DNA of 60,326 nt, the filler included, from an uncultured Myxococcia bacterium (GTDB taxonomy: Bacteria; CAZTWC01): assembly GCA_964617105.1 (NCBI GenBank). It is 4 parts of 4 records of this genome, joined end to end, with 100 filler letters (N's around TTAATTAATTAA, not from the genome) between each part and the next. Parts side by side here need not be neighbours in the genome. Positions count along the whole stretch, not along the records: positions 45,928 to 60,326 come from CAZTWC010000070.1; 3 more parts are not named here. One strand, written 5' to 3'. Below the pieces are notes generated by a model. It ran no database searches and was not told the origin of the DNA. It saw only the letters and a list, made by a program, of their open reading frames with translations. A program made the position numbers and the translations under genes. Shown piece after piece: positions 1-60,326 of the stretch. Numbering within the stretch: position 1 is the first letter of the stretch; every line of letters starts with the position of its first letter.

Positions 1-2481
1 GTTATGAACAAAGGGGCTCTGGCTGAGTTAATAGACCGTAGTTATCGTAAGTGCGGCCAAAAGGCCACGGTTTTGCTGGCCGATAGACTACGCACCCTTG
101 GTTTCTACCATTCCACCAGGGCCGGTATCTCTATATCCATTAGCAACATGACCATTCCCTCTAAAAAACAAGAGTTATTAGACCAGGCTTACACTGATAT
201 AAAACATATTGAGCAGCAATATGCCGATGGTATTATTACCGATGGTGAAAAACACAATAAATTGATCGATAACTGGACTCTAACCACTGATAATGTTGCC
301 GCTCAAATGATGCGCGAATTGGAGGTGGACATCCTGTTAGATAATGAAGGAAAAGAGCACCTTATCCCCTCTTTTAACCCTATCTTTATTATGGCAGATT
401 CAGGAGCCCGGGGTAGTGCTCAGCAGATAAAACAGTTGGCAGGAATGAGGGGTTTGATGGTGAAGCCTTCTGGTGAAATCATCGAAACGCCCATCACCGC
501 GAATTTCAGGGAAGGCCTTTCCGTACTCCAGTATTTTATCTCCACCCACGGCGCCAGAAAAGGTCTGGCTGATACCGCATTGAAAACAGCCAATTCCGGT
601 TACCTTACCCGCCGGCTGGTAGATGTGGCCCAAGACTGCACTGTAACTGAGTTCGACTGCGAAACTTTGGATGGAATCTACTTATCCTCCCTGGTTGAAG
701 GTGGTGAAATCATTCAGCCGATGGGTGAAAGGATCCTGGGACGAACGGCATTAGACGATATCGTTGAACCATATACCAATGAAGTTATTGTGGAGGCCAA
801 CCAACAGATTGACGAAGATCACGTCCAAAAAATCGAGGCATCAGGAATTGAAAGAGTGCATATTCGCTCGGTTTTAACTTGTCAGGCCGAACGGGGTATT
901 TGCGCCCAATGCTATGGCCGTGACCTGTCCCGAGGCCACAAGGTGAACATTGGTGAGGCGGTGGGAGTTATCGCCGCTCAATCCATTGGTGAACCAGGCA
1001 CTCAGTTGACCATGCGTACCTTCCATATTGGTGGCGCTGTCCAGGGAAGAGCGGAACAGAGCACTTTAGAAAACCGTTACTCTGGATTTGTAAAATACGA
1101 TAATTTGCATGTGGTGGCAAAACAAATAGCCCTGGATGAAGGATCGCAAAAGCAGACTATCTGGGTGGTTATGAACCGCAATGGTGAAATCACCATTTTA
1201 GACGAGCATAACCGTGAAAGAGAAAGATACCCCGTGGTTTACGGCGCTCAGATTTTGATCCCAGATGGAGGCAAGGTAAAGACTAATACCATGATTGCCC
1301 AGTGGGATCCTTTTTCCACAGTAATCATTACTGAAGTATCTGGATACGTAGCCTATGGAGATATCCTGGACGGTCTTACCATGGAAGAGCAAACCGACCC
1401 TATTACCGGTTTGACCCAAAAAGTTATAGCACCCTCTAAGGATAGCGATATGCGTCCTACCTTATCGGTAAAAGACGCAGATGGCAATACCCTTAAACTA
1501 AGCCTTAAAGATATGCAAAACCGGGAAATTGAAGCATCTTATCTGCTCCCGGTGGGCGCCAATATTCTGGTGCAAGACAAAGAATTTATCAAGGCTGGCG
1601 ATGTTTTAGCTAAAATACCTCGGGAAACTACTAAAACTAAGGATATTACCGGTGGTCTTCCCCGAGTGGCAGAACTTTTTGAAGCCAGGAAACCAAAGGA
1701 ACATGCCCAAATTACTGAAATCGATGGGATTGTATCCTTTGGCAAAGATACCAAAGGTAAACGCAAGATCATTGTAACCCCGGAAATAGGTGAGCCTAAA
1801 GAGTATTTGATCTCCAAACAAAAATATATCCGGGTTCAAGAAGGTGATTTTGTCCGCACCGGAGATCCCCTGATGGATGGTTCATCCAATCCCCACGATA
1901 TTTTGCGGGTTATGGGAGAAAAAGAACTAGCCAAATACCTGGTGGATGAAGTGCAGGAGGTTTACCGGCTGCAAGGTGTTAAAATCAACGATAAACACAT
2001 TGAAGTTATTGTCCGCCAGATGTTGCGCCGGGTAAAAATTACCGATGTAGGCGATACCAACTTACTTTTGGAGGACCAGGTAGAAAAGCAAAATTTTAAA
2101 AAGATAAACGAAGCGGTAATGGGCATGGAAGAGGCCAGTGACCCGGCTGAGGCTGAATCTTTACTGTTGGGCATAACCAAAGCCTCGCTCTCTACCGACA
2201 GTTTTATCTCTGCCTCCTCTTTTCAGGAAACCACCAAAGTATTGACTGAAGCGGCTATTGCCGGCAAAGTGGATAACTTATTGGGTTTGAAAGAGAATGT
2301 TATTATGGGAAGGTTAATCCCGGCTGGAACTGGTCTACCAGTCTATCACAAACTCAATATGGCAGTGGAAGGATTTGATCAGGATCAGGAAAATGACAAA
2401 GAACTGACCATGGCCCAGGGTGAAACCGGAACGGAATTGGCAGAACAGCGTCCTCCGGAAATGCCTACCGTATTAAGTTAG
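1..2481 (+). CDS. rpoC: DNA-directed RNA polymerase subunit beta' (5'-truncated by window edge)
   Basis: Contains [35 protein letters not shown] (bridge helix), [18 protein letters not shown] (trigger loop), [16 protein letters not shown] and [17 protein letters not shown]. The frame is open to position 1. Confidence 0.99.
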
Positions 2482-2583
2482 TGCGCCTCCAAATTCTCGC
2501 GTCCCGGACCGGTCCTACTAGTGCACTGTACAGCACACTAGTAAAAAAGGTAAAAGGTAAAATAGGAGTATGTGGAGTAAATT

Positions 2584-3888
2584 ATGAACAAAAAAGAATC
2601 CATAAAAACTGCTAAAGACCTGATCAATTTCATTTATCAAAGTCCCTCCTCTTTTCATGCGGTAAATACCCTTAAGGAGCGGTTGGCGGACCATGGTTTC
2701 ACTTCGTTAATTGCAGGTGAAAACTGGTCCCTGGAAAAAGGGGGGAAATACTTTATCACCATTAACGATTCAGCTATTATCGCGGTGGAAATCGGGCACG
2801 GAGAGGTGGAGCAAAAGGGCTTTGCCATTATCGGCGCGCATACAGACAGCCCCTGTTTACGGGTCAAGCCCAATCCGGAGATGGTTGAAAACGGCTATAT
2901 CAAATTAAACGCCGAGATATACGGTGGCCCCATACTGAACACCTGGCTGGACCGGCCGCTTTCTCTGGCCGGCAGAGTAAGCCTCAAATCAAAATCCTTT
3001 TGGAAGCCCTCTTCACGATTGGTTTCCCTATCCAAATTAAAAGTAATAATCCCCAATGTTGCCATCCATTTGAATAAAACCCTGAACAAGGGATATGAAC
3101 TCAATAGACAAAAAGATATGTTGCCAATCTTAGGTCTGGTATCTGATAATTACCCGGGAGAGGGGCTGATAAAAAAATTACTAGCCAAAGAACTCTCGGT
3201 CAAGGAAGAGGAGATATTGGATTTCGACCTATTTGTTCACCACTATCAAAAAGGTGAATTGCTGGGACTGGAAGAGGAGTTTGTGGTCACCGGCCGCCTG
3301 GATAACCTGGCTATGGCCCACGCTGGAATGTCGGCAATGTTGGCTTCCGGGAAATCGGACCGCACCAAAGTTTTGGCCTGTTTTGACAATGAAGAGGTCG
3401 GTAGCGCCTCTAAGCAAGGCGCTGATTCACCGCTGTTGTCCCATGTGTTGGAACGGGTGGCGTTGGGTCTTGGTAAAGAACGAAATCAATTTTTGCAGTC
3501 TATTTTCAACTCCTTTATCATCTCGGCAGACATGGCCCATGCTGTGCACCCCAACTTGCCAGAGAAACACGATCCAACCAACAAACCAGCTATTAACCAG
3601 GGACCAGTAATCAAAATAAACGCCAACCAAAAATATACCACTGACAGCGACTCAGCCGCGGTTTTCACCAGGTTGTGCCAGGAGGCCAAAGTCCCCTGCC
3701 AGCAATATGTAAACCGTTCCGATGAGCCCGCCGGTTCAACTATTGGACCATTGTCCGCCACCCAACTACCTATCCGCTCTTTGGATATCGGAAATCCCAT
3801 GCTGGCTATGCATTCCATCAACGAAATGTGTGGCAGTAAAGATCAGGCATATTTAATCAGGGTCTTTAAAAGATTCTATAACGGATAA
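2584..3888 (+). CDS. M18 family (aspartyl) aminopeptidase
   Basis: Metal-binding motifs GAHTDSP, GRLDNL, FDNEEVGS, SADMAHAVHPN and LAMHS; 434 aa. Confidence 0.95.
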   Translation: MNKKESIKTAKDLINFIYQSPSSFHAVNTLKERLADHGFTSLIAGENWSLEKGGKYFITINDSAIIAVEIGHGEVEQKGFAIIGAHTDSPCLRVKPNPEMVENGYIKLNAEIYGGPILNTWLDRPLSLAGRVSLKSKSFWKPSSRLVSLSKLKVIIPNVAIHLNKTLNKGYELNRQKDMLPILGLVSDNYPGEGLIKKLLAKELSVKEEEILDFDLFVHHYQKGELLGLEEEFVVTGRLDNLAMAHAGMSAMLASGKSDRTKVLACFDNEEVGSASKQGADSPLLSHVLERVALGLGKERNQFLQSIFNSFIISADMAHAVHPNLPEKHDPTNKPAINQGPVIKINANQKYTTDSDSAAVFTRLCQEAKVPCQQYVNRSDEPAGSTIGPLSATQLPIRSLDIGNPMLAMHSINEMCGSKDQAYLIRVFKRFYNG

Positions 3889-5247
3889 CTCCCCTATTAG
3901 ATCATAGGATAGGGCATCGATTATCTTGGCTTGAACAAAGTCTCCGGGTTGATAGTTTTCAAAGTTGCCTATTAACTTTACTTGCCCATCTACTTCTGGG
4001 GCCTGGCCAAAATACCGGCCGCTGGCAGACAGGTTATAAACCTGTTTATCAGTTGAGCCCTCCTCCGAGATGGTCAACTCCTCTTCCAGTCCTATATCTT
4101 CTAGCAAAACCTGAAAACTCTCCCCTACCCTGTCCAAATTTTTGTTCAATGAAACCTGCTGTTGAAGCGCCATTAGATGGTGATAGCGTTCCTCAACCGT
4201 TTCTGGATCTATCTGCTGGTCCAGTTTGGCAGATTCACTGCCATCTTCGTTGGAGTATGGGAATACCACCAGGTGATCAAAAATCTCCTGCTCGATTAAA
4301 TCAACCATTTGCAGAAAATCCTGCTCGGTTTCTCCAGGATAGCCGGTAATCAAAGCGGTCCGTAAAACCGCCTGAGGAATTATTTGGTCTATTTGGGCCA
4401 ACAAATTACGAATAGACTTGTTACTGGCGCCTCTTTTCATAGAACGAAGAATAGGGTCACTCACATGCTGAAGGGGAATGTCCAGGTAGTTAACCACATT
4501 GGAACACTCTCTTATTAGACCTAAAAGTGGTTCAGAAACAGCGGTATGGTAGTTATACAGCAATCGTATCCAGGGGATATCCAGATGGCTCAACTGTCGA
4601 AGCAACTCCTCCAGATTAACTCTGGGTTTGAGGTCACTACCAAAAGAACTAAGATCCTGAGATATCAGGTTCAACTCTTTTACTCCCGAGTTTTTTAGGT
4701 TATTGGCCTCAAGTAGAATGTCATCTATAGTTCTGCTTTGCAGAGGGCCACGCAGAGAAGGGATCAAACAAAAAGAACATTGGCGGGAGCATCCTTCTGC
4801 TATTTTCAAATAAGCGGTATAAGGGGGCATAGAATTCAGGCGGGGGGTGGTATGATCGTATAGAAAAGAAGAACCGTTGTATTTTGGAATCTTCTTTCTT
4901 CCCTGTTCAATAATCTCGGTAATATTATTAAACTCCCCTGTCCCTACCAACAGATCTGCTTCGGGCAATTGCTGCTTTAATCTATCTTTATACCTCTGAA
5001 CCAGGCAGCCCGCCACCACTATACACTGACATTGGCCCTGCTGTTTAAAAACGCTCAACTCCTTAACAGTTTCCAAAGACTCCTGCACCGCCTCCTCCAG
5101 GAAGCCGCAGGTATTGACTATGATAATGTCAGCTTCTTCTGGATAGGTGGTAAGACTGTACCCATCTATGCCTAACAAACCGGCCATAACCTCGCTGTCC
5201 ACGCGATTTTTCGGACACCCCAAAGAAACTAAATAAAAGGAGTTCAA
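3853..5247 (-). CDS. rimO: Ribosomal protein S12 methylthiotransferase
   Basis: N-terminal SLGCPKNRVDSE and NTCGFL, radical SAM motif EGCSRQCSFCLIP, and C-terminal TRAM with QAPEVDG. Confidence 0.95.
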   Translation of the reverse strand: MNSFYLVSLGCPKNRVDSEVMAGLLGIDGYSLTTYPEEADIIIVNTCGFLEEAVQESLETVKELSVFKQQGQCQCIVVAGCLVQRYKDRLKQQLPEADLLVGTGEFNNITEIIEQGRKKIPKYNGSSFLYDHTTPRLNSMPPYTAYLKIAEGCSRQCSFCLIPSLRGPLQSRTIDDILLEANNLKNSGVKELNLISQDLSSFGSDLKPRVNLEELLRQLSHLDIPWIRLLYNYHTAVSEPLLGLIRECSNVVNYLDIPLQHVSDPILRSMKRGASNKSIRNLLAQIDQIIPQAVLRTALITGYPGETEQDFLQMVDLIEQEIFDHLVVFPYSNEDGSESAKLDQQIDPETVEERYHHLMALQQQVSLNKNLDRVGESFQVLLEDIGLEEELTISEEGSTDKQVYNLSASGRYFGQAPEVDGQVKLIGNFENYQPGDFVQAKIIDALSYDLIGELSVIESFKDPD

Positions 5248-5921
5248 TGTTTTATCACCTCGTAACCATGGGGAATCTTATATTCAAAAATCTCTTTGCC
5301 TATGGCAGGATTAAGTTTCAGAGCCGAAAAAGTTACCTGGTTGATATTGCCCATTCGGTCGATAATCTTGATGGAATGGATAAAATGATCTTTCCGGGAG
5401 ACCATAACCTGCAAATGTTTAAGAGTTCCCATCTCTTTTTTGGGCTTCAATTTCAATTGCACGCTTTGAGTTGACTGACCGAGTAATTGTACCTGGTATT
5501 GTTCTTTTATCTTACCCTGGCCCAGAAAAAAAGCCAAAGCACCGGGGTATTGTTCCATTTTGAAATCGGAAAAAATCTCCACCTGTTCATCCTCGGGATA
5601 ACCTAAGATCATGGTATTATTTTTTATTAAAAAAAATTTTTTAATCGGTTCAGTATAGATCCACCTTAATATCCCCGGTTTTTTCGACCATATCCGGCCC
5701 TTAAGTTGTCTTTTACCTTGGTGAATACTGGAGATATATTCTTGCTGGAAATCGGCAGTGAAACTGGTTAAGGTATCGTATCGTTCCTGCAGTTTTGTTA
5801 CCAGGGTATTTAAAAACTGAGTTTGATCTTTAATCGTCGGTTCTTTGGCTGGCAATCTCTTTCCGCCAACCAGAAGCCCTAATAAACCCAAAAAAAACAC
5901 CAATATTATTTTCTTTTGCAT
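5244..5921 (-). CDS. lolA: Outer-membrane lipoprotein carrier LolA family protein
   Basis: Signal peptide, FTADFQQ, KKPGILRWIYTEP and C-terminal FEYKIP; overlaps the rimO start by 4 nt. Confidence 0.85.
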   Translation of the reverse strand: MQKKIILVFFLGLLGLLVGGKRLPAKEPTIKDQTQFLNTLVTKLQERYDTLTSFTADFQQEYISSIHQGKRQLKGRIWSKKPGILRWIYTEPIKKFFLIKNNTMILGYPEDEQVEIFSDFKMEQYPGALAFFLGQGKIKEQYQVQLLGQSTQSVQLKLKPKKEMGTLKHLQVMVSRKDHFIHSIKIIDRMGNINQVTFSALKLNPAIGKEIFEYKIPHGYEVIKH

Positions 5922-5987
5922 TTTTTGGTCCCTAAAAAATTACCTTGACTATCAAATCAATCTATATTATTTTAGTATCCTCTGAGG

Positions 5988-6063
5988 GGCGCAGTACCCA
6001 AGTGGCTAAGGGAACGGTCTGCAAAACCGTCATCCACCGGTTCGAATCCGGTCTGCGCCTCCA
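5988..6063 (+). tRNA. tRNA-Cys(GCA)
   Basis: Acceptor stem GGCGCAG/CTGCGCC, anticodon arm ACGGT-CTGCAAA-ACCGT, T-arm ACCGG-TTCGAAT-CCGGT, discriminator T and encoded CCA. Confidence 0.97.
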
Positions 6064-6106
6064 TTTTTTTGTACTTTTCACCCCTAAAGGGGTCATAGTT
6101 GGCGTC

Positions 6107-6168
6107 AGTTAGCCGGGATGCATCCGAGAAGATTAGAATTTGGAGGCGCCCGGATGCATCCGAATTCT
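6107..6168. repeat. Short palindromic dispersed repeat (family B, GGATGCATCC core), two copies
   Basis: 6107-6127 matches 12105-12125 at 20/21 nt; 6152-6168 is identical to 12114-12130; 6135-6149 is the reverse complement of 2483-2497. Confidence 0.7.
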
Positions 6169-6834
6169 GAGCAGTTTCTGGCATTCTATTAGCAACTGCT
6201 CGGGAGTATCCACCCGGATTACATGAGAACCAAATAGGTCCTCATTTTCTCCCAGACCCCAAGTTACTGCTACACATTTAATACCCACATTTTTAGCCGA
6301 AGCCACATCGATGGCTGAATCACCCACCAAAGCCACGGAAGAAGCCTGGAGTAACTCTTCAGCCCGAAAAATCATGGCAGGATCTGGTTTGGTAACCTTC
6401 ACATCATCTGGTCCCAGCACCACCTTAAAGAAACCCGGCATCAATTTGTCAGCAATAATCCGAGCCATCTCCCCCGGTTTATTAGTAACAATCCCCAGGG
6501 TCACATTGTCAGCGGTTAGTTGCTTCAGCACCTCAACCACTCCATCATAGCACCTGGTGCACACTACCAGGTTTTCCCGGTAATTGTGACGAAAATGCTC
6601 CTCCATCTCTTCTAACTTCTGCTCAGAAGCGTTCTCTGTCTCCAGCAGTTTCAAAGCCTCATCAACCAGATTTCGCACCCCCCGGCCGATCATTTTTTTT
6701 ACCTGAATTCGATTCAATGGTAATTGGGCGGATGGACTAAATTTTTCCAGCGTATAATTAAGGATATTGGTAATATCATCCAAAGAATTAACCAGAGTTC
6801 CGTCCAGGTCAAACAGGATAGCCTTTTTAGTCAT
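6133..6834 (-). CDS. HAD-superfamily hydrolase (phosphoglycolate phosphatase-like)
   Basis: Motif I FDLDGTLVNS, plus VTNK, KPDP and VGDSAIDV. Start placed at MTKKAILF, overlapping the lepA stop. Confidence 0.9.
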   Translation of the reverse strand: MTKKAILFDLDGTLVNSLDDITNILNYTLEKFSPSAQLPLNRIQVKKMIGRGVRNLVDEALKLLETENASEQKLEEMEEHFRHNYRENLVVCTRCYDGVVEVLKQLTADNVTLGIVTNKPGEMARIIADKLMPGFFKVVLGPDDVKVTKPDPAMIFRAEELLQASSVALVGDSAIDVASAKNVGIKCVAVTWGLGENEDLFGSHVIRVDTPEQLLIECQKLLRIRMHPGASKF

Positions 6835-8644
6835 GCCCTTCCCCCTTGAGCACCGCCACAAAAGCCTTTTGGGGCACCAATACTCTACCGATGCTCCTCA
6901 TCTTTTTCTTCCCCTTTTTCTGCTTCTCCAGCAATTTTCGTTTTCGGGTAACATCGCCGCCATATAGTTTGGCGGTAACATCTTTACGCAACGGTGCGAT
7001 ATTGGTGCGAGCAATTATTTGACCGCCTATGGCGCCCTGAACAGCGACCTTAAACATCTGTCGCGGGATCTCCTGCCGCAATTTTTCACAAATAAACAGC
7101 GCTTTTTTACGAGCCCACTGCTTATGAGTTATAAGAGAAAGGGCATCCACCTTTTCTCCATTGATCAGGATATCCACTTTTACCAGATCCGCAGCCCGGT
7201 AATCATAAAAATCATAGTCAAAAGAAGCATAACCTCTAGAAACCGACTTTAAACGGTCATAATATTCATAGATAATCTCGGCCAGAGGTAATTCCACGTT
7301 TATCTCCATGCGCCCCCGGGTAGAATAAAAATATCGTATGTTTTCTCCCCGTCGGTCCAGGCACAATTTCATCACCGGTCCCATAAACTCCTCTGGAGTA
7401 ATTATCTTGGCCTTGACAAAAGGTTCCAGGGACTGCTCGATTTGCACCACCTCTGGGTAGTGGAGAGGATTATCCACTTTTATGGGAGTATCTTTTCCCT
7501 TTAGCAAAAACTGGTAACGAACACTGGGCAGAGTCATTATCAGAGAGCGGTCAAATTCCCTTTTCAACCTCTCCTGCACTATCTCCAGGTGGAGCAATCC
7601 TAAAAAACCACACCTGAATCCCTGTCCCAGGGCGGCTGATGAGTCTTTTTGGCTTACCAAAGCAGCATCATTGAGTTTATATTTTTCCAGGGCATCGGCC
7701 AGCACTTTGTACTCCTCAGAAACAATGGGATATATAGAGGAAAAAACCACTGGTTGTGACGATTTGAAGCCCGACAAAGGCGCGGGGGCCGGATTTGCCG
7801 CCAGAGTTATGGTGTCGCCCATGCGGGCCTTTTGAATTTCCTTAATCCCGGCAATTATGTAGCCCACCTGGCCGCAGATCAATTGTTTCTCCTTTTGACG
7901 ATGCAGACGAAAACTTCCCACCTCCTCCACCTTGTACTCCGCCTCAGTGGAGATCATTCGGATCATTTGGCCTGGCTTTAAGGCTCCATTAAATACCCGG
8001 CAGCTTATCACCGCCCCTCGAAAGGGATCGTAGGTGGCATCAAAGATCAACGCCTCCAAAGGAGATTGGTTGGAGCCTTTTGGCGAGGGTATCTTTTCCA
8101 CTACCGCTTTCAGCACATCATCAATTCCAATGCCCTTTTTGGCAGAACAAAGTATTGCCTCCTCACCGTCCAGACCCAGGTCCACCTCCAACTGCTGCCT
8201 CACCTTGTCTATATCAGCCGAGGGTAAATCTATCTTATTAATCACCGGCACAATCACCAGATCCTGTTCCAGAGCGGAATAGAAATTAGCCATGGTCTGG
8301 GCCTCCACCCCCTGGGAGGCATCCACCAGCAGCAATACGCCCTCGCAGGAAGCCAAAGCCCGGGAAACTTCGTAGGAAAAATCCACATGTCCGGGTGTAT
8401 CGATTAGGTTCAGTTGGTATTGCTGCCCATCGGGCCCCTGATAGGGTAAAGAGACGGTCTGGCTTTTGATGGTTATGCCCCGCTCCCGCTCGATATCCAT
8501 GTTGTCCAGGATTTGGTCCCTGAATTCCCTCTTAGATATTAGTCCAGCCTTTTGAATAAGCCGGTCAGCCAAAGTTGATTTACCGTGATCGATATGGGCG
8601 ATAATACTAAAATTACGGATTTGGACATTGGTTTTATCTTTCAT
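6827..8644 (-). CDS. lepA: Elongation factor 4
   Basis: IRNFSIIAHIDHGKSTLADR, RERGITIK, DTPGHVDF, GFRCGFLGLLHLEI and C-terminal KDVTAKLYGGDVTRKRKLLEKQK. Confidence 0.98.
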   Translation of the reverse strand: MKDKTNVQIRNFSIIAHIDHGKSTLADRLIQKAGLISKREFRDQILDNMDIERERGITIKSQTVSLPYQGPDGQQYQLNLIDTPGHVDFSYEVSRALASCEGVLLLVDASQGVEAQTMANFYSALEQDLVIVPVINKIDLPSADIDKVRQQLEVDLGLDGEEAILCSAKKGIGIDDVLKAVVEKIPSPKGSNQSPLEALIFDATYDPFRGAVISCRVFNGALKPGQMIRMISTEAEYKVEEVGSFRLHRQKEKQLICGQVGYIIAGIKEIQKARMGDTITLAANPAPAPLSGFKSSQPVVFSSIYPIVSEEYKVLADALEKYKLNDAALVSQKDSSAALGQGFRCGFLGLLHLEIVQERLKREFDRSLIMTLPSVRYQFLLKGKDTPIKVDNPLHYPEVVQIEQSLEPFVKAKIITPEEFMGPVMKLCLDRRGENIRYFYSTRGRMEINVELPLAEIIYEYYDRLKSVSRGYASFDYDFYDYRAADLVKVDILINGEKVDALSLITHKQWARKKALFICEKLRQEIPRQMFKVAVQGAIGGQIIARTNIAPLRKDVTAKLYGGDVTRKRKLLEKQKKGKKKMRSIGRVLVPQKAFVAVLKGEGHD

Positions 8645-8789
8645 GGTGGAGAATATACCATAACCAGACAAATAATGCACCTGAACAGTTTCCTCATTGA
8701 CTTTAAGCCTGGAAATATTTAGTATACTCCTAGTGAATTATCGAACCGGATCTATTTGCCATGACTACCTCTTTAAGAGACCATTAATT

Positions 8790-9815
8790 ATGACCAACTC
8801 AGTTTCACCTTCTTTAAATAAAAGCCCAAAAGCCATCAATCCGTCAGCTGTGGCCTCGCTTATCTTTACATCGTTGCGTCCCCACTTCTTTTTTCTATCG
8901 GGCACTGCCGGACTGGCCGGCATAATGCTGGGTTACAACGAGGCTCCCTTATGGAAAGCCATTGTCAGTTTTATCGTCCTGTTTTTCTCTTATGGCTCCG
9001 CCCAGATGCTGGATGATCTCTTTGATCTGGAAGCAGATAAAATCAATGCCCCGGAAAGACCCTTGGCCAGCGGTGAATTACCGCTTAAAACCGGTATCAT
9101 AGTAGTTGGAGCCTTGATGGCAATTATCTTTGCCGCTCTGTTTGTGGTCAACTGGCTTTGCTGTGTGGTTGCCGCCGTCGGCGGAATAGTGAGTTTTACC
9201 TATAGTAAATTCAAAGGAATTCCTCACCTGGGTCATATCTGGAGCGGTATATTGATGGGGTTCACTACCTTGTTAGGCGCTGTTTCGGTAAGCGAATACA
9301 CCAGTTTGTCACAACTGTTGGATTTTCCGCCCAAAGTATGGCTGGGAGTAGCGATTGCTATTATCACCTTTTCTGGTTTTACCCTGGTAAGTTACTTTAA
9401 GGATGTAATCGGCGACCACCAGGCCGGCTATTTTACTCTGCCAGTTAAAATCGGTCCCGAAAGGGCGGCTTACCATACCCTGGTTTACCCGGCCCTGGCT
9501 TTAATTGTCGGATTGCTGCTGACCAAACCTCTTTTCTTAAAACTATTCCCAACCCACACTACTTTGGATACCAGTTTTATTTTTTTCTATTTGCTGGGCA
9601 TTGTCATGTTTATTAAAAGCTGTCACACCGTCATTTCGATTCCAGTGGAAGACGGCCCCTATGATGCTTTGGTATGGGCCTGCCGCTCCTCAGCCATGAT
9701 CTACCTTTCCCTGGCCATAGGAGAGAGCGGTACCCTGGGAGTCTTAGCGCTTTTGCTCTGCTTTTCCATTATGGAGTGGTTCATTAGGCACACCGAAGGA
9801 CTGCGACAACTGTAA
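8790..9815 (+). CDS. UbiA-superfamily prenyltransferase (DGGGP-synthase/chlorophyll-synthase-like)
   Basis: Asp-rich motifs DDLFDLEADKINAPERPLASG and FKDVIGDHQAGYFTLPV; multiple TM helices. The start position is uncertain. Confidence 0.85.
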   Translation: MTNSVSPSLNKSPKAINPSAVASLIFTSLRPHFFFLSGTAGLAGIMLGYNEAPLWKAIVSFIVLFFSYGSAQMLDDLFDLEADKINAPERPLASGELPLKTGIIVVGALMAIIFAALFVVNWLCCVVAAVGGIVSFTYSKFKGIPHLGHIWSGILMGFTTLLGAVSVSEYTSLSQLLDFPPKVWLGVAIAIITFSGFTLVSYFKDVIGDHQAGYFTLPVKIGPERAAYHTLVYPALALIVGLLLTKPLFLKLFPTHTTLDTSFIFFYLLGIVMFIKSCHTVISIPVEDGPYDALVWACRSSAMIYLSLAIGESGTLGVLALLLCFSIMEWFIRHTEGLRQL

Positions 9816-9831
9816 CTTCCAGAAGATTTGC

Positions 9832-10548
9832 ATGGACAATCCGAGGGAAATATTTGCTGATTTCTTCTTCTCACCCATCGGTATAAATGAGTGGGATCAA
9901 TTACCGCCGGAACAGTTTCTGCAAAAAATAGAGCAATTTGATGATCTGCAACTGATCTATATACTACGCTTTACCACTGCCAGAATTGAATATTATTTGC
10001 TTAAGCATCAGATCCCCGGAGAGATAGTGGCAGCCATAGCAGGTTGTATGGCCAACCAGTTTTCTAAAGATGATAGTAGTATTGTCTGGATCATCAACCA
10101 ATTTGGCCCAAAATTATGTATTGAAATACTATTAAAAATGCCCACTGAAACAGCGGTTGACATCCTTATGAAACTCGATGCCACCAAACGGGAAGATATT
10201 TTTAAAAACCTTGATCCTGAAGAAGATTTTACCCTGGTGGCCAGTTTACACCCAGAAGATGCTGCCAGTATCATCTGCCGGCTAAAAGAGGATAAACGAA
10301 ATAAATTTATCAACCAAATGCATCCTAAGCAGAAAAAACGCTTCCATTTTGTTTTGAAAAAATATCTAAAGATGCAGGAGTTATCCAAACAAATCGAAGA
10401 GTTGAGACTAAAAAACAATTACCAGGAGATTGTTCAACTGGTTGACCGTATTAAAGATAGAAAAATCAAACATTTTTTTGCCGAGCGGCTGGATCCCTTT
10501 TCCAGGGAAATTTACCAACTTTACCGGCACTGGAAAAAAAAAGGTTAA
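9832..10548 (+). CDS. Hypothetical protein with MgtE N-terminal-like helical repeats
   Basis: Repeating pattern LLKMPTETAVDILMKLD / LHPEDAASIICRL; no CBS or TM domain. Confidence 0.55.
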   Translation: MDNPREIFADFFFSPIGINEWDQLPPEQFLQKIEQFDDLQLIYILRFTTARIEYYLLKHQIPGEIVAAIAGCMANQFSKDDSSIVWIINQFGPKLCIEILLKMPTETAVDILMKLDATKREDIFKNLDPEEDFTLVASLHPEDAASIICRLKEDKRNKFINQMHPKQKKRFHFVLKKYLKMQELSKQIEELRLKNNYQEIVQLVDRIKDRKIKHFFAERLDPFSREIYQLYRHWKKKG

Positions 10549-10551
10549 ATT

Positions 10552-11682
10552 ATGTCAAACAAGATTTTTTACCTATCTGCTATCTTGGTAACTTTATTTC
10601 TCTGCGCCTGCCAAGATAAAATCCCGGTCCAGGGACCCTTTCCTGGAAAAGGGGGGAATTATGTGCTGGATACCGGCGGAGGAAAAAAACCTGATACCGG
10701 TTGGTATCCTTCCATCGAGGTGGCTAAAGATGGTTCCATTCACCTGGCTTACTGCGATGTTTATCTGGGCGATCTCCGTTATGCCTATCGAGCCCCGGGT
10801 AAAAAAGGGAACGTTTGGCAAAAAAGTATTGTTGATGGCGATGGCGCGGTGGGCAAATATATCTCTCTACAACTAGACAGTAAGGGCCGCCCCCATATTG
10901 TTTATTATGATCAGGATTTCAAACACTTTCGTCATATTACCAAACTGGGACACCAATGGGAATCCGACCTCATCGATGTAGGCCTTGAGATCGGGATGGG
11001 TAATTCCTTTATTATCGCCGCTGATGGAACCATGCACCTGATCTATTATAACCACCGTAGTAATTTAATGTATGCTCATCGCCGGGTAGATGCCAAAAAA
11101 AAGGTCTGGAAAAAACAATTGGTAGATAAGGTTCAGGGCAGTTACTCCTCCCAAACCGGCCTGGCGGTAATTCCTTCGGGAAAAATTATTGCATCCTATT
11201 TAGATTGGAAATTGGTGGATAGTGAACTCAAATATGCACTGCTATCCAATGGAAAGTGGAAAATCTCTCCCCTGTGGAAAAAAGATAACCCGGGTTGGAA
11301 AAGCGCTATTACCGTAGATAAAAACCAAAATATATCACTAGCCTTTCTCTCCTTAAAAAAACACCATATCTATCTGAAAACCTTTAAAGGGGGGATATGG
11401 AGCGGCAATGTACTATTAGAAGACGCCACTAGTTTCAAAATGGCTTCCTTAAACCGGGGGGAAGAGCAAGTAATCGCCTATCAATACAATCCGGGTAGGT
11501 TATACGGCTCTGGCATGCTCTATTACGGTAAAACCAATCAGGGTAAATGGAGCGTGTATATAGCAGATGATAGTCCCAGAGTAGGAGCCCACCTGGATGT
11601 TGCCTTCACTCCAGAGGGACAGGTCATCATCGCCTATTACGATACTCAAAAGAAAAATTTGAAAATTTATGAAGAGGAGTGA
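10552..11682 (+). CDS. Lipoprotein, predicted beta-propeller
   Basis: Lipobox LCAC; about 7 repeats of G-x-Y-x-S-(I/L)-x-x-D-x-x-G-x-x-H-(I/L)-x-Y. Confidence 0.75.
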   Translation: MSNKIFYLSAILVTLFLCACQDKIPVQGPFPGKGGNYVLDTGGGKKPDTGWYPSIEVAKDGSIHLAYCDVYLGDLRYAYRAPGKKGNVWQKSIVDGDGAVGKYISLQLDSKGRPHIVYYDQDFKHFRHITKLGHQWESDLIDVGLEIGMGNSFIIAADGTMHLIYYNHRSNLMYAHRRVDAKKKVWKKQLVDKVQGSYSSQTGLAVIPSGKIIASYLDWKLVDSELKYALLSNGKWKISPLWKKDNPGWKSAITVDKNQNISLAFLSLKKHHIYLKTFKGGIWSGNVLLEDATSFKMASLNRGEEQVIAYQYNPGRLYGSGMLYYGKTNQGKWSVYIADDSPRVGAHLDVAFTPEGQVIIAYYDTQKKNLKIYEEE

Positions 11683-11740
11683 ATAAAGCCACTGATTTCT
11701 GATAGAAATATGGTATTATAAATTTATAGGAGACATCATC

Positions 11741-11956
11741 ATGCCCTGGGAAAAGATCTTTGCTTTGTTAGTGTTTATCGGTTTTATTAGCGGAGCGCTC
11801 TATTTGGGATCAAAAATTACCCCAAAAGCGGGCGGCGGCTGAGGTATTACACCACCAACCGCTGGAGGCGGTGTCAAAGATAGTTCAAAGAACACTAATG
11901 GATGTTCCTGTAATTGCGATTCAAAAGAAACCCAAAATGATTCCAAACCATCTTAA
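11741..11956 (+). CDS. Small membrane-anchored protein with in-frame TGA, candidate selenoprotein (71 aa with readthrough, 33 aa without)
   Basis: AGGAG RBS at 11728, then ATG, one TM helix, GGG-TGA-G at 11840-11842, a downstream hairpin ACCGC-TGGAG-GCGGT, and an open frame through CSCNC to TAA at 11956. Not in the ORF track. Confidence 0.6.
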
Positions 11957-12104
11957 TTTTCCTTAATTTTCCTGAATCTACACAGTTTATTCTGTTCCGT
12001 AAAGGACAAAGATACCATGGGAAGTGATTGGATAAGCGTAGGTTCTTCTACGCCGAGGCCGAAGGTCATCCCCGTGGGAAGGACGATTTTGGGTTCAGCA
12101 ACGT

Positions 12105-12131
12105 AGTTAGTCGGGATGCATCCGAATTCTA
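12105..12131. repeat. Family B repeat copy at the stop codon of the 12129-12740 gene
   Basis: AGTTAGTCGGGATGCATCCGAATTCTA matches the copies at 6107-6168. Confidence 0.7.
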
Positions 12132-12740
12132 AGCTGCTAGTTGTTGGCATATATCCATACTAATCTCCTCCCACCTCTCTAACAGGGGATGGAGTTCATA
12201 TTCGATTAAGTCAGCCAGTAAAATCCAGTCGTCATTTTCCTGGGCCTCCAACAACTCCTTGGCTGTGACCAGAAAATCTTTACTAAATTCAGCAAAAATT
12301 TCCATACTCTGCAGCTGCTCCATAGAAGCGAAGTAGGGGCTGATTAGATTGAGGAAATCGATAAATTTGGATAACTCGTTGATAGCCTCAATATATGCAG
12401 TATAAGCCTGGGAGATATCACCCATCCGAAAAAAATCGGCACTTTTTCCAAAATATTCTTTTAAAGAGTAGATCTGGTTGCTGGTATTGCGTATAGCCTC
12501 AATAGCGATGTTGTTTGGTGAATTGGTAAAAATCATCAATTCATCAATCTGTTCAACGGGAAGGCCAGCCTGTTCATTTTCTTGCTCCAACGAAACTTCG
12601 GCCCGATTCAAGACAATATTGGAAATAATATGTCCATTGGGCAGATGTTGTTTCTTCGTCCACTCGATCACATCTTTGAAAGTAGCGATGGATTGGTTAC
12701 TAATATCTACGCTGTTACCGTTTATAAATAAGTCTCCCAT
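12129..12740 (-). CDS. Conserved hypothetical protein associated with flagellar gene clusters
   Basis: C-terminal ENDDWILLADLIEYEL motif; AGGAGG RBS; lies downstream of fliD/fliS. Confidence 0.65.
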   Translation of the reverse strand: MGDLFINGNSVDISNQSIATFKDVIEWTKKQHLPNGHIISNIVLNRAEVSLEQENEQAGLPVEQIDELMIFTNSPNNIAIEAIRNTSNQIYSLKEYFGKSADFFRMGDISQAYTAYIEAINELSKFIDFLNLISPYFASMEQLQSMEIFAEFSKDFLVTAKELLEAQENDDWILLADLIEYELHPLLERWEEISMDICQQLAA

Positions 12741-12812
12741 GATCTCCTCCTTTAGAGAACTGATTTAACCTGAATATGTTTTCTGCTCAAATTCAACTCA
12801 CTGTAATATTAT

Positions 12813-12829
12813 TGCAATTGCTATGCCAA
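12813..12829 (-). promoter_or_regulatory. Sigma-54 (-24/-12) promoter
   Basis: Minus strand reads TTGGCATAGCAATTGCA, i.e. GG-N10-GC with TGGCA and TTGCA boxes, about 70 nt upstream of the ATG at 12740. Confidence 0.75.
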
Positions 12830-12850
12830 AAGGCCTATCCCAATTAAAAT

Positions 12851-13879
12851 CTATACATTTTCAATTAGCAACTCCATATTAAAAGGCTTATAAATAACCG
12901 GATTATCTATACTTTTTAAGAATCTTTCTGCTCTCTCTTCGGTAGCACCGCCAGTGACAAAAACTATTTTATCCTCCATGCCAGGATAATTGAGTGCCAA
13001 ATAATTGAACAATTCTATGCCGCCTTGACCGGCAATACTAATATCCGCCACAATTTTGTCAAAATTTTCCTGCTCAATCTGCCGAAAAGCCTCCTGGCCG
13101 TCATAAGCAATGGTAACATTACAAGTGTTTTCTAAACACATTTTCATCGCCTCCACAATGGCTATATCATCATCCACCACCAACACCCGGCGTTTATGTT
13201 CAGGTTCCTTCTGGGTTCGCTCTTTCTGCTCCTGCTCCTGCTCCTCATTACCTATAGGTAAAAGTATAGTAAAAGAAGTACCTCGAGGCAATCTTTTTAT
13301 TTTTAATTCTCCCCGGTGAAGTGTAACAATTTTTTGACTTATACTGAGACCATAACCTCGTCCTCTACTACCTTTTTTGGAATACCCCGGCTGTAAAACC
13401 TGTTCTATCTGCTCTTTGGTAATACCGCATCCAAAGTCCCTGACCCTAAAACACAGCCTGGAGTTGCGACGAAATATTGACAGCACCAACCGTCCCCCCG
13501 GTCTGGAAGCCTCGGCCCCATTTTTCAACAAGTTAAAAAGAGCGATACAAAACTGCATCTTGTCTAAAGTGATAGTTTCAGAACTGCTGACGCGAATCCG
13601 TTTCACTAACCTTATATTTCGTTCCTTAATAAGCGGTTCTATCCTGGACTCAACCTGTTTTAATATATCGGCCAGAGAACATTTTCCCACTTCAAGTTGA
13701 TAAAATTGCTGCGGATTATGCAAAAAACCTAAGTATTGCTCCAAAAGTTTAAAGGAGTTGTCCAAATGGCCTAACAGCATCCCCTTTTCCTGGTTGGATT
13801 CAGACGTAATCAATTGCTGCAAACATATCTTGGCGGGCGCCAAGGCATTGTTTATCTCATGAATAATCTCTATGTTCAT
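12851..13879 (-). CDS. Hybrid histidine kinase/response regulator without a sensor domain
   Basis: H-box HEINNAL at residue 7, N-box NLLKNGAEA, DFGCG, GRGYGL, and a receiver domain VLVVDDD...D...VTG...KPF. Confidence 0.9.
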   Translation of the reverse strand: MNIEIIHEINNALAPAKICLQQLITSESNQEKGMLLGHLDNSFKLLEQYLGFLHNPQQFYQLEVGKCSLADILKQVESRIEPLIKERNIRLVKRIRVSSSETITLDKMQFCIALFNLLKNGAEASRPGGRLVLSIFRRNSRLCFRVRDFGCGITKEQIEQVLQPGYSKKGSRGRGYGLSISQKIVTLHRGELKIKRLPRGTSFTILLPIGNEEQEQEQKERTQKEPEHKRRVLVVDDDIAIVEAMKMCLENTCNVTIAYDGQEAFRQIEQENFDKIVADISIAGQGGIELFNYLALNYPGMEDKIVFVTGGATEERAERFLKSIDNPVIYKPFNMELLIENV

Positions 13880-13916
13880 CTCTGCTCCACAACGTAGTCA
13901 GGTTATCCTCTAATAA

Positions 13917-14348
13917 CTAAATTGATCTCTGCACAAAGTAAGCATTCTTTTTATTAGAATGGTAACCGCGCAACATCTTTTTGCCTTTCTGAATTTCCTT
14001 CAATTTGCTCTTAAGCAGGTCCCTCCTGGCACACATAACTATCGATATTTCCGTATCTATATCGCTGATTTCAGCCAATGATTGCTTAATTTTTTCTGAT
14101 AAACCAACAATCATTTTTTTGGCGGACTGGTTATGCGTCTGCTCCTTTTGTCGCCATATTTTATTAAATGCACTGAGTTGTTGATCATATTTTTTCAACT
14201 GACCTATAATCCCCTGACGCTCTGCAATACAGGCATTGATCTGATCAAAATTATCGGCTGGATCCAGGAGGGGCATCCTGCGGCTGATCTCTAAGATTTC
14301 CTGAATCAATTCCAGTCGTTTGGTCAACAATTCAATATATTTTTTCAT
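13917..14348 (-). CDS. FliT/FlgN-like flagellar chaperone
   Basis: Helical 143-aa protein overlapping the fliS stop, ending K..LRGY as in FlgN/FliT-like proteins. Confidence 0.6.
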   Translation of the reverse strand: MKKYIELLTKRLELIQEILEISRRMPLLDPADNFDQINACIAERQGIIGQLKKYDQQLSAFNKIWRQKEQTHNQSAKKMIVGLSEKIKQSLAEISDIDTEISIVMCARRDLLKSKLKEIQKGKKMLRGYHSNKKNAYFVQRSI

Positions 14349-14728
14349 GATTTCTTCTCGATCACCTGGCTCCAGGCATTTTTTAGGTTTTGCAGCAAAT
14401 TGATCACCGTATCCACATCTTTCTCGTTTACCTCGATATTTGCTTTGGTCAATTTATCGCTCATAAATAGATATAGATTCTCCAGGTTGGTGCATAGTTC
14501 CGGAGCAACATTGTGATCCAGAGTGTGCATCAACTCGTGAATAATAGCCTGGGCATCCACAATATACTTGCCTTTGGCAGCATAATCTTTCTTTTGCATC
14601 ATCCGCTTTGCCTGCTCACAATAACGGATAACTCCCTCATAAAGCATTAACAATAATTTCCCTTTGTTGGCAGTATTAACTCCAACCTTGCGGTACTGGT
14701 TTATGCCGTTGTGCCCTAACTTTCCCAT
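14345..14728 (-). CDS. fliS: Flagellar export chaperone FliS
   Basis: Y..V.VNTA..GKLLLMLYEG, AQAIIHELMHTLD, NLENLYLFM and LKNAW. Confidence 0.95.
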   Translation of the reverse strand: MGKLGHNGINQYRKVGVNTANKGKLLLMLYEGVIRYCEQAKRMMQKKDYAAKGKYIVDAQAIIHELMHTLDHNVAPELCTNLENLYLFMSDKLTKANIEVNEKDVDTVINLLQNLKNAWSQVIEKKS

Positions 14729-14763
14729 GAATTATATCCTCTATCCTCCTATCAACTCTGACA

Positions 14764-15368
14764 TTACATGGCACTCATATAACCGGACTGAGCCTGCAAC
14801 TGGCTAATAGCAATTTCCATGGCGGTAAATTGCCTGACCAACATTTGCTCATAACTTGCAACCCTCATCTCCTGGTTCTCTATCTGATCATCCAGATCAT
14901 CAATGGAATCATCTATGCCATCGATACGGGCCTCTAGCAGCCCCTTGAGGGTATTGCCGTTCTCATCCTGGGTTGCTTCGGTAAACTCCTTGATCATATC
15001 CGCCATTTGTTTGGCGACCCCCTCGGTCCCCTGATCGGTGTCATCGATAAATATCCTGGCGACCCCTCTGAAATCGGAGTTTATAGCGGTATTAAAATCA
15101 TCGGTGTCTATTGAGAGCAGTCCAGTGCTGGAATCGGAAGTGACCCCTATTTGAGAGAGAGCCGTGTAGTTACCCGTCAAACCGGTGACAGAGGAACCTA
15201 AAAGACTCCTTAACCTGCTCTGAATAGTCCTTAAGGTGGAATCACCTGACAGACGGTTATTCCCCTTGGCCGCTCCACTAAAAGCCATCTCGTTGTTGAT
15301 AGTGCTGAATACATTGTTTATCTGGTCCAGCATCTCTTGGACTTTATTCTTAATAGCTGTATTATCAG
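14764..15368 (-). CDS. fliD: Flagellar filament cap FliD, C-terminal part (truncated by contig end)
   Basis: LSGDSTLRTIQSRLR, LSQIGVT and C-terminal LVRQFTAMEIAISQLQAQ; upstream of fliS. Confidence 0.92.
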
Positions 15369-15468
15369 NNNNNNNNNNNNNNNNNNNNNNNNNNNNNNNN
15401 NNNNNNNNNNNNTTAATTAATTAANNNNNNNNNNNNNNNNNNNNNNNNNNNNNNNNNNNNNNNNNNNN
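15369..15468. other. Artificial contig linker
   Basis: N44-TTAATTAATTAA-N44 (stops in all six frames); identical to the other two linkers. Confidence 0.98.
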
Positions 15469-18400
15469 TGAATATTGTCAATATCTACTCCACCAACTGA
15501 GCCTTTAAAAATAGACGAAGTGCTGCTGGTAAAATCTAAATTTGAACTATAGAGTAAGGTTTTTTTCTGTTGGGCTTCTATCTGAGAAGGAGCATTTTCA
15601 TAATCATCAAAGGGTTGGACAAAAACACAATAGTGGGTGTCCTCATCATCTCCGGTTTTTAAGGTTATCCCTTCGGTGATTTTAAAATACTGATCCTGAC
15701 CGGGATCAACTATTGTGCCAGCCCAGGTTACGTTTTCAACACCGTTATCATCAATATTAACCTGGTCGCAACCACTGGTAGTCTCCAAATAGGCAACTTT
15801 ATAACCTCCAACTTTGTATGAGCCAGTACTATCTCCATCATCACTGGGCGCTGTCCATTTGAGGCTCAGATGGACTTTGCGATCATCACAACTGGCTGAG
15901 GCATTGGCGCAGATAGTTGTGCAGGATGAATCATCCGCCAGGTTCAGGTCATTGCCATTGCTGTCTTTGCCGTTAAAAGTTCTGCTCCGGCAAATGATCG
16001 GAGTAACGGCATCTGGTGGTTTTACATCAACATTAACCGTTATAGCCAGGCTTTCAGCCAGGTTATTGTTGCTGTCATATACTTTGGCCTTTACCAGGTG
16101 TGAACCTCCCTGAGTTAATTTTCCGGCTTCGAAAATAGTAAAAGTTATATCAGCCGGGTCAGTAGTAATATCTACGGCGCCAGAAATTAAAGTGGAGCCA
16201 TTATAAAGATAGGCTTTACCACCATTAGCGCCAGTAACATTAATAGTGAAGTTTTGCTGCAAATCATCGAGAGAATCATTCAGGTCAGCAAAATCCTGGC
16301 TGGAATTTCCTTTAGCAGCATAATTATAAATGAGTTTGGACTCTTGATTGGGACTGGTGAATTTAACCACTGGCTCGGTTAAATCAACACTGATGTTTTT
16401 TACATCAGTGGCATAATCACTCCCAGATACAGTAACGAATGCCTGTATTTGGTTGGTGCCAGCAGACAAGGTAAGTTTAAATTCACCTTTGTCTTTAGTT
16501 ACCGTTGAGGTTGCTGCTTGTTGGCCATCTTTCATCAATTTAATATCTGAACCATCGGGAGCACCAACAGTATTAACTTTAAAAGTAATTTCAAAATTAC
16601 CAGAGCCTTTATCTGTGCAATCACCACCAATGCAGTTTTTATTGTATAAATAATAAGTTGTATCAGAAATAATACCCGTTGACGGCAAATTACTAAGAGA
16701 TATGGAAGTGGTGAGAGAGTTGTTGAGGGTCACAGTTTTGACAACCACGGGATTCTCATTGATATCTTTCATGGAAGCAGTGATTATGTGATCTCCTGGT
16801 TTACTAAGGGTGACGGTTATTTCTGTTGCGCCATCATTTTCGGTTTTTCCAGTATGGGTTAACACGCCATCTTGGTCAGAGGTAAGGGTTATTGGTTGAT
16901 TATCTTCTACATTGGAATAGGTTAAATTTAAGTTGGCTTGAAAACCACCCGTATTTGGATCAGCGTCAGTCCCACTGGTGGAAGTCAGAGTAAAACTATT
17001 TATGATTGGCACAATAGTATCCAAATGAACCGGCACCCAGGCAGAAACTCCTTCGTTGCCGGCTGCATCGCTGACTTTAGTTCTAAGGTTTTGGTTACCC
17101 TCTTCTGTCAAACTGGCAGTGGCAGTGACTGTACCATTGGTTAAAACGGGGGACCCCTCCTGAATACCGTCAGTGCCCCCTTCCCTTTCAACCGTAACCG
17201 CATTACCATTGGCATCGGTGTCAGCAGTCAGTTCCAGCGCAATTTGGTAGCCGGCGGTGTTGGAATCCAGATCACCAGGTGTAGAAACAGTGGTGAATTT
17301 TTGGTTGGCAGTAGGTCTAATAATACTGATAGTTGGAGCGGTAATATCTACGGTAGTATTGAAGGAAGCAGTATCTTCGTTTTTATTGCCAAAAGAGTCA
17401 ATAACTTCTGCAGTTACTTTATGACCACCTTCCGTCATAGTTATTTGATTGGCTGGAGTATTGGCAGCATTAAAGGTAGCTGTGTTACCATCAATCACCG
17501 CTTTTCCTAAGGTGCCTCCGTTGGTGGAGATCAATGTCACTTGCCGGCCGCTGTCATCGCTGTTACTCATAGTAACCGTAAAATTGGCCTGCAGATTTGC
17601 CACATTGCTGTCTTCATCTTCCGCCTTACTCAACTGGTTGGTTGGAGCAGTATCTTCAGAATTGCAGACAATAGAAGTTACCTGGGGAACGATTGAATCT
17701 ATTTCAATAGTTAAAGAAGGTTTGGTACCTTCCCGGGTATTATTCCTGGTGTTAACCAAATTGATTCCATCAGTAGCAATAGCGATTACTACATGCTTAC
17801 CCTGATTCATATCAATACCGTTAAAAGAGGCTCTGTTGGTGGCCAAAGCGGCTTTTCCTAAAGATTTATAGGTTATTCCATTACCATCTAAACCACTGCA
17901 GAAAGTATTGGACTCTCCGCCATTGGTGGAACATAAATAGAGTTCACCTTCTGAAAGATTCATGGTGTTAATCAGGATATTAGCCTGAAATCCCTCTTTG
18001 GTTATATTGGAATCATTATTTTTAGACCATTGAGTGTCTGAATCTGGGTTTAGAAAATAGATTACCGGTGCATTAGTATCAACAACAGCATTGATATAGG
18101 TCGAGGATGAATTGCCAGAAACATCATTAACCGAAATATCGATTATATTGGTTACTTTTTCACCTTTATCGACCACCACATCTTTGAAGATATATAGCGA
18201 AATATCCTTAACGATAGTTTGGGTATATTTTCTGGTTGAAGTTTTATTCACAATTAGAACAATTTCTTGACCAACTTCAACATCTGTTGCTTGAACAGTA
18301 AAATTCAAAGAATAATTATCGCCATCCTTATGGTTGGTGTCGTCAACGATACCATAGAAAAAATCTTTCCCCCCACTTTCATCCGGGTTAACAAACTTAA

Positions 18401-21400
18401 TGGTTGGTCCAATGTTGTCGTGGGTGATGGTGGTGGTGGCTTCACCCTTATTGCCAGCCTGGTCGGTTATTGTGACCTTGATGGTATTATCGCCATTTTC
18501 CTTGACCAGATTAACCAGGCCGGAATAGGTATTACCCACAATAGAACCTGGGTAGTCTTGCGAATTAGTTCCATCCGATACATTGATGGTGACTGTCCGG
18601 GGAGTTCCGGTGTCATTGCTGTTAACTGTACCAAAAATGGTGATGTTGCTGGTTACATTTGAAAAACTGGCTTTCAATGAATCATCAATGGTGATGGTGG
18701 GGGCCGACGTATCAACCGTTACAACAACTGTTGGAGTGGTTATTTTAGTTCCTTTTATTACCTGAATTAAAATGGTGTTTTTGCCCTCATCCAGGCCAGT
18801 GATGGTTTTACTGAAGGTGGCACCGTCTTTGTCCGCAGCCAGCCCTTTTATTAGTATGGTAATAGTTTGGTCCTCATCTTCAACTTCATTACCTTGAACC
18901 GTTTTATAGATTTTACCTTCAATAGTGACCTGGTTTTGCTTGGTGATATATCCGTATTCTGTTGTAATTTCCGCTTGAGTTGGTTTGGTAATTTTTACAA
19001 TCGGACTGCCGGTATCGAGAGAGATAATTTTAGTAACTTGTGTAGATTGGTTACCTGCCTTATCAATGGCTGAAATCTTAAGTTGATTGCTGCCTTCTTT
19101 TAAAGCAATATCGATATTGAATTTAAATTTGGGTCCATCGGCCGTAAGCTGTGCGGGGGCAATCACGGTGGTCTCGTTTTGTTTGTCAATATTGATAATG
19201 GTTACGGTTGCCTGGTCGTCATTTACTTTACCAACCAGGGGTGCCGGGGTTGTATCAGTAGTAGCGGCTATAATCACATCGCTAATCTCTGGAGCGGTTT
19301 TATCAAAAATTACCCAAAAACTCTTCTCTCCAGTGTTGCCAGCCGGAGTTTCAGCGCTTACAATAATTTCTTGCCTGGTTTCAGAGGTAAGGGTTTGGGT
19401 AGTTTTAAAATTACCATTTGAGGAAACATCAGCGGTTTTGTCTGCTCCGTTGACATTGACATAGAGTTTAGTTCCGGTTTTGAAATTTTGGATATTACCC
19501 ACAATTACCAACTGACTTTGGTTGGTAAGATAATCCTTGCTGGTGTCGGGCGAAGAAATAGTTACCACCGGCACATCAATGTCATAGATAATGGTCAGGG
19601 TGACTACTGTAATGTTGCCCACCTTGTCTTTGGCCTCAATATAGATGATATTGTTACCGGCAACCAATTTAAGATTATGAGACCAGGTTTTTGCATTGGA
19701 ATCGTAAGTATCTGTGTTGGCATAAACATTGTTGCCTAATTTGACGCGGATGGAAGCCACTCCACTGCCGGATAAAGTATCGCTAATCTTGTCATCCACA
19801 GTACCTTCCAGGATGATATCCTCTTTGTTGGTAATTTTGGTAGCAGTAATATCTTTAGTTGTGGTTGGGCTGGTTTTCTTAAAAATCTTAGTTAAAATCA
19901 ACTCTGGATCACCTTTATCCAACAGTAATGTATCTGATATCTCTTTCTCATTACCGGCCATATCAACGGCTTTGACGGTAACTGTTTTTTCACCATCATC
20001 GCCGCTAAGGGCTAACTGGTAGGTGTAGTCATATTTTTTAGTGGTTTCATTATAGGTAGAGGTGGCTGCATTACCGTTTAGAGTTAGTGCACTGGTTTTT
20101 TCGTCAACAGTTCCGCTAACTTTGACCACCCCCTGATTGGTTGCCACAGGTGTTATGGTGATTGCCGAAAAATTCATGGTAACCGTGGGCTCTTTTGTAT
20201 CTAAAGTTACTTTGATATTGGCTTCATCCTGGTTTACGTCATCATCGTATTTGACGGTAATGGTTTTTTCGCCATCACCAGTGGTTAAATCAACTTCTAG
20301 TTCCCAGGAGTAGGGATCTGCAGTGCCGGTAATCGGCACTTGCTGGCCAGGATTATCAATATCACCATAGACAGTAATTTTGGTTAGGTTGGTGGCCACA
20401 GTACCTTTGACCAGGACTTTTATCCGATCTTTGAAATAGGATCCCGGGGTGGGTGAATCGATATTGAATTTGGCATCGGCAGGTTTGTAAATAACTTCTA
20501 TGTTGTTTTCACTGTTAACTTCGTTGGAGTTGCCTATTAAGTCTACTGCTTTGACTTGAATGGTATTGGTAGCATATTTCTCCAGCGATATTTTATCTGG
20601 AAAAGAAAAATTAATATTTGGCGCTATACCGGAAGTGGTGGCGGTTTGGATTTGTTTTTGATTGTTGATCCACAACTCCAGGGTATTAACTTCTTCATTA
20701 AGGGTACCTGAAATAGTATGTTCTTGCTGATTGGAAATGTTTTTGCCATTGATAGTAGAGTATTGCAAAGAGGTTATTTTAACCACAGGACCGGTGGTGT
20801 CAATGGTAATAATCCGGTTAATTGTCTTTTGGTTGCCGGCCTTGTCCGTAGCGGTAATAGCGATATTTTTGGCTCCATCACCAGGTTTTATATCTATCTC
20901 CTGGGAAAACTGCAATTGGGCATCTGGAACAATATTGTTTACCGTAGTAACAATGTCGCCGCTTATACTGATAGTGGCGCTGGGGTCGGTAGTGCTGCCA
21001 TGGACGATAAATTTGGTTAACTGGGTACGGGCACCGGCAGAAGGTGGAGCAGTTACCGCCAACTCTGGGGCTTCGCTGTCAACATAAACGGTTTTGGTTA
21101 TAGTAGTAATATTTCCGGCGGTGTCGGTGGCTTCTATATCAATCTGGTTGGATTGTCCGGCAATTAAGGGTACCTGTTTGGAGAAATTACCGCTCGCATC
21201 GGTTTGGATATCTTTACCCTCAATTTTTACTTTAGCGAATTCATCTACATTTCCGGTAACAGTGATAGCCAGAGTGTTGACATAAGTTGGGTCTTCGGTG
21301 GGATAGGTAATTTCCAATACTGGTGGTTTTGAATCTACCAGCACCTTAAATTCATCAACTTTAGCCTTGATACCGGCCTGGTTGGCAACCTCAGCCTGGA

Positions 21401-23072
21401 AAAAGTTATCACCTTCGGTGGTTACAACATTGGTAATTTCAATGTTGCCATCCGCTGGTACGGTAAAAGGATAATCGGTGGTTTTATTGACCTTTAATGT
21501 TCCGGTTTGTGCGGCTTCTACATTGATCGATTTCATTTTAACGGTTATTTCAAAGCCTTTTTGGGTTACTGTGCCGTCTTTTTTAAGAATCGGGGTGCCG
21601 GCCTTGGGAAAGTCAAAGGTTAGAGAGGGTTTGATATCGGTGAGAGTGAAAGTAACCTCAGAACTTCTGGTTTTGTTCCCGCTGGTGTCTTGAACTTCTA
21701 CCACCAGGGTATGGGTTCCTTTTTTTAGAGTTACAAATAAAAAGGCAAAGTTGCTATTTTGTTGGAACTGGGCAGGTTTTGATTTAATAATCTGATCGGT
21801 TTTACCCTCATTTACTATTAAGGTAATATTATCAGATTTTTCCACACCAGTGGTTTTACCTTCAACCTTAAAATCCACTAAGGTTTGTTTATCAGCGGGA
21901 TAGGTTACAGTAACAGTTGGTGGAACTGAATCCACCAGCACTGTCTTTTCTGCTATGGTGCCAGATTTCTTTTTATCAGGTGATTCCACTACTACTGCAA
22001 GGGTTATTTCTCCCTCGGGTAAAGTTATATTTTTTAGCAATGCGGTGCCGTTGCCATCCACTGTGGCAGTTTTTTCAACTTTATCGTTAATTTTAAATGA
22101 AACAGCACTGTCTTCTACGCAGGATGTGTATATTGTAAAGTCAATTTGCATTCCGGCAGTTTTATTATCTTTATCATCCTCAGCCAGATATTTATCTTTA
22201 TTGGGAGTCATGTTTACGTTGCATTGACCAATATCCACCAGGAGTTTGCCCATACTGGATACAGATTTTTTATCATTAGTTTCGGTCTTCACCTGCAGGA
22301 TATTTTCTCCCTGTTCCAGTTTGACATCAGCAAAAGAGACACTGTTTATATCTTTTTTATCCTTTTTTTCTTTGAAAGCCAGTGTGCCTTTGTATTCTTT
22401 ACTGTTGCTCTTTACCGTTAATGTCACATCGTTACCTGGTTCAACACCAACGCATTCTACTTCAACCTTGACTTGTAATCCTTCCAGATCTTTTTTGGTA
22501 TCGTTATCCCTGGTTAACAGTTTGTCGGTGTCAACCTCAGGAGCAACAATTTTACAATATAAAACATCATTAACATACTGAATTGAGAAGACTTTTTCCA
22601 GTGTGACCTCTTTTTCTTCCTCCTCAGTAGCCCAGGCGATTAAACCTAGAAAACCGCTTTTAGGCATTTTAAAGGTGGCGCTTAGTTTGAGGTCGTGAAA
22701 TCCGGTTGGTATTTTTAAACCAGTTGCTTGCAATTGTCTACCTTTCTCTGTGGTGCTCTCCTGGGCAAGATTCTTTGGAAATCCATCAATTGCCGTTCCA
22801 TCTAAAGAAAGTTTAACAGATACATCAACTTTGTCGGGGATGTTAAAGAAATTAAAAGAAAAATCTATGTCGAGAACATCCGTGGTGCTGGTATCTTTGT
22901 CATCTTTACTGGTAAACACCAGGCCTTCGGTCCGATCTTCGAACAGGTCCAATTTTACCAAGGGATTATCCAGGGGCTTTTTATTAGCCTTGCCACTATC
23001 GCTGCTACAACCCATCAAGCCCAGGAACAATCCTAAAACTAATAACATTACCAATAATTTAATACTTTTCAC
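15469..23072 (-). CDS. Giant surface lipoprotein with tandem bacterial Ig-like repeats (3'-truncated by contig end)
   Basis: AAGGAG RBS then GTG at 23072; lipobox LMGC; many ~90-100 aa repeats ending I-x-A-x-D-x-AGN...DT-x-x-P; an FN3-like LKWTAP segment near the truncated end. Confidence 0.88.
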
Positions 23073-23116
23073 GGTGTACTCCTTCAATATTTATTGAGAA
23101 TAAATATGCTGAAAAA

Positions 23117-23395
23117 TTATAATTTAATTATCAGGTTTTTGTCCAACATTTGCTGAATAAATTCAATAACATCACGGCAGGCTTCATCCCGGTTAACTTC
23201 AAATTCTTGGCAAATAGTTTCGATAATATCTTTTATCACAATCTCTTTTTCCGCTATTTCCCATATCCTGGTGCCGACCTCGTTCATGGTATGAAGAAAA
23301 CTGTCTTCTGGTGTGATAACCAGGGCCTGTCCTTCGATAATCCGGGCTGCAGTGTCCAGGTTTTGTTTGATTTTCCAGTTTTCAACAGCATTCAT
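23117..23395 (-). CDS. PqqD-family / RiPP recognition element protein
   Basis: ARIIEGQALVI, HTMNEVGTRIWE and ICQEFEV..DEACRDVIEFIQQM..KNLI; 92 aa. Confidence 0.9.
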   Translation of the reverse strand: MNAVENWKIKQNLDTAARIIEGQALVITPEDSFLHTMNEVGTRIWEIAEKEIVIKDIIETICQEFEVNRDEACRDVIEFIQQMLDKNLIIKL

Positions 23396-23441
23396 AATCC
23401 TATATTACCTTAAATAAAATAAAGAAATTTTTAAGAAATAG

Positions 23442-23570
23442 TTAGTTGCTGCTTGTTTCAGTTTGTTCTGTTTTAGAACCAGAGATTTTTGCTTTTATCC
23501 GGTCTTTCTTTTTTTGTTGTGCTCTCCGTTTTTTCATCTTGGGTGTTCTTCTATTGTCACCGGTTCCCAT
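23442..23570 (-). CDS. Small basic protein (42 aa) MGTGDNRRTPKMKKRRAQQKKKDRIKAKISGSKTEQTETSSN
   Basis: GGAG RBS, ATG, K/R-rich sequence and an upstream sigma-70-like promoter; below the ORF track cutoff. Confidence 0.65.
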   Translation of the reverse strand: MGTGDNRRTPKMKKRRAQQKKKDRIKAKISGSKTEQTETSSN

Positions 23571-23665
23571 AGTAAATGTTCTCCATAAAAAGTGATTGTA
23601 TAAATTTTAGATAATAGTTTCAACTAGTTTACATGTTTATTAAAAACTATCTTAATTGTGTGTCA

Positions 23666-23695
23666 ATTGTAACCGTAAATATAATTTTTTGTCAA
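23666..23695 (-). promoter_or_regulatory. Sigma-70-type promoter
   Basis: TTGACA-N18-TACAAT on the minus strand, about 95 nt upstream of the 42-aa ORF. Confidence 0.55.
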
Positions 23696-23766
23696 GGGAG
23701 AAACGCTTTGGTTTTCAAGTTTTCTACTAACTTGTCGCTTGACCGCTATTGGCATATAGTATAATA

Positions 23767-23826
23767 TAGTTTCCGTCCGAACCACTCTCTTTTCTCGCCA
23801 CCTATTGAATTTTCGGACGGGCGCTA
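23767..23826. repeat. MITE/REP-like element (family A) with imperfect terminal inverted repeats
   Basis: TAGTTTCCGTCCGAA...TTCGGACGGGCGCTA; related ends at 26783, 38213-38273, 45234, 51516-51547 and 53434-53489. Confidence 0.6.
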
Positions 23827-23874
23827 AAATAATCATTTTATGTGGTTGAATGACTCTTCTTATGGAGATATGGG

Positions 23875-24078
23875 TTGATTAAAATTCAGTTAAATGGTCA
23901 GAATAGAGAAATTAGTGACAATACCAATATCTTTATGTTATTAAAACAACTGAATCTTAATTCTAAAGCAGTTGCTGTGGAAGTAAATATGAATATCGTT
24001 TCCAAAGATGATTACAATAGATATAATATAAAGCATGGAGATCTAATAGAAATATTAACTTTTGTCGGCGGAGGATAA
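23875..24078 (+). CDS. thiS: Sulfur carrier protein ThiS
   Basis: 67 aa, IQLNG, VAVEVN and C-terminal FVGGG; upstream of thiG. Confidence 0.95.
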
Positions 24079-24079
24079 T

Positions 24080-24853
24080 ATGGACGACAAACTGATACTG
24101 GGCGGCCGGGAATGTAAATCCAGACTAATTGTTGGTACCGGTAAATATGAAAGTTTTGAATTGATGGAAAAAGCGCTGGAGGCTTCTGGCGCCGACATTG
24201 TTACTGTGGCTTTGCGCCGGGTTAACCTGGATCCAGATAAAGGAGATTCCCTGCTCAATCACATTGACCCTAAAAAATATTTACTACTGCCTAACACAGC
24301 TGGTTGTTATACTGCTGAAGATGCGGTTAGAACTTGTCATTTGGCCAGAGAATTGGGCATGAGTGACCTGGTAAAACTAGAAGTTATTGGCGATGAAAAA
24401 ACCCTTTTTCCTGATACTGCCGGTCTTTTGAAGGCCGCAGAGCAATTGGTCAAAGAGGGATTTAAAGTAATGCCATATACCAATGATGATGTTATTGTGG
24501 CCAAACGGCTGGCCGATATGGGTTGTGTTTGTGTTATGCCTCTGGGTGCTCCTATTGGATCGGGATTGGGAATTAGAAATCCGTACAATATCCGTTTGAT
24601 CATGGAAGCAGTAAATGTTCCGGTTATTGTTGATGCTGGTGTCGGCACTGCCTCTGATGCGTCCAGGGCCATGGAGTTGGGATGTGATGGAGTATTGCTC
24701 AATACCGGAATTGCCCTGGCCAAGAAACCGGTTTTAATGGCGGAAGCCATGCGGTTGGCTGTAGATTCGGGCCGAAAAGCATTCTTGTCCGGCCGGATTT
24801 CCAAAAAATTATACGCCACTGCCTCTAGTCCTATTGAAGGTATCTTTTGGTAA
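24080..24853 (+). CDS. thiG: Thiazole synthase
   Basis: [38 protein letters not shown] and [11 protein letters not shown]. Confidence 0.98.
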
Positions 24854-24865
24854 ACAGGAGTTGAG

Positions 24866-25495
24866 ATGTGGTCTGGATTTCGGCTATATCTGATTACCGA
24901 CCGGCGACTTTGCGGCGGAAGTGAAAAATTACTGGAGATATGTGGCCAGGTTGCTACAGCAGTAACTCCGGGTTTTTTAGCTTTTCAGTTGCGGGAACAG
25001 GAAATAGACGACCGGGAATTGCTATGGCTGGGAAAAAGACTAAAGGATATCTGTAGAGAGAGCGGCTGCCAATTGATTATCAACCGCAGAGTGGATTTGG
25101 CTAAATGTGTGGAGGCGGATGGAGTTCACTTGAATAGAAAGTGCATGCCAATTAAAAAAGTTAGAAAAATATTTTCCGGATTGATAGGGTTTTCCACCCA
25201 TAATTCAGCAGAATGCCGTTCGGCCGAAAAAGCTGATTTTATCACCTTGAGCCCGGTTTTTAATCCTTTGTCAAAAGAGTCAGCCGGACCGGCACTGGGG
25301 ATAGAAAATTTTAATCTTTTAATTGATCAATGTAACTTGCCGACTTTTGCTTTGGGCGGTGTAACAGTGGAAAAAATAGAGAGGTTTAATCATAATAATA
25401 TTGCCGGAGTGGCCTTGATAAGCGATATATTGACTGCTCCAAATCCGGTTTCAAGAATTGTTGAGTATCAAGAAAAAATAGGTAAACACAAATAA
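24866..25495 (+). CDS. thiE: Thiamine phosphate synthase (ThiE/TenI family)
   Basis: LYLITDR, FQLRE, ADGVHL, GFSTH, SPVF..LSK and FALGGV; located in the thi operon. Confidence 0.8.
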   Translation: MWSGFRLYLITDRRLCGGSEKLLEICGQVATAVTPGFLAFQLREQEIDDRELLWLGKRLKDICRESGCQLIINRRVDLAKCVEADGVHLNRKCMPIKKVRKIFSGLIGFSTHNSAECRSAEKADFITLSPVFNPLSKESAGPALGIENFNLLIDQCNLPTFALGGVTVEKIERFNHNNIAGVALISDILTAPNPVSRIVEYQEKIGKHK

Positions 25496-25510
25496 TTTAG
25501 GAAAAAGAAT

Positions 25511-26785
25511 ATGACCCAAATAGAATTTTCCAGAGCGGGTGAGATAACTCCAGAAATGAAAGAAGTGGCTGCCCAGGAGGGGCTTAAACCTGAAAACATA
25601 GTTGAGCTGGTAAAAAAAGGAGAGGTGGTGATCCTCTGTAACCAGAATCACCAGAATGTAATTCCTACCGGCATAGGAAAAGGTTTGAGCACTAAAGTAA
25701 ATGCCAATATTGGTACTTCAGTGGATGTGGCTGACCTGGACCAGGAGATTGAGAAAGCCCGAGTTGCGGTCAAAGCCGGAGCCCATGCCATAATGGATCT
25801 CTCCACGGGCGGTGACCTCAGGGAGATCAGGCAGACTATTACCGAAACTGTACAGATTCCAATAGGAACTGTACCCATCTATCAGGCTGCGGTAGCCTGC
25901 ACCAGGAAGAAAAAATCTTTTGTGGAATTAACTGTGGATGAACTGTTTGAAACCATTGAAGAACAGGTGGAAGAGGGCGTTGATTTTATCACTGTTCACT
26001 GTGGAGTTAACCAAAGAGCCCTGGAGCGGATGAAAAACGAAGGAAGGGTCATGGGAGTGGTAAGCCGGGGCGGGGCTATGACCCTGGAATGGATGAAATA
26101 TCAGAAACAGGATAATCCTCTTTTTCAGCATTTTGATCGTCTGGTTGATATTGCCTATAAACGTGATGTAGTGTTATCTCTTGGTGATGGATTCAGGCCG
26201 GGTGCAGTGGCAGATGCCACTGACCGGGGACAGATTGAAGAGTTGATCACTTTAGGAGAATTGACTCAACGGGCGCGGGAAAAAGGGGTGCAGGTGATGA
26301 TTGAAGGACCTGGACACGTACCCCTTCACCAGGTAAAAGCGAATGTGCTTTTGGAAAAAAGTTTGTGTCATAACGCCCCATTTTATGTCCTGGGGCCCCT
26401 GGTAACCGATATTGCTCCAGGTTATGATCATATTGTATCTGCTATCGGAGGAGCTCTGGCAGCCTGGGCCGGAGCCGATTTCCTCTGTTATGTAACCCCT
26501 GCCGAGCATCTACGACTTCCAGATGCAAGTGATGTGCACCAGGGGGTAATTGCTTCCCGGATAGCCGCTCATGCCGCTGATATTGCCAAGGGAGTGAAAG
26601 GAGCGGCAGAAATGGATCTGATGATGTCAAAATGCCGCAAAAACTTGGATTGGGATGGGCAAATAAAAATCTCGATAGATCCGGAAGCAACTAAAAAGAT
26701 AAGAGATTCGCGACCTCCTTTAGATGAATCCACCTGCACTATGTGCGGTGAATTTTGCGCCATCAAAGTTCAAATGGATGGTTAG
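25511..26785 (+). CDS. thiC: Phosphomethylpyrimidine synthase (short, anaerobe-type)
   Basis: KVNANIGTS, MDLSTGG, GTVPIYQ, SRGG, EGPGHVP, CYVTPAEHL and C-terminal CTMCGEFCA. Confidence 0.95.
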   Translation: MTQIEFSRAGEITPEMKEVAAQEGLKPENIVELVKKGEVVILCNQNHQNVIPTGIGKGLSTKVNANIGTSVDVADLDQEIEKARVAVKAGAHAIMDLSTGGDLREIRQTITETVQIPIGTVPIYQAAVACTRKKKSFVELTVDELFETIEEQVEEGVDFITVHCGVNQRALERMKNEGRVMGVVSRGGAMTLEWMKYQKQDNPLFQHFDRLVDIAYKRDVVLSLGDGFRPGAVADATDRGQIEELITLGELTQRAREKGVQVMIEGPGHVPLHQVKANVLLEKSLCHNAPFYVLGPLVTDIAPGYDHIVSAIGGALAAWAGADFLCYVTPAEHLRLPDASDVHQGVIASRIAAHAADIAKGVKGAAEMDLMMSKCRKNLDWDGQIKISIDPEATKKIRDSRPPLDESTCTMCGEFCAIKVQMDG

Positions 26786-26814
26786 TGTCCGTCCGAACAA
26801 TGGTTAGTTTTATC

Positions 26815-26844
26815 TTGACTTATTATTAGAAACGATGCTATAAT
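26815..26844 (+). promoter_or_regulatory. Sigma-70-type promoter of the ffh operon
   Basis: TTGACT-N18-TATAAT with an extended -10 TG, 50 nt upstream of ffh. Confidence 0.65.
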
Positions 26845-26893
26845 AACTCGTTTCATATGAAAATATATATGTTTCAAACTGATGGATTGATAT

Positions 26894-28225
26894 ATGTTTG
26901 ACAGTTTAAGTGACAAATTAACTGATACCATTAAACGTATTCGTGGACAGGGCAAGATAAACGAGAAGAATATCCACGAAACTCTTAGGGAAGTAAAATT
27001 AAATCTCCTGGAAGCGGATGTCCACTTTAGAGTGGTTAAAAATTTCATTAACCGGGTTAAAGAGCGCGCTACCGGCAGGGATGTATTGAAAAGCATTACC
27101 CCGGGCCAACAGTTTATCAAGATAGTTTACGAAGAGTTGGCCGAAATAATGGGGGGTGAAAATAAAGAAATAAATCTGAATTGTCAACCGCCGGCAATTA
27201 TTTTATTAGTAGGATTACAGGGCTGCGGTAAAACTACTACGGCCGCTAAACTTGCCAAACGTCTCAAGGAGAAAAACAATCGTAATCCCCTTTTGGTTCC
27301 GGCAGACATTTATCGCCCGGCAGCCATCGATCAATTAAAAATATTGGGTCAACAGGTTGGATGCTCTGTTTATGACACTCAACTGGAACAGAAACCGGTT
27401 GATATCGCCTGTTCAGCCCGGAAAAAGGCGTTGAACGAAGGCTATGACACAATGATCATAGATACCGCCGGCCGACTGCATATTGACCAGGTGCTGATGA
27501 ATGAACTGGTTTCCATTAGAGAAGAAGTCAATCCCAGTGAAATATTGTTTATAGCCGATGCCATGACCGGTCAGGACGCGGTTAATGTTGCCAAACGCTT
27601 CAATGATCTACTGGATATTGATGGAGTGATTCTTACCAAAATGGACGGTGATGCCAGAGGTGGAGCGGCTCTTTCTATTGTAGAGATTACCGGTAAACCG
27701 ATCAAACTGGCGGGTGTTGGCGAGCAACTGGATGCTTTGGAACTTTTTCACCCTGACCGTGCAGCATCACGTATTCTAGATATGGGCGATGTCCTTACAC
27801 TGGTGGAAAAAGCCAAGGAAGTATACGATGAGGATCAGGCCCAACTGCTAGAGAAAAAACTCAGACAAAATAATTTTACTCTGGATGATTTTCTCCTTTC
27901 CCTGCGACAGATGAAAAAGATGGGTTCCATAGAGGACCTGTTAAAAATGATCCCAGGGGTGGGAAAACAGATGAAACAATTAAAAAAGATTAATCCCCCT
28001 GAAAAAGAGGTTAAGAGAATAGAGGCTATTATTAATTCTATGACTCGTGAAGAGAGACAAAATCATGCAATTTTAAATGGCAGCAGAAGGAAAAGGATTG
28101 CCCAGGGGAGCGGCACCAGAGTTCAAGATGTAAATCAATTTATCAAACACTATATTGAAACCAGGAAAGTATTAAAAAGATTTAACAAATTTGGAATGCG
28201 TGGGCTAATGCGCAATTTTATGTAG
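26894..28225 (+). CDS. ffh: Signal recognition particle protein
   Basis: LLEADV, GLQGCGKTT, DTAGR, TKMDGDARGGAALS and M domain SRRKRIAQGSG. Confidence 0.99.
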   Translation: MFDSLSDKLTDTIKRIRGQGKINEKNIHETLREVKLNLLEADVHFRVVKNFINRVKERATGRDVLKSITPGQQFIKIVYEELAEIMGGENKEINLNCQPPAIILLVGLQGCGKTTTAAKLAKRLKEKNNRNPLLVPADIYRPAAIDQLKILGQQVGCSVYDTQLEQKPVDIACSARKKALNEGYDTMIIDTAGRLHIDQVLMNELVSIREEVNPSEILFIADAMTGQDAVNVAKRFNDLLDIDGVILTKMDGDARGGAALSIVEITGKPIKLAGVGEQLDALELFHPDRAASRILDMGDVLTLVEKAKEVYDEDQAQLLEKKLRQNNFTLDDFLLSLRQMKKMGSIEDLLKMIPGVGKQMKQLKKINPPEKEVKRIEAIINSMTREERQNHAILNGSRRKRIAQGSGTRVQDVNQFIKHYIETRKVLKRFNKFGMRGLMRNFM

Positions 28226-28236
28226 GAGAAATAAAA

Positions 28237-28485
28237 ATGGCTGTAAAATTAAAACTCACCCGGATGGGAAAAAAGAAAAAACCATTTTATCGTATAGTGG
28301 CTATCGATTCCAGGGCTGCCAGGGATTCGAGATACATAGAACAAGTGGGGCATTATTCTCCACTTAGTGACCCGCCAGATATTAAATTGGATATGGAGAG
28401 AACCCAATATTGGTTGAAAAATGGCGCCCAGGCAACGGACACAGTTCGTCAAATTATCAATAAAGTAACAGCAGCAAATAGTTAG
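28237..28485 (+). CDS. rpsP: 30S ribosomal protein S16
   Basis: MAVKLKLTRMGKKKKPFYRIV; conserved operon context. Confidence 0.98.
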   Translation: MAVKLKLTRMGKKKKPFYRIVAIDSRAARDSRYIEQVGHYSPLSDPPDIKLDMERTQYWLKNGAQATDTVRQIINKVTAANS

Positions 28486-28597
28486 TGTAATATATTTGAC
28501 TGTTTAGGAATCCTTTTTCATATTATACGCGACTATCAGAGTTTCTTGGTATTAGTATTACCATTAGTTATATTTAGATTTCCCATGGAGGTTCAAA

Positions 28598-28828
28598 ATG
28601 AAGGAATTGATCGAGTACATCGCGAGAGCTCTAGTGGACAGACCCGAAGATGTTAAGGTAATAGAAGTCGAAGGAGAACAAACTTCGGTTATTGAATTAA
28701 AGGTTGCTAAAGAAGACCTGGGAAAAGTAATTGGCAAGCAGGGTAAAACTGCTCGAGCCATGCGGACAATATTAGGTGCAGCTTCAACCAAACTGAGAAA
28801 AAGATCTGTCCTGGAAATTCTAGAGTAA
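28598..28828 (+). CDS. khpA: KH-domain RNA-binding protein
   Basis: LVDRPEDV and [18 protein letters not shown]; lies between rpsP and rimM. Confidence 0.95.
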
Positions 28829-28905
28829 TTATTTCAGGATAACGCCCCAAAACTTGACCATAACGTAGATCTATTTTTGAGCGAGCCCAAAGGAGAATAT
28901 CGATA

Positions 28906-29412
28906 ATGCGCGTTGTTCGCATCGGCGTTATTGGCAAACCTCATGGATTAAAAGGGGAAGTTCGAGTATTCCCCGATAATCCGGATTCTCTTCTTTTATC
29001 AACATCCCCTACAATATTGATTGGTCAGGATGATAGGCAAGATCAGCTTAATATTTCTCAGGCGTCTAAATCCAATAGATACTATATCGTAAAATTCAAA
29101 GAGATAACCAGCAGAGAACAGGCTGAAACTCTGAAGGGTAAAAAGGTTTTCATCGATTACCAGGAATTAGCCATGGACACCGGGGATGATGAGTACCTGT
29201 TATGCGATTTGATCGGAATGGCGGTATTTGATCTTGAAGGAAAAGATTACGGAGTTATTAAAGAACTTATCGACACTTCCGCCAACCTGGTATTTGTTAG
29301 CCGGAGCAAAGAGAAGGAGTTTTTAATTCCCGATATCCCCGAGGTAGTCAAAGAGATTGATGTTGATAATAACCGAATGGTAATCGATCCTCCCGAAGGA
29401 CTTTTTCCCTGA
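28906..29412 (+). CDS. rimM: 16S rRNA processing protein
   Basis: IGKPHGLKGEV, DLIGMAV and C-terminal PRC barrel ending PEGL. Confidence 0.96.
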   Translation: MRVVRIGVIGKPHGLKGEVRVFPDNPDSLLLSTSPTILIGQDDRQDQLNISQASKSNRYYIVKFKEITSREQAETLKGKKVFIDYQELAMDTGDDEYLLCDLIGMAVFDLEGKDYGVIKELIDTSANLVFVSRSKEKEFLIPDIPEVVKEIDVDNNRMVIDPPEGLFP

Positions 29413-29413
29413 T

Positions 29414-30115
29414 ATGCGTTTCGATATATTAACGATTTTTCCAGAAATATTTATTTCACCTCTTAAAGCCAGTTTACTGGGCAAAGGGATTGAAAAAGGG
29501 ATTATATCCATTAACCTGGTTGACCTTCGTGATTTTACCGAAGACAAACATAAAAGTGTGGATGATACTCCTTTTGGCGGTGGATGCGGTATGGTTATGA
29601 AGCCAGAACCCATTGTAAAAGCCCTGGAATCAATTGATAGCAATTTTAACCGTAAATTGTCAATCGCCCTTACCCCTAACGGCAGATTGTATGACCAAAA
29701 ATTGGCAGAAGAATATTCTGGTTTGGACCAATTAACCATAATATGTGGACGTTACGAGGGAATTGACCAACGGATAGGCGATTATTATGTGGATCAGGAG
29801 ATATCAATTGGAGACTATGTTTTATCAGGCGGAGAGTTCGCTGCTTTGGCTATAGTTGATTCTGTCTCAAGACTGGTGCCCGGTTTATTGGGAAATAAAG
29901 AGTCTCTCCTGGAGGAGAGTTTTAACCAGGGATTATTGGAATATCCTCAGTATACCAGACCCAGAGACTTCAGGGGCTATCAAGTGCCAGAAGTATTGCT
30001 CTCGGGGGATCATAAACGAATAAAACAATGGCGTCACCGTAAATCTCTGGAGAGAACCGAAAAATACCGGCCATCTCTCTATAATGAATATTTGGAAAAA
30101 TCCGGGTCATCCTGA
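29414..30115 (+). CDS. trmD: tRNA (guanine-N1)-methyltransferase
   Basis: VDDTPFGGGCGMVM, CGRYEGID, SIGDYVLSGGE and LLEYPQYTRP. Confidence 0.98.
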   Translation: MRFDILTIFPEIFISPLKASLLGKGIEKGIISINLVDLRDFTEDKHKSVDDTPFGGGCGMVMKPEPIVKALESIDSNFNRKLSIALTPNGRLYDQKLAEEYSGLDQLTIICGRYEGIDQRIGDYYVDQEISIGDYVLSGGEFAALAIVDSVSRLVPGLLGNKESLLEESFNQGLLEYPQYTRPRDFRGYQVPEVLLSGDHKRIKQWRHRKSLERTEKYRPSLYNEYLEKSGSS

Positions 30116-30243
30116 ATATTGTCAGGGAGGCACTAAATATTTGGCAAAAAAGTATTGACAATATCTGTTTCTTGTCGTAAATAGATTTATCTTATATTAA
30201 TTTCCCATTAAATTTCCAACTTTGGGCTTAACGGAGAGTTCCC

Positions 30244-30603
30244 ATGAACCTGATCGAAAAAATAGAATCAGAACATCTTAAAAAAGATATTCCTACATTT
30301 AAAAGCGGCGATACCATAAAAGTGCATATTATATTAAAAACCGGCAAGAAAAAAGAGGGCGGGAAAGACCGGGTACAGATATTCCAGGGTGTAGTTATTC
30401 GTGTCAAAGGTGGTGGAATTAATCGCACTTTCACTGTGAAAAAAATATCCTACGGCGTAGGGGTAGAGAGAATCTTTATGATTAACTCGCCTATAATTAA
30501 GAAAATCGAAGTTGTCAGCCGCGGAAAAGTAAGAAGAAGTAAACTCTACTACTTCAGGAAATTGAGAGGAAAAGCAGCCAGAATTAAAGAAGCCAATCGC
30601 TAA
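30244..30603 (+). CDS. rplS: 50S ribosomal protein L19
   Basis: [16 protein letters not shown] and [12 protein letters not shown]. Confidence 0.98.
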
Positions 30604-30710
30604 AAACTACCAATATTCTTAAAATTTAATTCCTACCCTTGAAACAAACAAAACTTTTCAAGTCAAAAGAAAGCCCACCAATTACCTGGCTGGAGAAAAT
30701 AAATCTCCAG

Positions 30711-30810
30711 NNNNNNNNNNNNNNNNNNNNNNNNNNNNNNNNNNNNNNNNNNNNTTAATTAATTAANNNNNNNNNNNNNNNNNNNNNNNNNNNNNNNNNN
30801 NNNNNNNNNN
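30711..30810. other. Artificial contig linker
   Basis: N44-TTAATTAATTAA-N44. Confidence 0.98.
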
Positions 30811-30851
30811 GTGTTTGCCGGGGCCAGGGAAAAAAAAGGAACTAAACTAAA

Positions 30852-32012
30852 GTGACAGCCCATAATTTTGATGTTCTGGTAATCGGCGCCGGTTCGGTGG
30901 GATTGCCTATAGCGCTATGCCTGGCCAGGGACGGACTGAAAACCGCAGTGATTGAAAAGGGGAAAGCTGCCGGACAGGGACAAAACAAAGCGGCCATTGG
31001 CGGCATCAGGGCCACTCACTCTCACCGGGCCAAAATATGGCTTTGCCAGAACTCTTTGGATATATTCAGCAACTGGCAAGAGAGATATGGCGACAACATT
31101 TTGTGGCGCCAGGGTGGCTATCTGTTTCCGGTTTATACCAGCCAAGACAAAGATCTCCTGCAAAAAATGCTTACAATCCAGCACCAATATGGATTAAATA
31201 TAAAATGGACAGACTCAGAAACAGTAAAAAATATTGTTACTGGCATCAATAGCGACAGCCTCCTGGGAGGCACCTTTTCTCCTGAAGATGGTTCTGCTTC
31301 TCCTATCAATGTGGCTCATGCGTTTTGGCGTCAAGCCAGGGAATATGGCGCCCAGTTCTTTTTTGGTCAGCAAGTAAAATCTATTCAGGTAAACCAGGGC
31401 AAAGTGAGTGGAGTTCGTACCCAGGAAAACAGTTTTTCTGCTCCCCTGGTGATAAATGCTGCTGGCGTTAATGCAAAAGAAATAGGCGAGATGGTTGGTC
31501 TTGATTTTCCAGTGCAGCCAGACTCCCACGAAGCCGGTATCACCGAGCCCACCGCCCGTTTTATGGATCCCATGGTGGTTGATATCAGGCCGGATAAAGG
31601 TTCCAGCAACTTCTATTTTTACCAGAACCATGAGGGGCAAATAATTTTTTGCATGACCCCTTCTCCGCTAATTTTGGGTAATGACCAACATGCCACTTCG
31701 GAGTTTCTGCCCCTGGTATCCAGGCGGTTGATTACCCTGGCGCCACGGCTGTCCCATTTGAGAGTGAGAAGAACCTGGCGGGGACTGTATCCCATGACCC
31801 CGGATGGATTTCCCATTGTGGGGGCAGCCCGGGAAGTAGAGGGGTTCTATTTTGCGGTGGGCATGTGCGGCCAGGGATTTATGTTGGGCCCAGGTATAGG
31901 AGAATTGATCTCCCGCCTGGCAAGGAAACAGACTACTGATCAGGATCAAAAAATATTAAACGATCTTACCCTGTATGGCGATTTTAAGGGCGGCACCGAA
32001 AGATTAAAGTAA
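30852..32012 (+). CDS. FAD-dependent oxidoreductase, DAO / sarcosine oxidase beta-like
   Basis: VIGAGSVG Rossmann motif, VINAAG, WRGLYPMTPDGFPIVG and GMCGQGFMLGP. Confidence 0.9.
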   Translation: MTAHNFDVLVIGAGSVGLPIALCLARDGLKTAVIEKGKAAGQGQNKAAIGGIRATHSHRAKIWLCQNSLDIFSNWQERYGDNILWRQGGYLFPVYTSQDKDLLQKMLTIQHQYGLNIKWTDSETVKNIVTGINSDSLLGGTFSPEDGSASPINVAHAFWRQAREYGAQFFFGQQVKSIQVNQGKVSGVRTQENSFSAPLVINAAGVNAKEIGEMVGLDFPVQPDSHEAGITEPTARFMDPMVVDIRPDKGSSNFYFYQNHEGQIIFCMTPSPLILGNDQHATSEFLPLVSRRLITLAPRLSHLRVRRTWRGLYPMTPDGFPIVGAAREVEGFYFAVGMCGQGFMLGPGIGELISRLARKQTTDQDQKILNDLTLYGDFKGGTERLK

Positions 32013-32046
32013 TGACCGTATTTTAGCGAGCCCTTTGGAGTATAAA

Positions 32047-32595
32047 ATGGAAATAAAAATCAACACCACTGTGTTACAGGCTGTTCAAGGTGATATCACC
32101 CTCAGCACCACTGAGGCTATAGTCAATGCGGCCAACTCTTCCCTTATGGGAGGCGGCGGCGTGGATGGTGCTATTCACCGGGCCGGCGGGCCAACTATTT
32201 TGGAGCAATGCCAAGAGATAAGAGCAAAACAGGGCAAATTGCCCACTGGCCAGGCGGTAATAACCACCGGCGGTAACCTAAAAGTCAATTACGTAATCCA
32301 CACCGTGGGTCCCATTTGGAAAGGTGGTAGTGCCAACGAAGAGGAACTTTTATCTTCCTGCTATCAAAACTGCCTGAAAATAGCTAAAGAGAACCATTTA
32401 TCCAATATAAATTTTCCCGCCATCAGCACCGGGGTTTATGGCTATCCCGCATCAAAAGCAGCTAAAGTAGCCCTGAATACGGTTACCGATTTTATCAACA
32501 ATCATCCCGGCAGTTTTAACATGGTAGTTTTCACCCTGTTTGACAACCCCAGTTTTCAGTATTACCAGGAACTGTTGAAAAAACTCTCAATATAA
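32047..32595 (+). CDS. Macrodomain O-acetyl-ADP-ribose deacetylase (YmdB-like)
   Basis: GDIT, AIVNAANSSLMGGGGVDGAIH, VIHTVGP and FPAISTGVYGYP; GGAG RBS before the ATG at 32047. Confidence 0.95.
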   Translation: MEIKINTTVLQAVQGDITLSTTEAIVNAANSSLMGGGGVDGAIHRAGGPTILEQCQEIRAKQGKLPTGQAVITTGGNLKVNYVIHTVGPIWKGGSANEEELLSSCYQNCLKIAKENHLSNINFPAISTGVYGYPASKAAKVALNTVTDFINNHPGSFNMVVFTLFDNPSFQYYQELLKKLSI

Positions 32596-32781
32596 CTGGC
32601 CCGATAAACTCTTTTTATCATTAAACCATCCACTACTGTCCGGCACGGTTATTGTAGAGACTTAAAACTGCGGCAACAGTTGAGTTTTTTGCTATTATTA
32701 GTTATAGTCTTGGGCTTTATCGTCTGGTTGGAATTTGGCCGTGTTGGTAATTAAAAAATGAACTGAAGGAGAAAATCTTCA

Positions 32782-35700
32782 ATGGAAATTAAAATTGCTA
32801 ATACTGTCTTTGGACTTTTAGTCATGATTTTTCTATTGACTTTGGTTTTAGTGGTGCCAGCCTGTGGGGAGAAGGGCGACCAAAACGGACAGACTACTGC
32901 GGATGGAGGAGAAGAGCCAACTGAAGACGGTGGTAAAGAGGATGGCGGCGGAGATTGCCAGGGAGAAACCTGCCTGGATTCCTGCCAGGATGACTCGGAG
33001 TGCGCCTCCGGGTATTGTAATCCCGACACCAAGAAATGTGGCCAGGCCCCTGCCCAATGCAAAAGCGATGAAGACTGTCAAAAAGAGGACAAAAAGGGGT
33101 GCAATACAGAAATTGGTATCTGCCAATGGGAGTGCACTATTGACTCTCATTGTAAAGATGGGTACTGCGATTTTGTCAAGAAAAATTGCGCCCAGGGAGA
33201 AAGGAAATGCCAATCTGACGCTGATTGCAAATCAAAACCCAAAAAGGGATGTGATACCCTGACCGGTCAATGCAAGTATGATTGCACAGTAGATGCTCAC
33301 TGTCCGGGTGGAAAGTGCCATCCCTACGAACGGGTCTGTCTGTACGGCAAAAAATGCCTCAGTGATGAAGACTGCCAGAATATGAGCCACCCGGGGTGCA
33401 ATCCTAAAAGCGGTCACTGCGAATGGGAGTGCACCGAGAGCAAACACTGTATTTCTGGTAAGTGTGACCTGGCCAATCATACCTGTGTAGAGCCTAAAGC
33501 CTGTAAAAAGGATGACGACTGTAAAGGGGAGCCTAAAGAGGGGTGTGAACCGGAAAAAGGACTCTGCACCTGGGAGTGCAGTGATGACTCCGTCTGCCAG
33601 GATGGAATCTGCAACCTGGTGCTGCACCTGTGCCAAAAAGAGGTGTTCTGCCAAAAAGAGGACGATTGCCAAAAAGAGAAAAACAAAAGTTGCAATACTG
33701 CCAGAGGATTGTGTGAATGGGAGTGCAGTGAAGATACCCAATGCACTTCTGGCAAATGCAATATTGTCAACCATTCGTGCCAAATTGCCAAGGGTTGCAC
33801 CTCCAACCTGGACTGCCAGAGCGAACCCAGACTGGCCTGTGATGTGGACAATAGTTTGTGTCAGTGGGAATGTACCGCAACCCACCACTGCCCTTCTGGC
33901 AACTGCGACACTGTGAGCCACACCTGCCACACGGCCAAGAGTTGTCAAAACAACAACGATTGCCAGGGGGAGACCAGGCCCGCCTGTAACACCTTTACTG
34001 ACCGGTGCGAATGGGAATGCAGTGAAAATGAACACTGTGATACCAAAAAATGCAACTATTTCAGTCACAAGTGCCGCAAAAGTGATGGTTGTCAGAGTTG
34101 TAACCCTGATGAGTTTTGTTTTAACCAGGAAATCTGCACTCCCAAGTGGAAAACCTGCAGTTATTCCACCCAATGTTCAAAGGAACAACAATGCCACAGT
34201 GTTGGTAAATCTTACTGCCTGGACCAATGTAAACTGGTGGCCAATTATTCTACCGAGATATCCTACAATCCCTATTGCTTCGATGGCCTGGGACTATGTA
34301 TTGAGTATTCAACTTATGAAAAGAGCAACGGGGTTTGTATCCTGCCCCGGGATAATCTACATCAACTCCTGGATAAGTGTAACGGCATGGATCCTGCCCT
34401 GCCAGAATGGCACTCCTGCCAGAGTGACCTGGTGTGTGTCAAAACCTCCAGTTACAGCAAAAAGGCTTTTTGCTATAAAAAATGCGACCCTAAAAAGAAC
34501 GATGCCAACGAGTTAAATCCCGATTGTGAAAGCGGTAAAGGAAAATGCAGCGATCGCCAGATGAGTTCGGGCGGTTTTTGCGAAGTTCTACATGAGAAAA
34601 ATCGGAAATCGGAAGAAAAATGCCTGTCTGGCAACGACCACACCTTACCAGAATACCACGATTGTGAAACCGGACTATTATGTTTCAACAACAAATGTGT
34701 AATCGAACGCACAGCCACCTGCAAGGAGAGCGAGAAGTGCCTGGGGAACACACCGGGAGCCACCGATTGGTGTGAATGCCAGGCAGGATTATCCTGTGTT
34801 AAAAATACCTGCACCCCAGAGAGAACTTTTACCCAAAAAGAAGATCAGGGTTGCGAGACTTATAATTTTGATCAACCCGATTACAACTCCTGTACAAGCA
34901 ATCTGACCTGCCACGATAATATCTGCTCAAAATCCTGTGATCCTTCGGTTGAACCCGATGAGTGCGACCAGGATCATATCTGTTCCAAAAAAGAATCCGA
35001 CTCAACCACCCAAGGGGTTTGTAAACCAATCAACTTAAAAACCTGCAGCCAATACAACAAATGCGCTAAAGATTATTTTTGTTTTAATTTCTACCAGAGT
35101 CCCTATTTATCCTCCTCCTATCCCCGCTGCGTTATGCCTTGCGATCCAACCGCGACTGCGCCTGGATGCAAAACGGATTATACCTGCCGGCCCTATGACT
35201 TGAAAAACCCAAAAATCGGTTACTGCATACCCGACCGGCTAGCAAAAGATAACCTCAAAGATGATTCCTGCTATTATTCTGATCCCAGTTTACAGAGTTA
35301 CCACGGCTGTATACCGCCCCTGGAGTGTATTGATCTCAAGTGCCGAGATGCAGTAGCCAAAACCAAAGCCTTGAATGAGAGTTGCACAAACCAAGAGGAA
35401 CCTTGCCTGGACGGACTTATTTGTCTAAAACACAAAACTACCAATGATAATATCTGTATGAAGCAGTGTAATCCCTATATCAGCGGACAGTGCCTGGACA
35501 ATTATGTCTGCCAATCTTTAAATGAAGACAAGTTCTACTGGACCGGTGGTTGCGAGCGGATCAGAGCCAAAAAGAGAGTCCGGGGAGAGCAGTGTGAGTG
35601 TGACGATGAAAAAGCCGATTGTTTTGATAAATGCCAGGATATTCTTTACTGCTTCCAGTATGGCTCCACCAATTATTCTATGTGCACTGAAAGTTGCACC

Positions 35701-36537
35701 TGGGATACAGACTGCCTGACCGATGAGTACTGCAGCCAATCATTTTCATCGTATCACCGCTGTTTGAAAACTCAGAAGAACACCCAGGATAATGACCTGC
35801 CCTGCCAACAGGATGATCCCCGCCTGGATTCATACAACGACTGTAAATCCGGTCACTCCTGTGTCAACAATATTTGCCGGATCAACTGCGATCCCACTGC
35901 TACAGATACCGGTTGTGACAGTGAACACACCTGCACAGTTCTCAGCGCATCTGATCCTAAAAAAGGGTATTGCAAACCTATCAGGCTGATGAAGTGCACC
36001 TGGGATAGTGCGGCCACTAATAACGGTGATTGTCCGGGCAACTATTCGTGTTTTAAGTTTTACAACAGCAATTATGGTTATCCCCACTGCGTTAAGCCTT
36101 GTGATCCCACCTCTACCTCTGCCACAACGGATTGCGGGCAATACTATACTTGCCGACCTTTTGATTTAAACGACCCCAAAGATCCTAAAAAAGGGTTCTG
36201 TATCCCTGACCGGCAGAATAACTTTAACCAGAAAGGGAAATCCTGCCACTATTCCGATCCACATTTGCTCAGTTACCACGGATGTCAGCCACCTTACGAA
36301 TGTTATAACAACCAATGCAAAGAGGTCACTGCCAACAGAAAAGAGTTGGGAGAGGTATGTGATTTTTATGGAGACTACTGTAAAAAAGATCTGGTCTGTG
36401 TTGTAAACCCTAACAGTACAAATCAAAGAATTTGTATGACCAAATGCAATCCTCAGCTATCGGGCCCGTGTGAATCAAATCAGAACTGTTATCCTTTTAA
36501 CAACTACAAATTATATTGGACTGGAGGATGTTATTAA
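32782..36537 (+). CDS. Very Cys-rich repetitive lipoprotein (1251 aa)
   Basis: AAGGAG RBS and lipobox VPAC. About 7 tandem ~49-aa repeats of C..D.DC.....GC....G.C.WEC..D..C..G.C....H.C, followed by a duplicated module ending YWTGGC. Confidence 0.88.
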   Translation: MEIKIANTVFGLLVMIFLLTLVLVVPACGEKGDQNGQTTADGGEEPTEDGGKEDGGGDCQGETCLDSCQDDSECASGYCNPDTKKCGQAPAQCKSDEDCQKEDKKGCNTEIGICQWECTIDSHCKDGYCDFVKKNCAQGERKCQSDADCKSKPKKGCDTLTGQCKYDCTVDAHCPGGKCHPYERVCLYGKKCLSDEDCQNMSHPGCNPKSGHCEWECTESKHCISGKCDLANHTCVEPKACKKDDDCKGEPKEGCEPEKGLCTWECSDDSVCQDGICNLVLHLCQKEVFCQKEDDCQKEKNKSCNTARGLCEWECSEDTQCTSGKCNIVNHSCQIAKGCTSNLDCQSEPRLACDVDNSLCQWECTATHHCPSGNCDTVSHTCHTAKSCQNNNDCQGETRPACNTFTDRCEWECSENEHCDTKKCNYFSHKCRKSDGCQSCNPDEFCFNQEICTPKWKTCSYSTQCSKEQQCHSVGKSYCLDQCKLVANYSTEISYNPYCFDGLGLCIEYSTYEKSNGVCILPRDNLHQLLDKCNGMDPALPEWHSCQSDLVCVKTSSYSKKAFCYKKCDPKKNDANELNPDCESGKGKCSDRQMSSGGFCEVLHEKNRKSEEKCLSGNDHTLPEYHDCETGLLCFNNKCVIERTATCKESEKCLGNTPGATDWCECQAGLSCVKNTCTPERTFTQKEDQGCETYNFDQPDYNSCTSNLTCHDNICSKSCDPSVEPDECDQDHICSKKESDSTTQGVCKPINLKTCSQYNKCAKDYFCFNFYQSPYLSSSYPRCVMPCDPTATAPGCKTDYTCRPYDLKNPKIGYCIPDRLAKDNLKDDSCYYSDPSLQSYHGCIPPLECIDLKCRDAVAKTKALNESCTNQEEPCLDGLICLKHKTTNDNICMKQCNPYISGQCLDNYVCQSLNEDKFYWTGGCERIRAKKRVRGEQCECDDEKADCFDKCQDILYCFQYGSTNYSMCTESCTWDTDCLTDEYCSQSFSSYHRCLKTQKNTQDNDLPCQQDDPRLDSYNDCKSGHSCVNNICRINCDPTATDTGCDSEHTCTVLSASDPKKGYCKPIRLMKCTWDSAATNNGDCPGNYSCFKFYNSNYGYPHCVKPCDPTSTSATTDCGQYYTCRPFDLNDPKDPKKGFCIPDRQNNFNQKGKSCHYSDPHLLSYHGCQPPYECYNNQCKEVTANRKELGEVCDFYGDYCKKDLVCVVNPNSTNQRICMTKCNPQLSGPCESNQNCYPFNNYKLYWTGGCY

Positions 36538-38209
36538 AAAAGAACAAAAACTAAGGATAATCCCCTTAGGCGGCCTGGACGAAGTGGGGATGAATATCAC
36601 GATTTTTCAATACCAGGACTATATGTTGATAGTGGATTGTGGTCTGGCTTTTCCAGATGACCCCATGCTGGGAATAGAGATTTTAATTCCCGACCTCACC
36701 TTTTTGTGGGAAAATCAGCAAAAATTGGGGGCAATTGTCCTCACCCATGGACACGAAGATCACATTGGAGCCCTGGTCTATTTACTCAGAATAGCAAAAA
36801 TTCCGGTGTACGGCACTCCGTTTACTCTGGCCCTGGTTAAAGAGCGACTTCAGGAAACCCCCTTGCTCTTTTCTCCCGATTTTCGGGAAATCGGGCCGGG
36901 AGATAAACTGAACGCTGGTCCATTTTCCCTCGAGTTTATCAATACCTATCACTCCATTCCTCAGTGTGTGGCTCTGGCTATGGAAACCCCGGTGGGGAGG
37001 ATCATCCATTCCGGAGACTTTAAACTTGACCCTGATCCTCCTGCCGGCCAGATGACCGATTTGGAGCGTTTTGCCCATTACGGCAACCTGGGAGTTCTGG
37101 CCCTCTTGTCTGACAGCACCAACGCCGAAGAAGCCGGCAACTCCAGCAGCGAAAGAGAAGTAAACCTGGAAATGACCGAGATCATTGCCAATGCTGAAGG
37201 CCGGGTGTTTATCTCTCTATTCGCCTCCAATATTCATCGCATTGGTCAACTCATAGATATCTCCACCAAACTGGGGCGCAAAGTGGTACTGGACGGCAGA
37301 AGCCTGCTAGCCAATGTGGAATCAGCCACCCGGTGTGGATTGTTGAAAAATAACCGGGCCAACCTGGCGCCAGTGGAGGCGATTGAACAGTTTCCCGATA
37401 ATAAGTTGACGGTGATCAGCACCGGCAGCCAGGGTGAATACCGCTCTGCCATTGTGCGGATGGCTTTTGGCGAACACCGGTATCTTAAAGTTAAAGAGAA
37501 TGATCTCTTTCTGCTCTCCAGTCGGGTTATCCCGGGTAATGGAAAATCGGTGAATCGTTTGGTCAACCAACTGTTGAGGGCGGGAGCCAAAGAAGTGATC
37601 CTCCAGAAAATGAACCCCCGCATCCATGCTTCGGGTCATGCTTTTGCCGGAGAGTTAACCACTTTGCTAAAAGCTGTCAAACCCTCATATTTGATCCCTA
37701 TCCACGGTGAATTGAGGCAGAGAAAACGCCATGCCTGCCTGGCAAAAGAGTTGGAAATAGGAATCTGCCCCCTGGTGGCTGAAAATGGCGTTCCCATTGT
37801 ATTTGAATCCAGTGGCAACGCCTATAATGAAGAACCGGTGACCGTTGGACATATGCCGGTGGAGGTAAGAGGACAAACCGACATCAGTTCCACCATATTG
37901 AGGGAGAGGAAACAATTGGCCTTTAACGGCGCCATGGTGTGCATTTTAAAATTGGGGAAAAAAACCCTAAAAAACTATAGCCAGCCGGAATTTATCGGCA
38001 AGGGTATAGTTTCTCCATTTGACAATCCTGAGTTATTTGAATCTTTGGAAGAGTATGTTGACCAGGAATTGAAGACCATAAGGCAATCTGGGATTTTCGA
38101 TCCTCTACTGGTTCACGAAAAAGTCTATCAAGCCATCCGCCGCTTTTTTCGCAAAAGATTTGGCCGCAAACCGGTAACTATACCGGTTATAGACTGGATT
38201 GAGGAGTGA
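36533..38209 (+). CDS. rnj: Ribonuclease J (start uncertain)
   Basis: IIPLGGLDEVGMN, THGHEDHIG, HSGDFK, LLSDSTN, TGSQGE, HASGH and PIHGE. Confidence 0.95.
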   Translation: MKKEQKLRIIPLGGLDEVGMNITIFQYQDYMLIVDCGLAFPDDPMLGIEILIPDLTFLWENQQKLGAIVLTHGHEDHIGALVYLLRIAKIPVYGTPFTLALVKERLQETPLLFSPDFREIGPGDKLNAGPFSLEFINTYHSIPQCVALAMETPVGRIIHSGDFKLDPDPPAGQMTDLERFAHYGNLGVLALLSDSTNAEEAGNSSSEREVNLEMTEIIANAEGRVFISLFASNIHRIGQLIDISTKLGRKVVLDGRSLLANVESATRCGLLKNNRANLAPVEAIEQFPDNKLTVISTGSQGEYRSAIVRMAFGEHRYLKVKENDLFLLSSRVIPGNGKSVNRLVNQLLRAGAKEVILQKMNPRIHASGHAFAGELTTLLKAVKPSYLIPIHGELRQRKRHACLAKELEIGICPLVAENGVPIVFESSGNAYNEEPVTVGHMPVEVRGQTDISSTILRERKQLAFNGAMVCILKLGKKTLKNYSQPEFIGKGIVSPFDNPELFESLEEYVDQELKTIRQSGIFDPLLVHEKVYQAIRRFFRKRFGRKPVTIPVIDWIEE

Positions 38210-38259
38210 TGGTGGTGTCTCCGGGACGCGATAATTGCTGCGGCCTCCTGAGCGAACCC

Positions 38260-40764
38260 TTAGGACGGACACTCTCCAACTGGATGTAAAGGGTTTGACC
38301 TTTTAAAATGTAACTGGTTATCTATTACATCTACCATCACCTGGTCTCCTCCTTTGATTTCACCTCTGATAATATATTCTGACAGAGGATTCTCCACCAG
38401 GTTTTCAATGATCCTGCGCATGGGACGGGCTCCGGTATCGATATTAAAACCACCGTGCTCCACCAAATAATCGAGTACCGCCGGGCGGTAGTGATAACTG
38501 ATGCCCCGCTGGTTGTACAATACCCCGGCGCTTTTATCGATTAACAACCGGGTCACTTTTAAGATCTCTTCATGGTTCAAAGGAAAAAAGATCATTTTCT
38601 CATCAATACGGCTCCACAATTCGGGGCTAAAACGCTTGCGAGTTAAAGATAAGATGGCGTTCCGTTGCTGGTCTTTATCTTCTTCCCCTTTGGAAAAGCC
38701 GATGGTACGGCGACCAGAAGGGCCGCTATAAAAATATTCTGACCCCATATTGGTGGTTAAGATCACTACGGTGTTGGAGAAATCCACCTGCCGGTTAAGG
38801 TTGTCGGTGAGACGTCCCTCATCTAAAATTTGCAGCAGCAAACGCACCACTTCAATGCAGGCTTTTTCCACTTCGTCAAAGAGAATCAACTGAAAAGGGT
38901 CTTTTTTTACCCGGCCGGTTAGTAATCCACCCTCATCAAAGCCTATATATCCTGGAGGCGAACCAATAAGCCGTGATATCGAATGGGGCTGGTTGTATTC
39001 ACTCATATCCAAAATGAGCATCCGCTTTTGGGAGCCGAAAAAATAGTCGGCAATAGATTTGGCCATCTCGGTTTTGCCCACTCCGGTTGGGCCCAAAAAG
39101 AGAAAAGAACCCATGGGGCGGTTGCTGGAAAATCCAGCATAGTTTCTTCTGATGGTCTGGCAGGCTTTGACAATAACCTCCTCGTGGCCCACAATGTTTT
39201 TACCAATCTCCTCCTCTACCAAAAGGATATAATCGGAATTTTGACAACCCATCCTGTCCATAGGGATGCCGGTAAGAGTTGAAACCACCTTGTATATGTC
39301 ATCCACCTCCACGGTTTCCTTGCCCTCCTGGGCTGCCTTTGAGCCGGCATGATCCAATAGAGCGATGGCTTTGTCCGGCATATGGCGGTCGGTAATATAC
39401 TTAATGGCTAATTTTACCGCCATCACAATACATTCATCAGAAAAAATGACATGGTGATGCTTCTGGTAATGGGGCGCTACCCCCTTTAATATCTCCACCG
39501 CCTTATCTTCATCCGGTTCATCCAGTTTCACCAGTTGGAAACGGCGAATCAAGGCATCGTCTTTGGATAAATGTTTGCGGTATTCCTTAAAAGTGGTGGC
39601 CCCTATACAGGGAAATTCTCCGCGGGCCAGGGAGGTTTTCAGTTCATTGGCAGCGTCTTGAGTGTTCTCATTGGAAGACCCGGCGCCAATCAGACAATGG
39701 ATCTCATCGATAAACACAATCACCTTGCCAGCGGCTCTCTTCACCTCATCTTTAAGCCCCTTCATCTTTTCAGAAAAAGTGCCCCTATATTGAGTGCCGG
39801 CCAGGATGCTGCCAATATCTACTTCCACCAAAATTTTATCACCCAGATTTTTGTATTTATCAGGTTTTTTGACCAACTCCAAAGCCAATCCCTCAACCAA
39901 AGCGGTTTTACCAACCCCGGCTTCACCCAAAAGCAGGGGATTATTGGTGCGACGCTGGCCCAAAATAACCAGCAACTCCTCCAACTCCTTTTCCCGCCCG
40001 ATCAGGGAGTCAATCCGATTTTCCGCCGCCTGTTGGCTCAAATTGCGGCCCAGGCTGTTCAACAGAGGAAATTCATCTTCATTCAGATGATATCCTACTA
40101 TAGGACTGGTATTGGCTGATTTTGCTCTCTTTTTTGAACCATCTTCTCTCAAATAATTTTTTGTCAATGGTGCTGAAAAGGTAGTTTTTTTGTCTACCAC
40201 CCTTAAAGTTTCGGAGGGTATTTCGGTCCTGATTTTCTCTTTTGGTTCAGAAAAAGCGCAGGTATGTTCGCGGTCATAGTATTCTTCATCATTCTCATCT
40301 TGCGGATCGATGAGCCCCAGCAAGTAATCAGAAAATCTCTCCCGGTAACGGCTGGGTAGATTACCTCTTGACAGCAAAGAGTTGGCTGATTTACGCAACT
40401 CAGCAATTTGGATATTAGCCCCCACCAGCATGGCGTATGCCGCGGAGTTGGTGATACTGCAAAGTGATACCAGCAAATGAAGGCAATTTACATCGGAAAA
40501 TACACCCCGGGCAGAGGACATTTGAATGCTCTTGGTTTTTATATTGTGAATCATCTGGGCTGATTCCTGCCTGATTTTCCTGGTATAGTCCAAAATTTTG
40601 CGGAGATCTATCTTATGCTCTTGGAGAAATAATTCGGCACTGTTTGGCAAAGTAAAAAGAGCGAACAATAGGTGGGCGCTGGAAAGAGCCTCCTGGGCCT
40701 TGCTGGCGATATCGCGGGCTTCTGCCCAAACTTTTTCTAATTCTAATGAATCTTTGGGAACCAT
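38260..40764 (-). CDS. ClpA/ClpC-type AAA+ chaperone
   Basis: Two Walker A motifs (GEAGVGKT, GPTGVGKT), FIDEIH, LIGSPPGYIG and an IGF ClpP-docking loop; no ClpB middle domain. Confidence 0.93.
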   Translation of the reverse strand: MVPKDSLELEKVWAEARDIASKAQEALSSAHLLFALFTLPNSAELFLQEHKIDLRKILDYTRKIRQESAQMIHNIKTKSIQMSSARGVFSDVNCLHLLVSLCSITNSAAYAMLVGANIQIAELRKSANSLLSRGNLPSRYRERFSDYLLGLIDPQDENDEEYYDREHTCAFSEPKEKIRTEIPSETLRVVDKKTTFSAPLTKNYLREDGSKKRAKSANTSPIVGYHLNEDEFPLLNSLGRNLSQQAAENRIDSLIGREKELEELLVILGQRRTNNPLLLGEAGVGKTALVEGLALELVKKPDKYKNLGDKILVEVDIGSILAGTQYRGTFSEKMKGLKDEVKRAAGKVIVFIDEIHCLIGAGSSNENTQDAANELKTSLARGEFPCIGATTFKEYRKHLSKDDALIRRFQLVKLDEPDEDKAVEILKGVAPHYQKHHHVIFSDECIVMAVKLAIKYITDRHMPDKAIALLDHAGSKAAQEGKETVEVDDIYKVVSTLTGIPMDRMGCQNSDYILLVEEEIGKNIVGHEEVIVKACQTIRRNYAGFSSNRPMGSFLFLGPTGVGKTEMAKSIADYFFGSQKRMLILDMSEYNQPHSISRLIGSPPGYIGFDEGGLLTGRVKKDPFQLILFDEVEKACIEVVRLLLQILDEGRLTDNLNRQVDFSNTVVILTTNMGSEYFYSGPSGRRTIGFSKGEEDKDQQRNAILSLTRKRFSPELWSRIDEKMIFFPLNHEEILKVTRLLIDKSAGVLYNQRGISYHYRPAVLDYLVEHGGFNIDTGARPMRRIIENLVENPLSEYIIRGEIKGGDQVMVDVIDNQLHFKRSNPLHPVGECPS

Positions 40765-40952
40765 TCAGGTCTCCTGGGTAAATGTTTTGTAAAATTAACC
40801 TGTTGTTCACATTGGGAGGATAACTTACTATACTAAACATAGAAAAGGGTGCAATTCAACTGCAAAGCTTGCCAATTTTCAATAATTGGATAATATTTAA
40901 AGGATTACTGTATTTGCTCTCTGAGCACGGACGTAACCTGGCGGAGGTGATC

Positions 40953-42086
40953 TTGAAATCTAATGTTTTCTATTGCGATATGCGCAGCTCCTATAAAAAC
41001 TCCATTTTAGATAAAATAGTTCGATTGTGCAGCCGGGCCGGGTTAGATGACCTAATAGAACCTCGTAACCGGGTGGCCATAAAAATTCATTGGGGCGAGC
41101 CGGGAAACCTGGCCTTTATTCGTCCGCCTATTATTAGACAAATGGTGGAAATAATAAATAAAACCGGTGCTTCCCCTTTTGTTACCGATACCAACACCCT
41201 CTACTCCGGCGGTCGGCATAATGCCATATGTAACCTGCAATCAGCGGCCGGCAACGGTTTTACCGCCCAGACCCTGGGCGCTCCCATCCTGGTGGCAGAC
41301 GGTTTGGTGGGACTTGATTATCAAAAAGTAAAGGTACCCCAACCCCTGCAACTAAAAGAGGTTAAAATCGCCGCAGCCATCGAACAGGCCGACTTTTTAC
41401 TGGTAATCAGTCATTTCAAAGGACACATGCTATACGGATTTGGCGGCGCCCTCAAACACCTTTGCATGGGTTGCGCCCCCTCTCCTGCCAAGAAACAGTT
41501 GCACTCCGATTTCAAACCCAAAATTGACCAGAAAAAATGCGAAGGTTGTGACATCTGTCTGGAAAACTGCCCATGCCAGGCTATTTATCACCCGTCAGAA
41601 CAAAACCATCCCCAGATTAACATGAAAAAGTGTATCGGTTGCGGTGAATGTTTGGTGTTGTGTCCAGTGCGGGCCATCCCCATTAAATGGAAAACCAATA
41701 TCGAGCCCTTGTTCAAAAAATCGGCTGATTTTATCAAAGCGCTACTCTCCATTAAAAAGGGGAAAACCTTTTTTCTCAATTTTATCACCCAGGTCACTCC
41801 AGACTGCGACTGCTGTAGCTGGAGCGATTTACCTATTGTCCCGGATATCGGTATCTTTGCCTCCCAGGATCCGCTGGCGTTGGATGCCGCATGCCTGGAG
41901 ATGGTAAACCGGGCGCCCGTCTATCCTGGCTCTGCCCTGGAGGAGAAAATTGGTAAAGAGAACCTGACCTCCTTTAAAGGTGACAAATTCCAAAAAATAA
42001 CCGGCATTAACCACCAACCATTTTTCCAATACTTACAGCACCACCAGGTTGGCTCAATCGACTATGAACTGAAAAAGGTGGAATAA
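40953..42086 (+). CDS. DUF362 domain protein with 2x[4Fe-4S] ferredoxin domain
   Basis: VAIKIHWGE, TDTNTLY, SHFKGH..GFGGALK, CEGCDICLENCP, CIGCGECLVLCP and DCDC. GGAGG precedes the TTG at 40953. Confidence 0.9.
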   Translation: MKSNVFYCDMRSSYKNSILDKIVRLCSRAGLDDLIEPRNRVAIKIHWGEPGNLAFIRPPIIRQMVEIINKTGASPFVTDTNTLYSGGRHNAICNLQSAAGNGFTAQTLGAPILVADGLVGLDYQKVKVPQPLQLKEVKIAAAIEQADFLLVISHFKGHMLYGFGGALKHLCMGCAPSPAKKQLHSDFKPKIDQKKCEGCDICLENCPCQAIYHPSEQNHPQINMKKCIGCGECLVLCPVRAIPIKWKTNIEPLFKKSADFIKALLSIKKGKTFFLNFITQVTPDCDCCSWSDLPIVPDIGIFASQDPLALDAACLEMVNRAPVYPGSALEEKIGKENLTSFKGDKFQKITGINHQPFFQYLQHHQVGSIDYELKKVE

Positions 42087-42139
42087 AGTTTAACATATTT
42101 TATAGCCAGAACTGATAGCCGCCCAAAACCAAGAAATAT

Positions 42140-42922
42140 ATGACCACTATTAAATACCTCTTTTTAGATATAAATTTTGATTCGCTAGAGCCGGTAACCA
42201 TATCTCGCGAGCAGGAAATCTTTCACCAAATAAAAAATGTACTGCGGCTTAAAAAAGGCGATTGTATTTGCACCTTTAATGGTCGCGGCGCCAGCCAGCT
42301 GATGGAGTTACATAACTGCAACCAAGAGCAGATCATTGTTATTCCCAGGGGCCCGGCAGATAATTCCTCATCTCATAACCAAACTGGCCTAACTCTCCTT
42401 TTAAGCATCAGTTCGGCGGCTAAATTCGAGTTTGTTTTGCAAAAAGCGGTAGAGATGGGAGTGATTGCCATCAGGCCACTTTTTTGTGAACGCAGCAAAG
42501 TGGTCTCTCCTCCTGAAAAGTGGCAACAAAAAAAGATGGCTCGCTGGAATAAAATTATCAAATCTTCCTGTGCCCAGTCACGCCAAACCACCCTCCCCTC
42601 TCTATTACCACCGCTTGAAATCAACGATCTTTTTACCAAACTAACCCCTCCTGGCCCACCACAGGAGTTGGGTCTTCTGTTTACCCCAGGAAAGCATAAC
42701 GCCCGGGCCGGCCAATTTCTCCGCCAGTTCTCCCCAATGCTGGCCAAACAACAGATACAGATAGCCATCGGTCCAGAAGGTGGTTTTTCCCCTGAGGAGA
42801 TAGAAATTTTCACTAAAAACCATTTCCACCCCCTCTCCCTGGGCGACAATATTCTCCGTTATGAAACAGCAGTTATTGCCATCATCAGTGTTTTGCAGTT
42901 CCTGCGCGGTAACTGGGGATAA
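42140..42922 (+). CDS. rsmE: 16S rRNA m3U1498 methyltransferase
   Basis: HQIKNVLRL, QKAVEMGV, IGPEGGFS and LGDNILRYETA. Confidence 0.95.
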   Translation: MTTIKYLFLDINFDSLEPVTISREQEIFHQIKNVLRLKKGDCICTFNGRGASQLMELHNCNQEQIIVIPRGPADNSSSHNQTGLTLLLSISSAAKFEFVLQKAVEMGVIAIRPLFCERSKVVSPPEKWQQKKMARWNKIIKSSCAQSRQTTLPSLLPPLEINDLFTKLTPPGPPQELGLLFTPGKHNARAGQFLRQFSPMLAKQQIQIAIGPEGGFSPEEIEIFTKNHFHPLSLGDNILRYETAVIAIISVLQFLRGNWG

Positions 42923-43001
42923 GATGGACCGGATAACTTTTTCTTGCGAGATAGGTTATATAATGTCAAAATAGGGTTTTGACCATTATTGGGAGATAGG
43001 A

Positions 43002-43466
43002 ATGGAACTAGCCTCTTTTTCAAGACGTTTTCTGGCCTTGGGGTTAGATTTGCTGATTTTGTCTTTACCGCTTTCGATTATCTTGATGACCTATGCCATT
43101 TTAAATGACTTACAACTCTATGCGCCTTACTATCAAACCGGAATAGACCTGGTGCCTGAAATAGTTTACCGGTTTTATCCAGTATTGCTGCCCACCTTCT
43201 CTATCTGGGCTTTGGTGATCTTTCTCTATTTTTGGCTGACCACTTTTGGCGGAGGTCAAAGTATAGGCAAAATGCTGCTAAAGATGAGAGTTATCCGTCT
43301 CGATGCCAGCCCCTGTAAACTTACCTGCGCTCTCTGGCGCACAATTTTTCAGTTTATTTCTGTTATGCTTTTCTTTTTTGGTTTCTTTTGGGCAATTTTT
43401 GACTGTAAACGGCAATCCTTTCATGATAAAGTTGTTAAAACCGTAGTAATCAGGTGCTATTCGTAA
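43002..43466 (+). CDS. RDD family membrane protein
   Basis: ASFSRRFLA..LD, GQSIGKMLLKMRV and RQSFHDKVVKTVV. Confidence 0.92.
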   Translation: MELASFSRRFLALGLDLLILSLPLSIILMTYAILNDLQLYAPYYQTGIDLVPEIVYRFYPVLLPTFSIWALVIFLYFWLTTFGGGQSIGKMLLKMRVIRLDASPCKLTCALWRTIFQFISVMLFFFGFFWAIFDCKRQSFHDKVVKTVVIRCYS

Positions 43467-45231
43467 TGAATTTAAAAGAAGAACAGAGTCTGGTAAATAA
43501 ATTTTCTGCTAAGATTGATGCGGTCTTAGATCGGGATAAATTGTTCTTTGATTGCCTCGAAATCCTGTCCAGGTATTTTGAGGGGATCATTATTCTTACC
43601 CGCTGCAAAAACACATTTCAAGGTAGTTATGCCATTGGTTACGACCAGGATGAATTTCGCTGTATCAAGATAGATATCAAAGCGCTTCCCCTGGTGATCA
43701 GGGCCTTTGTTCAAAAAGAGACCTGGATAAGCATAGAAGACAACCATGATGCCACAGATTTTTTAAAAACCTTGCAACAGCCCATGATGCAAGATTTTTT
43801 TCTTCGGGGTTTAAAAATCGGTCCTCATCCTGCCGGCTTGATATATGCGGATACCTTAAAAACCGGGTATTCACCTCCAGACCTGGATGTTCTTCAACCT
43901 TTTTTAGAAAAACTGGATAAATCTCTATTCAGAATACTGAAGGAAAAGAAAAAAAAGCGTCAAAGTCCCCAGATAAAACCGGAAGACAAAGAGGTGGCTA
44001 CCGAAGATAAGGAAGGTGAAATTAAGCCCGCGGAAGAGGCAGCAACAGAAACAAAACTTGAGCAGGCGGATACTGCTCCGGATGAAGATATACCTATTGA
44101 TGAAATAGGACTGGACACAGACCAAGACGATGACAACACTCCTGAAGAAGTGATTGCAGCAAAAACTGAACCTGAACAGGCGATAGAAGAAGTATCAGAG
44201 GATCAGGATTCAACTGAAGTTGACTCTACAGATCAAAACGATTTTGAATTGGAAATTGGCTCCCCGGAGATCAAATCTGCAGATACGCAATCGATTTGGG
44301 AGACTGCCCCGGATGAGGAGATGAAACTACCGGAAATGGAAGGTGAGGAAAATAGTGATGACCAGAATACTCCCCAGGCAAAACTCCAGCGACTCCTGGA
44401 TGGATTGTGGGATTTTAACCCCACTGTCAGGCAAAAAAACTTTGACCAGTTATTAGAAGTTGGAGAAGAGGCTTTACCCCTCTTAATCAAGTCCTTTCCC
44501 GGCCCCCTGTTTTTAACCGCCACTTGAAGTACAATAAGTTCCCTTCTGTTGACCAACATGGACCGGTTTTGGCTCTGTTGCTGAAGTTAGGAGATCTGGT
44601 TATACCCGATATGCTGAAAATAACTGAAGTGGATGATGCCGAAGAGCGTTTCTATGCCATTTATATGTTTTCAAAACTTAAAACCACCAAACTGATCCCT
44701 TACCTTTTTAAAAGGTTGACCGATGAAGATCACAAAATTGTGAATATGTCCTGTGAAATACTTTATAACTATAGAAATGAAGCGGAATTTACCCAATATA
44801 GCACTTTACTGGAGGAGAAATTAAACAGCCCGACTATTGAACAAAAAATAGAAGCAGCCTATTGCATGAGCAAAATTAAACATCCAGAATTTGTACCCCA
44901 ATTGATAACCTGTTTGCGTTTTAAAAACCAATTATTGGCGGAAGTTTGCCAACGAGCACTCCTGGAAATTACCAAGCAAAATTTTGGCTTACGCCCTAAA
45001 AAGTGGAACAAGTGGTGGGAAAAAAATAAAGCCTGTGATCGGGTGGCGTGGATAATTGAAGGTCTCTCCATGAAAGATGCCAATATAAGACTATCTGCTA
45101 TTGAAGAGTTATCAATTATTTTGAAAGATACTTTTGATTACGATTATAGCGCTCCTCCCAAACAGCGCCAGCAGGCAATTCAAAAAATAAAGAAATGGTG
45201 GCAACAGAACAGTTCTAAACCTTCTTCATAA
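43466..45231 (+). pseudogene. GAF-like + acidic linker + HEAT-repeat protein (FrgA C-terminus-like), split by a frameshift at 44510-44514
   Basis: ORFs 43466-44527 and 44524-45231 join into continuous SFPGPLFFNRHLKYNKFPSVDQHGP if one T is added to the T5 run. Confidence 0.6.
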
Positions 45232-45260
45232 AGAGTGCCCGTCCGGAGCAATGCTTAGCC

Positions 45261-45827
45261 TTAAGTTTTCCGGTGAAAAATCATCCCTCTTTCCAACCGC
45301 TCCAATACCTTGGCTCTTTGCCGTTTTTTATAGAGGACATGATTGTTTTCCCCGGTTTCATTATTTATCGCGGTTTCCTGGTCGATTAACTGGAATTCCA
45401 CCAGGTGAAAAATAATCTCGCCAAACTTGGAAAAAATCTCATCCGCGTTATCTATCTGAAACTTTTTAGGGTCGATCCTCACCGGCAAATCTACTATAAA
45501 ATTAATCACCTTGTAGTTGGGGCCAGAAAATTCGTTGTTGAAGCGCAATTGTTCCCAACGCTCCTCATCTTCTATACCGATATCGAACTGCAGTTTATCT
45601 TTAAATTCGCTTAAATTCGATTCCCTTTCCATAAGTTGTCGGAAATTGACCAGCGTATTTTCACTTTGACCCGGTACCGTATAGTTAAAAGGGAAAATAT
45701 ACTGACACATGTCAATGAGGGTGGGGATTATATCTGACTCATTTTCTACCACTATCCGGTAGCGCAATTTGTCAAATATCTGGGTAGCTAAATTTTCCTT
45801 TTTGCACAACAATTTGGTAATTAGGCT
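45261..45827 (-). CDS. TIGR04552-like protein (RelA/SpoT-type nucleotidyltransferase fold), C-terminal fragment
   Basis: KLLCKKENLATQIFDKLRYRIV, FPFNYTVPGQSENTL, NEFSGPNYKVINFIVDLPVRID, VEFQLID and GENNH..YK.RQ; truncated by the linker. Confidence 0.75.
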   Translation of the reverse strand, partial: SLITKLLCKKENLATQIFDKLRYRIVVENESDIIPTLIDMCQYIFPFNYTVPGQSENTLVNFRQLMERESNLSEFKDKLQFDIGIEDEERWEQLRFNNEFSGPNYKVINFIVDLPVRIDPKKFQIDNADEIFSKFGEIIFHLVEFQLIDQETAINNETGENNHVLYKKRQRAKVLERLERGMIFHRKT

Positions 45828-45927
45828 NNNNNNNNNNNNNNNNNNNNNNNNNNNNNNNNNNNNNNNNNNNNTTAATTAATTAANNNNNNNNNNNNNNNNN
45901 NNNNNNNNNNNNNNNNNNNNNNNNNNN
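45828..45927. other. Artificial contig linker
   Basis: N44-TTAATTAATTAA-N44. Confidence 0.98.
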
Positions 45928-45928
45928 A

Positions 45929-46591
45929 AAAAATGAACAGAAAGAAGTTCCTCAACCAAAGGTTGAAGAAACTGAAGAACGCCAAATCGGGGATAGACTA
46001 GACCATGATGAGGGAAAAAAACCCAAAAAACAACTGTTCTTAATAGCGCTTTTAGTGGTGGCAATTCTGGGGGCAGCAATCTGGTTTTTCGGCTCTAAAC
46101 CAAAGGAATCAACCCCTGAAGAAAACCTGGCTGTTATTACTAATACAGCAAATTCTTTGGCCCAAAACGTAAAAAAAACTGAACAAATCAAACCAACAGT
46201 CAAACCGAAACCAGTAGATAAAAAGAAAAAGAAAAACCTGGATAAAAAACCGCTTAAGAAAACCAGTAAACGCCCTAAAAAACCTGAAATAGAAACCAAA
46301 GAGAGGCAAAAACCCCAAAAAATCTCGGATAAACCAGCAAAAAAACTCTATCAAGAGGCTGATGCAGAGTTTGTAAATGGTAATTTGGAGAGGGCCATTT
46401 CTTTATATGAGCAGACTATTATTGCCAATCCAACCCTGACCGGCGCCTTCAAAAAATTGGGGATGTGTTACATGCAAAAGGGTGACTCGCTTCAGGCAAA
46501 AAAATATTTTCAACTGTATCTGCAGGCCAAACCCCTGGCTCGGGATAAAAACATCATCAAAGGGATGATGGAGAGTCTGGAGGCAAAATAG
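45929..46591 (+). CDS. Membrane-anchored TPR protein, C-terminal fragment (5'-truncated)
   Basis: Frame is open from the contig start; one TM helix, a K/P-rich linker and TPRs (AISLYEQTIIANP, AKKYFQLYLQAKP). Confidence 0.75.
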   Translation, partial: KNEQKEVPQPKVEETEERQIGDRLDHDEGKKPKKQLFLIALLVVAILGAAIWFFGSKPKESTPEENLAVITNTANSLAQNVKKTEQIKPTVKPKPVDKKKKKNLDKKPLKKTSKRPKKPEIETKERQKPQKISDKPAKKLYQEADAEFVNGNLERAISLYEQTIIANPTLTGAFKKLGMCYMQKGDSLQAKKYFQLYLQAKPLARDKNIIKGMMESLEAK

Positions 46592-46689
46592 CTTCCCTCC
46601 AGCCACAATATGGCACACAAAAATAGATTTTACCCGCACCAAATGCTGAATCGGCCGGCCATGGAATGGGTAGAAAAAAGGAGGAGATA

Positions 46690-47913
46690 ATGGCCACCAT
46701 CAATAAAAATTACTCAAAACTGTCTGCCAATTACCTTTTTCCGGAGATTGCCCGGCGGGCAGCCCTTTTTGTGGAAAAAAATCCATCAGTGGAACTGCTG
46801 CGTCTGGGCATAGGCGATACCACCGAGCCCATTCCAGAACCCATAATTCAAGGCCTCAGACAGGGAGTGGAGGCGTTGACCAAGATAGAGACCTACAACG
46901 GTTACAATCAGGGCGAAGGGGATATCAGGCTGCGGGCAGCCCTGGCCAGCCACTACCTTCCCCTGGGAGTGAAGTTGACTCCGGATGATATTTTCGTAAG
47001 TGATGGAGCCAAGTCAGACGCTGGCAATATCCAGTCTATATTTGGCGCCCAAAATGTGGTGGCAGTTCAAGATCCGGCCTACCCGGTTTATGTGGACAGT
47101 AATGTCATTGCCGGTCGGACCGGCCAGTTTGAGGAAGGCCGGTACCAGGGTCTGGTTTATATGCCCTGCCTGGCCCAAAACAATTTTTTTCCCCATTTGC
47201 CAGAACAAAAAGTTGACCTGATCTACCTCTGTTTTCCTAATAACCCCACTGGAGCGGTGGCCAACAAAAAACAATTGAAAGAGTTTGTAGATTATGCCCT
47301 AAAGCACCGGGCAGTGATCATTTTTGATGCTGCTTATGCTGCTTTTATTAACGATCCAGAGTTGCCTCGCAGTATCTTTGAGATAGAGGGTGCAAAAAAA
47401 TGTGCCATCGAGATCAACAGTTTTTCCAAAACCGCCGGGTTTACCGGGGTCAGGCTGGGTTGGTCGGTGGTGCCCGTGGAACTTGAAGTTGAAGATGGGC
47501 CGCCAGGAAAGATAAACCAGATGTGGAGACGCCGGCAAAATACCCTGTTTAACGGTGCCTCCAATATTGTGCAGCAGGGAGGGCTGGCGGTTTTGAGCCC
47601 CCAGGGGCAAAAGGCAGTGACCAAACTGGTAGAATTCTACATGGGAAATGCCGCCATTATTAGACAGGGGATGATAGAGGCAGGTTTTCGGGTTTATGGC
47701 GGCGACAATGCCCCTTATGTGTGGATGGAAACACCGTCACAATTAGATTCCTGGCAGTTTTTTGATAAAATGCTGGAAAAGGCTGGCGTAGTGGGAACAC
47801 CGGGTAGTGGTTTCGGCCCCAGCGGCCAGGGATATTTTCGGCTCAGCGCTTTTGGCAATCGAGAAAATATCCAGCGGGCGGTGAAGAGGATCCAGGATGG
47901 TCTACGATTCTAA
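46690..47913 (+). CDS. dapL: LL-diaminopimelate aminotransferase
   Basis: NYLFPEI, LGIGDTTEP, SDGAKSD, DPAYPVYVD, CFPNNPTG, SFSKTAGFTGVRLG and TPGSGFGPSGQGYFRLSAF. Confidence 0.96.
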   Translation: MATINKNYSKLSANYLFPEIARRAALFVEKNPSVELLRLGIGDTTEPIPEPIIQGLRQGVEALTKIETYNGYNQGEGDIRLRAALASHYLPLGVKLTPDDIFVSDGAKSDAGNIQSIFGAQNVVAVQDPAYPVYVDSNVIAGRTGQFEEGRYQGLVYMPCLAQNNFFPHLPEQKVDLIYLCFPNNPTGAVANKKQLKEFVDYALKHRAVIIFDAAYAAFINDPELPRSIFEIEGAKKCAIEINSFSKTAGFTGVRLGWSVVPVELEVEDGPPGKINQMWRRRQNTLFNGASNIVQQGGLAVLSPQGQKAVTKLVEFYMGNAAIIRQGMIEAGFRVYGGDNAPYVWMETPSQLDSWQFFDKMLEKAGVVGTPGSGFGPSGQGYFRLSAFGNRENIQRAVKRIQDGLRF

Positions 47914-48172
47914 AAGTCACGCTGAAAAAACAATGATAGAATATGGTATAATAAAAGATAATGAAGTTTATCAAGCTGTGTCTAATGGAGAAGTTATTGA
48001 ATCCTATTATGACGATAAGCCATATCCATCAGTACTAATATATGGTGAAACCAAAATAGGAAAACCTCTTCATGTTGTATGTGCCTATAATAAAGCTGAT
48101 AATCTGTCAATAGTAGTAACAGTATATCGTCCCAATCCAAACTTGTGGATAGATTTTAAGAAAAGGAAATAA
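47897..48172 (+). CDS. DUF4258 family protein (RelE/MqsR-like putative toxin)
   Basis: HA...M, GEVIESYYDDKPYPSVLIYG, PLHVVCA and VTVYRPNP..W. Confidence 0.8.
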   Translation: MVYDSKSHAEKTMIEYGIIKDNEVYQAVSNGEVIESYYDDKPYPSVLIYGETKIGKPLHVVCAYNKADNLSIVVTVYRPNPNLWIDFKKRK

Positions 48173-48173
48173 C

Positions 48174-48407
48174 ATGAAATGCGTTATTTGTCAGGGTGAA
48201 AATATTGTTACTAAAAAAATCAAAGAACCAATCAATAAAGGTAATGATATCATCCACGTCATTTTAAAAATTCCTGTCTGCCAAAACTGTGGGGAGAAAT
48301 ATTATCCCCGCGCAACGATACAAATGCTTGAAAAACTTGAAGTGCAAGTGCAAAACAGCGAACTTCATTTAAAAGAGGTGGGCAAAGTCCTGGAGTATGT
48401 TGCATAA
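48174..48407 (+). CDS. YgiT-type zinc-finger protein (MqsA N-terminal-like)
   Basis: MKCVIC...VCQNCGEKYY; begins 1 nt after the DUF4258 stop. Confidence 0.85.
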   Translation: MKCVICQGENIVTKKIKEPINKGNDIIHVILKIPVCQNCGEKYYPRATIQMLEKLEVQVQNSELHLKEVGKVLEYVA

Positions 48408-48408
48408 T

Positions 48409-51378
48409 TCAATCGGCTAAACCCCAAAAAAGCACCGGATGAACAGCGGGCAGGTTACAGTGCCTCTCTATCTGAAACCGGCATGCACCACAGGGAGAGA
48501 TAACCAGATCAGCCCCGGTTTGACCTATAGCCTCTATTTTGGCGGCTGCCAATTTTTCAGATATATGGCTTACATCGGCCTTGAGGCCGAAGCTACCAGC
48601 CATGCCACAGCAACTCTCGGACAAAACTTCCACTTCCAGGCCAGGGACTTGAGCCAACAATTGTAAATTTGCCGATAAATCCTCTCCCTCCGATTGGTGG
48701 CAAGGTATGTGATAGGCGGCTTTCAGTTTGGTATCGGCAGATTTTGGCTGGACATTAGCATCTGTCAACCCGGCATTAAAATCCCGGGAATTAAACCCCT
48801 GGCGCCGGGTTAATATCTCTCCCAAATAACTTAAGGATCCAGCCGGAATCCGGGCTGTTTTTCCCACCAGACTGGGTAGCAGTTCCGCCAGACTCTCCCC
48901 ACAACTTGGGCAGGTGTAAACCACCTGAAAACCTTTTTCCAACCAGGGCGCCATAGTCTCAGCAATACTACGGGCCTGTCGCCTGGCTACAGTAGTTTCT
49001 CCAGCATACCAGGCGCTAAAACCGCAGCAGGAAAAAGAGGGCTGCACTACCTGAAAACCCTTTTGCTTAAGCAGGGCAACCGCAGGTAATGACTCCTCAT
49101 TAAAAGCCACATAACTGGCAAAACATCCGGGGAAATAGACCACCTTTGGGTAGGTTTGCTCTGAGTAAGTTCGAACTGATTTGGTTTGACCTAAATGAGC
49201 AGGCTGGCTTTTACCTAACTTGCTACCAGAGGTCAGTTTTAAAAGTAATCTGTTTAGATCCGTAATTTTTTTGGTTTTAGGAAAAAATTCTGCCTCCGGG
49301 TTGACCCCCAGTCGTTGAAATAGTTGAAGGTCTCTATACTGACGCAAATTTGAGCGCAAATTTGATGACAGAGGACCCAGCAGATGGCTATATTTTAATG
49401 GCATAGCCGGGTCGCTCATGGCCAGAGAGAACAAAGCGCTCCCCTGACGATGCACGCGGTATTCCCGCCAAAGGCGAACCAATTTTCTGGTATCCACCCG
49501 GCTGGGACACAGTCGTTGGCATTTACCGCAACCCAAGCAGGTGCTAAAAGCCTTTTTAGCCTCTAGGGAAGATAGAAGTTGCCGGGAGGATAATTGCCTG
49601 AGCAGGTTGTGCCTGGCTCGAGGTAAATTAATTTCCTCTCTTTCAGCCAGATAGGAGGGACAAAAATCGCGGCACTTGCCGCAGCCATGACATTTTTCCA
49701 CCTCTGCACTAGATATGGGTATGTTAGAGTCAACCTGGCGATTATACTTAAAATATTGGCTAAAAACCTGACTCAAGGCGTCCCTGGCCCGGGGCTGGCC
49801 GGTTTCCAGCAATTTCACTCCCCGATTAAGGATATTTAAAGGATCAAACAGATGCTTTAAGGGATAAAACAAGCGCTTAAATGGTTGGGGGTAGATACCC
49901 TGAAAATAGGCACTGCGCAACCTACCCAATCCGTGCTCACCACTTAAAACTCCCCCCATCTCTTTTACCAGCAAGGCGTGCTGTTCAAAGAGTTCTATCA
50001 TGATATTCAGGTCTCTTTGTCCTCTTACCTGGAAAAAGGGGCGAATATGAATATTGCCGCTGGCAGCATGCCCATATATAAAGGTTTTAATACCGTATTG
50101 CCCTAAGATCTCCTCCATGGCAGTTAAAAAAACCGACAGATTCTCAATCGGCAAAGCGGCATCTTCGATAAGGGCAATGGGCGTCCCCTTCCCTTCCAGC
50201 CGGTGCACCAGTCCCACCGCCATTTTTCGAAGACTCCAAAGGGCTGCTTGTTCCTCTGGTGATTGGTGCACTGTGGAGGAGAGGTTGAATTTTGAGGCTA
50301 TTGACTGGGCCTGTTTGGCTTTTTTACCATCCGCGCCTTCAAACTCTATATAATATAGGTATAGGAACTCATTTTGCAAAAGTGACTGCAGCCGTTGATA
50401 ACCCGCATTGAGTCCGGTTTCCAGGATATAGCGATGCAATAACTCGATACGGCTCGGCTGCAACGAATAGATCGATTGGATAAATTGCGCCGCCTTTTTT
50501 AAGTCCCTGGCCATAGCTATAACCAGGCAACTCTTTTCTGGTTTATCCTCCAGTTTCAAACCAGCCTCAGTAATTATGGCTAAAGTTCCCTCTGATGCGG
50601 CCAGCACCTGCTGAGGATGAAAATATCGGTTTTTCACTACATTTTTCAGGTTAAACGAGGAGGAATCTTTTAAAAATGAATTGGCCATTGGCTCAATCAT
50701 GGTCCGACAATCCATATACAAAGCAGACACCTGCCGCCAGAGATCTCTCTCTTTTTCACTCAAACCTCCAAATTCATCCTGTCCCGGGGCAGCGGTTTTC
50801 CATTTTTTCCGTTCCGGCCGCAAACCTAAAGCCGATAAGGGCAAACTTCTGGCTTGAAGCCTCTCTCCTCTGCCACTGATAAGGGAAAGGCTATGTAAGT
50901 GATCTCTGGTGGTGCCGTATTTGACATCCCGGGATCCACCAGAATTGTTGGCAATCATTCCGCCAATAGTACAATAGGCAGAAGATGAGGGATCAGGAGC
51001 AAACATCAAGTTGTAATTGGCAAGTTGGCGGTTGAGAATATCAAGATTTACCCCCGGCTGCACTGTGGCCCGCTTATTATCTGGATCCACAGCCAGAATT
51101 TTATTCATATACACGCTCATATCCACGATTATACCGGGTCCCAGGCCCTGACCGGCCAGGGATGAACCGCCGCCGCGGCAGGTGATAGTCACTCCATGTT
51201 CGCCAGCTAACTTAACCAGGGAAACCAATTGTTCCTCCTTTTTAGGAAAAACTATGGCCATTGGTTCAATCTGAAAAATCGAGGCATCGCAACTGTATAT
51301 TTTTCTGGCGCTCAGGCTATGGTGTAAATCAGAACCAAAAATCTCTTGCAGCGATTTTAGCAATCTGTTTTTATCCAT
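48409..51378 (-). CDS. FAD-linked oxidase fused to Fe-S and CCG domains (GlcD/GlcF/YdiJ-like)
   Basis: RGGGSSLAGQ, PDPSS..CTIGGMIANNSGG, SEGTL, GHA.SGNIH, SGEHGLG, two CxxCxxCxxxCP motifs and two CCG motifs. Confidence 0.92.
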   Translation of the reverse strand: MDKNRLLKSLQEIFGSDLHHSLSARKIYSCDASIFQIEPMAIVFPKKEEQLVSLVKLAGEHGVTITCRGGGSSLAGQGLGPGIIVDMSVYMNKILAVDPDNKRATVQPGVNLDILNRQLANYNLMFAPDPSSSAYCTIGGMIANNSGGSRDVKYGTTRDHLHSLSLISGRGERLQARSLPLSALGLRPERKKWKTAAPGQDEFGGLSEKERDLWRQVSALYMDCRTMIEPMANSFLKDSSSFNLKNVVKNRYFHPQQVLAASEGTLAIITEAGLKLEDKPEKSCLVIAMARDLKKAAQFIQSIYSLQPSRIELLHRYILETGLNAGYQRLQSLLQNEFLYLYYIEFEGADGKKAKQAQSIASKFNLSSTVHQSPEEQAALWSLRKMAVGLVHRLEGKGTPIALIEDAALPIENLSVFLTAMEEILGQYGIKTFIYGHAASGNIHIRPFFQVRGQRDLNIMIELFEQHALLVKEMGGVLSGEHGLGRLRSAYFQGIYPQPFKRLFYPLKHLFDPLNILNRGVKLLETGQPRARDALSQVFSQYFKYNRQVDSNIPISSAEVEKCHGCGKCRDFCPSYLAEREEINLPRARHNLLRQLSSRQLLSSLEAKKAFSTCLGCGKCQRLCPSRVDTRKLVRLWREYRVHRQGSALFSLAMSDPAMPLKYSHLLGPLSSNLRSNLRQYRDLQLFQRLGVNPEAEFFPKTKKITDLNRLLLKLTSGSKLGKSQPAHLGQTKSVRTYSEQTYPKVVYFPGCFASYVAFNEESLPAVALLKQKGFQVVQPSFSCCGFSAWYAGETTVARRQARSIAETMAPWLEKGFQVVYTCPSCGESLAELLPSLVGKTARIPAGSLSYLGEILTRRQGFNSRDFNAGLTDANVQPKSADTKLKAAYHIPCHQSEGEDLSANLQLLAQVPGLEVEVLSESCCGMAGSFGLKADVSHISEKLAAAKIEAIGQTGADLVISPCGACRFQIERHCNLPAVHPVLFWGLAD

Positions 51379-51577
51379 TTTTATCCTATTCCTCATTACA
51401 ACAACGGCCTTGCCAATGCTGTTTTTAGTAAACTATCCTTGCAAATATTTTCAGGATATACTAATTATTAATATAATGGGTTGATTGGGAACTATCAACC
51501 TGTTTATCTAACAATTGGTGTCCATCTGGGAATAAACTGAGACACTAAACCTGCTAAATCTGGGGAAGGAGCAAAAA

Positions 51578-52117
51578 ATGGCCGGTTCAATAAACAAAGT
51601 TATTTTAATTGGAAATTTGGGTGCAGACCCTGATAGCCGTTATACTCAAGGAGGAATGGCGGTTACCAGATTAAGCGTGGCTACCGGCGAAAGGTTTAAA
51701 AACCGGGATGGCAACATGGAGGAGAAAACCGAATGGCACCGGGTGGTAACTTTTAATAAAACTGCGGAGAATTGCGCCAAGTTTTTACGCAAGGGTAGTA
51801 AAATATATATTGAGGGCCGAATCCAAACCAGAAAATACGAAGCCAAGGATGGCAGCACCCGCTATACCACCGAAGTGGTAGCCAATAATGTGACCTTTTT
51901 AGACCGGAGTGGTGCAGGACAGCAGGACAGGCCACCCCAGCAACAATACCAGCAGCAGGGTGGATATAACCAGCAAAACCAACCAGGTCGATATGGCAGA
52001 CAACAACAGTCTGAGCGCCAGGAGGAAAAACCATTCGACAACAAGTTCACTGATGATTACGATTTTCCCACTCCAGGTGGCGGTAACGATGATTTCGGAG
52101 ACGATATCCCCATGTAA
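51578..52117 (+). CDS. ssb: Single-stranded DNA-binding protein
   Basis: INKVILIGNLGADP, TEWHRVV, YIEGRIQTR and acidic tail DDIPM. Confidence 0.98.
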   Translation: MAGSINKVILIGNLGADPDSRYTQGGMAVTRLSVATGERFKNRDGNMEEKTEWHRVVTFNKTAENCAKFLRKGSKIYIEGRIQTRKYEAKDGSTRYTTEVVANNVTFLDRSGAGQQDRPPQQQYQQQGGYNQQNQPGRYGRQQQSERQEEKPFDNKFTDDYDFPTPGGGNDDFGDDIPM

Positions 52118-52126
52118 GGATCTCGG

Positions 52127-53410
52127 CTAACAAAAACTATTTTTATCTTGGGATGAAAGCAAAATCTCCACCGCCTCCAGGTTTGGTTTTATTATTGGAG
52201 GCGGCTGCAGATTCTTACGAACAGCATCAATATCTTTCAAGCCGCTGCCAGTAGCCAAAATCACTATCTTTTCTTCAGCATCAATATCCCCGGAAGCAGC
52301 CATTTTTTTCAATCCCGCCAAAGTAACGGCTCCGGCTGGCTCAGCAAAAATACCACAATTGGAGGCCATCTCTCTTTGGGCAAATAAAATATCGCGATCT
52401 TTTACTACTACGAAACTGCCGTGGCTATCTCTTACCGCTCTAAGCGCCTTGATAGCGTCTCGGGGATAACCCACCGAGATACTGTCCGCAACCGTGGGCG
52501 TTTCCACCCGCGGGACAATCTTTTCTGTGTCCTTAAAAAATGCTTCAGCAATCACATTGGAGCCCGCAGCCTGCACCCCGTATATTTTGGGCATTTGAGG
52601 TATAAATCCCAACTGTTTGAGGTCATAAAAACCCTTCTTAACCCCGCCAATTATACAGCCATCACCAACCGGCACAAAAACCCGGTCAATGCGGCCAAAT
52701 TTCATCTGTTCCGCTATCTCCAGGGCCACAGTTTTTTTCCCTTCGCTCAAATAGGGATTGTAAGCAGTATTACGGCAGTACCAGCCATATTTTTCACTCA
52801 CCTGCAGGCAAAGATCAAAGGCCTGATCGTAGGTGCCATCCACCATAATAATATTGGCGCCAAAGACTTGTAGTTGCGCCACCTTGGCTATTGGCGCCGA
52901 TTTGGGGATAAAAATTACGGTAGAAATTCCAGCCGCAGCAGCCAACCCGGCCAGAGAAGAGGCGGCATTACCAGTGCTAGCAGCGGTGATCATATTCTGT
53001 CCCTGGTCCAATGCCAGGGCTATGGCTATGGCTGAGGCACGATCTTTCAAAGAACCGGTGGGGTTGCGGGTATCATCTTTAATATAAAGATTTTTCAAGC
53101 CGATGCTCTCTCCCATTCTTTTTGCCCGGTAAAGCGGGGTCCAGCCGATTTGCATATCCAGAGAGGCAGGCTTGTTCTCCACCGGCAAAACAAACAGATA
53201 GCGCCATAGGCTCATCTCTTTACTTTGCGCTAAAAATTGCTTGGGTTTAATAGCACCAATAAATGGATAGTGGTAGATCACGTCCAGGATACCAATATAA
53301 CCACACTTAGAGCAGGTATATTTCACCTCCTGACGATTAAATACGGCGCCGCACTTTACACATTTGAGACCGGCAATTTTTTCATGGTTTTTCAGCATGA
53401 ATTTAGCCAT
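52127..53410 (-). CDS. thrC: Threonine synthase (or close PLP fold-II paralog) with N-terminal Zn ribbon
   Basis: CVKC..CSKC, GWTPL, NPTGSLKDR, ASTGNAASS, EGKKT, VPVGDG and FAEPA. Confidence 0.8.
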   Translation of the reverse strand: MAKFMLKNHEKIAGLKCVKCGAVFNRQEVKYTCSKCGYIGILDVIYHYPFIGAIKPKQFLAQSKEMSLWRYLFVLPVENKPASLDMQIGWTPLYRAKRMGESIGLKNLYIKDDTRNPTGSLKDRASAIAIALALDQGQNMITAASTGNAASSLAGLAAAAGISTVIFIPKSAPIAKVAQLQVFGANIIMVDGTYDQAFDLCLQVSEKYGWYCRNTAYNPYLSEGKKTVALEIAEQMKFGRIDRVFVPVGDGCIIGGVKKGFYDLKQLGFIPQMPKIYGVQAAGSNVIAEAFFKDTEKIVPRVETPTVADSISVGYPRDAIKALRAVRDSHGSFVVVKDRDILFAQREMASNCGIFAEPAGAVTLAGLKKMAASGDIDAEEKIVILATGSGLKDIDAVRKNLQPPPIIKPNLEAVEILLSSQDKNSFC

Positions 53411-53486
53411 CAGTATCTCCTGTAGTCGTTAAATTGTCATCCGGAAACCGTTCTCTGGTAAAACAAAGTGGATTCTCAGACGGACA

Positions 53487-56243
53487 CTAAGTAAAATCTC
53501 CTATGGTCTGGTTTATCAACCGGCGGACTACCTTTACCACCCTCTCCATAAAGGAATAGTTACGAAAGGTGTGAGCCATCAGGTACATAGGAATACGATT
53601 AATGATATAGTCACGCAGGCAGAGGTTGTATCCCCGGTCCCACAACTTTTTATCCAGTTTTATCCCACTGCTTTTCTCCAGAGCCTTTCGGTGCACCTCA
53701 GAATAATGCAAAATCTCATCTTCTTTCACTTCCGGCAGGAGCACAAAAGAGAGCAGTTCTACCAGGTCGCGCTGGGGCAAATGCAAGGTGGCCAATTCCC
53801 AGTCGTAGGCACACAGCCGCCAGTCCCCGTCCGGCAAAGGCCGCAAAGCGATATTCCTGGGGTTAAAATCGTTGTGCACCAGGGTACGGGGCATTTTTTC
53901 GATCTCTTGCCACCAGATTTCAACACTTTTAATTTGATTTATAATAGCAGACTTCTCCCCCTGGGTGATAATCTCGGGAAACTCTTCGGAGGCATGAAAA
54001 ATCAGCGACTCCCATAAATCTTTCATCCTGCCCATCAAATTCGCCGTGGGATATTGACCCAGCCAAGACTGTGACTTCAACTCTTCCTCTCGTCCCAACC
54101 AGATAGCATGGATCTCGGCAATGCCTTTCAAGGCGGCCTCTATATGCTGCTTCTGCCAGACTCCCGGGCTATTGGCAGTGTTGAGCAACTCCATATTCTC
54201 CAATTTTTCCATAACCACCACATAGGCTTCACGCTCGTGGTTGCTATAGCAATGGTAAATTTTAGGAACATGGCGGATAAAACGCGGATCCTTTTGGCTG
54301 TATACTGCCAACTCCCGGAGGTGGCAATTTTTAAAACCGGTCAAATCCTTATACCTGGCATGGGATGATGCCAACCGGCCACCACACATAGTTGCCATAC
54401 TGTTTATCATCAGGATCACTTCATCATCCAGTGGTTTTACTTTAACCAGCACATCGGTATGTGACTTCTCCTGCAAATTAAGGTGGTTGATCCGCAGAGG
54501 ATACAGTCCTACCAGTTTTCGCACCTTTCTGGCGGTCAACTGGGTTATGATGGAACTGCCCATCTCAAAATCTAGTGGTTCAATCGCAACCACCTCAAGA
54601 GAATCGTTATTAAAAAAGCGACGCAGAGGTTCCTGGAAAAAAGTTTTGTTCAAGTCATCCTTGCCAAACCATTTTACTGGCCGGTTTCGACCCAGACGGT
54701 CGTGAGCTGTGGCGAACTGACCGCTGGCAATGGCCGCCAGGGTAGAGATATCCAGAGCCAGGCAAAAACCGGCGATAATCTCGGCCAGGCGAAAAACCTT
54801 TCTAGCCGATGTACAGCCAATGATATCCAGGGCGTCCTGCTGCACCGGCAGATGAGTTCCGCCGCCAACAGTACCAATAATCAGGCTGGGAAGCATCAAA
54901 CTGGCGTACAAACCCTTTTCTGATGCCTGCAGGTTCAATTGACCCAAACTAGACTCATGGATACTGGCGATATCTTGACCGGTGGCAGTATATATGGCGG
55001 CAATAACGTTGGCGATATTGATGTTGTAACCGATCATACCAGCCTGGATACTGCCCATTAAAAATCCCTGGTTGCACAGTTCTATGTGCTGGGGTGAAAT
55101 TTTCAGCACCTGTTCCAAAATCTCCCGCTTAATAAAACATTCCGCTGTTACCCGGATGCCACGGCCAGACATAAAAGAGAGGTAATTTACTTTTTTATCT
55201 CCACTCAAATTGGCTTCGATAAAAAAATTATCCACTACAATATCGGCAAAGTGCTGCATCTGCTCCATTATCCACTGGCAGGCTTTCCAGGTGCAAACCG
55301 TAGTCATGTTCTGGCCGGCAGCATCACCGGTTTCATATAAAAAACGGACATGCACCATGTTGCCGATCTGAAAAGGTTCGACCTGGGTCAAATGGGCGTG
55401 ACAGGAAACCAAACCGATTTGAGCGCTGATCTCCTCCTGGTGATCGCGTATCCATTTGGTAAAAAGAAAAGCACCGTTCATATCGGTGAGAATAAACATG
55501 GGAACCCGCAGCATTTGTTGGCGGATAACCCGGGTAGTTACGCCGCCGGAACGGGAGATAGCAGTGGCTCCGCGAGTGGCAGAGGCCACCAACGCCCCCT
55601 CGGTGGTTGCAAAGGGAGCATAAATAAACTCTTTAACAGCCTGGCCCTTGAACCAAAGCGGGCCCGCCAATCCTACCGGTATCTCCACTGAGCCAATCAT
55701 GTTTTCAATATTACCGGTTAATTTTTCAATAGATAGAGAAGTGGACTCAAAAGTTTTCAAGTCATTGCCGGTGGTCTGGCGGATAAACTCCAACCTTTTC
55801 AGGCGAGCCTCCTCAGTGTAATGCCCCCGGGCCGGTACTCGCGGTATTTTATCGGGAGGGTCCTTCTGCACCATGGATTTCGGCTTATCCTCGGCAGACA
55901 CCTCTTGCAGCAATTGCCAGAGGGTAGCCCTGGTTTCACCATCAACCGCCTCCATCCCCAACACGGTGCAGTTTCCCTTTTCCATCGCCTGTTTGTGGAT
56001 AATCACCACCTTGGTGAGTCGCTTGTGATAAAAAAAGGTGCCCAAAAAGAAGTTCTCTAAGGTTTCGCCAATCTCGGGAAGATCTTTGGGGGCCAGGTCG
56101 GTAACCGCCAACCGCAATCCGGTTTCGGAAACATCCTGCACCTCACAGACCAATGGTGCCTGGTTAACCATCAACACGGCAAACAGGTCGCTTAACCGGG
56201 ATGGCACCAATCTCCTTTTTACCCGTTTTTCACGAACAGACAT
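53487..56243 (-). CDS. Tripartite fusion: PilZ-like + class I HMG-CoA reductase-like + APH/choline-kinase-like phosphotransferase
   Basis: PilZ: RVKRR...DVSETG. HMGR: ENMIGSVEIPVGLAGP, ATTEGALVAS, TGDAAGQNM, SGDKK, TGQD, GTVGGGT, H. Kinase: VKVK, HNDFNPRN, YDWE. Confidence 0.85.
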   Translation of the reverse strand: MSVREKRVKRRLVPSRLSDLFAVLMVNQAPLVCEVQDVSETGLRLAVTDLAPKDLPEIGETLENFFLGTFFYHKRLTKVVIIHKQAMEKGNCTVLGMEAVDGETRATLWQLLQEVSAEDKPKSMVQKDPPDKIPRVPARGHYTEEARLKRLEFIRQTTGNDLKTFESTSLSIEKLTGNIENMIGSVEIPVGLAGPLWFKGQAVKEFIYAPFATTEGALVASATRGATAISRSGGVTTRVIRQQMLRVPMFILTDMNGAFLFTKWIRDHQEEISAQIGLVSCHAHLTQVEPFQIGNMVHVRFLYETGDAAGQNMTTVCTWKACQWIMEQMQHFADIVVDNFFIEANLSGDKKVNYLSFMSGRGIRVTAECFIKREILEQVLKISPQHIELCNQGFLMGSIQAGMIGYNINIANVIAAIYTATGQDIASIHESSLGQLNLQASEKGLYASLMLPSLIIGTVGGGTHLPVQQDALDIIGCTSARKVFRLAEIIAGFCLALDISTLAAIASGQFATAHDRLGRNRPVKWFGKDDLNKTFFQEPLRRFFNNDSLEVVAIEPLDFEMGSSIITQLTARKVRKLVGLYPLRINHLNLQEKSHTDVLVKVKPLDDEVILMINSMATMCGGRLASSHARYKDLTGFKNCHLRELAVYSQKDPRFIRHVPKIYHCYSNHEREAYVVVMEKLENMELLNTANSPGVWQKQHIEAALKGIAEIHAIWLGREEELKSQSWLGQYPTANLMGRMKDLWESLIFHASEEFPEIITQGEKSAIINQIKSVEIWWQEIEKMPRTLVHNDFNPRNIALRPLPDGDWRLCAYDWELATLHLPQRDLVELLSFVLLPEVKEDEILHYSEVHRKALEKSSGIKLDKKLWDRGYNLCLRDYIINRIPMYLMAHTFRNYSFMERVVKVVRRLINQTIGDFT

Positions 56244-56268
56244 CTGTTTTCATCCTTTCTTAAAGATG

Positions 56269-58563
56269 TTAATTCCCAGATGGACTCTTTGGCGCAAATA
56301 CTTTTAACAGCAATGGTAACATTACCAGATCGCCGTAAATAGCGGCCAAAGCCGCCACCGTGGTCAATAGGCCGAAATAAAAAACTGTGGCCACATCGGC
56401 TAACATCAGCACCGGATAACCAATCACCAGCAACAAAGTGGTCATTATTGCTGCCGTTCCGGCCCGTTTAAAAGTCCTTTTCAGACAGGCTTCCCAACTC
56501 AAACCATCCTTTTCCGCCTGTTGCCAGTAATGGAGAAAATGGATAGTATCATCAATGGAAATACCCAATACTATGGCTCCCACTGTGGCAGTTCCAATAT
56601 CCAGGTCGATTCCCAGAATTCCCATTGCTCCCAGCATAAAAAGCACCGGAAAACAATTGGGCACAATGGAGATCAAGGCCAATCGCAATGAGCGCAGCCA
56701 GGTTAACATAAGCACAAAGATTATAGCCAGGGCCAGAAAAAAACTGCGAACCTGAGAGGTAGTCACATAGTCGATAATCGAAACATACAGGGGCGGATAT
56801 CCGCTGATCACTAATTTTCCCGCCTTTCCCATGGTCTCTTTTGCCAGATTTTCCAACTGCTTAAAGAGCCCCGCCATGGTTTTGGCGCTAATCATTTTGC
56901 CCAGCAGAGTTATCCGCCCTAAGTTTCCATCCTGGGTTATCACCGGGGCCAGGAAATTCTCCTGGAATTTTTTTCCCTTGCGATTCCACTCCAGAGGTTC
57001 TGATTCTAAAAGCAATTTCAACTGGGCCACCAGAGGCGCAGAGATTACCTGGTCTGGTTTCAACTCTGCACCCATCACCTGGGCCATACGGCGATAGATG
57101 GAATAGAGACCAAAACCATCACTAACCAGAGGCATTTCTTTGGCTCGATCCACAAACTTCTGGGTAGCGGCCAATATTTCCGGGCTATCCGCTTTCAACC
57201 CCCTGGCGGGCACAACCGTAAATTCCAAAGGGCTATAATAACCCCACCCCTTCTCTATGGTCAAATGGTCTTTTACCACCTGATGATCATCGGGAAAATA
57301 CCCCAAAGTATAGGTGTCGGTTTTAACCTGAAAGGCAAATATCAAAGCCACCAGCACCAACAACACTGAGAGCCCCGCCAACTGACCGGGCTTTTCTCTT
57401 AGCCAAGAATCCACCTTGTTCAAAATTTTACTGGCCAGCAGCAATCGCGGTTGAGTGCTATTTTCCTTTAGTTTGTAAAAAACCAGGGTCATAAAAATCA
57501 TGCTGGCGACAAAGGCTATACCCACTCCCAGAGCCGCATAAATCCCCAAATGCTGGATCACTGCCATGGGTGAAGATACCAAAGCCATAAATCCGCAAAT
57601 AGTGGTGATGGTGGTAAACAGACAAGGGAGAAAAACCCGTTTTACCGTGGCATAGACAATCTCACCTCGGCTACTCTCCTGGTTTTTACTTAGTTCCTGA
57701 AAAAATATAGCCGGAAAATGGATGGCGTCCGCTATGCCCAGCACTATTATTAAAGTTGGCAAAACAATGGTAACCATATTTATTTGATGGTCCAACAGGC
57801 CATAAACTCCCAGAGCCCCCAGGGTGCCGGTCAAAATAACCCCCAGAATGGCGGCCACTAAAAGCAGGCTTTTAAAAAACCACCACACCGCCACAAACAT
57901 TACCAGATAAGTTATCCCTACAAACAGGCCAAAATCATGCTGAGTAATGATGTTCAGCCCCGAATAGATTACCCCGATACCGCCCATGGGATGTTCGGTT
58001 TCTCCCATCACCTGGCCGGTGATCTGGCGAACCTGCCCTACAATGGCGTCTCGCCGCAGGTCTATATCCGCCATGGTCTCCATCTGTGCCCAAAGCATGG
58101 CCCGAGTCCCATCCTTACTGATAAAGCGGCCAATCATCAGCGGATTGGCAACCAAGCGTTTCTTGAGAGCCGCCAGTTCATATTGGGCAGAGGGCAGCGG
58201 CCTGGGCACAGCGTAATCAAACTTGAGCCCTTTTCCGGTTTCATAAAAATCCCGGGCTGATAACAGAGAATGAACCGAATCCACTCCCTCGACATTTTCC
58301 AACTCTTTACTCAGTTGCTCAATTTTTTGCAACAAAGATGCATTGAAAATTCCCTGGGGGTGATATATCTGGATAAGAATCACCTCATCGTTGCCAAAAT
58401 GTTTCTGAAAACGGTTGTAGTTCTGTAGTTGAGGGTCGGTTTTCAAAAACCACACGGTGAGAGCGTTATCGGGCCTAACTGCGGTTTTCAAGCCCGGCAT
58501 AACCGCCAGGATGGCCACCACAAACAGGGCAAAGGCCAGCCAGCGCCAAGACAGCAGTCTCAT
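56269..58563 (-). CDS. MMPL/RND-family transporter
   Basis: Two repeats of a periplasmic loop plus TM bundle; GIADAIH and GISIDDTIH motifs. The start overlaps the upstream stop (TAATG). Confidence 0.92.
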   Translation of the reverse strand: MRLLSWRWLAFALFVVAILAVMPGLKTAVRPDNALTVWFLKTDPQLQNYNRFQKHFGNDEVILIQIYHPQGIFNASLLQKIEQLSKELENVEGVDSVHSLLSARDFYETGKGLKFDYAVPRPLPSAQYELAALKKRLVANPLMIGRFISKDGTRAMLWAQMETMADIDLRRDAIVGQVRQITGQVMGETEHPMGGIGVIYSGLNIITQHDFGLFVGITYLVMFVAVWWFFKSLLLVAAILGVILTGTLGALGVYGLLDHQINMVTIVLPTLIIVLGIADAIHFPAIFFQELSKNQESSRGEIVYATVKRVFLPCLFTTITTICGFMALVSSPMAVIQHLGIYAALGVGIAFVASMIFMTLVFYKLKENSTQPRLLLASKILNKVDSWLREKPGQLAGLSVLLVLVALIFAFQVKTDTYTLGYFPDDHQVVKDHLTIEKGWGYYSPLEFTVVPARGLKADSPEILAATQKFVDRAKEMPLVSDGFGLYSIYRRMAQVMGAELKPDQVISAPLVAQLKLLLESEPLEWNRKGKKFQENFLAPVITQDGNLGRITLLGKMISAKTMAGLFKQLENLAKETMGKAGKLVISGYPPLYVSIIDYVTTSQVRSFFLALAIIFVLMLTWLRSLRLALISIVPNCFPVLFMLGAMGILGIDLDIGTATVGAIVLGISIDDTIHFLHYWQQAEKDGLSWEACLKRTFKRAGTAAIMTTLLLVIGYPVLMLADVATVFYFGLLTTVAALAAIYGDLVMLPLLLKVFAPKSPSGN

Positions 58564-59681
58564 TAGACCACCTCGTAAACATGAAAAGATTGATAAAACC
58601 AACTACGGTCCTCTGTCCACAACTGCCGGGCAATCTGATCCAAAGAGCGTAGTTGTTGAGCCAGGCTCTCCGACCTGCCCCGTGGAACTAAAAGACTCCA
58701 ATAGGCAATGCGTCCCTGGCCTTGAAACCGATCAGCCATCTCCGCCAACAGGAGATCCGCTGCCTCCTGGGTCATATACTCAAAAATATCGGAAAAATTG
58801 GCTTTGGAAAAGGTGCCGGGCGCCTCCTCCCTGAGCACACTCTCCACCTGGCCGGTAACCACCGCTATCCGGGGTAAAAGTTGTTTCAACTTGTAAAAAT
58901 TGGCTTTTTGCAAATAGAGCGGGCCTTGCTCCAGGTTGAAAAACCGGGACGTCAGAAAAAACTGCAAATAAAAATTAGTGTTAAGGGGAAGTTTGGTGCA
59001 AGCGTATCTAAAACGGGAGAAAAAGTAATCTCCAACCTCATCTAATTTAACATACTTGAACTGGGCCGGGTCCCGCCCGGTTTTGGCCATCATCTCCCTG
59101 CCAAAATACCATTTGAATTTCTCTTGAAAAGTTTTGGTGGCAAATTTTTCCTTAAAAAAGGCTTCCTGCTCCAAGAGAGTTGGCCGGGTAAAAAGTTGCT
59201 CCACCACTTCCGGCGGGTGGATTTTAGCCAGGTGTTGTTTCTGAAAATCGATAAAATAACGCTCTAATTTGCCGCACAAAAGCAAACCATGAGAAATATC
59301 CTGCTGGTGCCGGTCCCAGTAATCAATTGCTCCTGGAGGGAGATCTTGCCTAATCTTTTCATAGTAGTAGAGACGATCTGCCCCCTGGTTCACCCCCATC
59401 AGACAGGTAAACTCCTGATAATCGAGACTTTTGATGCCCGCCAGTTTCAAATTTAGCAAAGCGCTCTGGCAGGGATTGATATCAATCGCCACCACCTGCC
59501 TGGGCTCCTGCAGCAGCAAGGCCAATGCGTTGTCACCTGCACTGATTATAGAGAGCACCCGGTCATCAGAGTTTATCTCCAGGGCTTTTTGCAGCAGCAA
59601 ATGATCCTCCCACACCATGGAGTAACGCACCTGGTCCCAGGAAATATCTTCAAGCACATCTTTTTTAGTATCATGAGCCAT
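58563..59681 (-). CDS. DUF3419 / BtaA-like SAM-dependent 3-amino-3-carboxypropyltransferase family protein
   Basis: RYSMVWED, VLSIISAGDNALALL, AIDINPCQ, GKLERYF, SDIFEYM, GRIAYW and DRSWFY. Confidence 0.85.
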   Translation of the reverse strand: MAHDTKKDVLEDISWDQVRYSMVWEDHLLLQKALEINSDDRVLSIISAGDNALALLLQEPRQVVAIDINPCQSALLNLKLAGIKSLDYQEFTCLMGVNQGADRLYYYEKIRQDLPPGAIDYWDRHQQDISHGLLLCGKLERYFIDFQKQHLAKIHPPEVVEQLFTRPTLLEQEAFFKEKFATKTFQEKFKWYFGREMMAKTGRDPAQFKYVKLDEVGDYFFSRFRYACTKLPLNTNFYLQFFLTSRFFNLEQGPLYLQKANFYKLKQLLPRIAVVTGQVESVLREEAPGTFSKANFSDIFEYMTQEAADLLLAEMADRFQGQGRIAYWSLLVPRGRSESLAQQLRSLDQIARQLWTEDRSWFYQSFHVYEVV

Positions 59682-59813
59682 TTTTTAATCTTATCCTTCT
59701 GAAAAGTTAAGATCCCGGCAGGGGATATCGGAAGGATTTATTGTATCACATTACACCTTATGCTACAATAATTCTGAGCGTCAAAACTCTCCAATTTTCG
59801 GACAGAAACTACC

Positions 59814-60326
59814 ATGGCTGATTCAGACAATTTCGCTTCTATAATCTTGGCACAGGCCCGCGCTCATGCACAGCGTAAGGCTCTGGTGATCCCCAAAAAA
59901 TGGGAGCAGGGAAAAGTAGTGGAGGAGGAAAATATAACCTTCGGCCAGTTTGTGGACCGGGTGGAATCCCTTGCCCGCGGGTTGAAAGAGAAAGGCTTTT
60001 TACCCGACCAACGGGCGGTAGTGCTCTTTCCCCTGTCTATAGACCTCTATGCCCTGACCATGGCTCTATTGTTAAATGGCATGGCCCTGGTGCTCATCGA
60101 TACCGGCATGGGACATAAAAAACTTTTAAAATGTATCAATTTTGCCAAACCAGACCTGATGGTCAGTATCCATGCCCTACTGAAATTCTGGCCTATATTG
60201 CCCGCTCTCTGGCCAATCAAAGGCAAGTACGCGGTAGATAAAAAATTCTTTGGCATCCAACCATTTTCTAAACTTTACCAAAAATCTGGCCAAAAAGTGG
60301 AAATCCTCTCCCGCCATCCAGATGAT
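59814..60326 (+). CDS. AMP-binding (acyl-CoA ligase / OleC-like) enzyme, N-terminal part (runs off window)
   Basis: Manual translation MADSDNFASII...ITFGQFVDRVESLARGLKEKGF...LYALTMALLLNGMALVLIDTGMG; no stop before the window end, so absent from the ORF track. Confidence 0.8.
   Translation, partial: MADSDNFASIILAQARAHAQRKALVIPKKWEQGKVVEEENITFGQFVDRVESLARGLKEKGFLPDQRAVVLFPLSIDLYALTMALLLNGMALVLIDTGMGHKKLLKCINFAKPDLMVSIHALLKFWPILPALWPIKGKYAVDKKFFGIQPFSKLYQKSGQKVEILSRHPDD

Follow-up and report, generated by a model that had tools for sequence, protein, structure and literature searches.

Gene organisation of the locus

The window, i.e. the whole stretch of 60,326 nucleotides analysed here, stems from an uncultured Myxococcia bacterium and consists of four contigs (C66, C67, C68 and C70) joined by N spacers. 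Only positions 45928-60326 (C70) are physically linked to the gene set of interest. Three genes follow one another there on the minus strand. The first codes for a DUF3419 protein of the SAM-dependent BtaA family (58563-59681), the second for a 765-residue MMPL/HAE3-type RND transporter (56269-58563) and the third for a 918-residue fusion (53487-56243) composed of a predicted PilZ domain, an FcrA/HMGR-like putative acyl-CoA reductase domain and an APH/EcKL-type kinase domain. On the plus strand, the gene of a PRK09274-type ANL ligase starts at 59814 and runs to 60326; its 171 N-terminal residues are encoded in the window, and its ORF ends there because contig C70 ends. The 132-nt intergenic region between the DUF3419 and ligase genes (59682-59813) presumably harbours the promoters of both transcription units. 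Scans with consensus promoters and terminators yielded no excess over chance; a single weak sigma-70-like match is found in this region (59745-59772, plus strand), whose count of such matches is at chance level. The flanks of the gene set on C70 contain housekeeping genes, namely those of ThrC, SSB, a YdiJ-like FAD/FeS oxidoreductase and an aminotransferase.

A first-pass annotation had described a single co-directional operon opposite a divergent acid-activating ligase that continues past the window. The ORF layout supports this description, and inspection of the ORFs and of the sequence confirmed the TAATG overlap, the 25-nt gap, the 132-nt divergent gap and the truncation of the ligase at the contig end. 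Thus, at the DUF3419/MMPL junction (GGTCTAATGAGA), the TAA stop codon and the ATG at 58563 share one A, and 25 nt separate the MMPL gene from that of the fusion. The ORF tool had placed the MMPL start at a TTG (58602; ORF 56269-58602). Nevertheless, the TAATG overlap and the AGGTGG motif just 5' of the ATG indicate that translation probably starts at 58563.

The DUF3419 protein matches its Pfam family over the full length (PF11899; positions 8-384 of 385, E 1.5e-69), with no match in NCBIfam or the PDB. The second protein belongs to the Pfam MMPL family (74.8 bits against a gathering score of 20.5, E 8e-21). Its NCBIfam subfamily scores are all below the cut-offs, including that of TIGR00921 (165 bits), and its match to HpnN is weak; this MMPL/RND transporter is probably a lipid exporter. 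In agreement with the first-pass annotation, Pfam and NCBIfam searches revealed no btaB, oleABD or mevalonate pathway genes in view.

A probable second part of the gene set on another contig

The ligase fragment matches the AMP-binding family of Pfam. A sequence corresponding to its absent C-terminal part (PRK09274, 350.1 bits) is present on contig C63 from nt 66 onwards; the initial 65-79 nt of this contig belong elsewhere. An identical 12-mer is present at the C70-C63 junction, and no contig bridging the two was seen. We infer from these sequence features that C70 and C63 are joined in the genome and that the ligase gene is split across them. The cut-off of NF006754, the model of the PRK09274 fatty-acid CoA ligase family, is 478 bits; the gene being divided between contigs, its parts score 85.9 (C70) and 350.1 bits (C63), and the intact orthologue of locus L016 reaches 507.9 bits. 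OleC, the olefin beta-lactone synthetase, was considered and rejected for this protein: the OleC models give 54.8, 41.7, 178 and 159 bits for cut-offs of 850-900, and oleA, oleB and oleD are absent from C70 and C63. The initial name 'OleC-like' thus reflects a distant likeness only (54.8 and 178 bits), and PRK09274-type fatty-acid CoA ligase is a better one.

C63 also carries genes for a UbiA-like protein with both Asp-rich motifs, a GNAT-like protein and a rifampin-phosphotransferase-like dikinase with its swivel His. The dikinase scores 909 bits with NF004881, above the cut-off of 883, and its best PDB matches are 5hv1 and 5fbs (270 bits). In this genome, ~6.7 kb of unrelated genes lie between both halves of the gene set. 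Further partners of the UbiA, PEP-utilising or CDP-alcohol transferase types had been predicted downstream. The first two are indeed found on C63; CDP-alcohol transferases occur in related loci, but a cluster-type enzyme was not found in this genome, with only a weak match on C26. Neither C70 nor the C63 cluster contains a BtaB or methyltransferase gene.

The reductase domain resembles FcrA

The central domain of the fusion (aa 148-519; 54687-55802, minus strand) matches the HMG-CoA_red family of Pfam (E 1.9e-108), and the PDB entry 6hr7 is matched with 259.6 bits. According to the text of PMC11948995 (2025), FcrA is an HMGR homologue that reduces acyl-CoAs of C14 and longer, not HMG-CoA. The equivalents of Glu559, Lys691, Asp767 and His866 are its catalytic residues, and the replacement of Ser684 by Glu together with a bulky substitution of Leu862 is tied there to long alkyl chains. 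We took as FcrA hallmarks these two replacements and that of the HMG-binding Lys by a small residue. Insensitivity to statins is a further characteristic of FcrA. The fusion has the catalytic residues (E215, K350, D424 and H514, invariant in 20 aligned sequences and in all 80 rows of a larger alignment) and all three substitutions: E343 replaces Ser684, G393 the HMG-binding Lys and F510 Leu862, the bulky residue being Phe rather than Trp. Residue spacing agrees with that given in the same text for Natronomonas pharaonis FcrA (E360/K367/G411/D441/W528/H532). Across the fusion family, Glu in place of Ser684 and an aromatic residue in place of Leu862 are conserved, and the Lys position varies (G/A/H/R/D/Q/E/P). 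The presence of Phe instead of Trp and this variability suggest that the pocket may be of another size than in FcrA, and the chain length different as a consequence.

We rejected a class I HMG-CoA reductase as a candidate, as the HMG-binding Ser and Lys are replaced by E343 and G393 and the TIGR00533 score is below the cut-off (291.4 versus 441.8 bits). The domain initially labelled 'HMGR' is therefore probably not an HMG-CoA reductase, and its sequence predicts an FcrA-like fatty acyl-CoA reductase. In an 80-row tree, the fusion reductases make up one side of a branch with 100% SH-aLRT support (32 fusion and two Streptomyces rows). This clade is sister to, not nested within, the clade with a Promineifilaceae relative of the tested FcrA, in what is a quick maximum-likelihood tree of 80 rows with no archaeal or eukaryotic HMGR outgroup. 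The fusion is the only PF00368 gene of the genome.

The kinase and PilZ domains

The fusion's C-terminal part contains an APH/EcKL/choline-kinase-like small-molecule kinase domain (Pfam APH/EcKL at aa 642-853; 53685-54320, minus strand). Its motifs HNDFNPRN and DWE are invariant in 20 sequences, and 3 of the 20 relatives match Choline_kinase in Pfam. The gene set is not peculiar to the window, given that the same reductase-kinase architecture is found in at least 116 of 120 clusters listed at 90% identity. Cultured carriers of the fusion belong to Photorhabdus (e.g. P. khanii), Paenibacillus (e.g. P. oenotherae), Marinicrinis and Streptomyces, and P0113, a protein from the database, unites DUF3419, reductase and kinase in a true fusion. 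Database sources label the relatives of the fusion 'HMG-CoA reductase/phosphotransferase'.

PilZ-type c-di-GMP receptors are characterised by a six-stranded barrel and the motifs RxxxR and (D/N)xSxxG. Both motifs are present in residues 1-120 of the fusion (55884-56243, minus strand), as R7..R11 and D37-G42, and R7 and R11 are conserved in at least 90% of 52 sequences. The AF2 model of this region (pLDDT 86.9) has the barrel fold, and its best Foldseek matches are the c-di-GMP-bound PilZ proteins 3kyf, 5y6g, 5kgo and 4rt0. Pfam PilZ matches 3 of 20 aligned relatives and has no match to the 918-residue protein at E<=0.05. The N terminus of the fusion is thus a predicted c-di-GMP-sensing PilZ domain. 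The link to c-di-GMP, first put forward as a possible tie to lifestyle switching, is real at the level of sequence and fold.

Conservation of the gene neighbourhood

We determined which protein families are encoded near the fusion in 31 loci. Dikinases (19) and UbiA proteins (18) are the most frequent, followed by ANL ligases (13), CDP-alcohol transferases (12), GNAT-like proteins (11), MMPL transporters (9), DUF3419 proteins (7) and LolA-like proteins (5). At least one of the dikinase, UbiA, GNAT-like and DUF3419 families is present in 23 of these loci, compared with 6 of 49 loci of unfused reductases. These families turn up repeatedly near relatives of the fusion, in many phyla, which indicates more than chance adjacency. 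Four long fusion loci (L007, L017, L018 and L019) lack all four of these families, with a LolA-like match alone in L007 and L017. The CDP-alcohol transferases of related loci are of the PssA/archaetidylserine-synthase type, and a CarS-like match is weak (E 1.6e-4). The Firmicute and Desulfobacterales versions are devoid of an ANL ligase, and in those of Bacteroidota P-loop kinases and a nucleotidyltransferase have been swapped in.

The four families by which the system was originally defined do occur together, in 5 of the 31 fusion loci. However, DUF3419 and MMPL are mostly absent (present in 7/31 and 9/31, respectively) and hence are accessory, not core, members of the gene set.

A putative lipid pathway under c-di-GMP control

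On balance, we lean towards the view that the region represents half of a conserved lipid biosynthesis and export system that converts acyl-CoA into alkyl phosphate under the control of c-di-GMP. We infer its substrate, all reactions past the reduction and its product. The divergent ANL ligase would activate a long-chain fatty acid to its acyl-CoA, which the FcrA-like domain would reduce with NADPH to the fatty alcohol in a four-electron reaction, and the fused APH-type kinase domain would phosphorylate the alcohol to an alkyl phosphate. The N-terminal PilZ domain would place this reductase/kinase step under c-di-GMP. Either the alkyl phosphate or the alcohol itself would then be built into a polar lipid by the UbiA-like transferase, the rifampin-phosphotransferase-like dikinase and the GNAT-like acyltransferase of C63, to which CDP-alcohol transferases would contribute in other genomes. 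Finally, the DUF3419 protein would attach a SAM-derived group, and the MMPL pump would export the lipid from the inner membrane. An order of acid activation, alcohol-forming reduction, phosphorylation and export had already been proposed; these steps fit the domain content and the FcrA precedent described in the text of PMC11948995.

We also considered, as a tentative and rather doubtful extension, that the product is a new class of lipids. Fatty acids would be turned in a c-di-GMP-gated manner into fatty alcohols and alkyl (di)phosphates, joined without a glycerol backbone and exported by MMPL, and the envelope would be remodelled in surface life. By analogy, the joining enzyme might perhaps be the UbiA-type transferase, with 2-enoyl-derived allylic diphosphates as potential intermediates, in a fatty-alcohol counterpart of phytol salvage and archaeal ether-lipid assembly. 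CDP-alcohol transferases would instead generate alkyl-phospho-serine or alkyl-phospho-ethanolamine lipids, and DUF3419 would generate O-alkyl-homoserine, followed by N-acylation by the GNAT-like enzyme. UbiA would make poor use of a saturated alkyl diphosphate as donor, which counts against the proposed route. So do the position of the fusion clade beside that of the Promineifilaceae sequence, the four long loci that lack all marker families, the unbridged C70-C63 junction, the ~6.7 kb of unrelated genes between the halves, and the fact that a cluster-type CDP-alcohol transferase was not found in this genome. In addition, the versions without ANL ligase in Firmicutes and Desulfobacterales and those with swapped kinases in Bacteroidota indicate that a small head-group alcohol fits as well as a fatty alcohol.

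Such an alcohol is central to a Kennedy-like route, in which a short or polar acyl-CoA would yield a small alcohol phosphate that is nucleotide-activated and transferred by a CDP-alcohol transferase or UbiA to a lipid already made; the head group rather than the chain would be new. The choline-kinase/APH fold of the kinase and its Choline_kinase matches, the CDP-alcohol transferases of 12 loci, and the nucleotidyltransferase and P-loop kinases of Bacteroidota are in line with this route. So are the variable, at times charged, residue at the Lys position and the minimal, ligase-less versions, which would take their CoA ester from central metabolism. We nevertheless consider it unlikely: the ligase is from a fatty-acid CoA ligase family, the MMPL and LolA-like partners suggest a de novo lipid, and the conserved Glu and aromatic residues at the Ser684 and Leu862 positions are those tied to long alkyl chains in the text of PMC11948995.

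Quite improbably, the fusion might have the ordinary role of FcrA, supplying fatty alcohols for wax esters or known glycerol ether lipids, with a regulatory or unrelated kinase domain. FcrA is widespread, and the authors of PMC11948995 propose in its text an ether-lipid supply where WS/DGAT is absent. In our case, the search of the genome, which is 96.5% complete, found no WS/DGAT wax synthase above the cut-off. Moreover, the catalytic motifs of the kinase are invariant, and the partners within the loci are dikinases, UbiA proteins and CDP-alcohol transferases, not PlsC-like proteins or AGPS.

The intact catalytic tetrad of PF00368, together with a pair of phosphorylating enzymes and a member of a prenyltransferase family in the cluster, could also evoke a non-canonical mevalonate route, with an HMGR joined to an APH-type kinase for mevalonate and a dikinase-type one for phosphomevalonate, which would feed a UbiA prenyltransferase. 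This is very unlikely in view of the replaced Ser and Lys that bind the HMG carboxylate, the low TIGR00533 score (291 versus 441.8) and the inactivity of the tested FcrA on HMG-CoA reported in the text of PMC11948995. In the same 96.5% complete genome, searches for HMG-CoA synthase, mevalonate kinase and the decarboxylase gave nothing above the cut-off, and the MEP enzyme IspH is present.

Lastly, ordinary DGTS (BtaA) or olefin/beta-lactone (OleC) synthesis, or a chance adjacency of four unrelated genes, can practically be set aside: DUF3419 includes BtaA and the ligase has distant OleC matches, but there is no btaB or oleA/B/D in view, the OleC scores (54.8 and 178 bits versus 850-900) are below the cut-offs, the neighbourhood is conserved across phyla and the P0113 fusion exists, so that the system stands apart from those pathways.

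Comparison with known systems

According to the text of PMC11948995, fatty acyl-CoA reductases account for most bacterial 'class I HMG-CoA reductases', and many of them act in unidentified pathways beyond wax-ester synthesis. The fusion and its conserved partners give a concrete definition of one such non-wax-ester pathway, with alkyl phosphate as the predicted first product and a predicted built-in second-messenger switch, the PilZ domain. If the product were a new envelope lipid, c-di-GMP signalling would be tied directly to membrane-lipid chemistry, and if the proposed function is true, the 'HMG-CoA reductase/phosphotransferase' labels of databases need correction.

The fusion reductase and the FcrA enzymes of N. 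pharaonis and 'Ca. Promineifilum breve' (Pb-FcrA), as described in the text of PMC11948995, have in common the PF00368 fold, the catalytic Glu/Lys/Asp/His, an acidic residue in place of Ser684, a small one in place of the HMG-binding Lys and an aromatic one in place of Leu862, as well as genomes without a detected mevalonate pathway. In contrast, FcrA has a Lad domain, an ACP domain or no additional domain, whereas here PilZ is N-terminal and an APH-type kinase C-terminal. FcrA also has Trp at the Leu862 position, where the fusion, which forms a separate clade and for which no WS/DGAT partner was found, has Phe. The terms kinase, phosphotransferase and PilZ do not occur in the text of that paper. 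Class I HMG-CoA reductases (6hr7, 1dq8) share the fold, NADPH motifs and catalytic residues, but differ by their HMG-binding residues, replaced here, by the score below cut-off and by pathway partners, none of which was found.

The DUF3419 domain of the BtaA/BtaB system of DGTS synthesis is matched over its full length, but in the present case there is no BtaB on C70 or C63 and the partner enzymes are different. The C63 dikinase has the ATP-grasp, central and swivel-His domains of rifampin phosphotransferase and PigC/RedH, and its scores are far below the RPH (333 versus 999) and PigC (325 versus 1300) cut-offs. The transporter resembles MmpL/HpnN exporters by its MMPL Pfam match and its HAE3 subfamily likeness, and LolA-like genes are found in 5 of 31 related loci; it differs in that it scores below the curated subfamily cut-offs and that no LolA-like gene adjoins MMPL in this genome.

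In phytol and farnesol salvage, two successive kinases feed UbiA-family transferases, and archaeal ether-lipid assembly involves DGGGP synthase, CarS and archaetidylserine synthase. The proposed pathway would resemble them by its order of steps, from alcohol to phosphate, possibly diphosphate, and UbiA-family transfer, and then CDP-alcohol transferases. It differs from them in that the present cluster has no glycerol-phosphate enzyme, that the folds of its kinases (APH and PEP-synthase-like dikinase) are unrelated and that its chain is presumably derived from fatty acids rather than isoprenoids.

Gene layout at the contig end

The window joins four contigs (C66, C67, C68 and C70), with N spacers at 15369-15468, 30711-30810 and 45828-45927, from a genome assembly of 489 contigs that is 96.5% complete with 3.35% contamination. 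These contigs are unrelated, and features across the spacers are not physically linked. The genes of interest lie at the 3′ end of contig C70 (45928-60326). The ORF calls bear out the four genes of the first-pass annotation, namely those for a DUF3419 protein (58563-59681, minus strand; Pfam E 1.5e-69), an MMPL/RND transporter (56269-58602 as called, minus strand; Pfam E 8e-21), a 918-residue fusion protein (53487-56243, minus strand) with an HMG-CoA_red domain (residues 148-519, E 1.9e-108) and an APH/EcKL-type kinase domain (residues 642-853), and, divergently, the first 171 residues of an AMP-binding enzyme (59814-60326, plus strand; Pfam/NCBIfam). The TAATG overlap between the DUF3419 stop and the MMPL start is indeed present and is preceded by AGGTGG, so the transporter gene probably begins at 58563; the reported gaps of 25 and 132 nt are also correct. 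The transporter is nearest to the HAE3 subfamily and misses every curated cut-off. The upstream neighbours on C70 are housekeeping genes, and a promoter and terminator scan gave matches at chance level.

The same contig encodes a 995-residue YdiJ-like protein with FAD-oxidase, 4Fe-4S and CCG domains (48409-51396, minus strand), unrelated to the genes of interest, which scores 330 bits on the D-2-hydroxyglutarate dehydrogenase model (cut-off 1350). The public runs in which the stretch occurs carry marine or seawater metagenome labels. All 40 genome-collection relatives listed share only the same taxonomic domain, and therefore the organism seems to be without close sampled kin; one of the 40 has a weak reductase match.

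Predicted FcrA-type reductase domain

We take the HMG-binding lysine of HMG-CoA reductase (HMGR) to be Lys735. In the text of the 2025 paper describing FcrA, where this lysine is printed as Lys795, FcrA is a class I HMGR homologue that uses NADPH to reduce fatty acyl-CoA of at least C14 to the fatty alcohol; it shows no activity on HMG-CoA, and simvastatin does not inhibit it (PMC11948995). It retains the catalytic residues Glu559, Lys691, Asp767 and His866, and differs in having Glu for Ser684, a small residue for the HMG-binding lysine and a bulky one for Leu862 (PMC11948995). According to the same text, 57-77% of bacterial 'class I HMGR' proteins are FcrA, many of them in pathways other than wax-ester synthesis (PMC11948995).

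We aligned the window protein to solved HMGRs and to 79 loci. The fusion retains E215, K350, D424 and H514 and has E343, G393 and F510 at the discriminating positions, with residue spacings equal to those of the N. pharaonis numbering as printed in the FcrA text (PMC11948995). Judged by these residues, the 'HMGR' domain is predicted to be of the FcrA type. The 48 bacterial 'HMGR-only' loci have the same Glu and non-Lys pocket residues as the fusion. The pocket argument stands because these comparators are themselves FcrA-type by the criteria in the text of PMC11948995; the pocket residues distinguish the fusion from true HMGR but do not set it apart from FcrA.

The gene content of the genome fits a role of the reductase outside the mevalonate pathway. 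The fusion gene is the sole PF00368 gene, IspH is present, no HMG-CoA synthase, mevalonate kinase or diphosphomevalonate decarboxylase scored above cut-off genome-wide (96.5% complete), and no WS/DGAT was found in the genome. An HMG-CoA-synthase-like or FabH-like gene on contig C26 (6657-7577, minus strand) scores 98.6 bits, far below cut-off.

In a quick maximum-likelihood tree of 80 rows, from which the partial locus L034 was left out and which has no true HMGR outgroup, 32 fusion rows and two Streptomyces rows are separated from the rest by a branch with 100% SH-aLRT. A seven-row clade comprises the unfused cluster-associated reductases, and the other 39 rows, including a Promineifilaceae sequence, make up another clade.

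Kinase and PilZ domains

In the kinase domain, the Brenner-type motif HNDFNPRN and the motif DWE are invariant in 20 sequences. The N-terminal 120 residues of the fusion contain RxxxR (R7-R11) and DVSETG, R7 and R11 being conserved at 90% or more across 52 sequences. The AF2 model of residues 1-140 (pLDDT 86.9) has as its top Foldseek matches PilZ proteins that were all solved with c-di-GMP (3kyf, 5y6g, 5kgo, 4xrn, 4rt0 and BcsA). Some relatives have lost these motifs.

A conserved gene neighbourhood

The cluster is a real, conserved feature. The fusion has 1099 relatives at E≤0.001 among 8000 candidates; among the matches listed, at least 116 of 120 combine PF00368 with a kinase Pfam domain, and 3 of 120 have PilZ. 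We kept 80 related genome loci, 31 matched through the kinase domain (fusion loci) and 49 with an unfused reductase. By record title, the fusion loci belong to Myxococcota, Thermodesulfobacteriota, Bdellovibrionota, Gammaproteobacteria (Moraxellaceae, Oleispira, Bermanella, Ketobacter and Photorhabdus), Bacteroidota, Bacillota (Paenibacillus and Marinicrinis), Actinomycetota (Streptomyces), Planctomycetota, Entotheonella and MAGs labelled Rickettsiales. The loci nearest to the window by tree path are L004, L006, L038, L005 and L007, with the highest identity for L038.

The most complete clusters (loci L016, L011 and L021) encode, in order, a LolA-like protein, an unknown protein of 430 residues, MMPL, a UbiA-like protein, the fusion, a dikinase, a GNAT-like protein, an acid-activating ANL ligase and one or two proteins of the CDP-alcohol phosphatidyltransferase family. 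The latter are PssA/archaetidylserine-synthase-like, the second with a weak CarS-like match (E 1.6e-4).

Neighbour counts come from tblastn searches in which each family had several representatives and query coverage was at least 50%. The dikinase was found at 19/31 fusion loci and 4/49 unfused-reductase loci, the UbiA-like protein at 18/31 and 5/49, the ANL ligase at 13/31 and 7/49, the CDP-alcohol transferase at 12/31 and 0/49, the GNAT-like protein at 11/31 and 4/49, MMPL at 9/31 and 1/49, DUF3419 at 7/31 and 5/49, and the LolA-like protein at 5/31 and 0/49. One or more of the markers dikinase, UbiA, GNAT-like and DUF3419 are present at 23/31 fusion loci and 6/49 unfused-reductase loci. These six (L036, L037, L055, L057, L065 and L080) resemble versions of the cluster in which the reductase is unfused. 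Among the eight fusion loci without any of these four markers, four are short contigs (L005, L012, L013 and L024) and four are long (L007, L017, L018 and L019); L007 and L017 have a LolA-like match alone, and L013 an MMPL match alone.

The co-occurrence of DUF3419, MMPL, fusion and ligase, on which the original proposal was built, holds for five of the 31 fusion loci (L004, L006, L010, L028 and L038) and not for the rest. DUF3419 and MMPL are accessory members of the cluster.

Some candidate members and fusions were discarded. A second 'DUF3419' beside the dikinase, suggested by BLAST clustering, belongs to a different family (E=5 in direct comparison); the false grouping arose from a fused or adjacent pair in locus L032. 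A protein atlas places this dikinase-adjacent protein in GNAT-type clusters (0.97), with Acetyltransf_1 on 15-25% of members. Giant ORFs in L038, L006 and L008 had the look of a reductase fused to MMPL or DUF3419, but they are artefacts of ORF calling in which the in-frame Pfam domains are reductase and kinase only. The sole real fusion among the candidates of this kind examined is a database protein, P0113, a true DUF3419-reductase-kinase fusion; no longer fused form was seen among proteins of 1608-4590 residues, a weak negative result.

Several loci depart from this plan. A Bacteroidota variant (L031 8506-11258, also L024 and L033) keeps fusion and dikinase, and two thymidylate-kinase-like P-loop kinases, an NTP_transf_5 nucleotidyltransferase and an NAD-dependent epimerase replace the UbiA-like protein and CDP-alcohol transferases. 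In a Desulfobacterales locus (L023), a phosphatidylserine decarboxylase gene (6394-7305, plus strand) has the UbiA-like gene on one side and the CDP-alcohol transferase gene on the other, which hints at a serine-to-ethanolamine head group. Streptomyces loci L018 and L019 (S. hesseae and S. mashuensis), L020 and L022 encode either the fusion or an unfused reductase closely related to it; they show no mevalonate genes, and no cluster partner was found within 10 kb, ORF calls being unreliable in such high-GC DNA.

A probable second half of the system

Querying the genome by tblastn with the cluster proteins of related loci, we located the remaining cluster genes on another contig of the same genome, C63. 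The last codons of C70 read SRHPDD; the identical 12 bases recur at C63 nt 66-77, where EALITFTSGSTGMPKG, the ANL A3 motif, comes next. The two ligase pieces align to complementary parts of the intact L016 ligase (residues 5-160 and 169-519), and the part on C63 reaches 350 bits with the PRK09274 'fatty acid CoA ligase family' model. Among contigs from other public runs, the stretch at C63 nt 1-79 runs on into unrelated sequence, and one such contig starts at nt 66 and matches perfectly onward; hence, the first 65 nt of C63 appear to be a chimeric end, and the assembly looks to have been joined at a short shared word. Nucleotides 1-79 encode MNTVLVVVAHPDDE, which we take to resemble the start of an LmbE/PIG-L-type deacetylase. 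The C70-C63 join is probable; no bridging contig was seen among contigs of other public runs matched on the C63 side.

After the ligase piece, C63 carries genes for a DEAD-box helicase, an EF-G paralogue, an unknown 238-residue protein, a TPR protein and a YfiR-like protein, none of them conserved across related loci. They are followed by genes for a UbiA-like protein (7872-8822) with both Asp-rich motifs, a 912-residue dikinase (8853-11591; PPDK_N and PEP-utilizers) with the swivel His, and a 373-residue protein (11596-12717) that the protein atlas assigns to GNAT-type clusters. The dikinase scores 909 bits on NF004881, above the cut-off of 883, and its closest solved structures are 5hv1/5fbs (270 bits). 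Of the further downstream genes anticipated by the first-pass annotation, UbiA-like and PEP-utilizing proteins are thus present on C63; CDP-alcohol transferases occur in related loci and have only a weak match here, at C26 22362-22661, on the contig of the HMG-CoA-synthase-like or FabH-like gene.

The YfiR-like periplasmic protein (DUF4154; 7177-7788, plus strand), encoded directly upstream of the UbiA-like gene, scores 98 bits against the TOL_0243 family, below cut-off. In other bacteria, a diguanylate cyclase is under the control of YfiR proteins.

Proposed pathway

The system combines these domains and motifs in a conserved neighbourhood, in a genome with no mevalonate-pathway or wax-synthase gene above cut-off, and we infer that its reactions most likely run from the ligase to export. 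A fatty acid would be activated by the ANL ligase, the acyl-CoA reduced to an alcohol by the FcrA-like domain, and the alcohol converted to an alkyl phosphate by the fused kinase under c-di-GMP control. The dikinase would then add or move a phosphate, and the UbiA-like protein, CDP-alcohol transferases and GNAT-like enzyme may assemble a polar lipid. DUF3419 would contribute a SAM-derived group, possibly straight onto the alcohol, a step hinted at by the P0113 fusion. MMPL would export the lipid, with the LolA-like protein where present.

The chief alternative, a Kennedy-like pathway that would handle a small head-group alcohol, is favoured by the absence of the ligase from some cluster versions, the nucleotidyltransferase of the Bacteroidota variant and the variable residue at the Lys position.

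Comparison with known systems

Full-text literature searches returned no description of the cluster or of the three-domain fusion. The text of the FcrA paper does not mention kinase, phosphotransferase or PilZ, and its Fig. 4B (domain variants) or supplement may show such forms (PMC11948995). Neither reductase nor phosphotransferase is mentioned in a PilZ survey preprint. This analysis adds the link to FcrA and the second contig, together with the neighbourhood counts and the accessory status of DUF3419 and MMPL. Among known kinds, the cluster is best filed with the FcrA-type reductases and with lipid biosynthesis and export operons.
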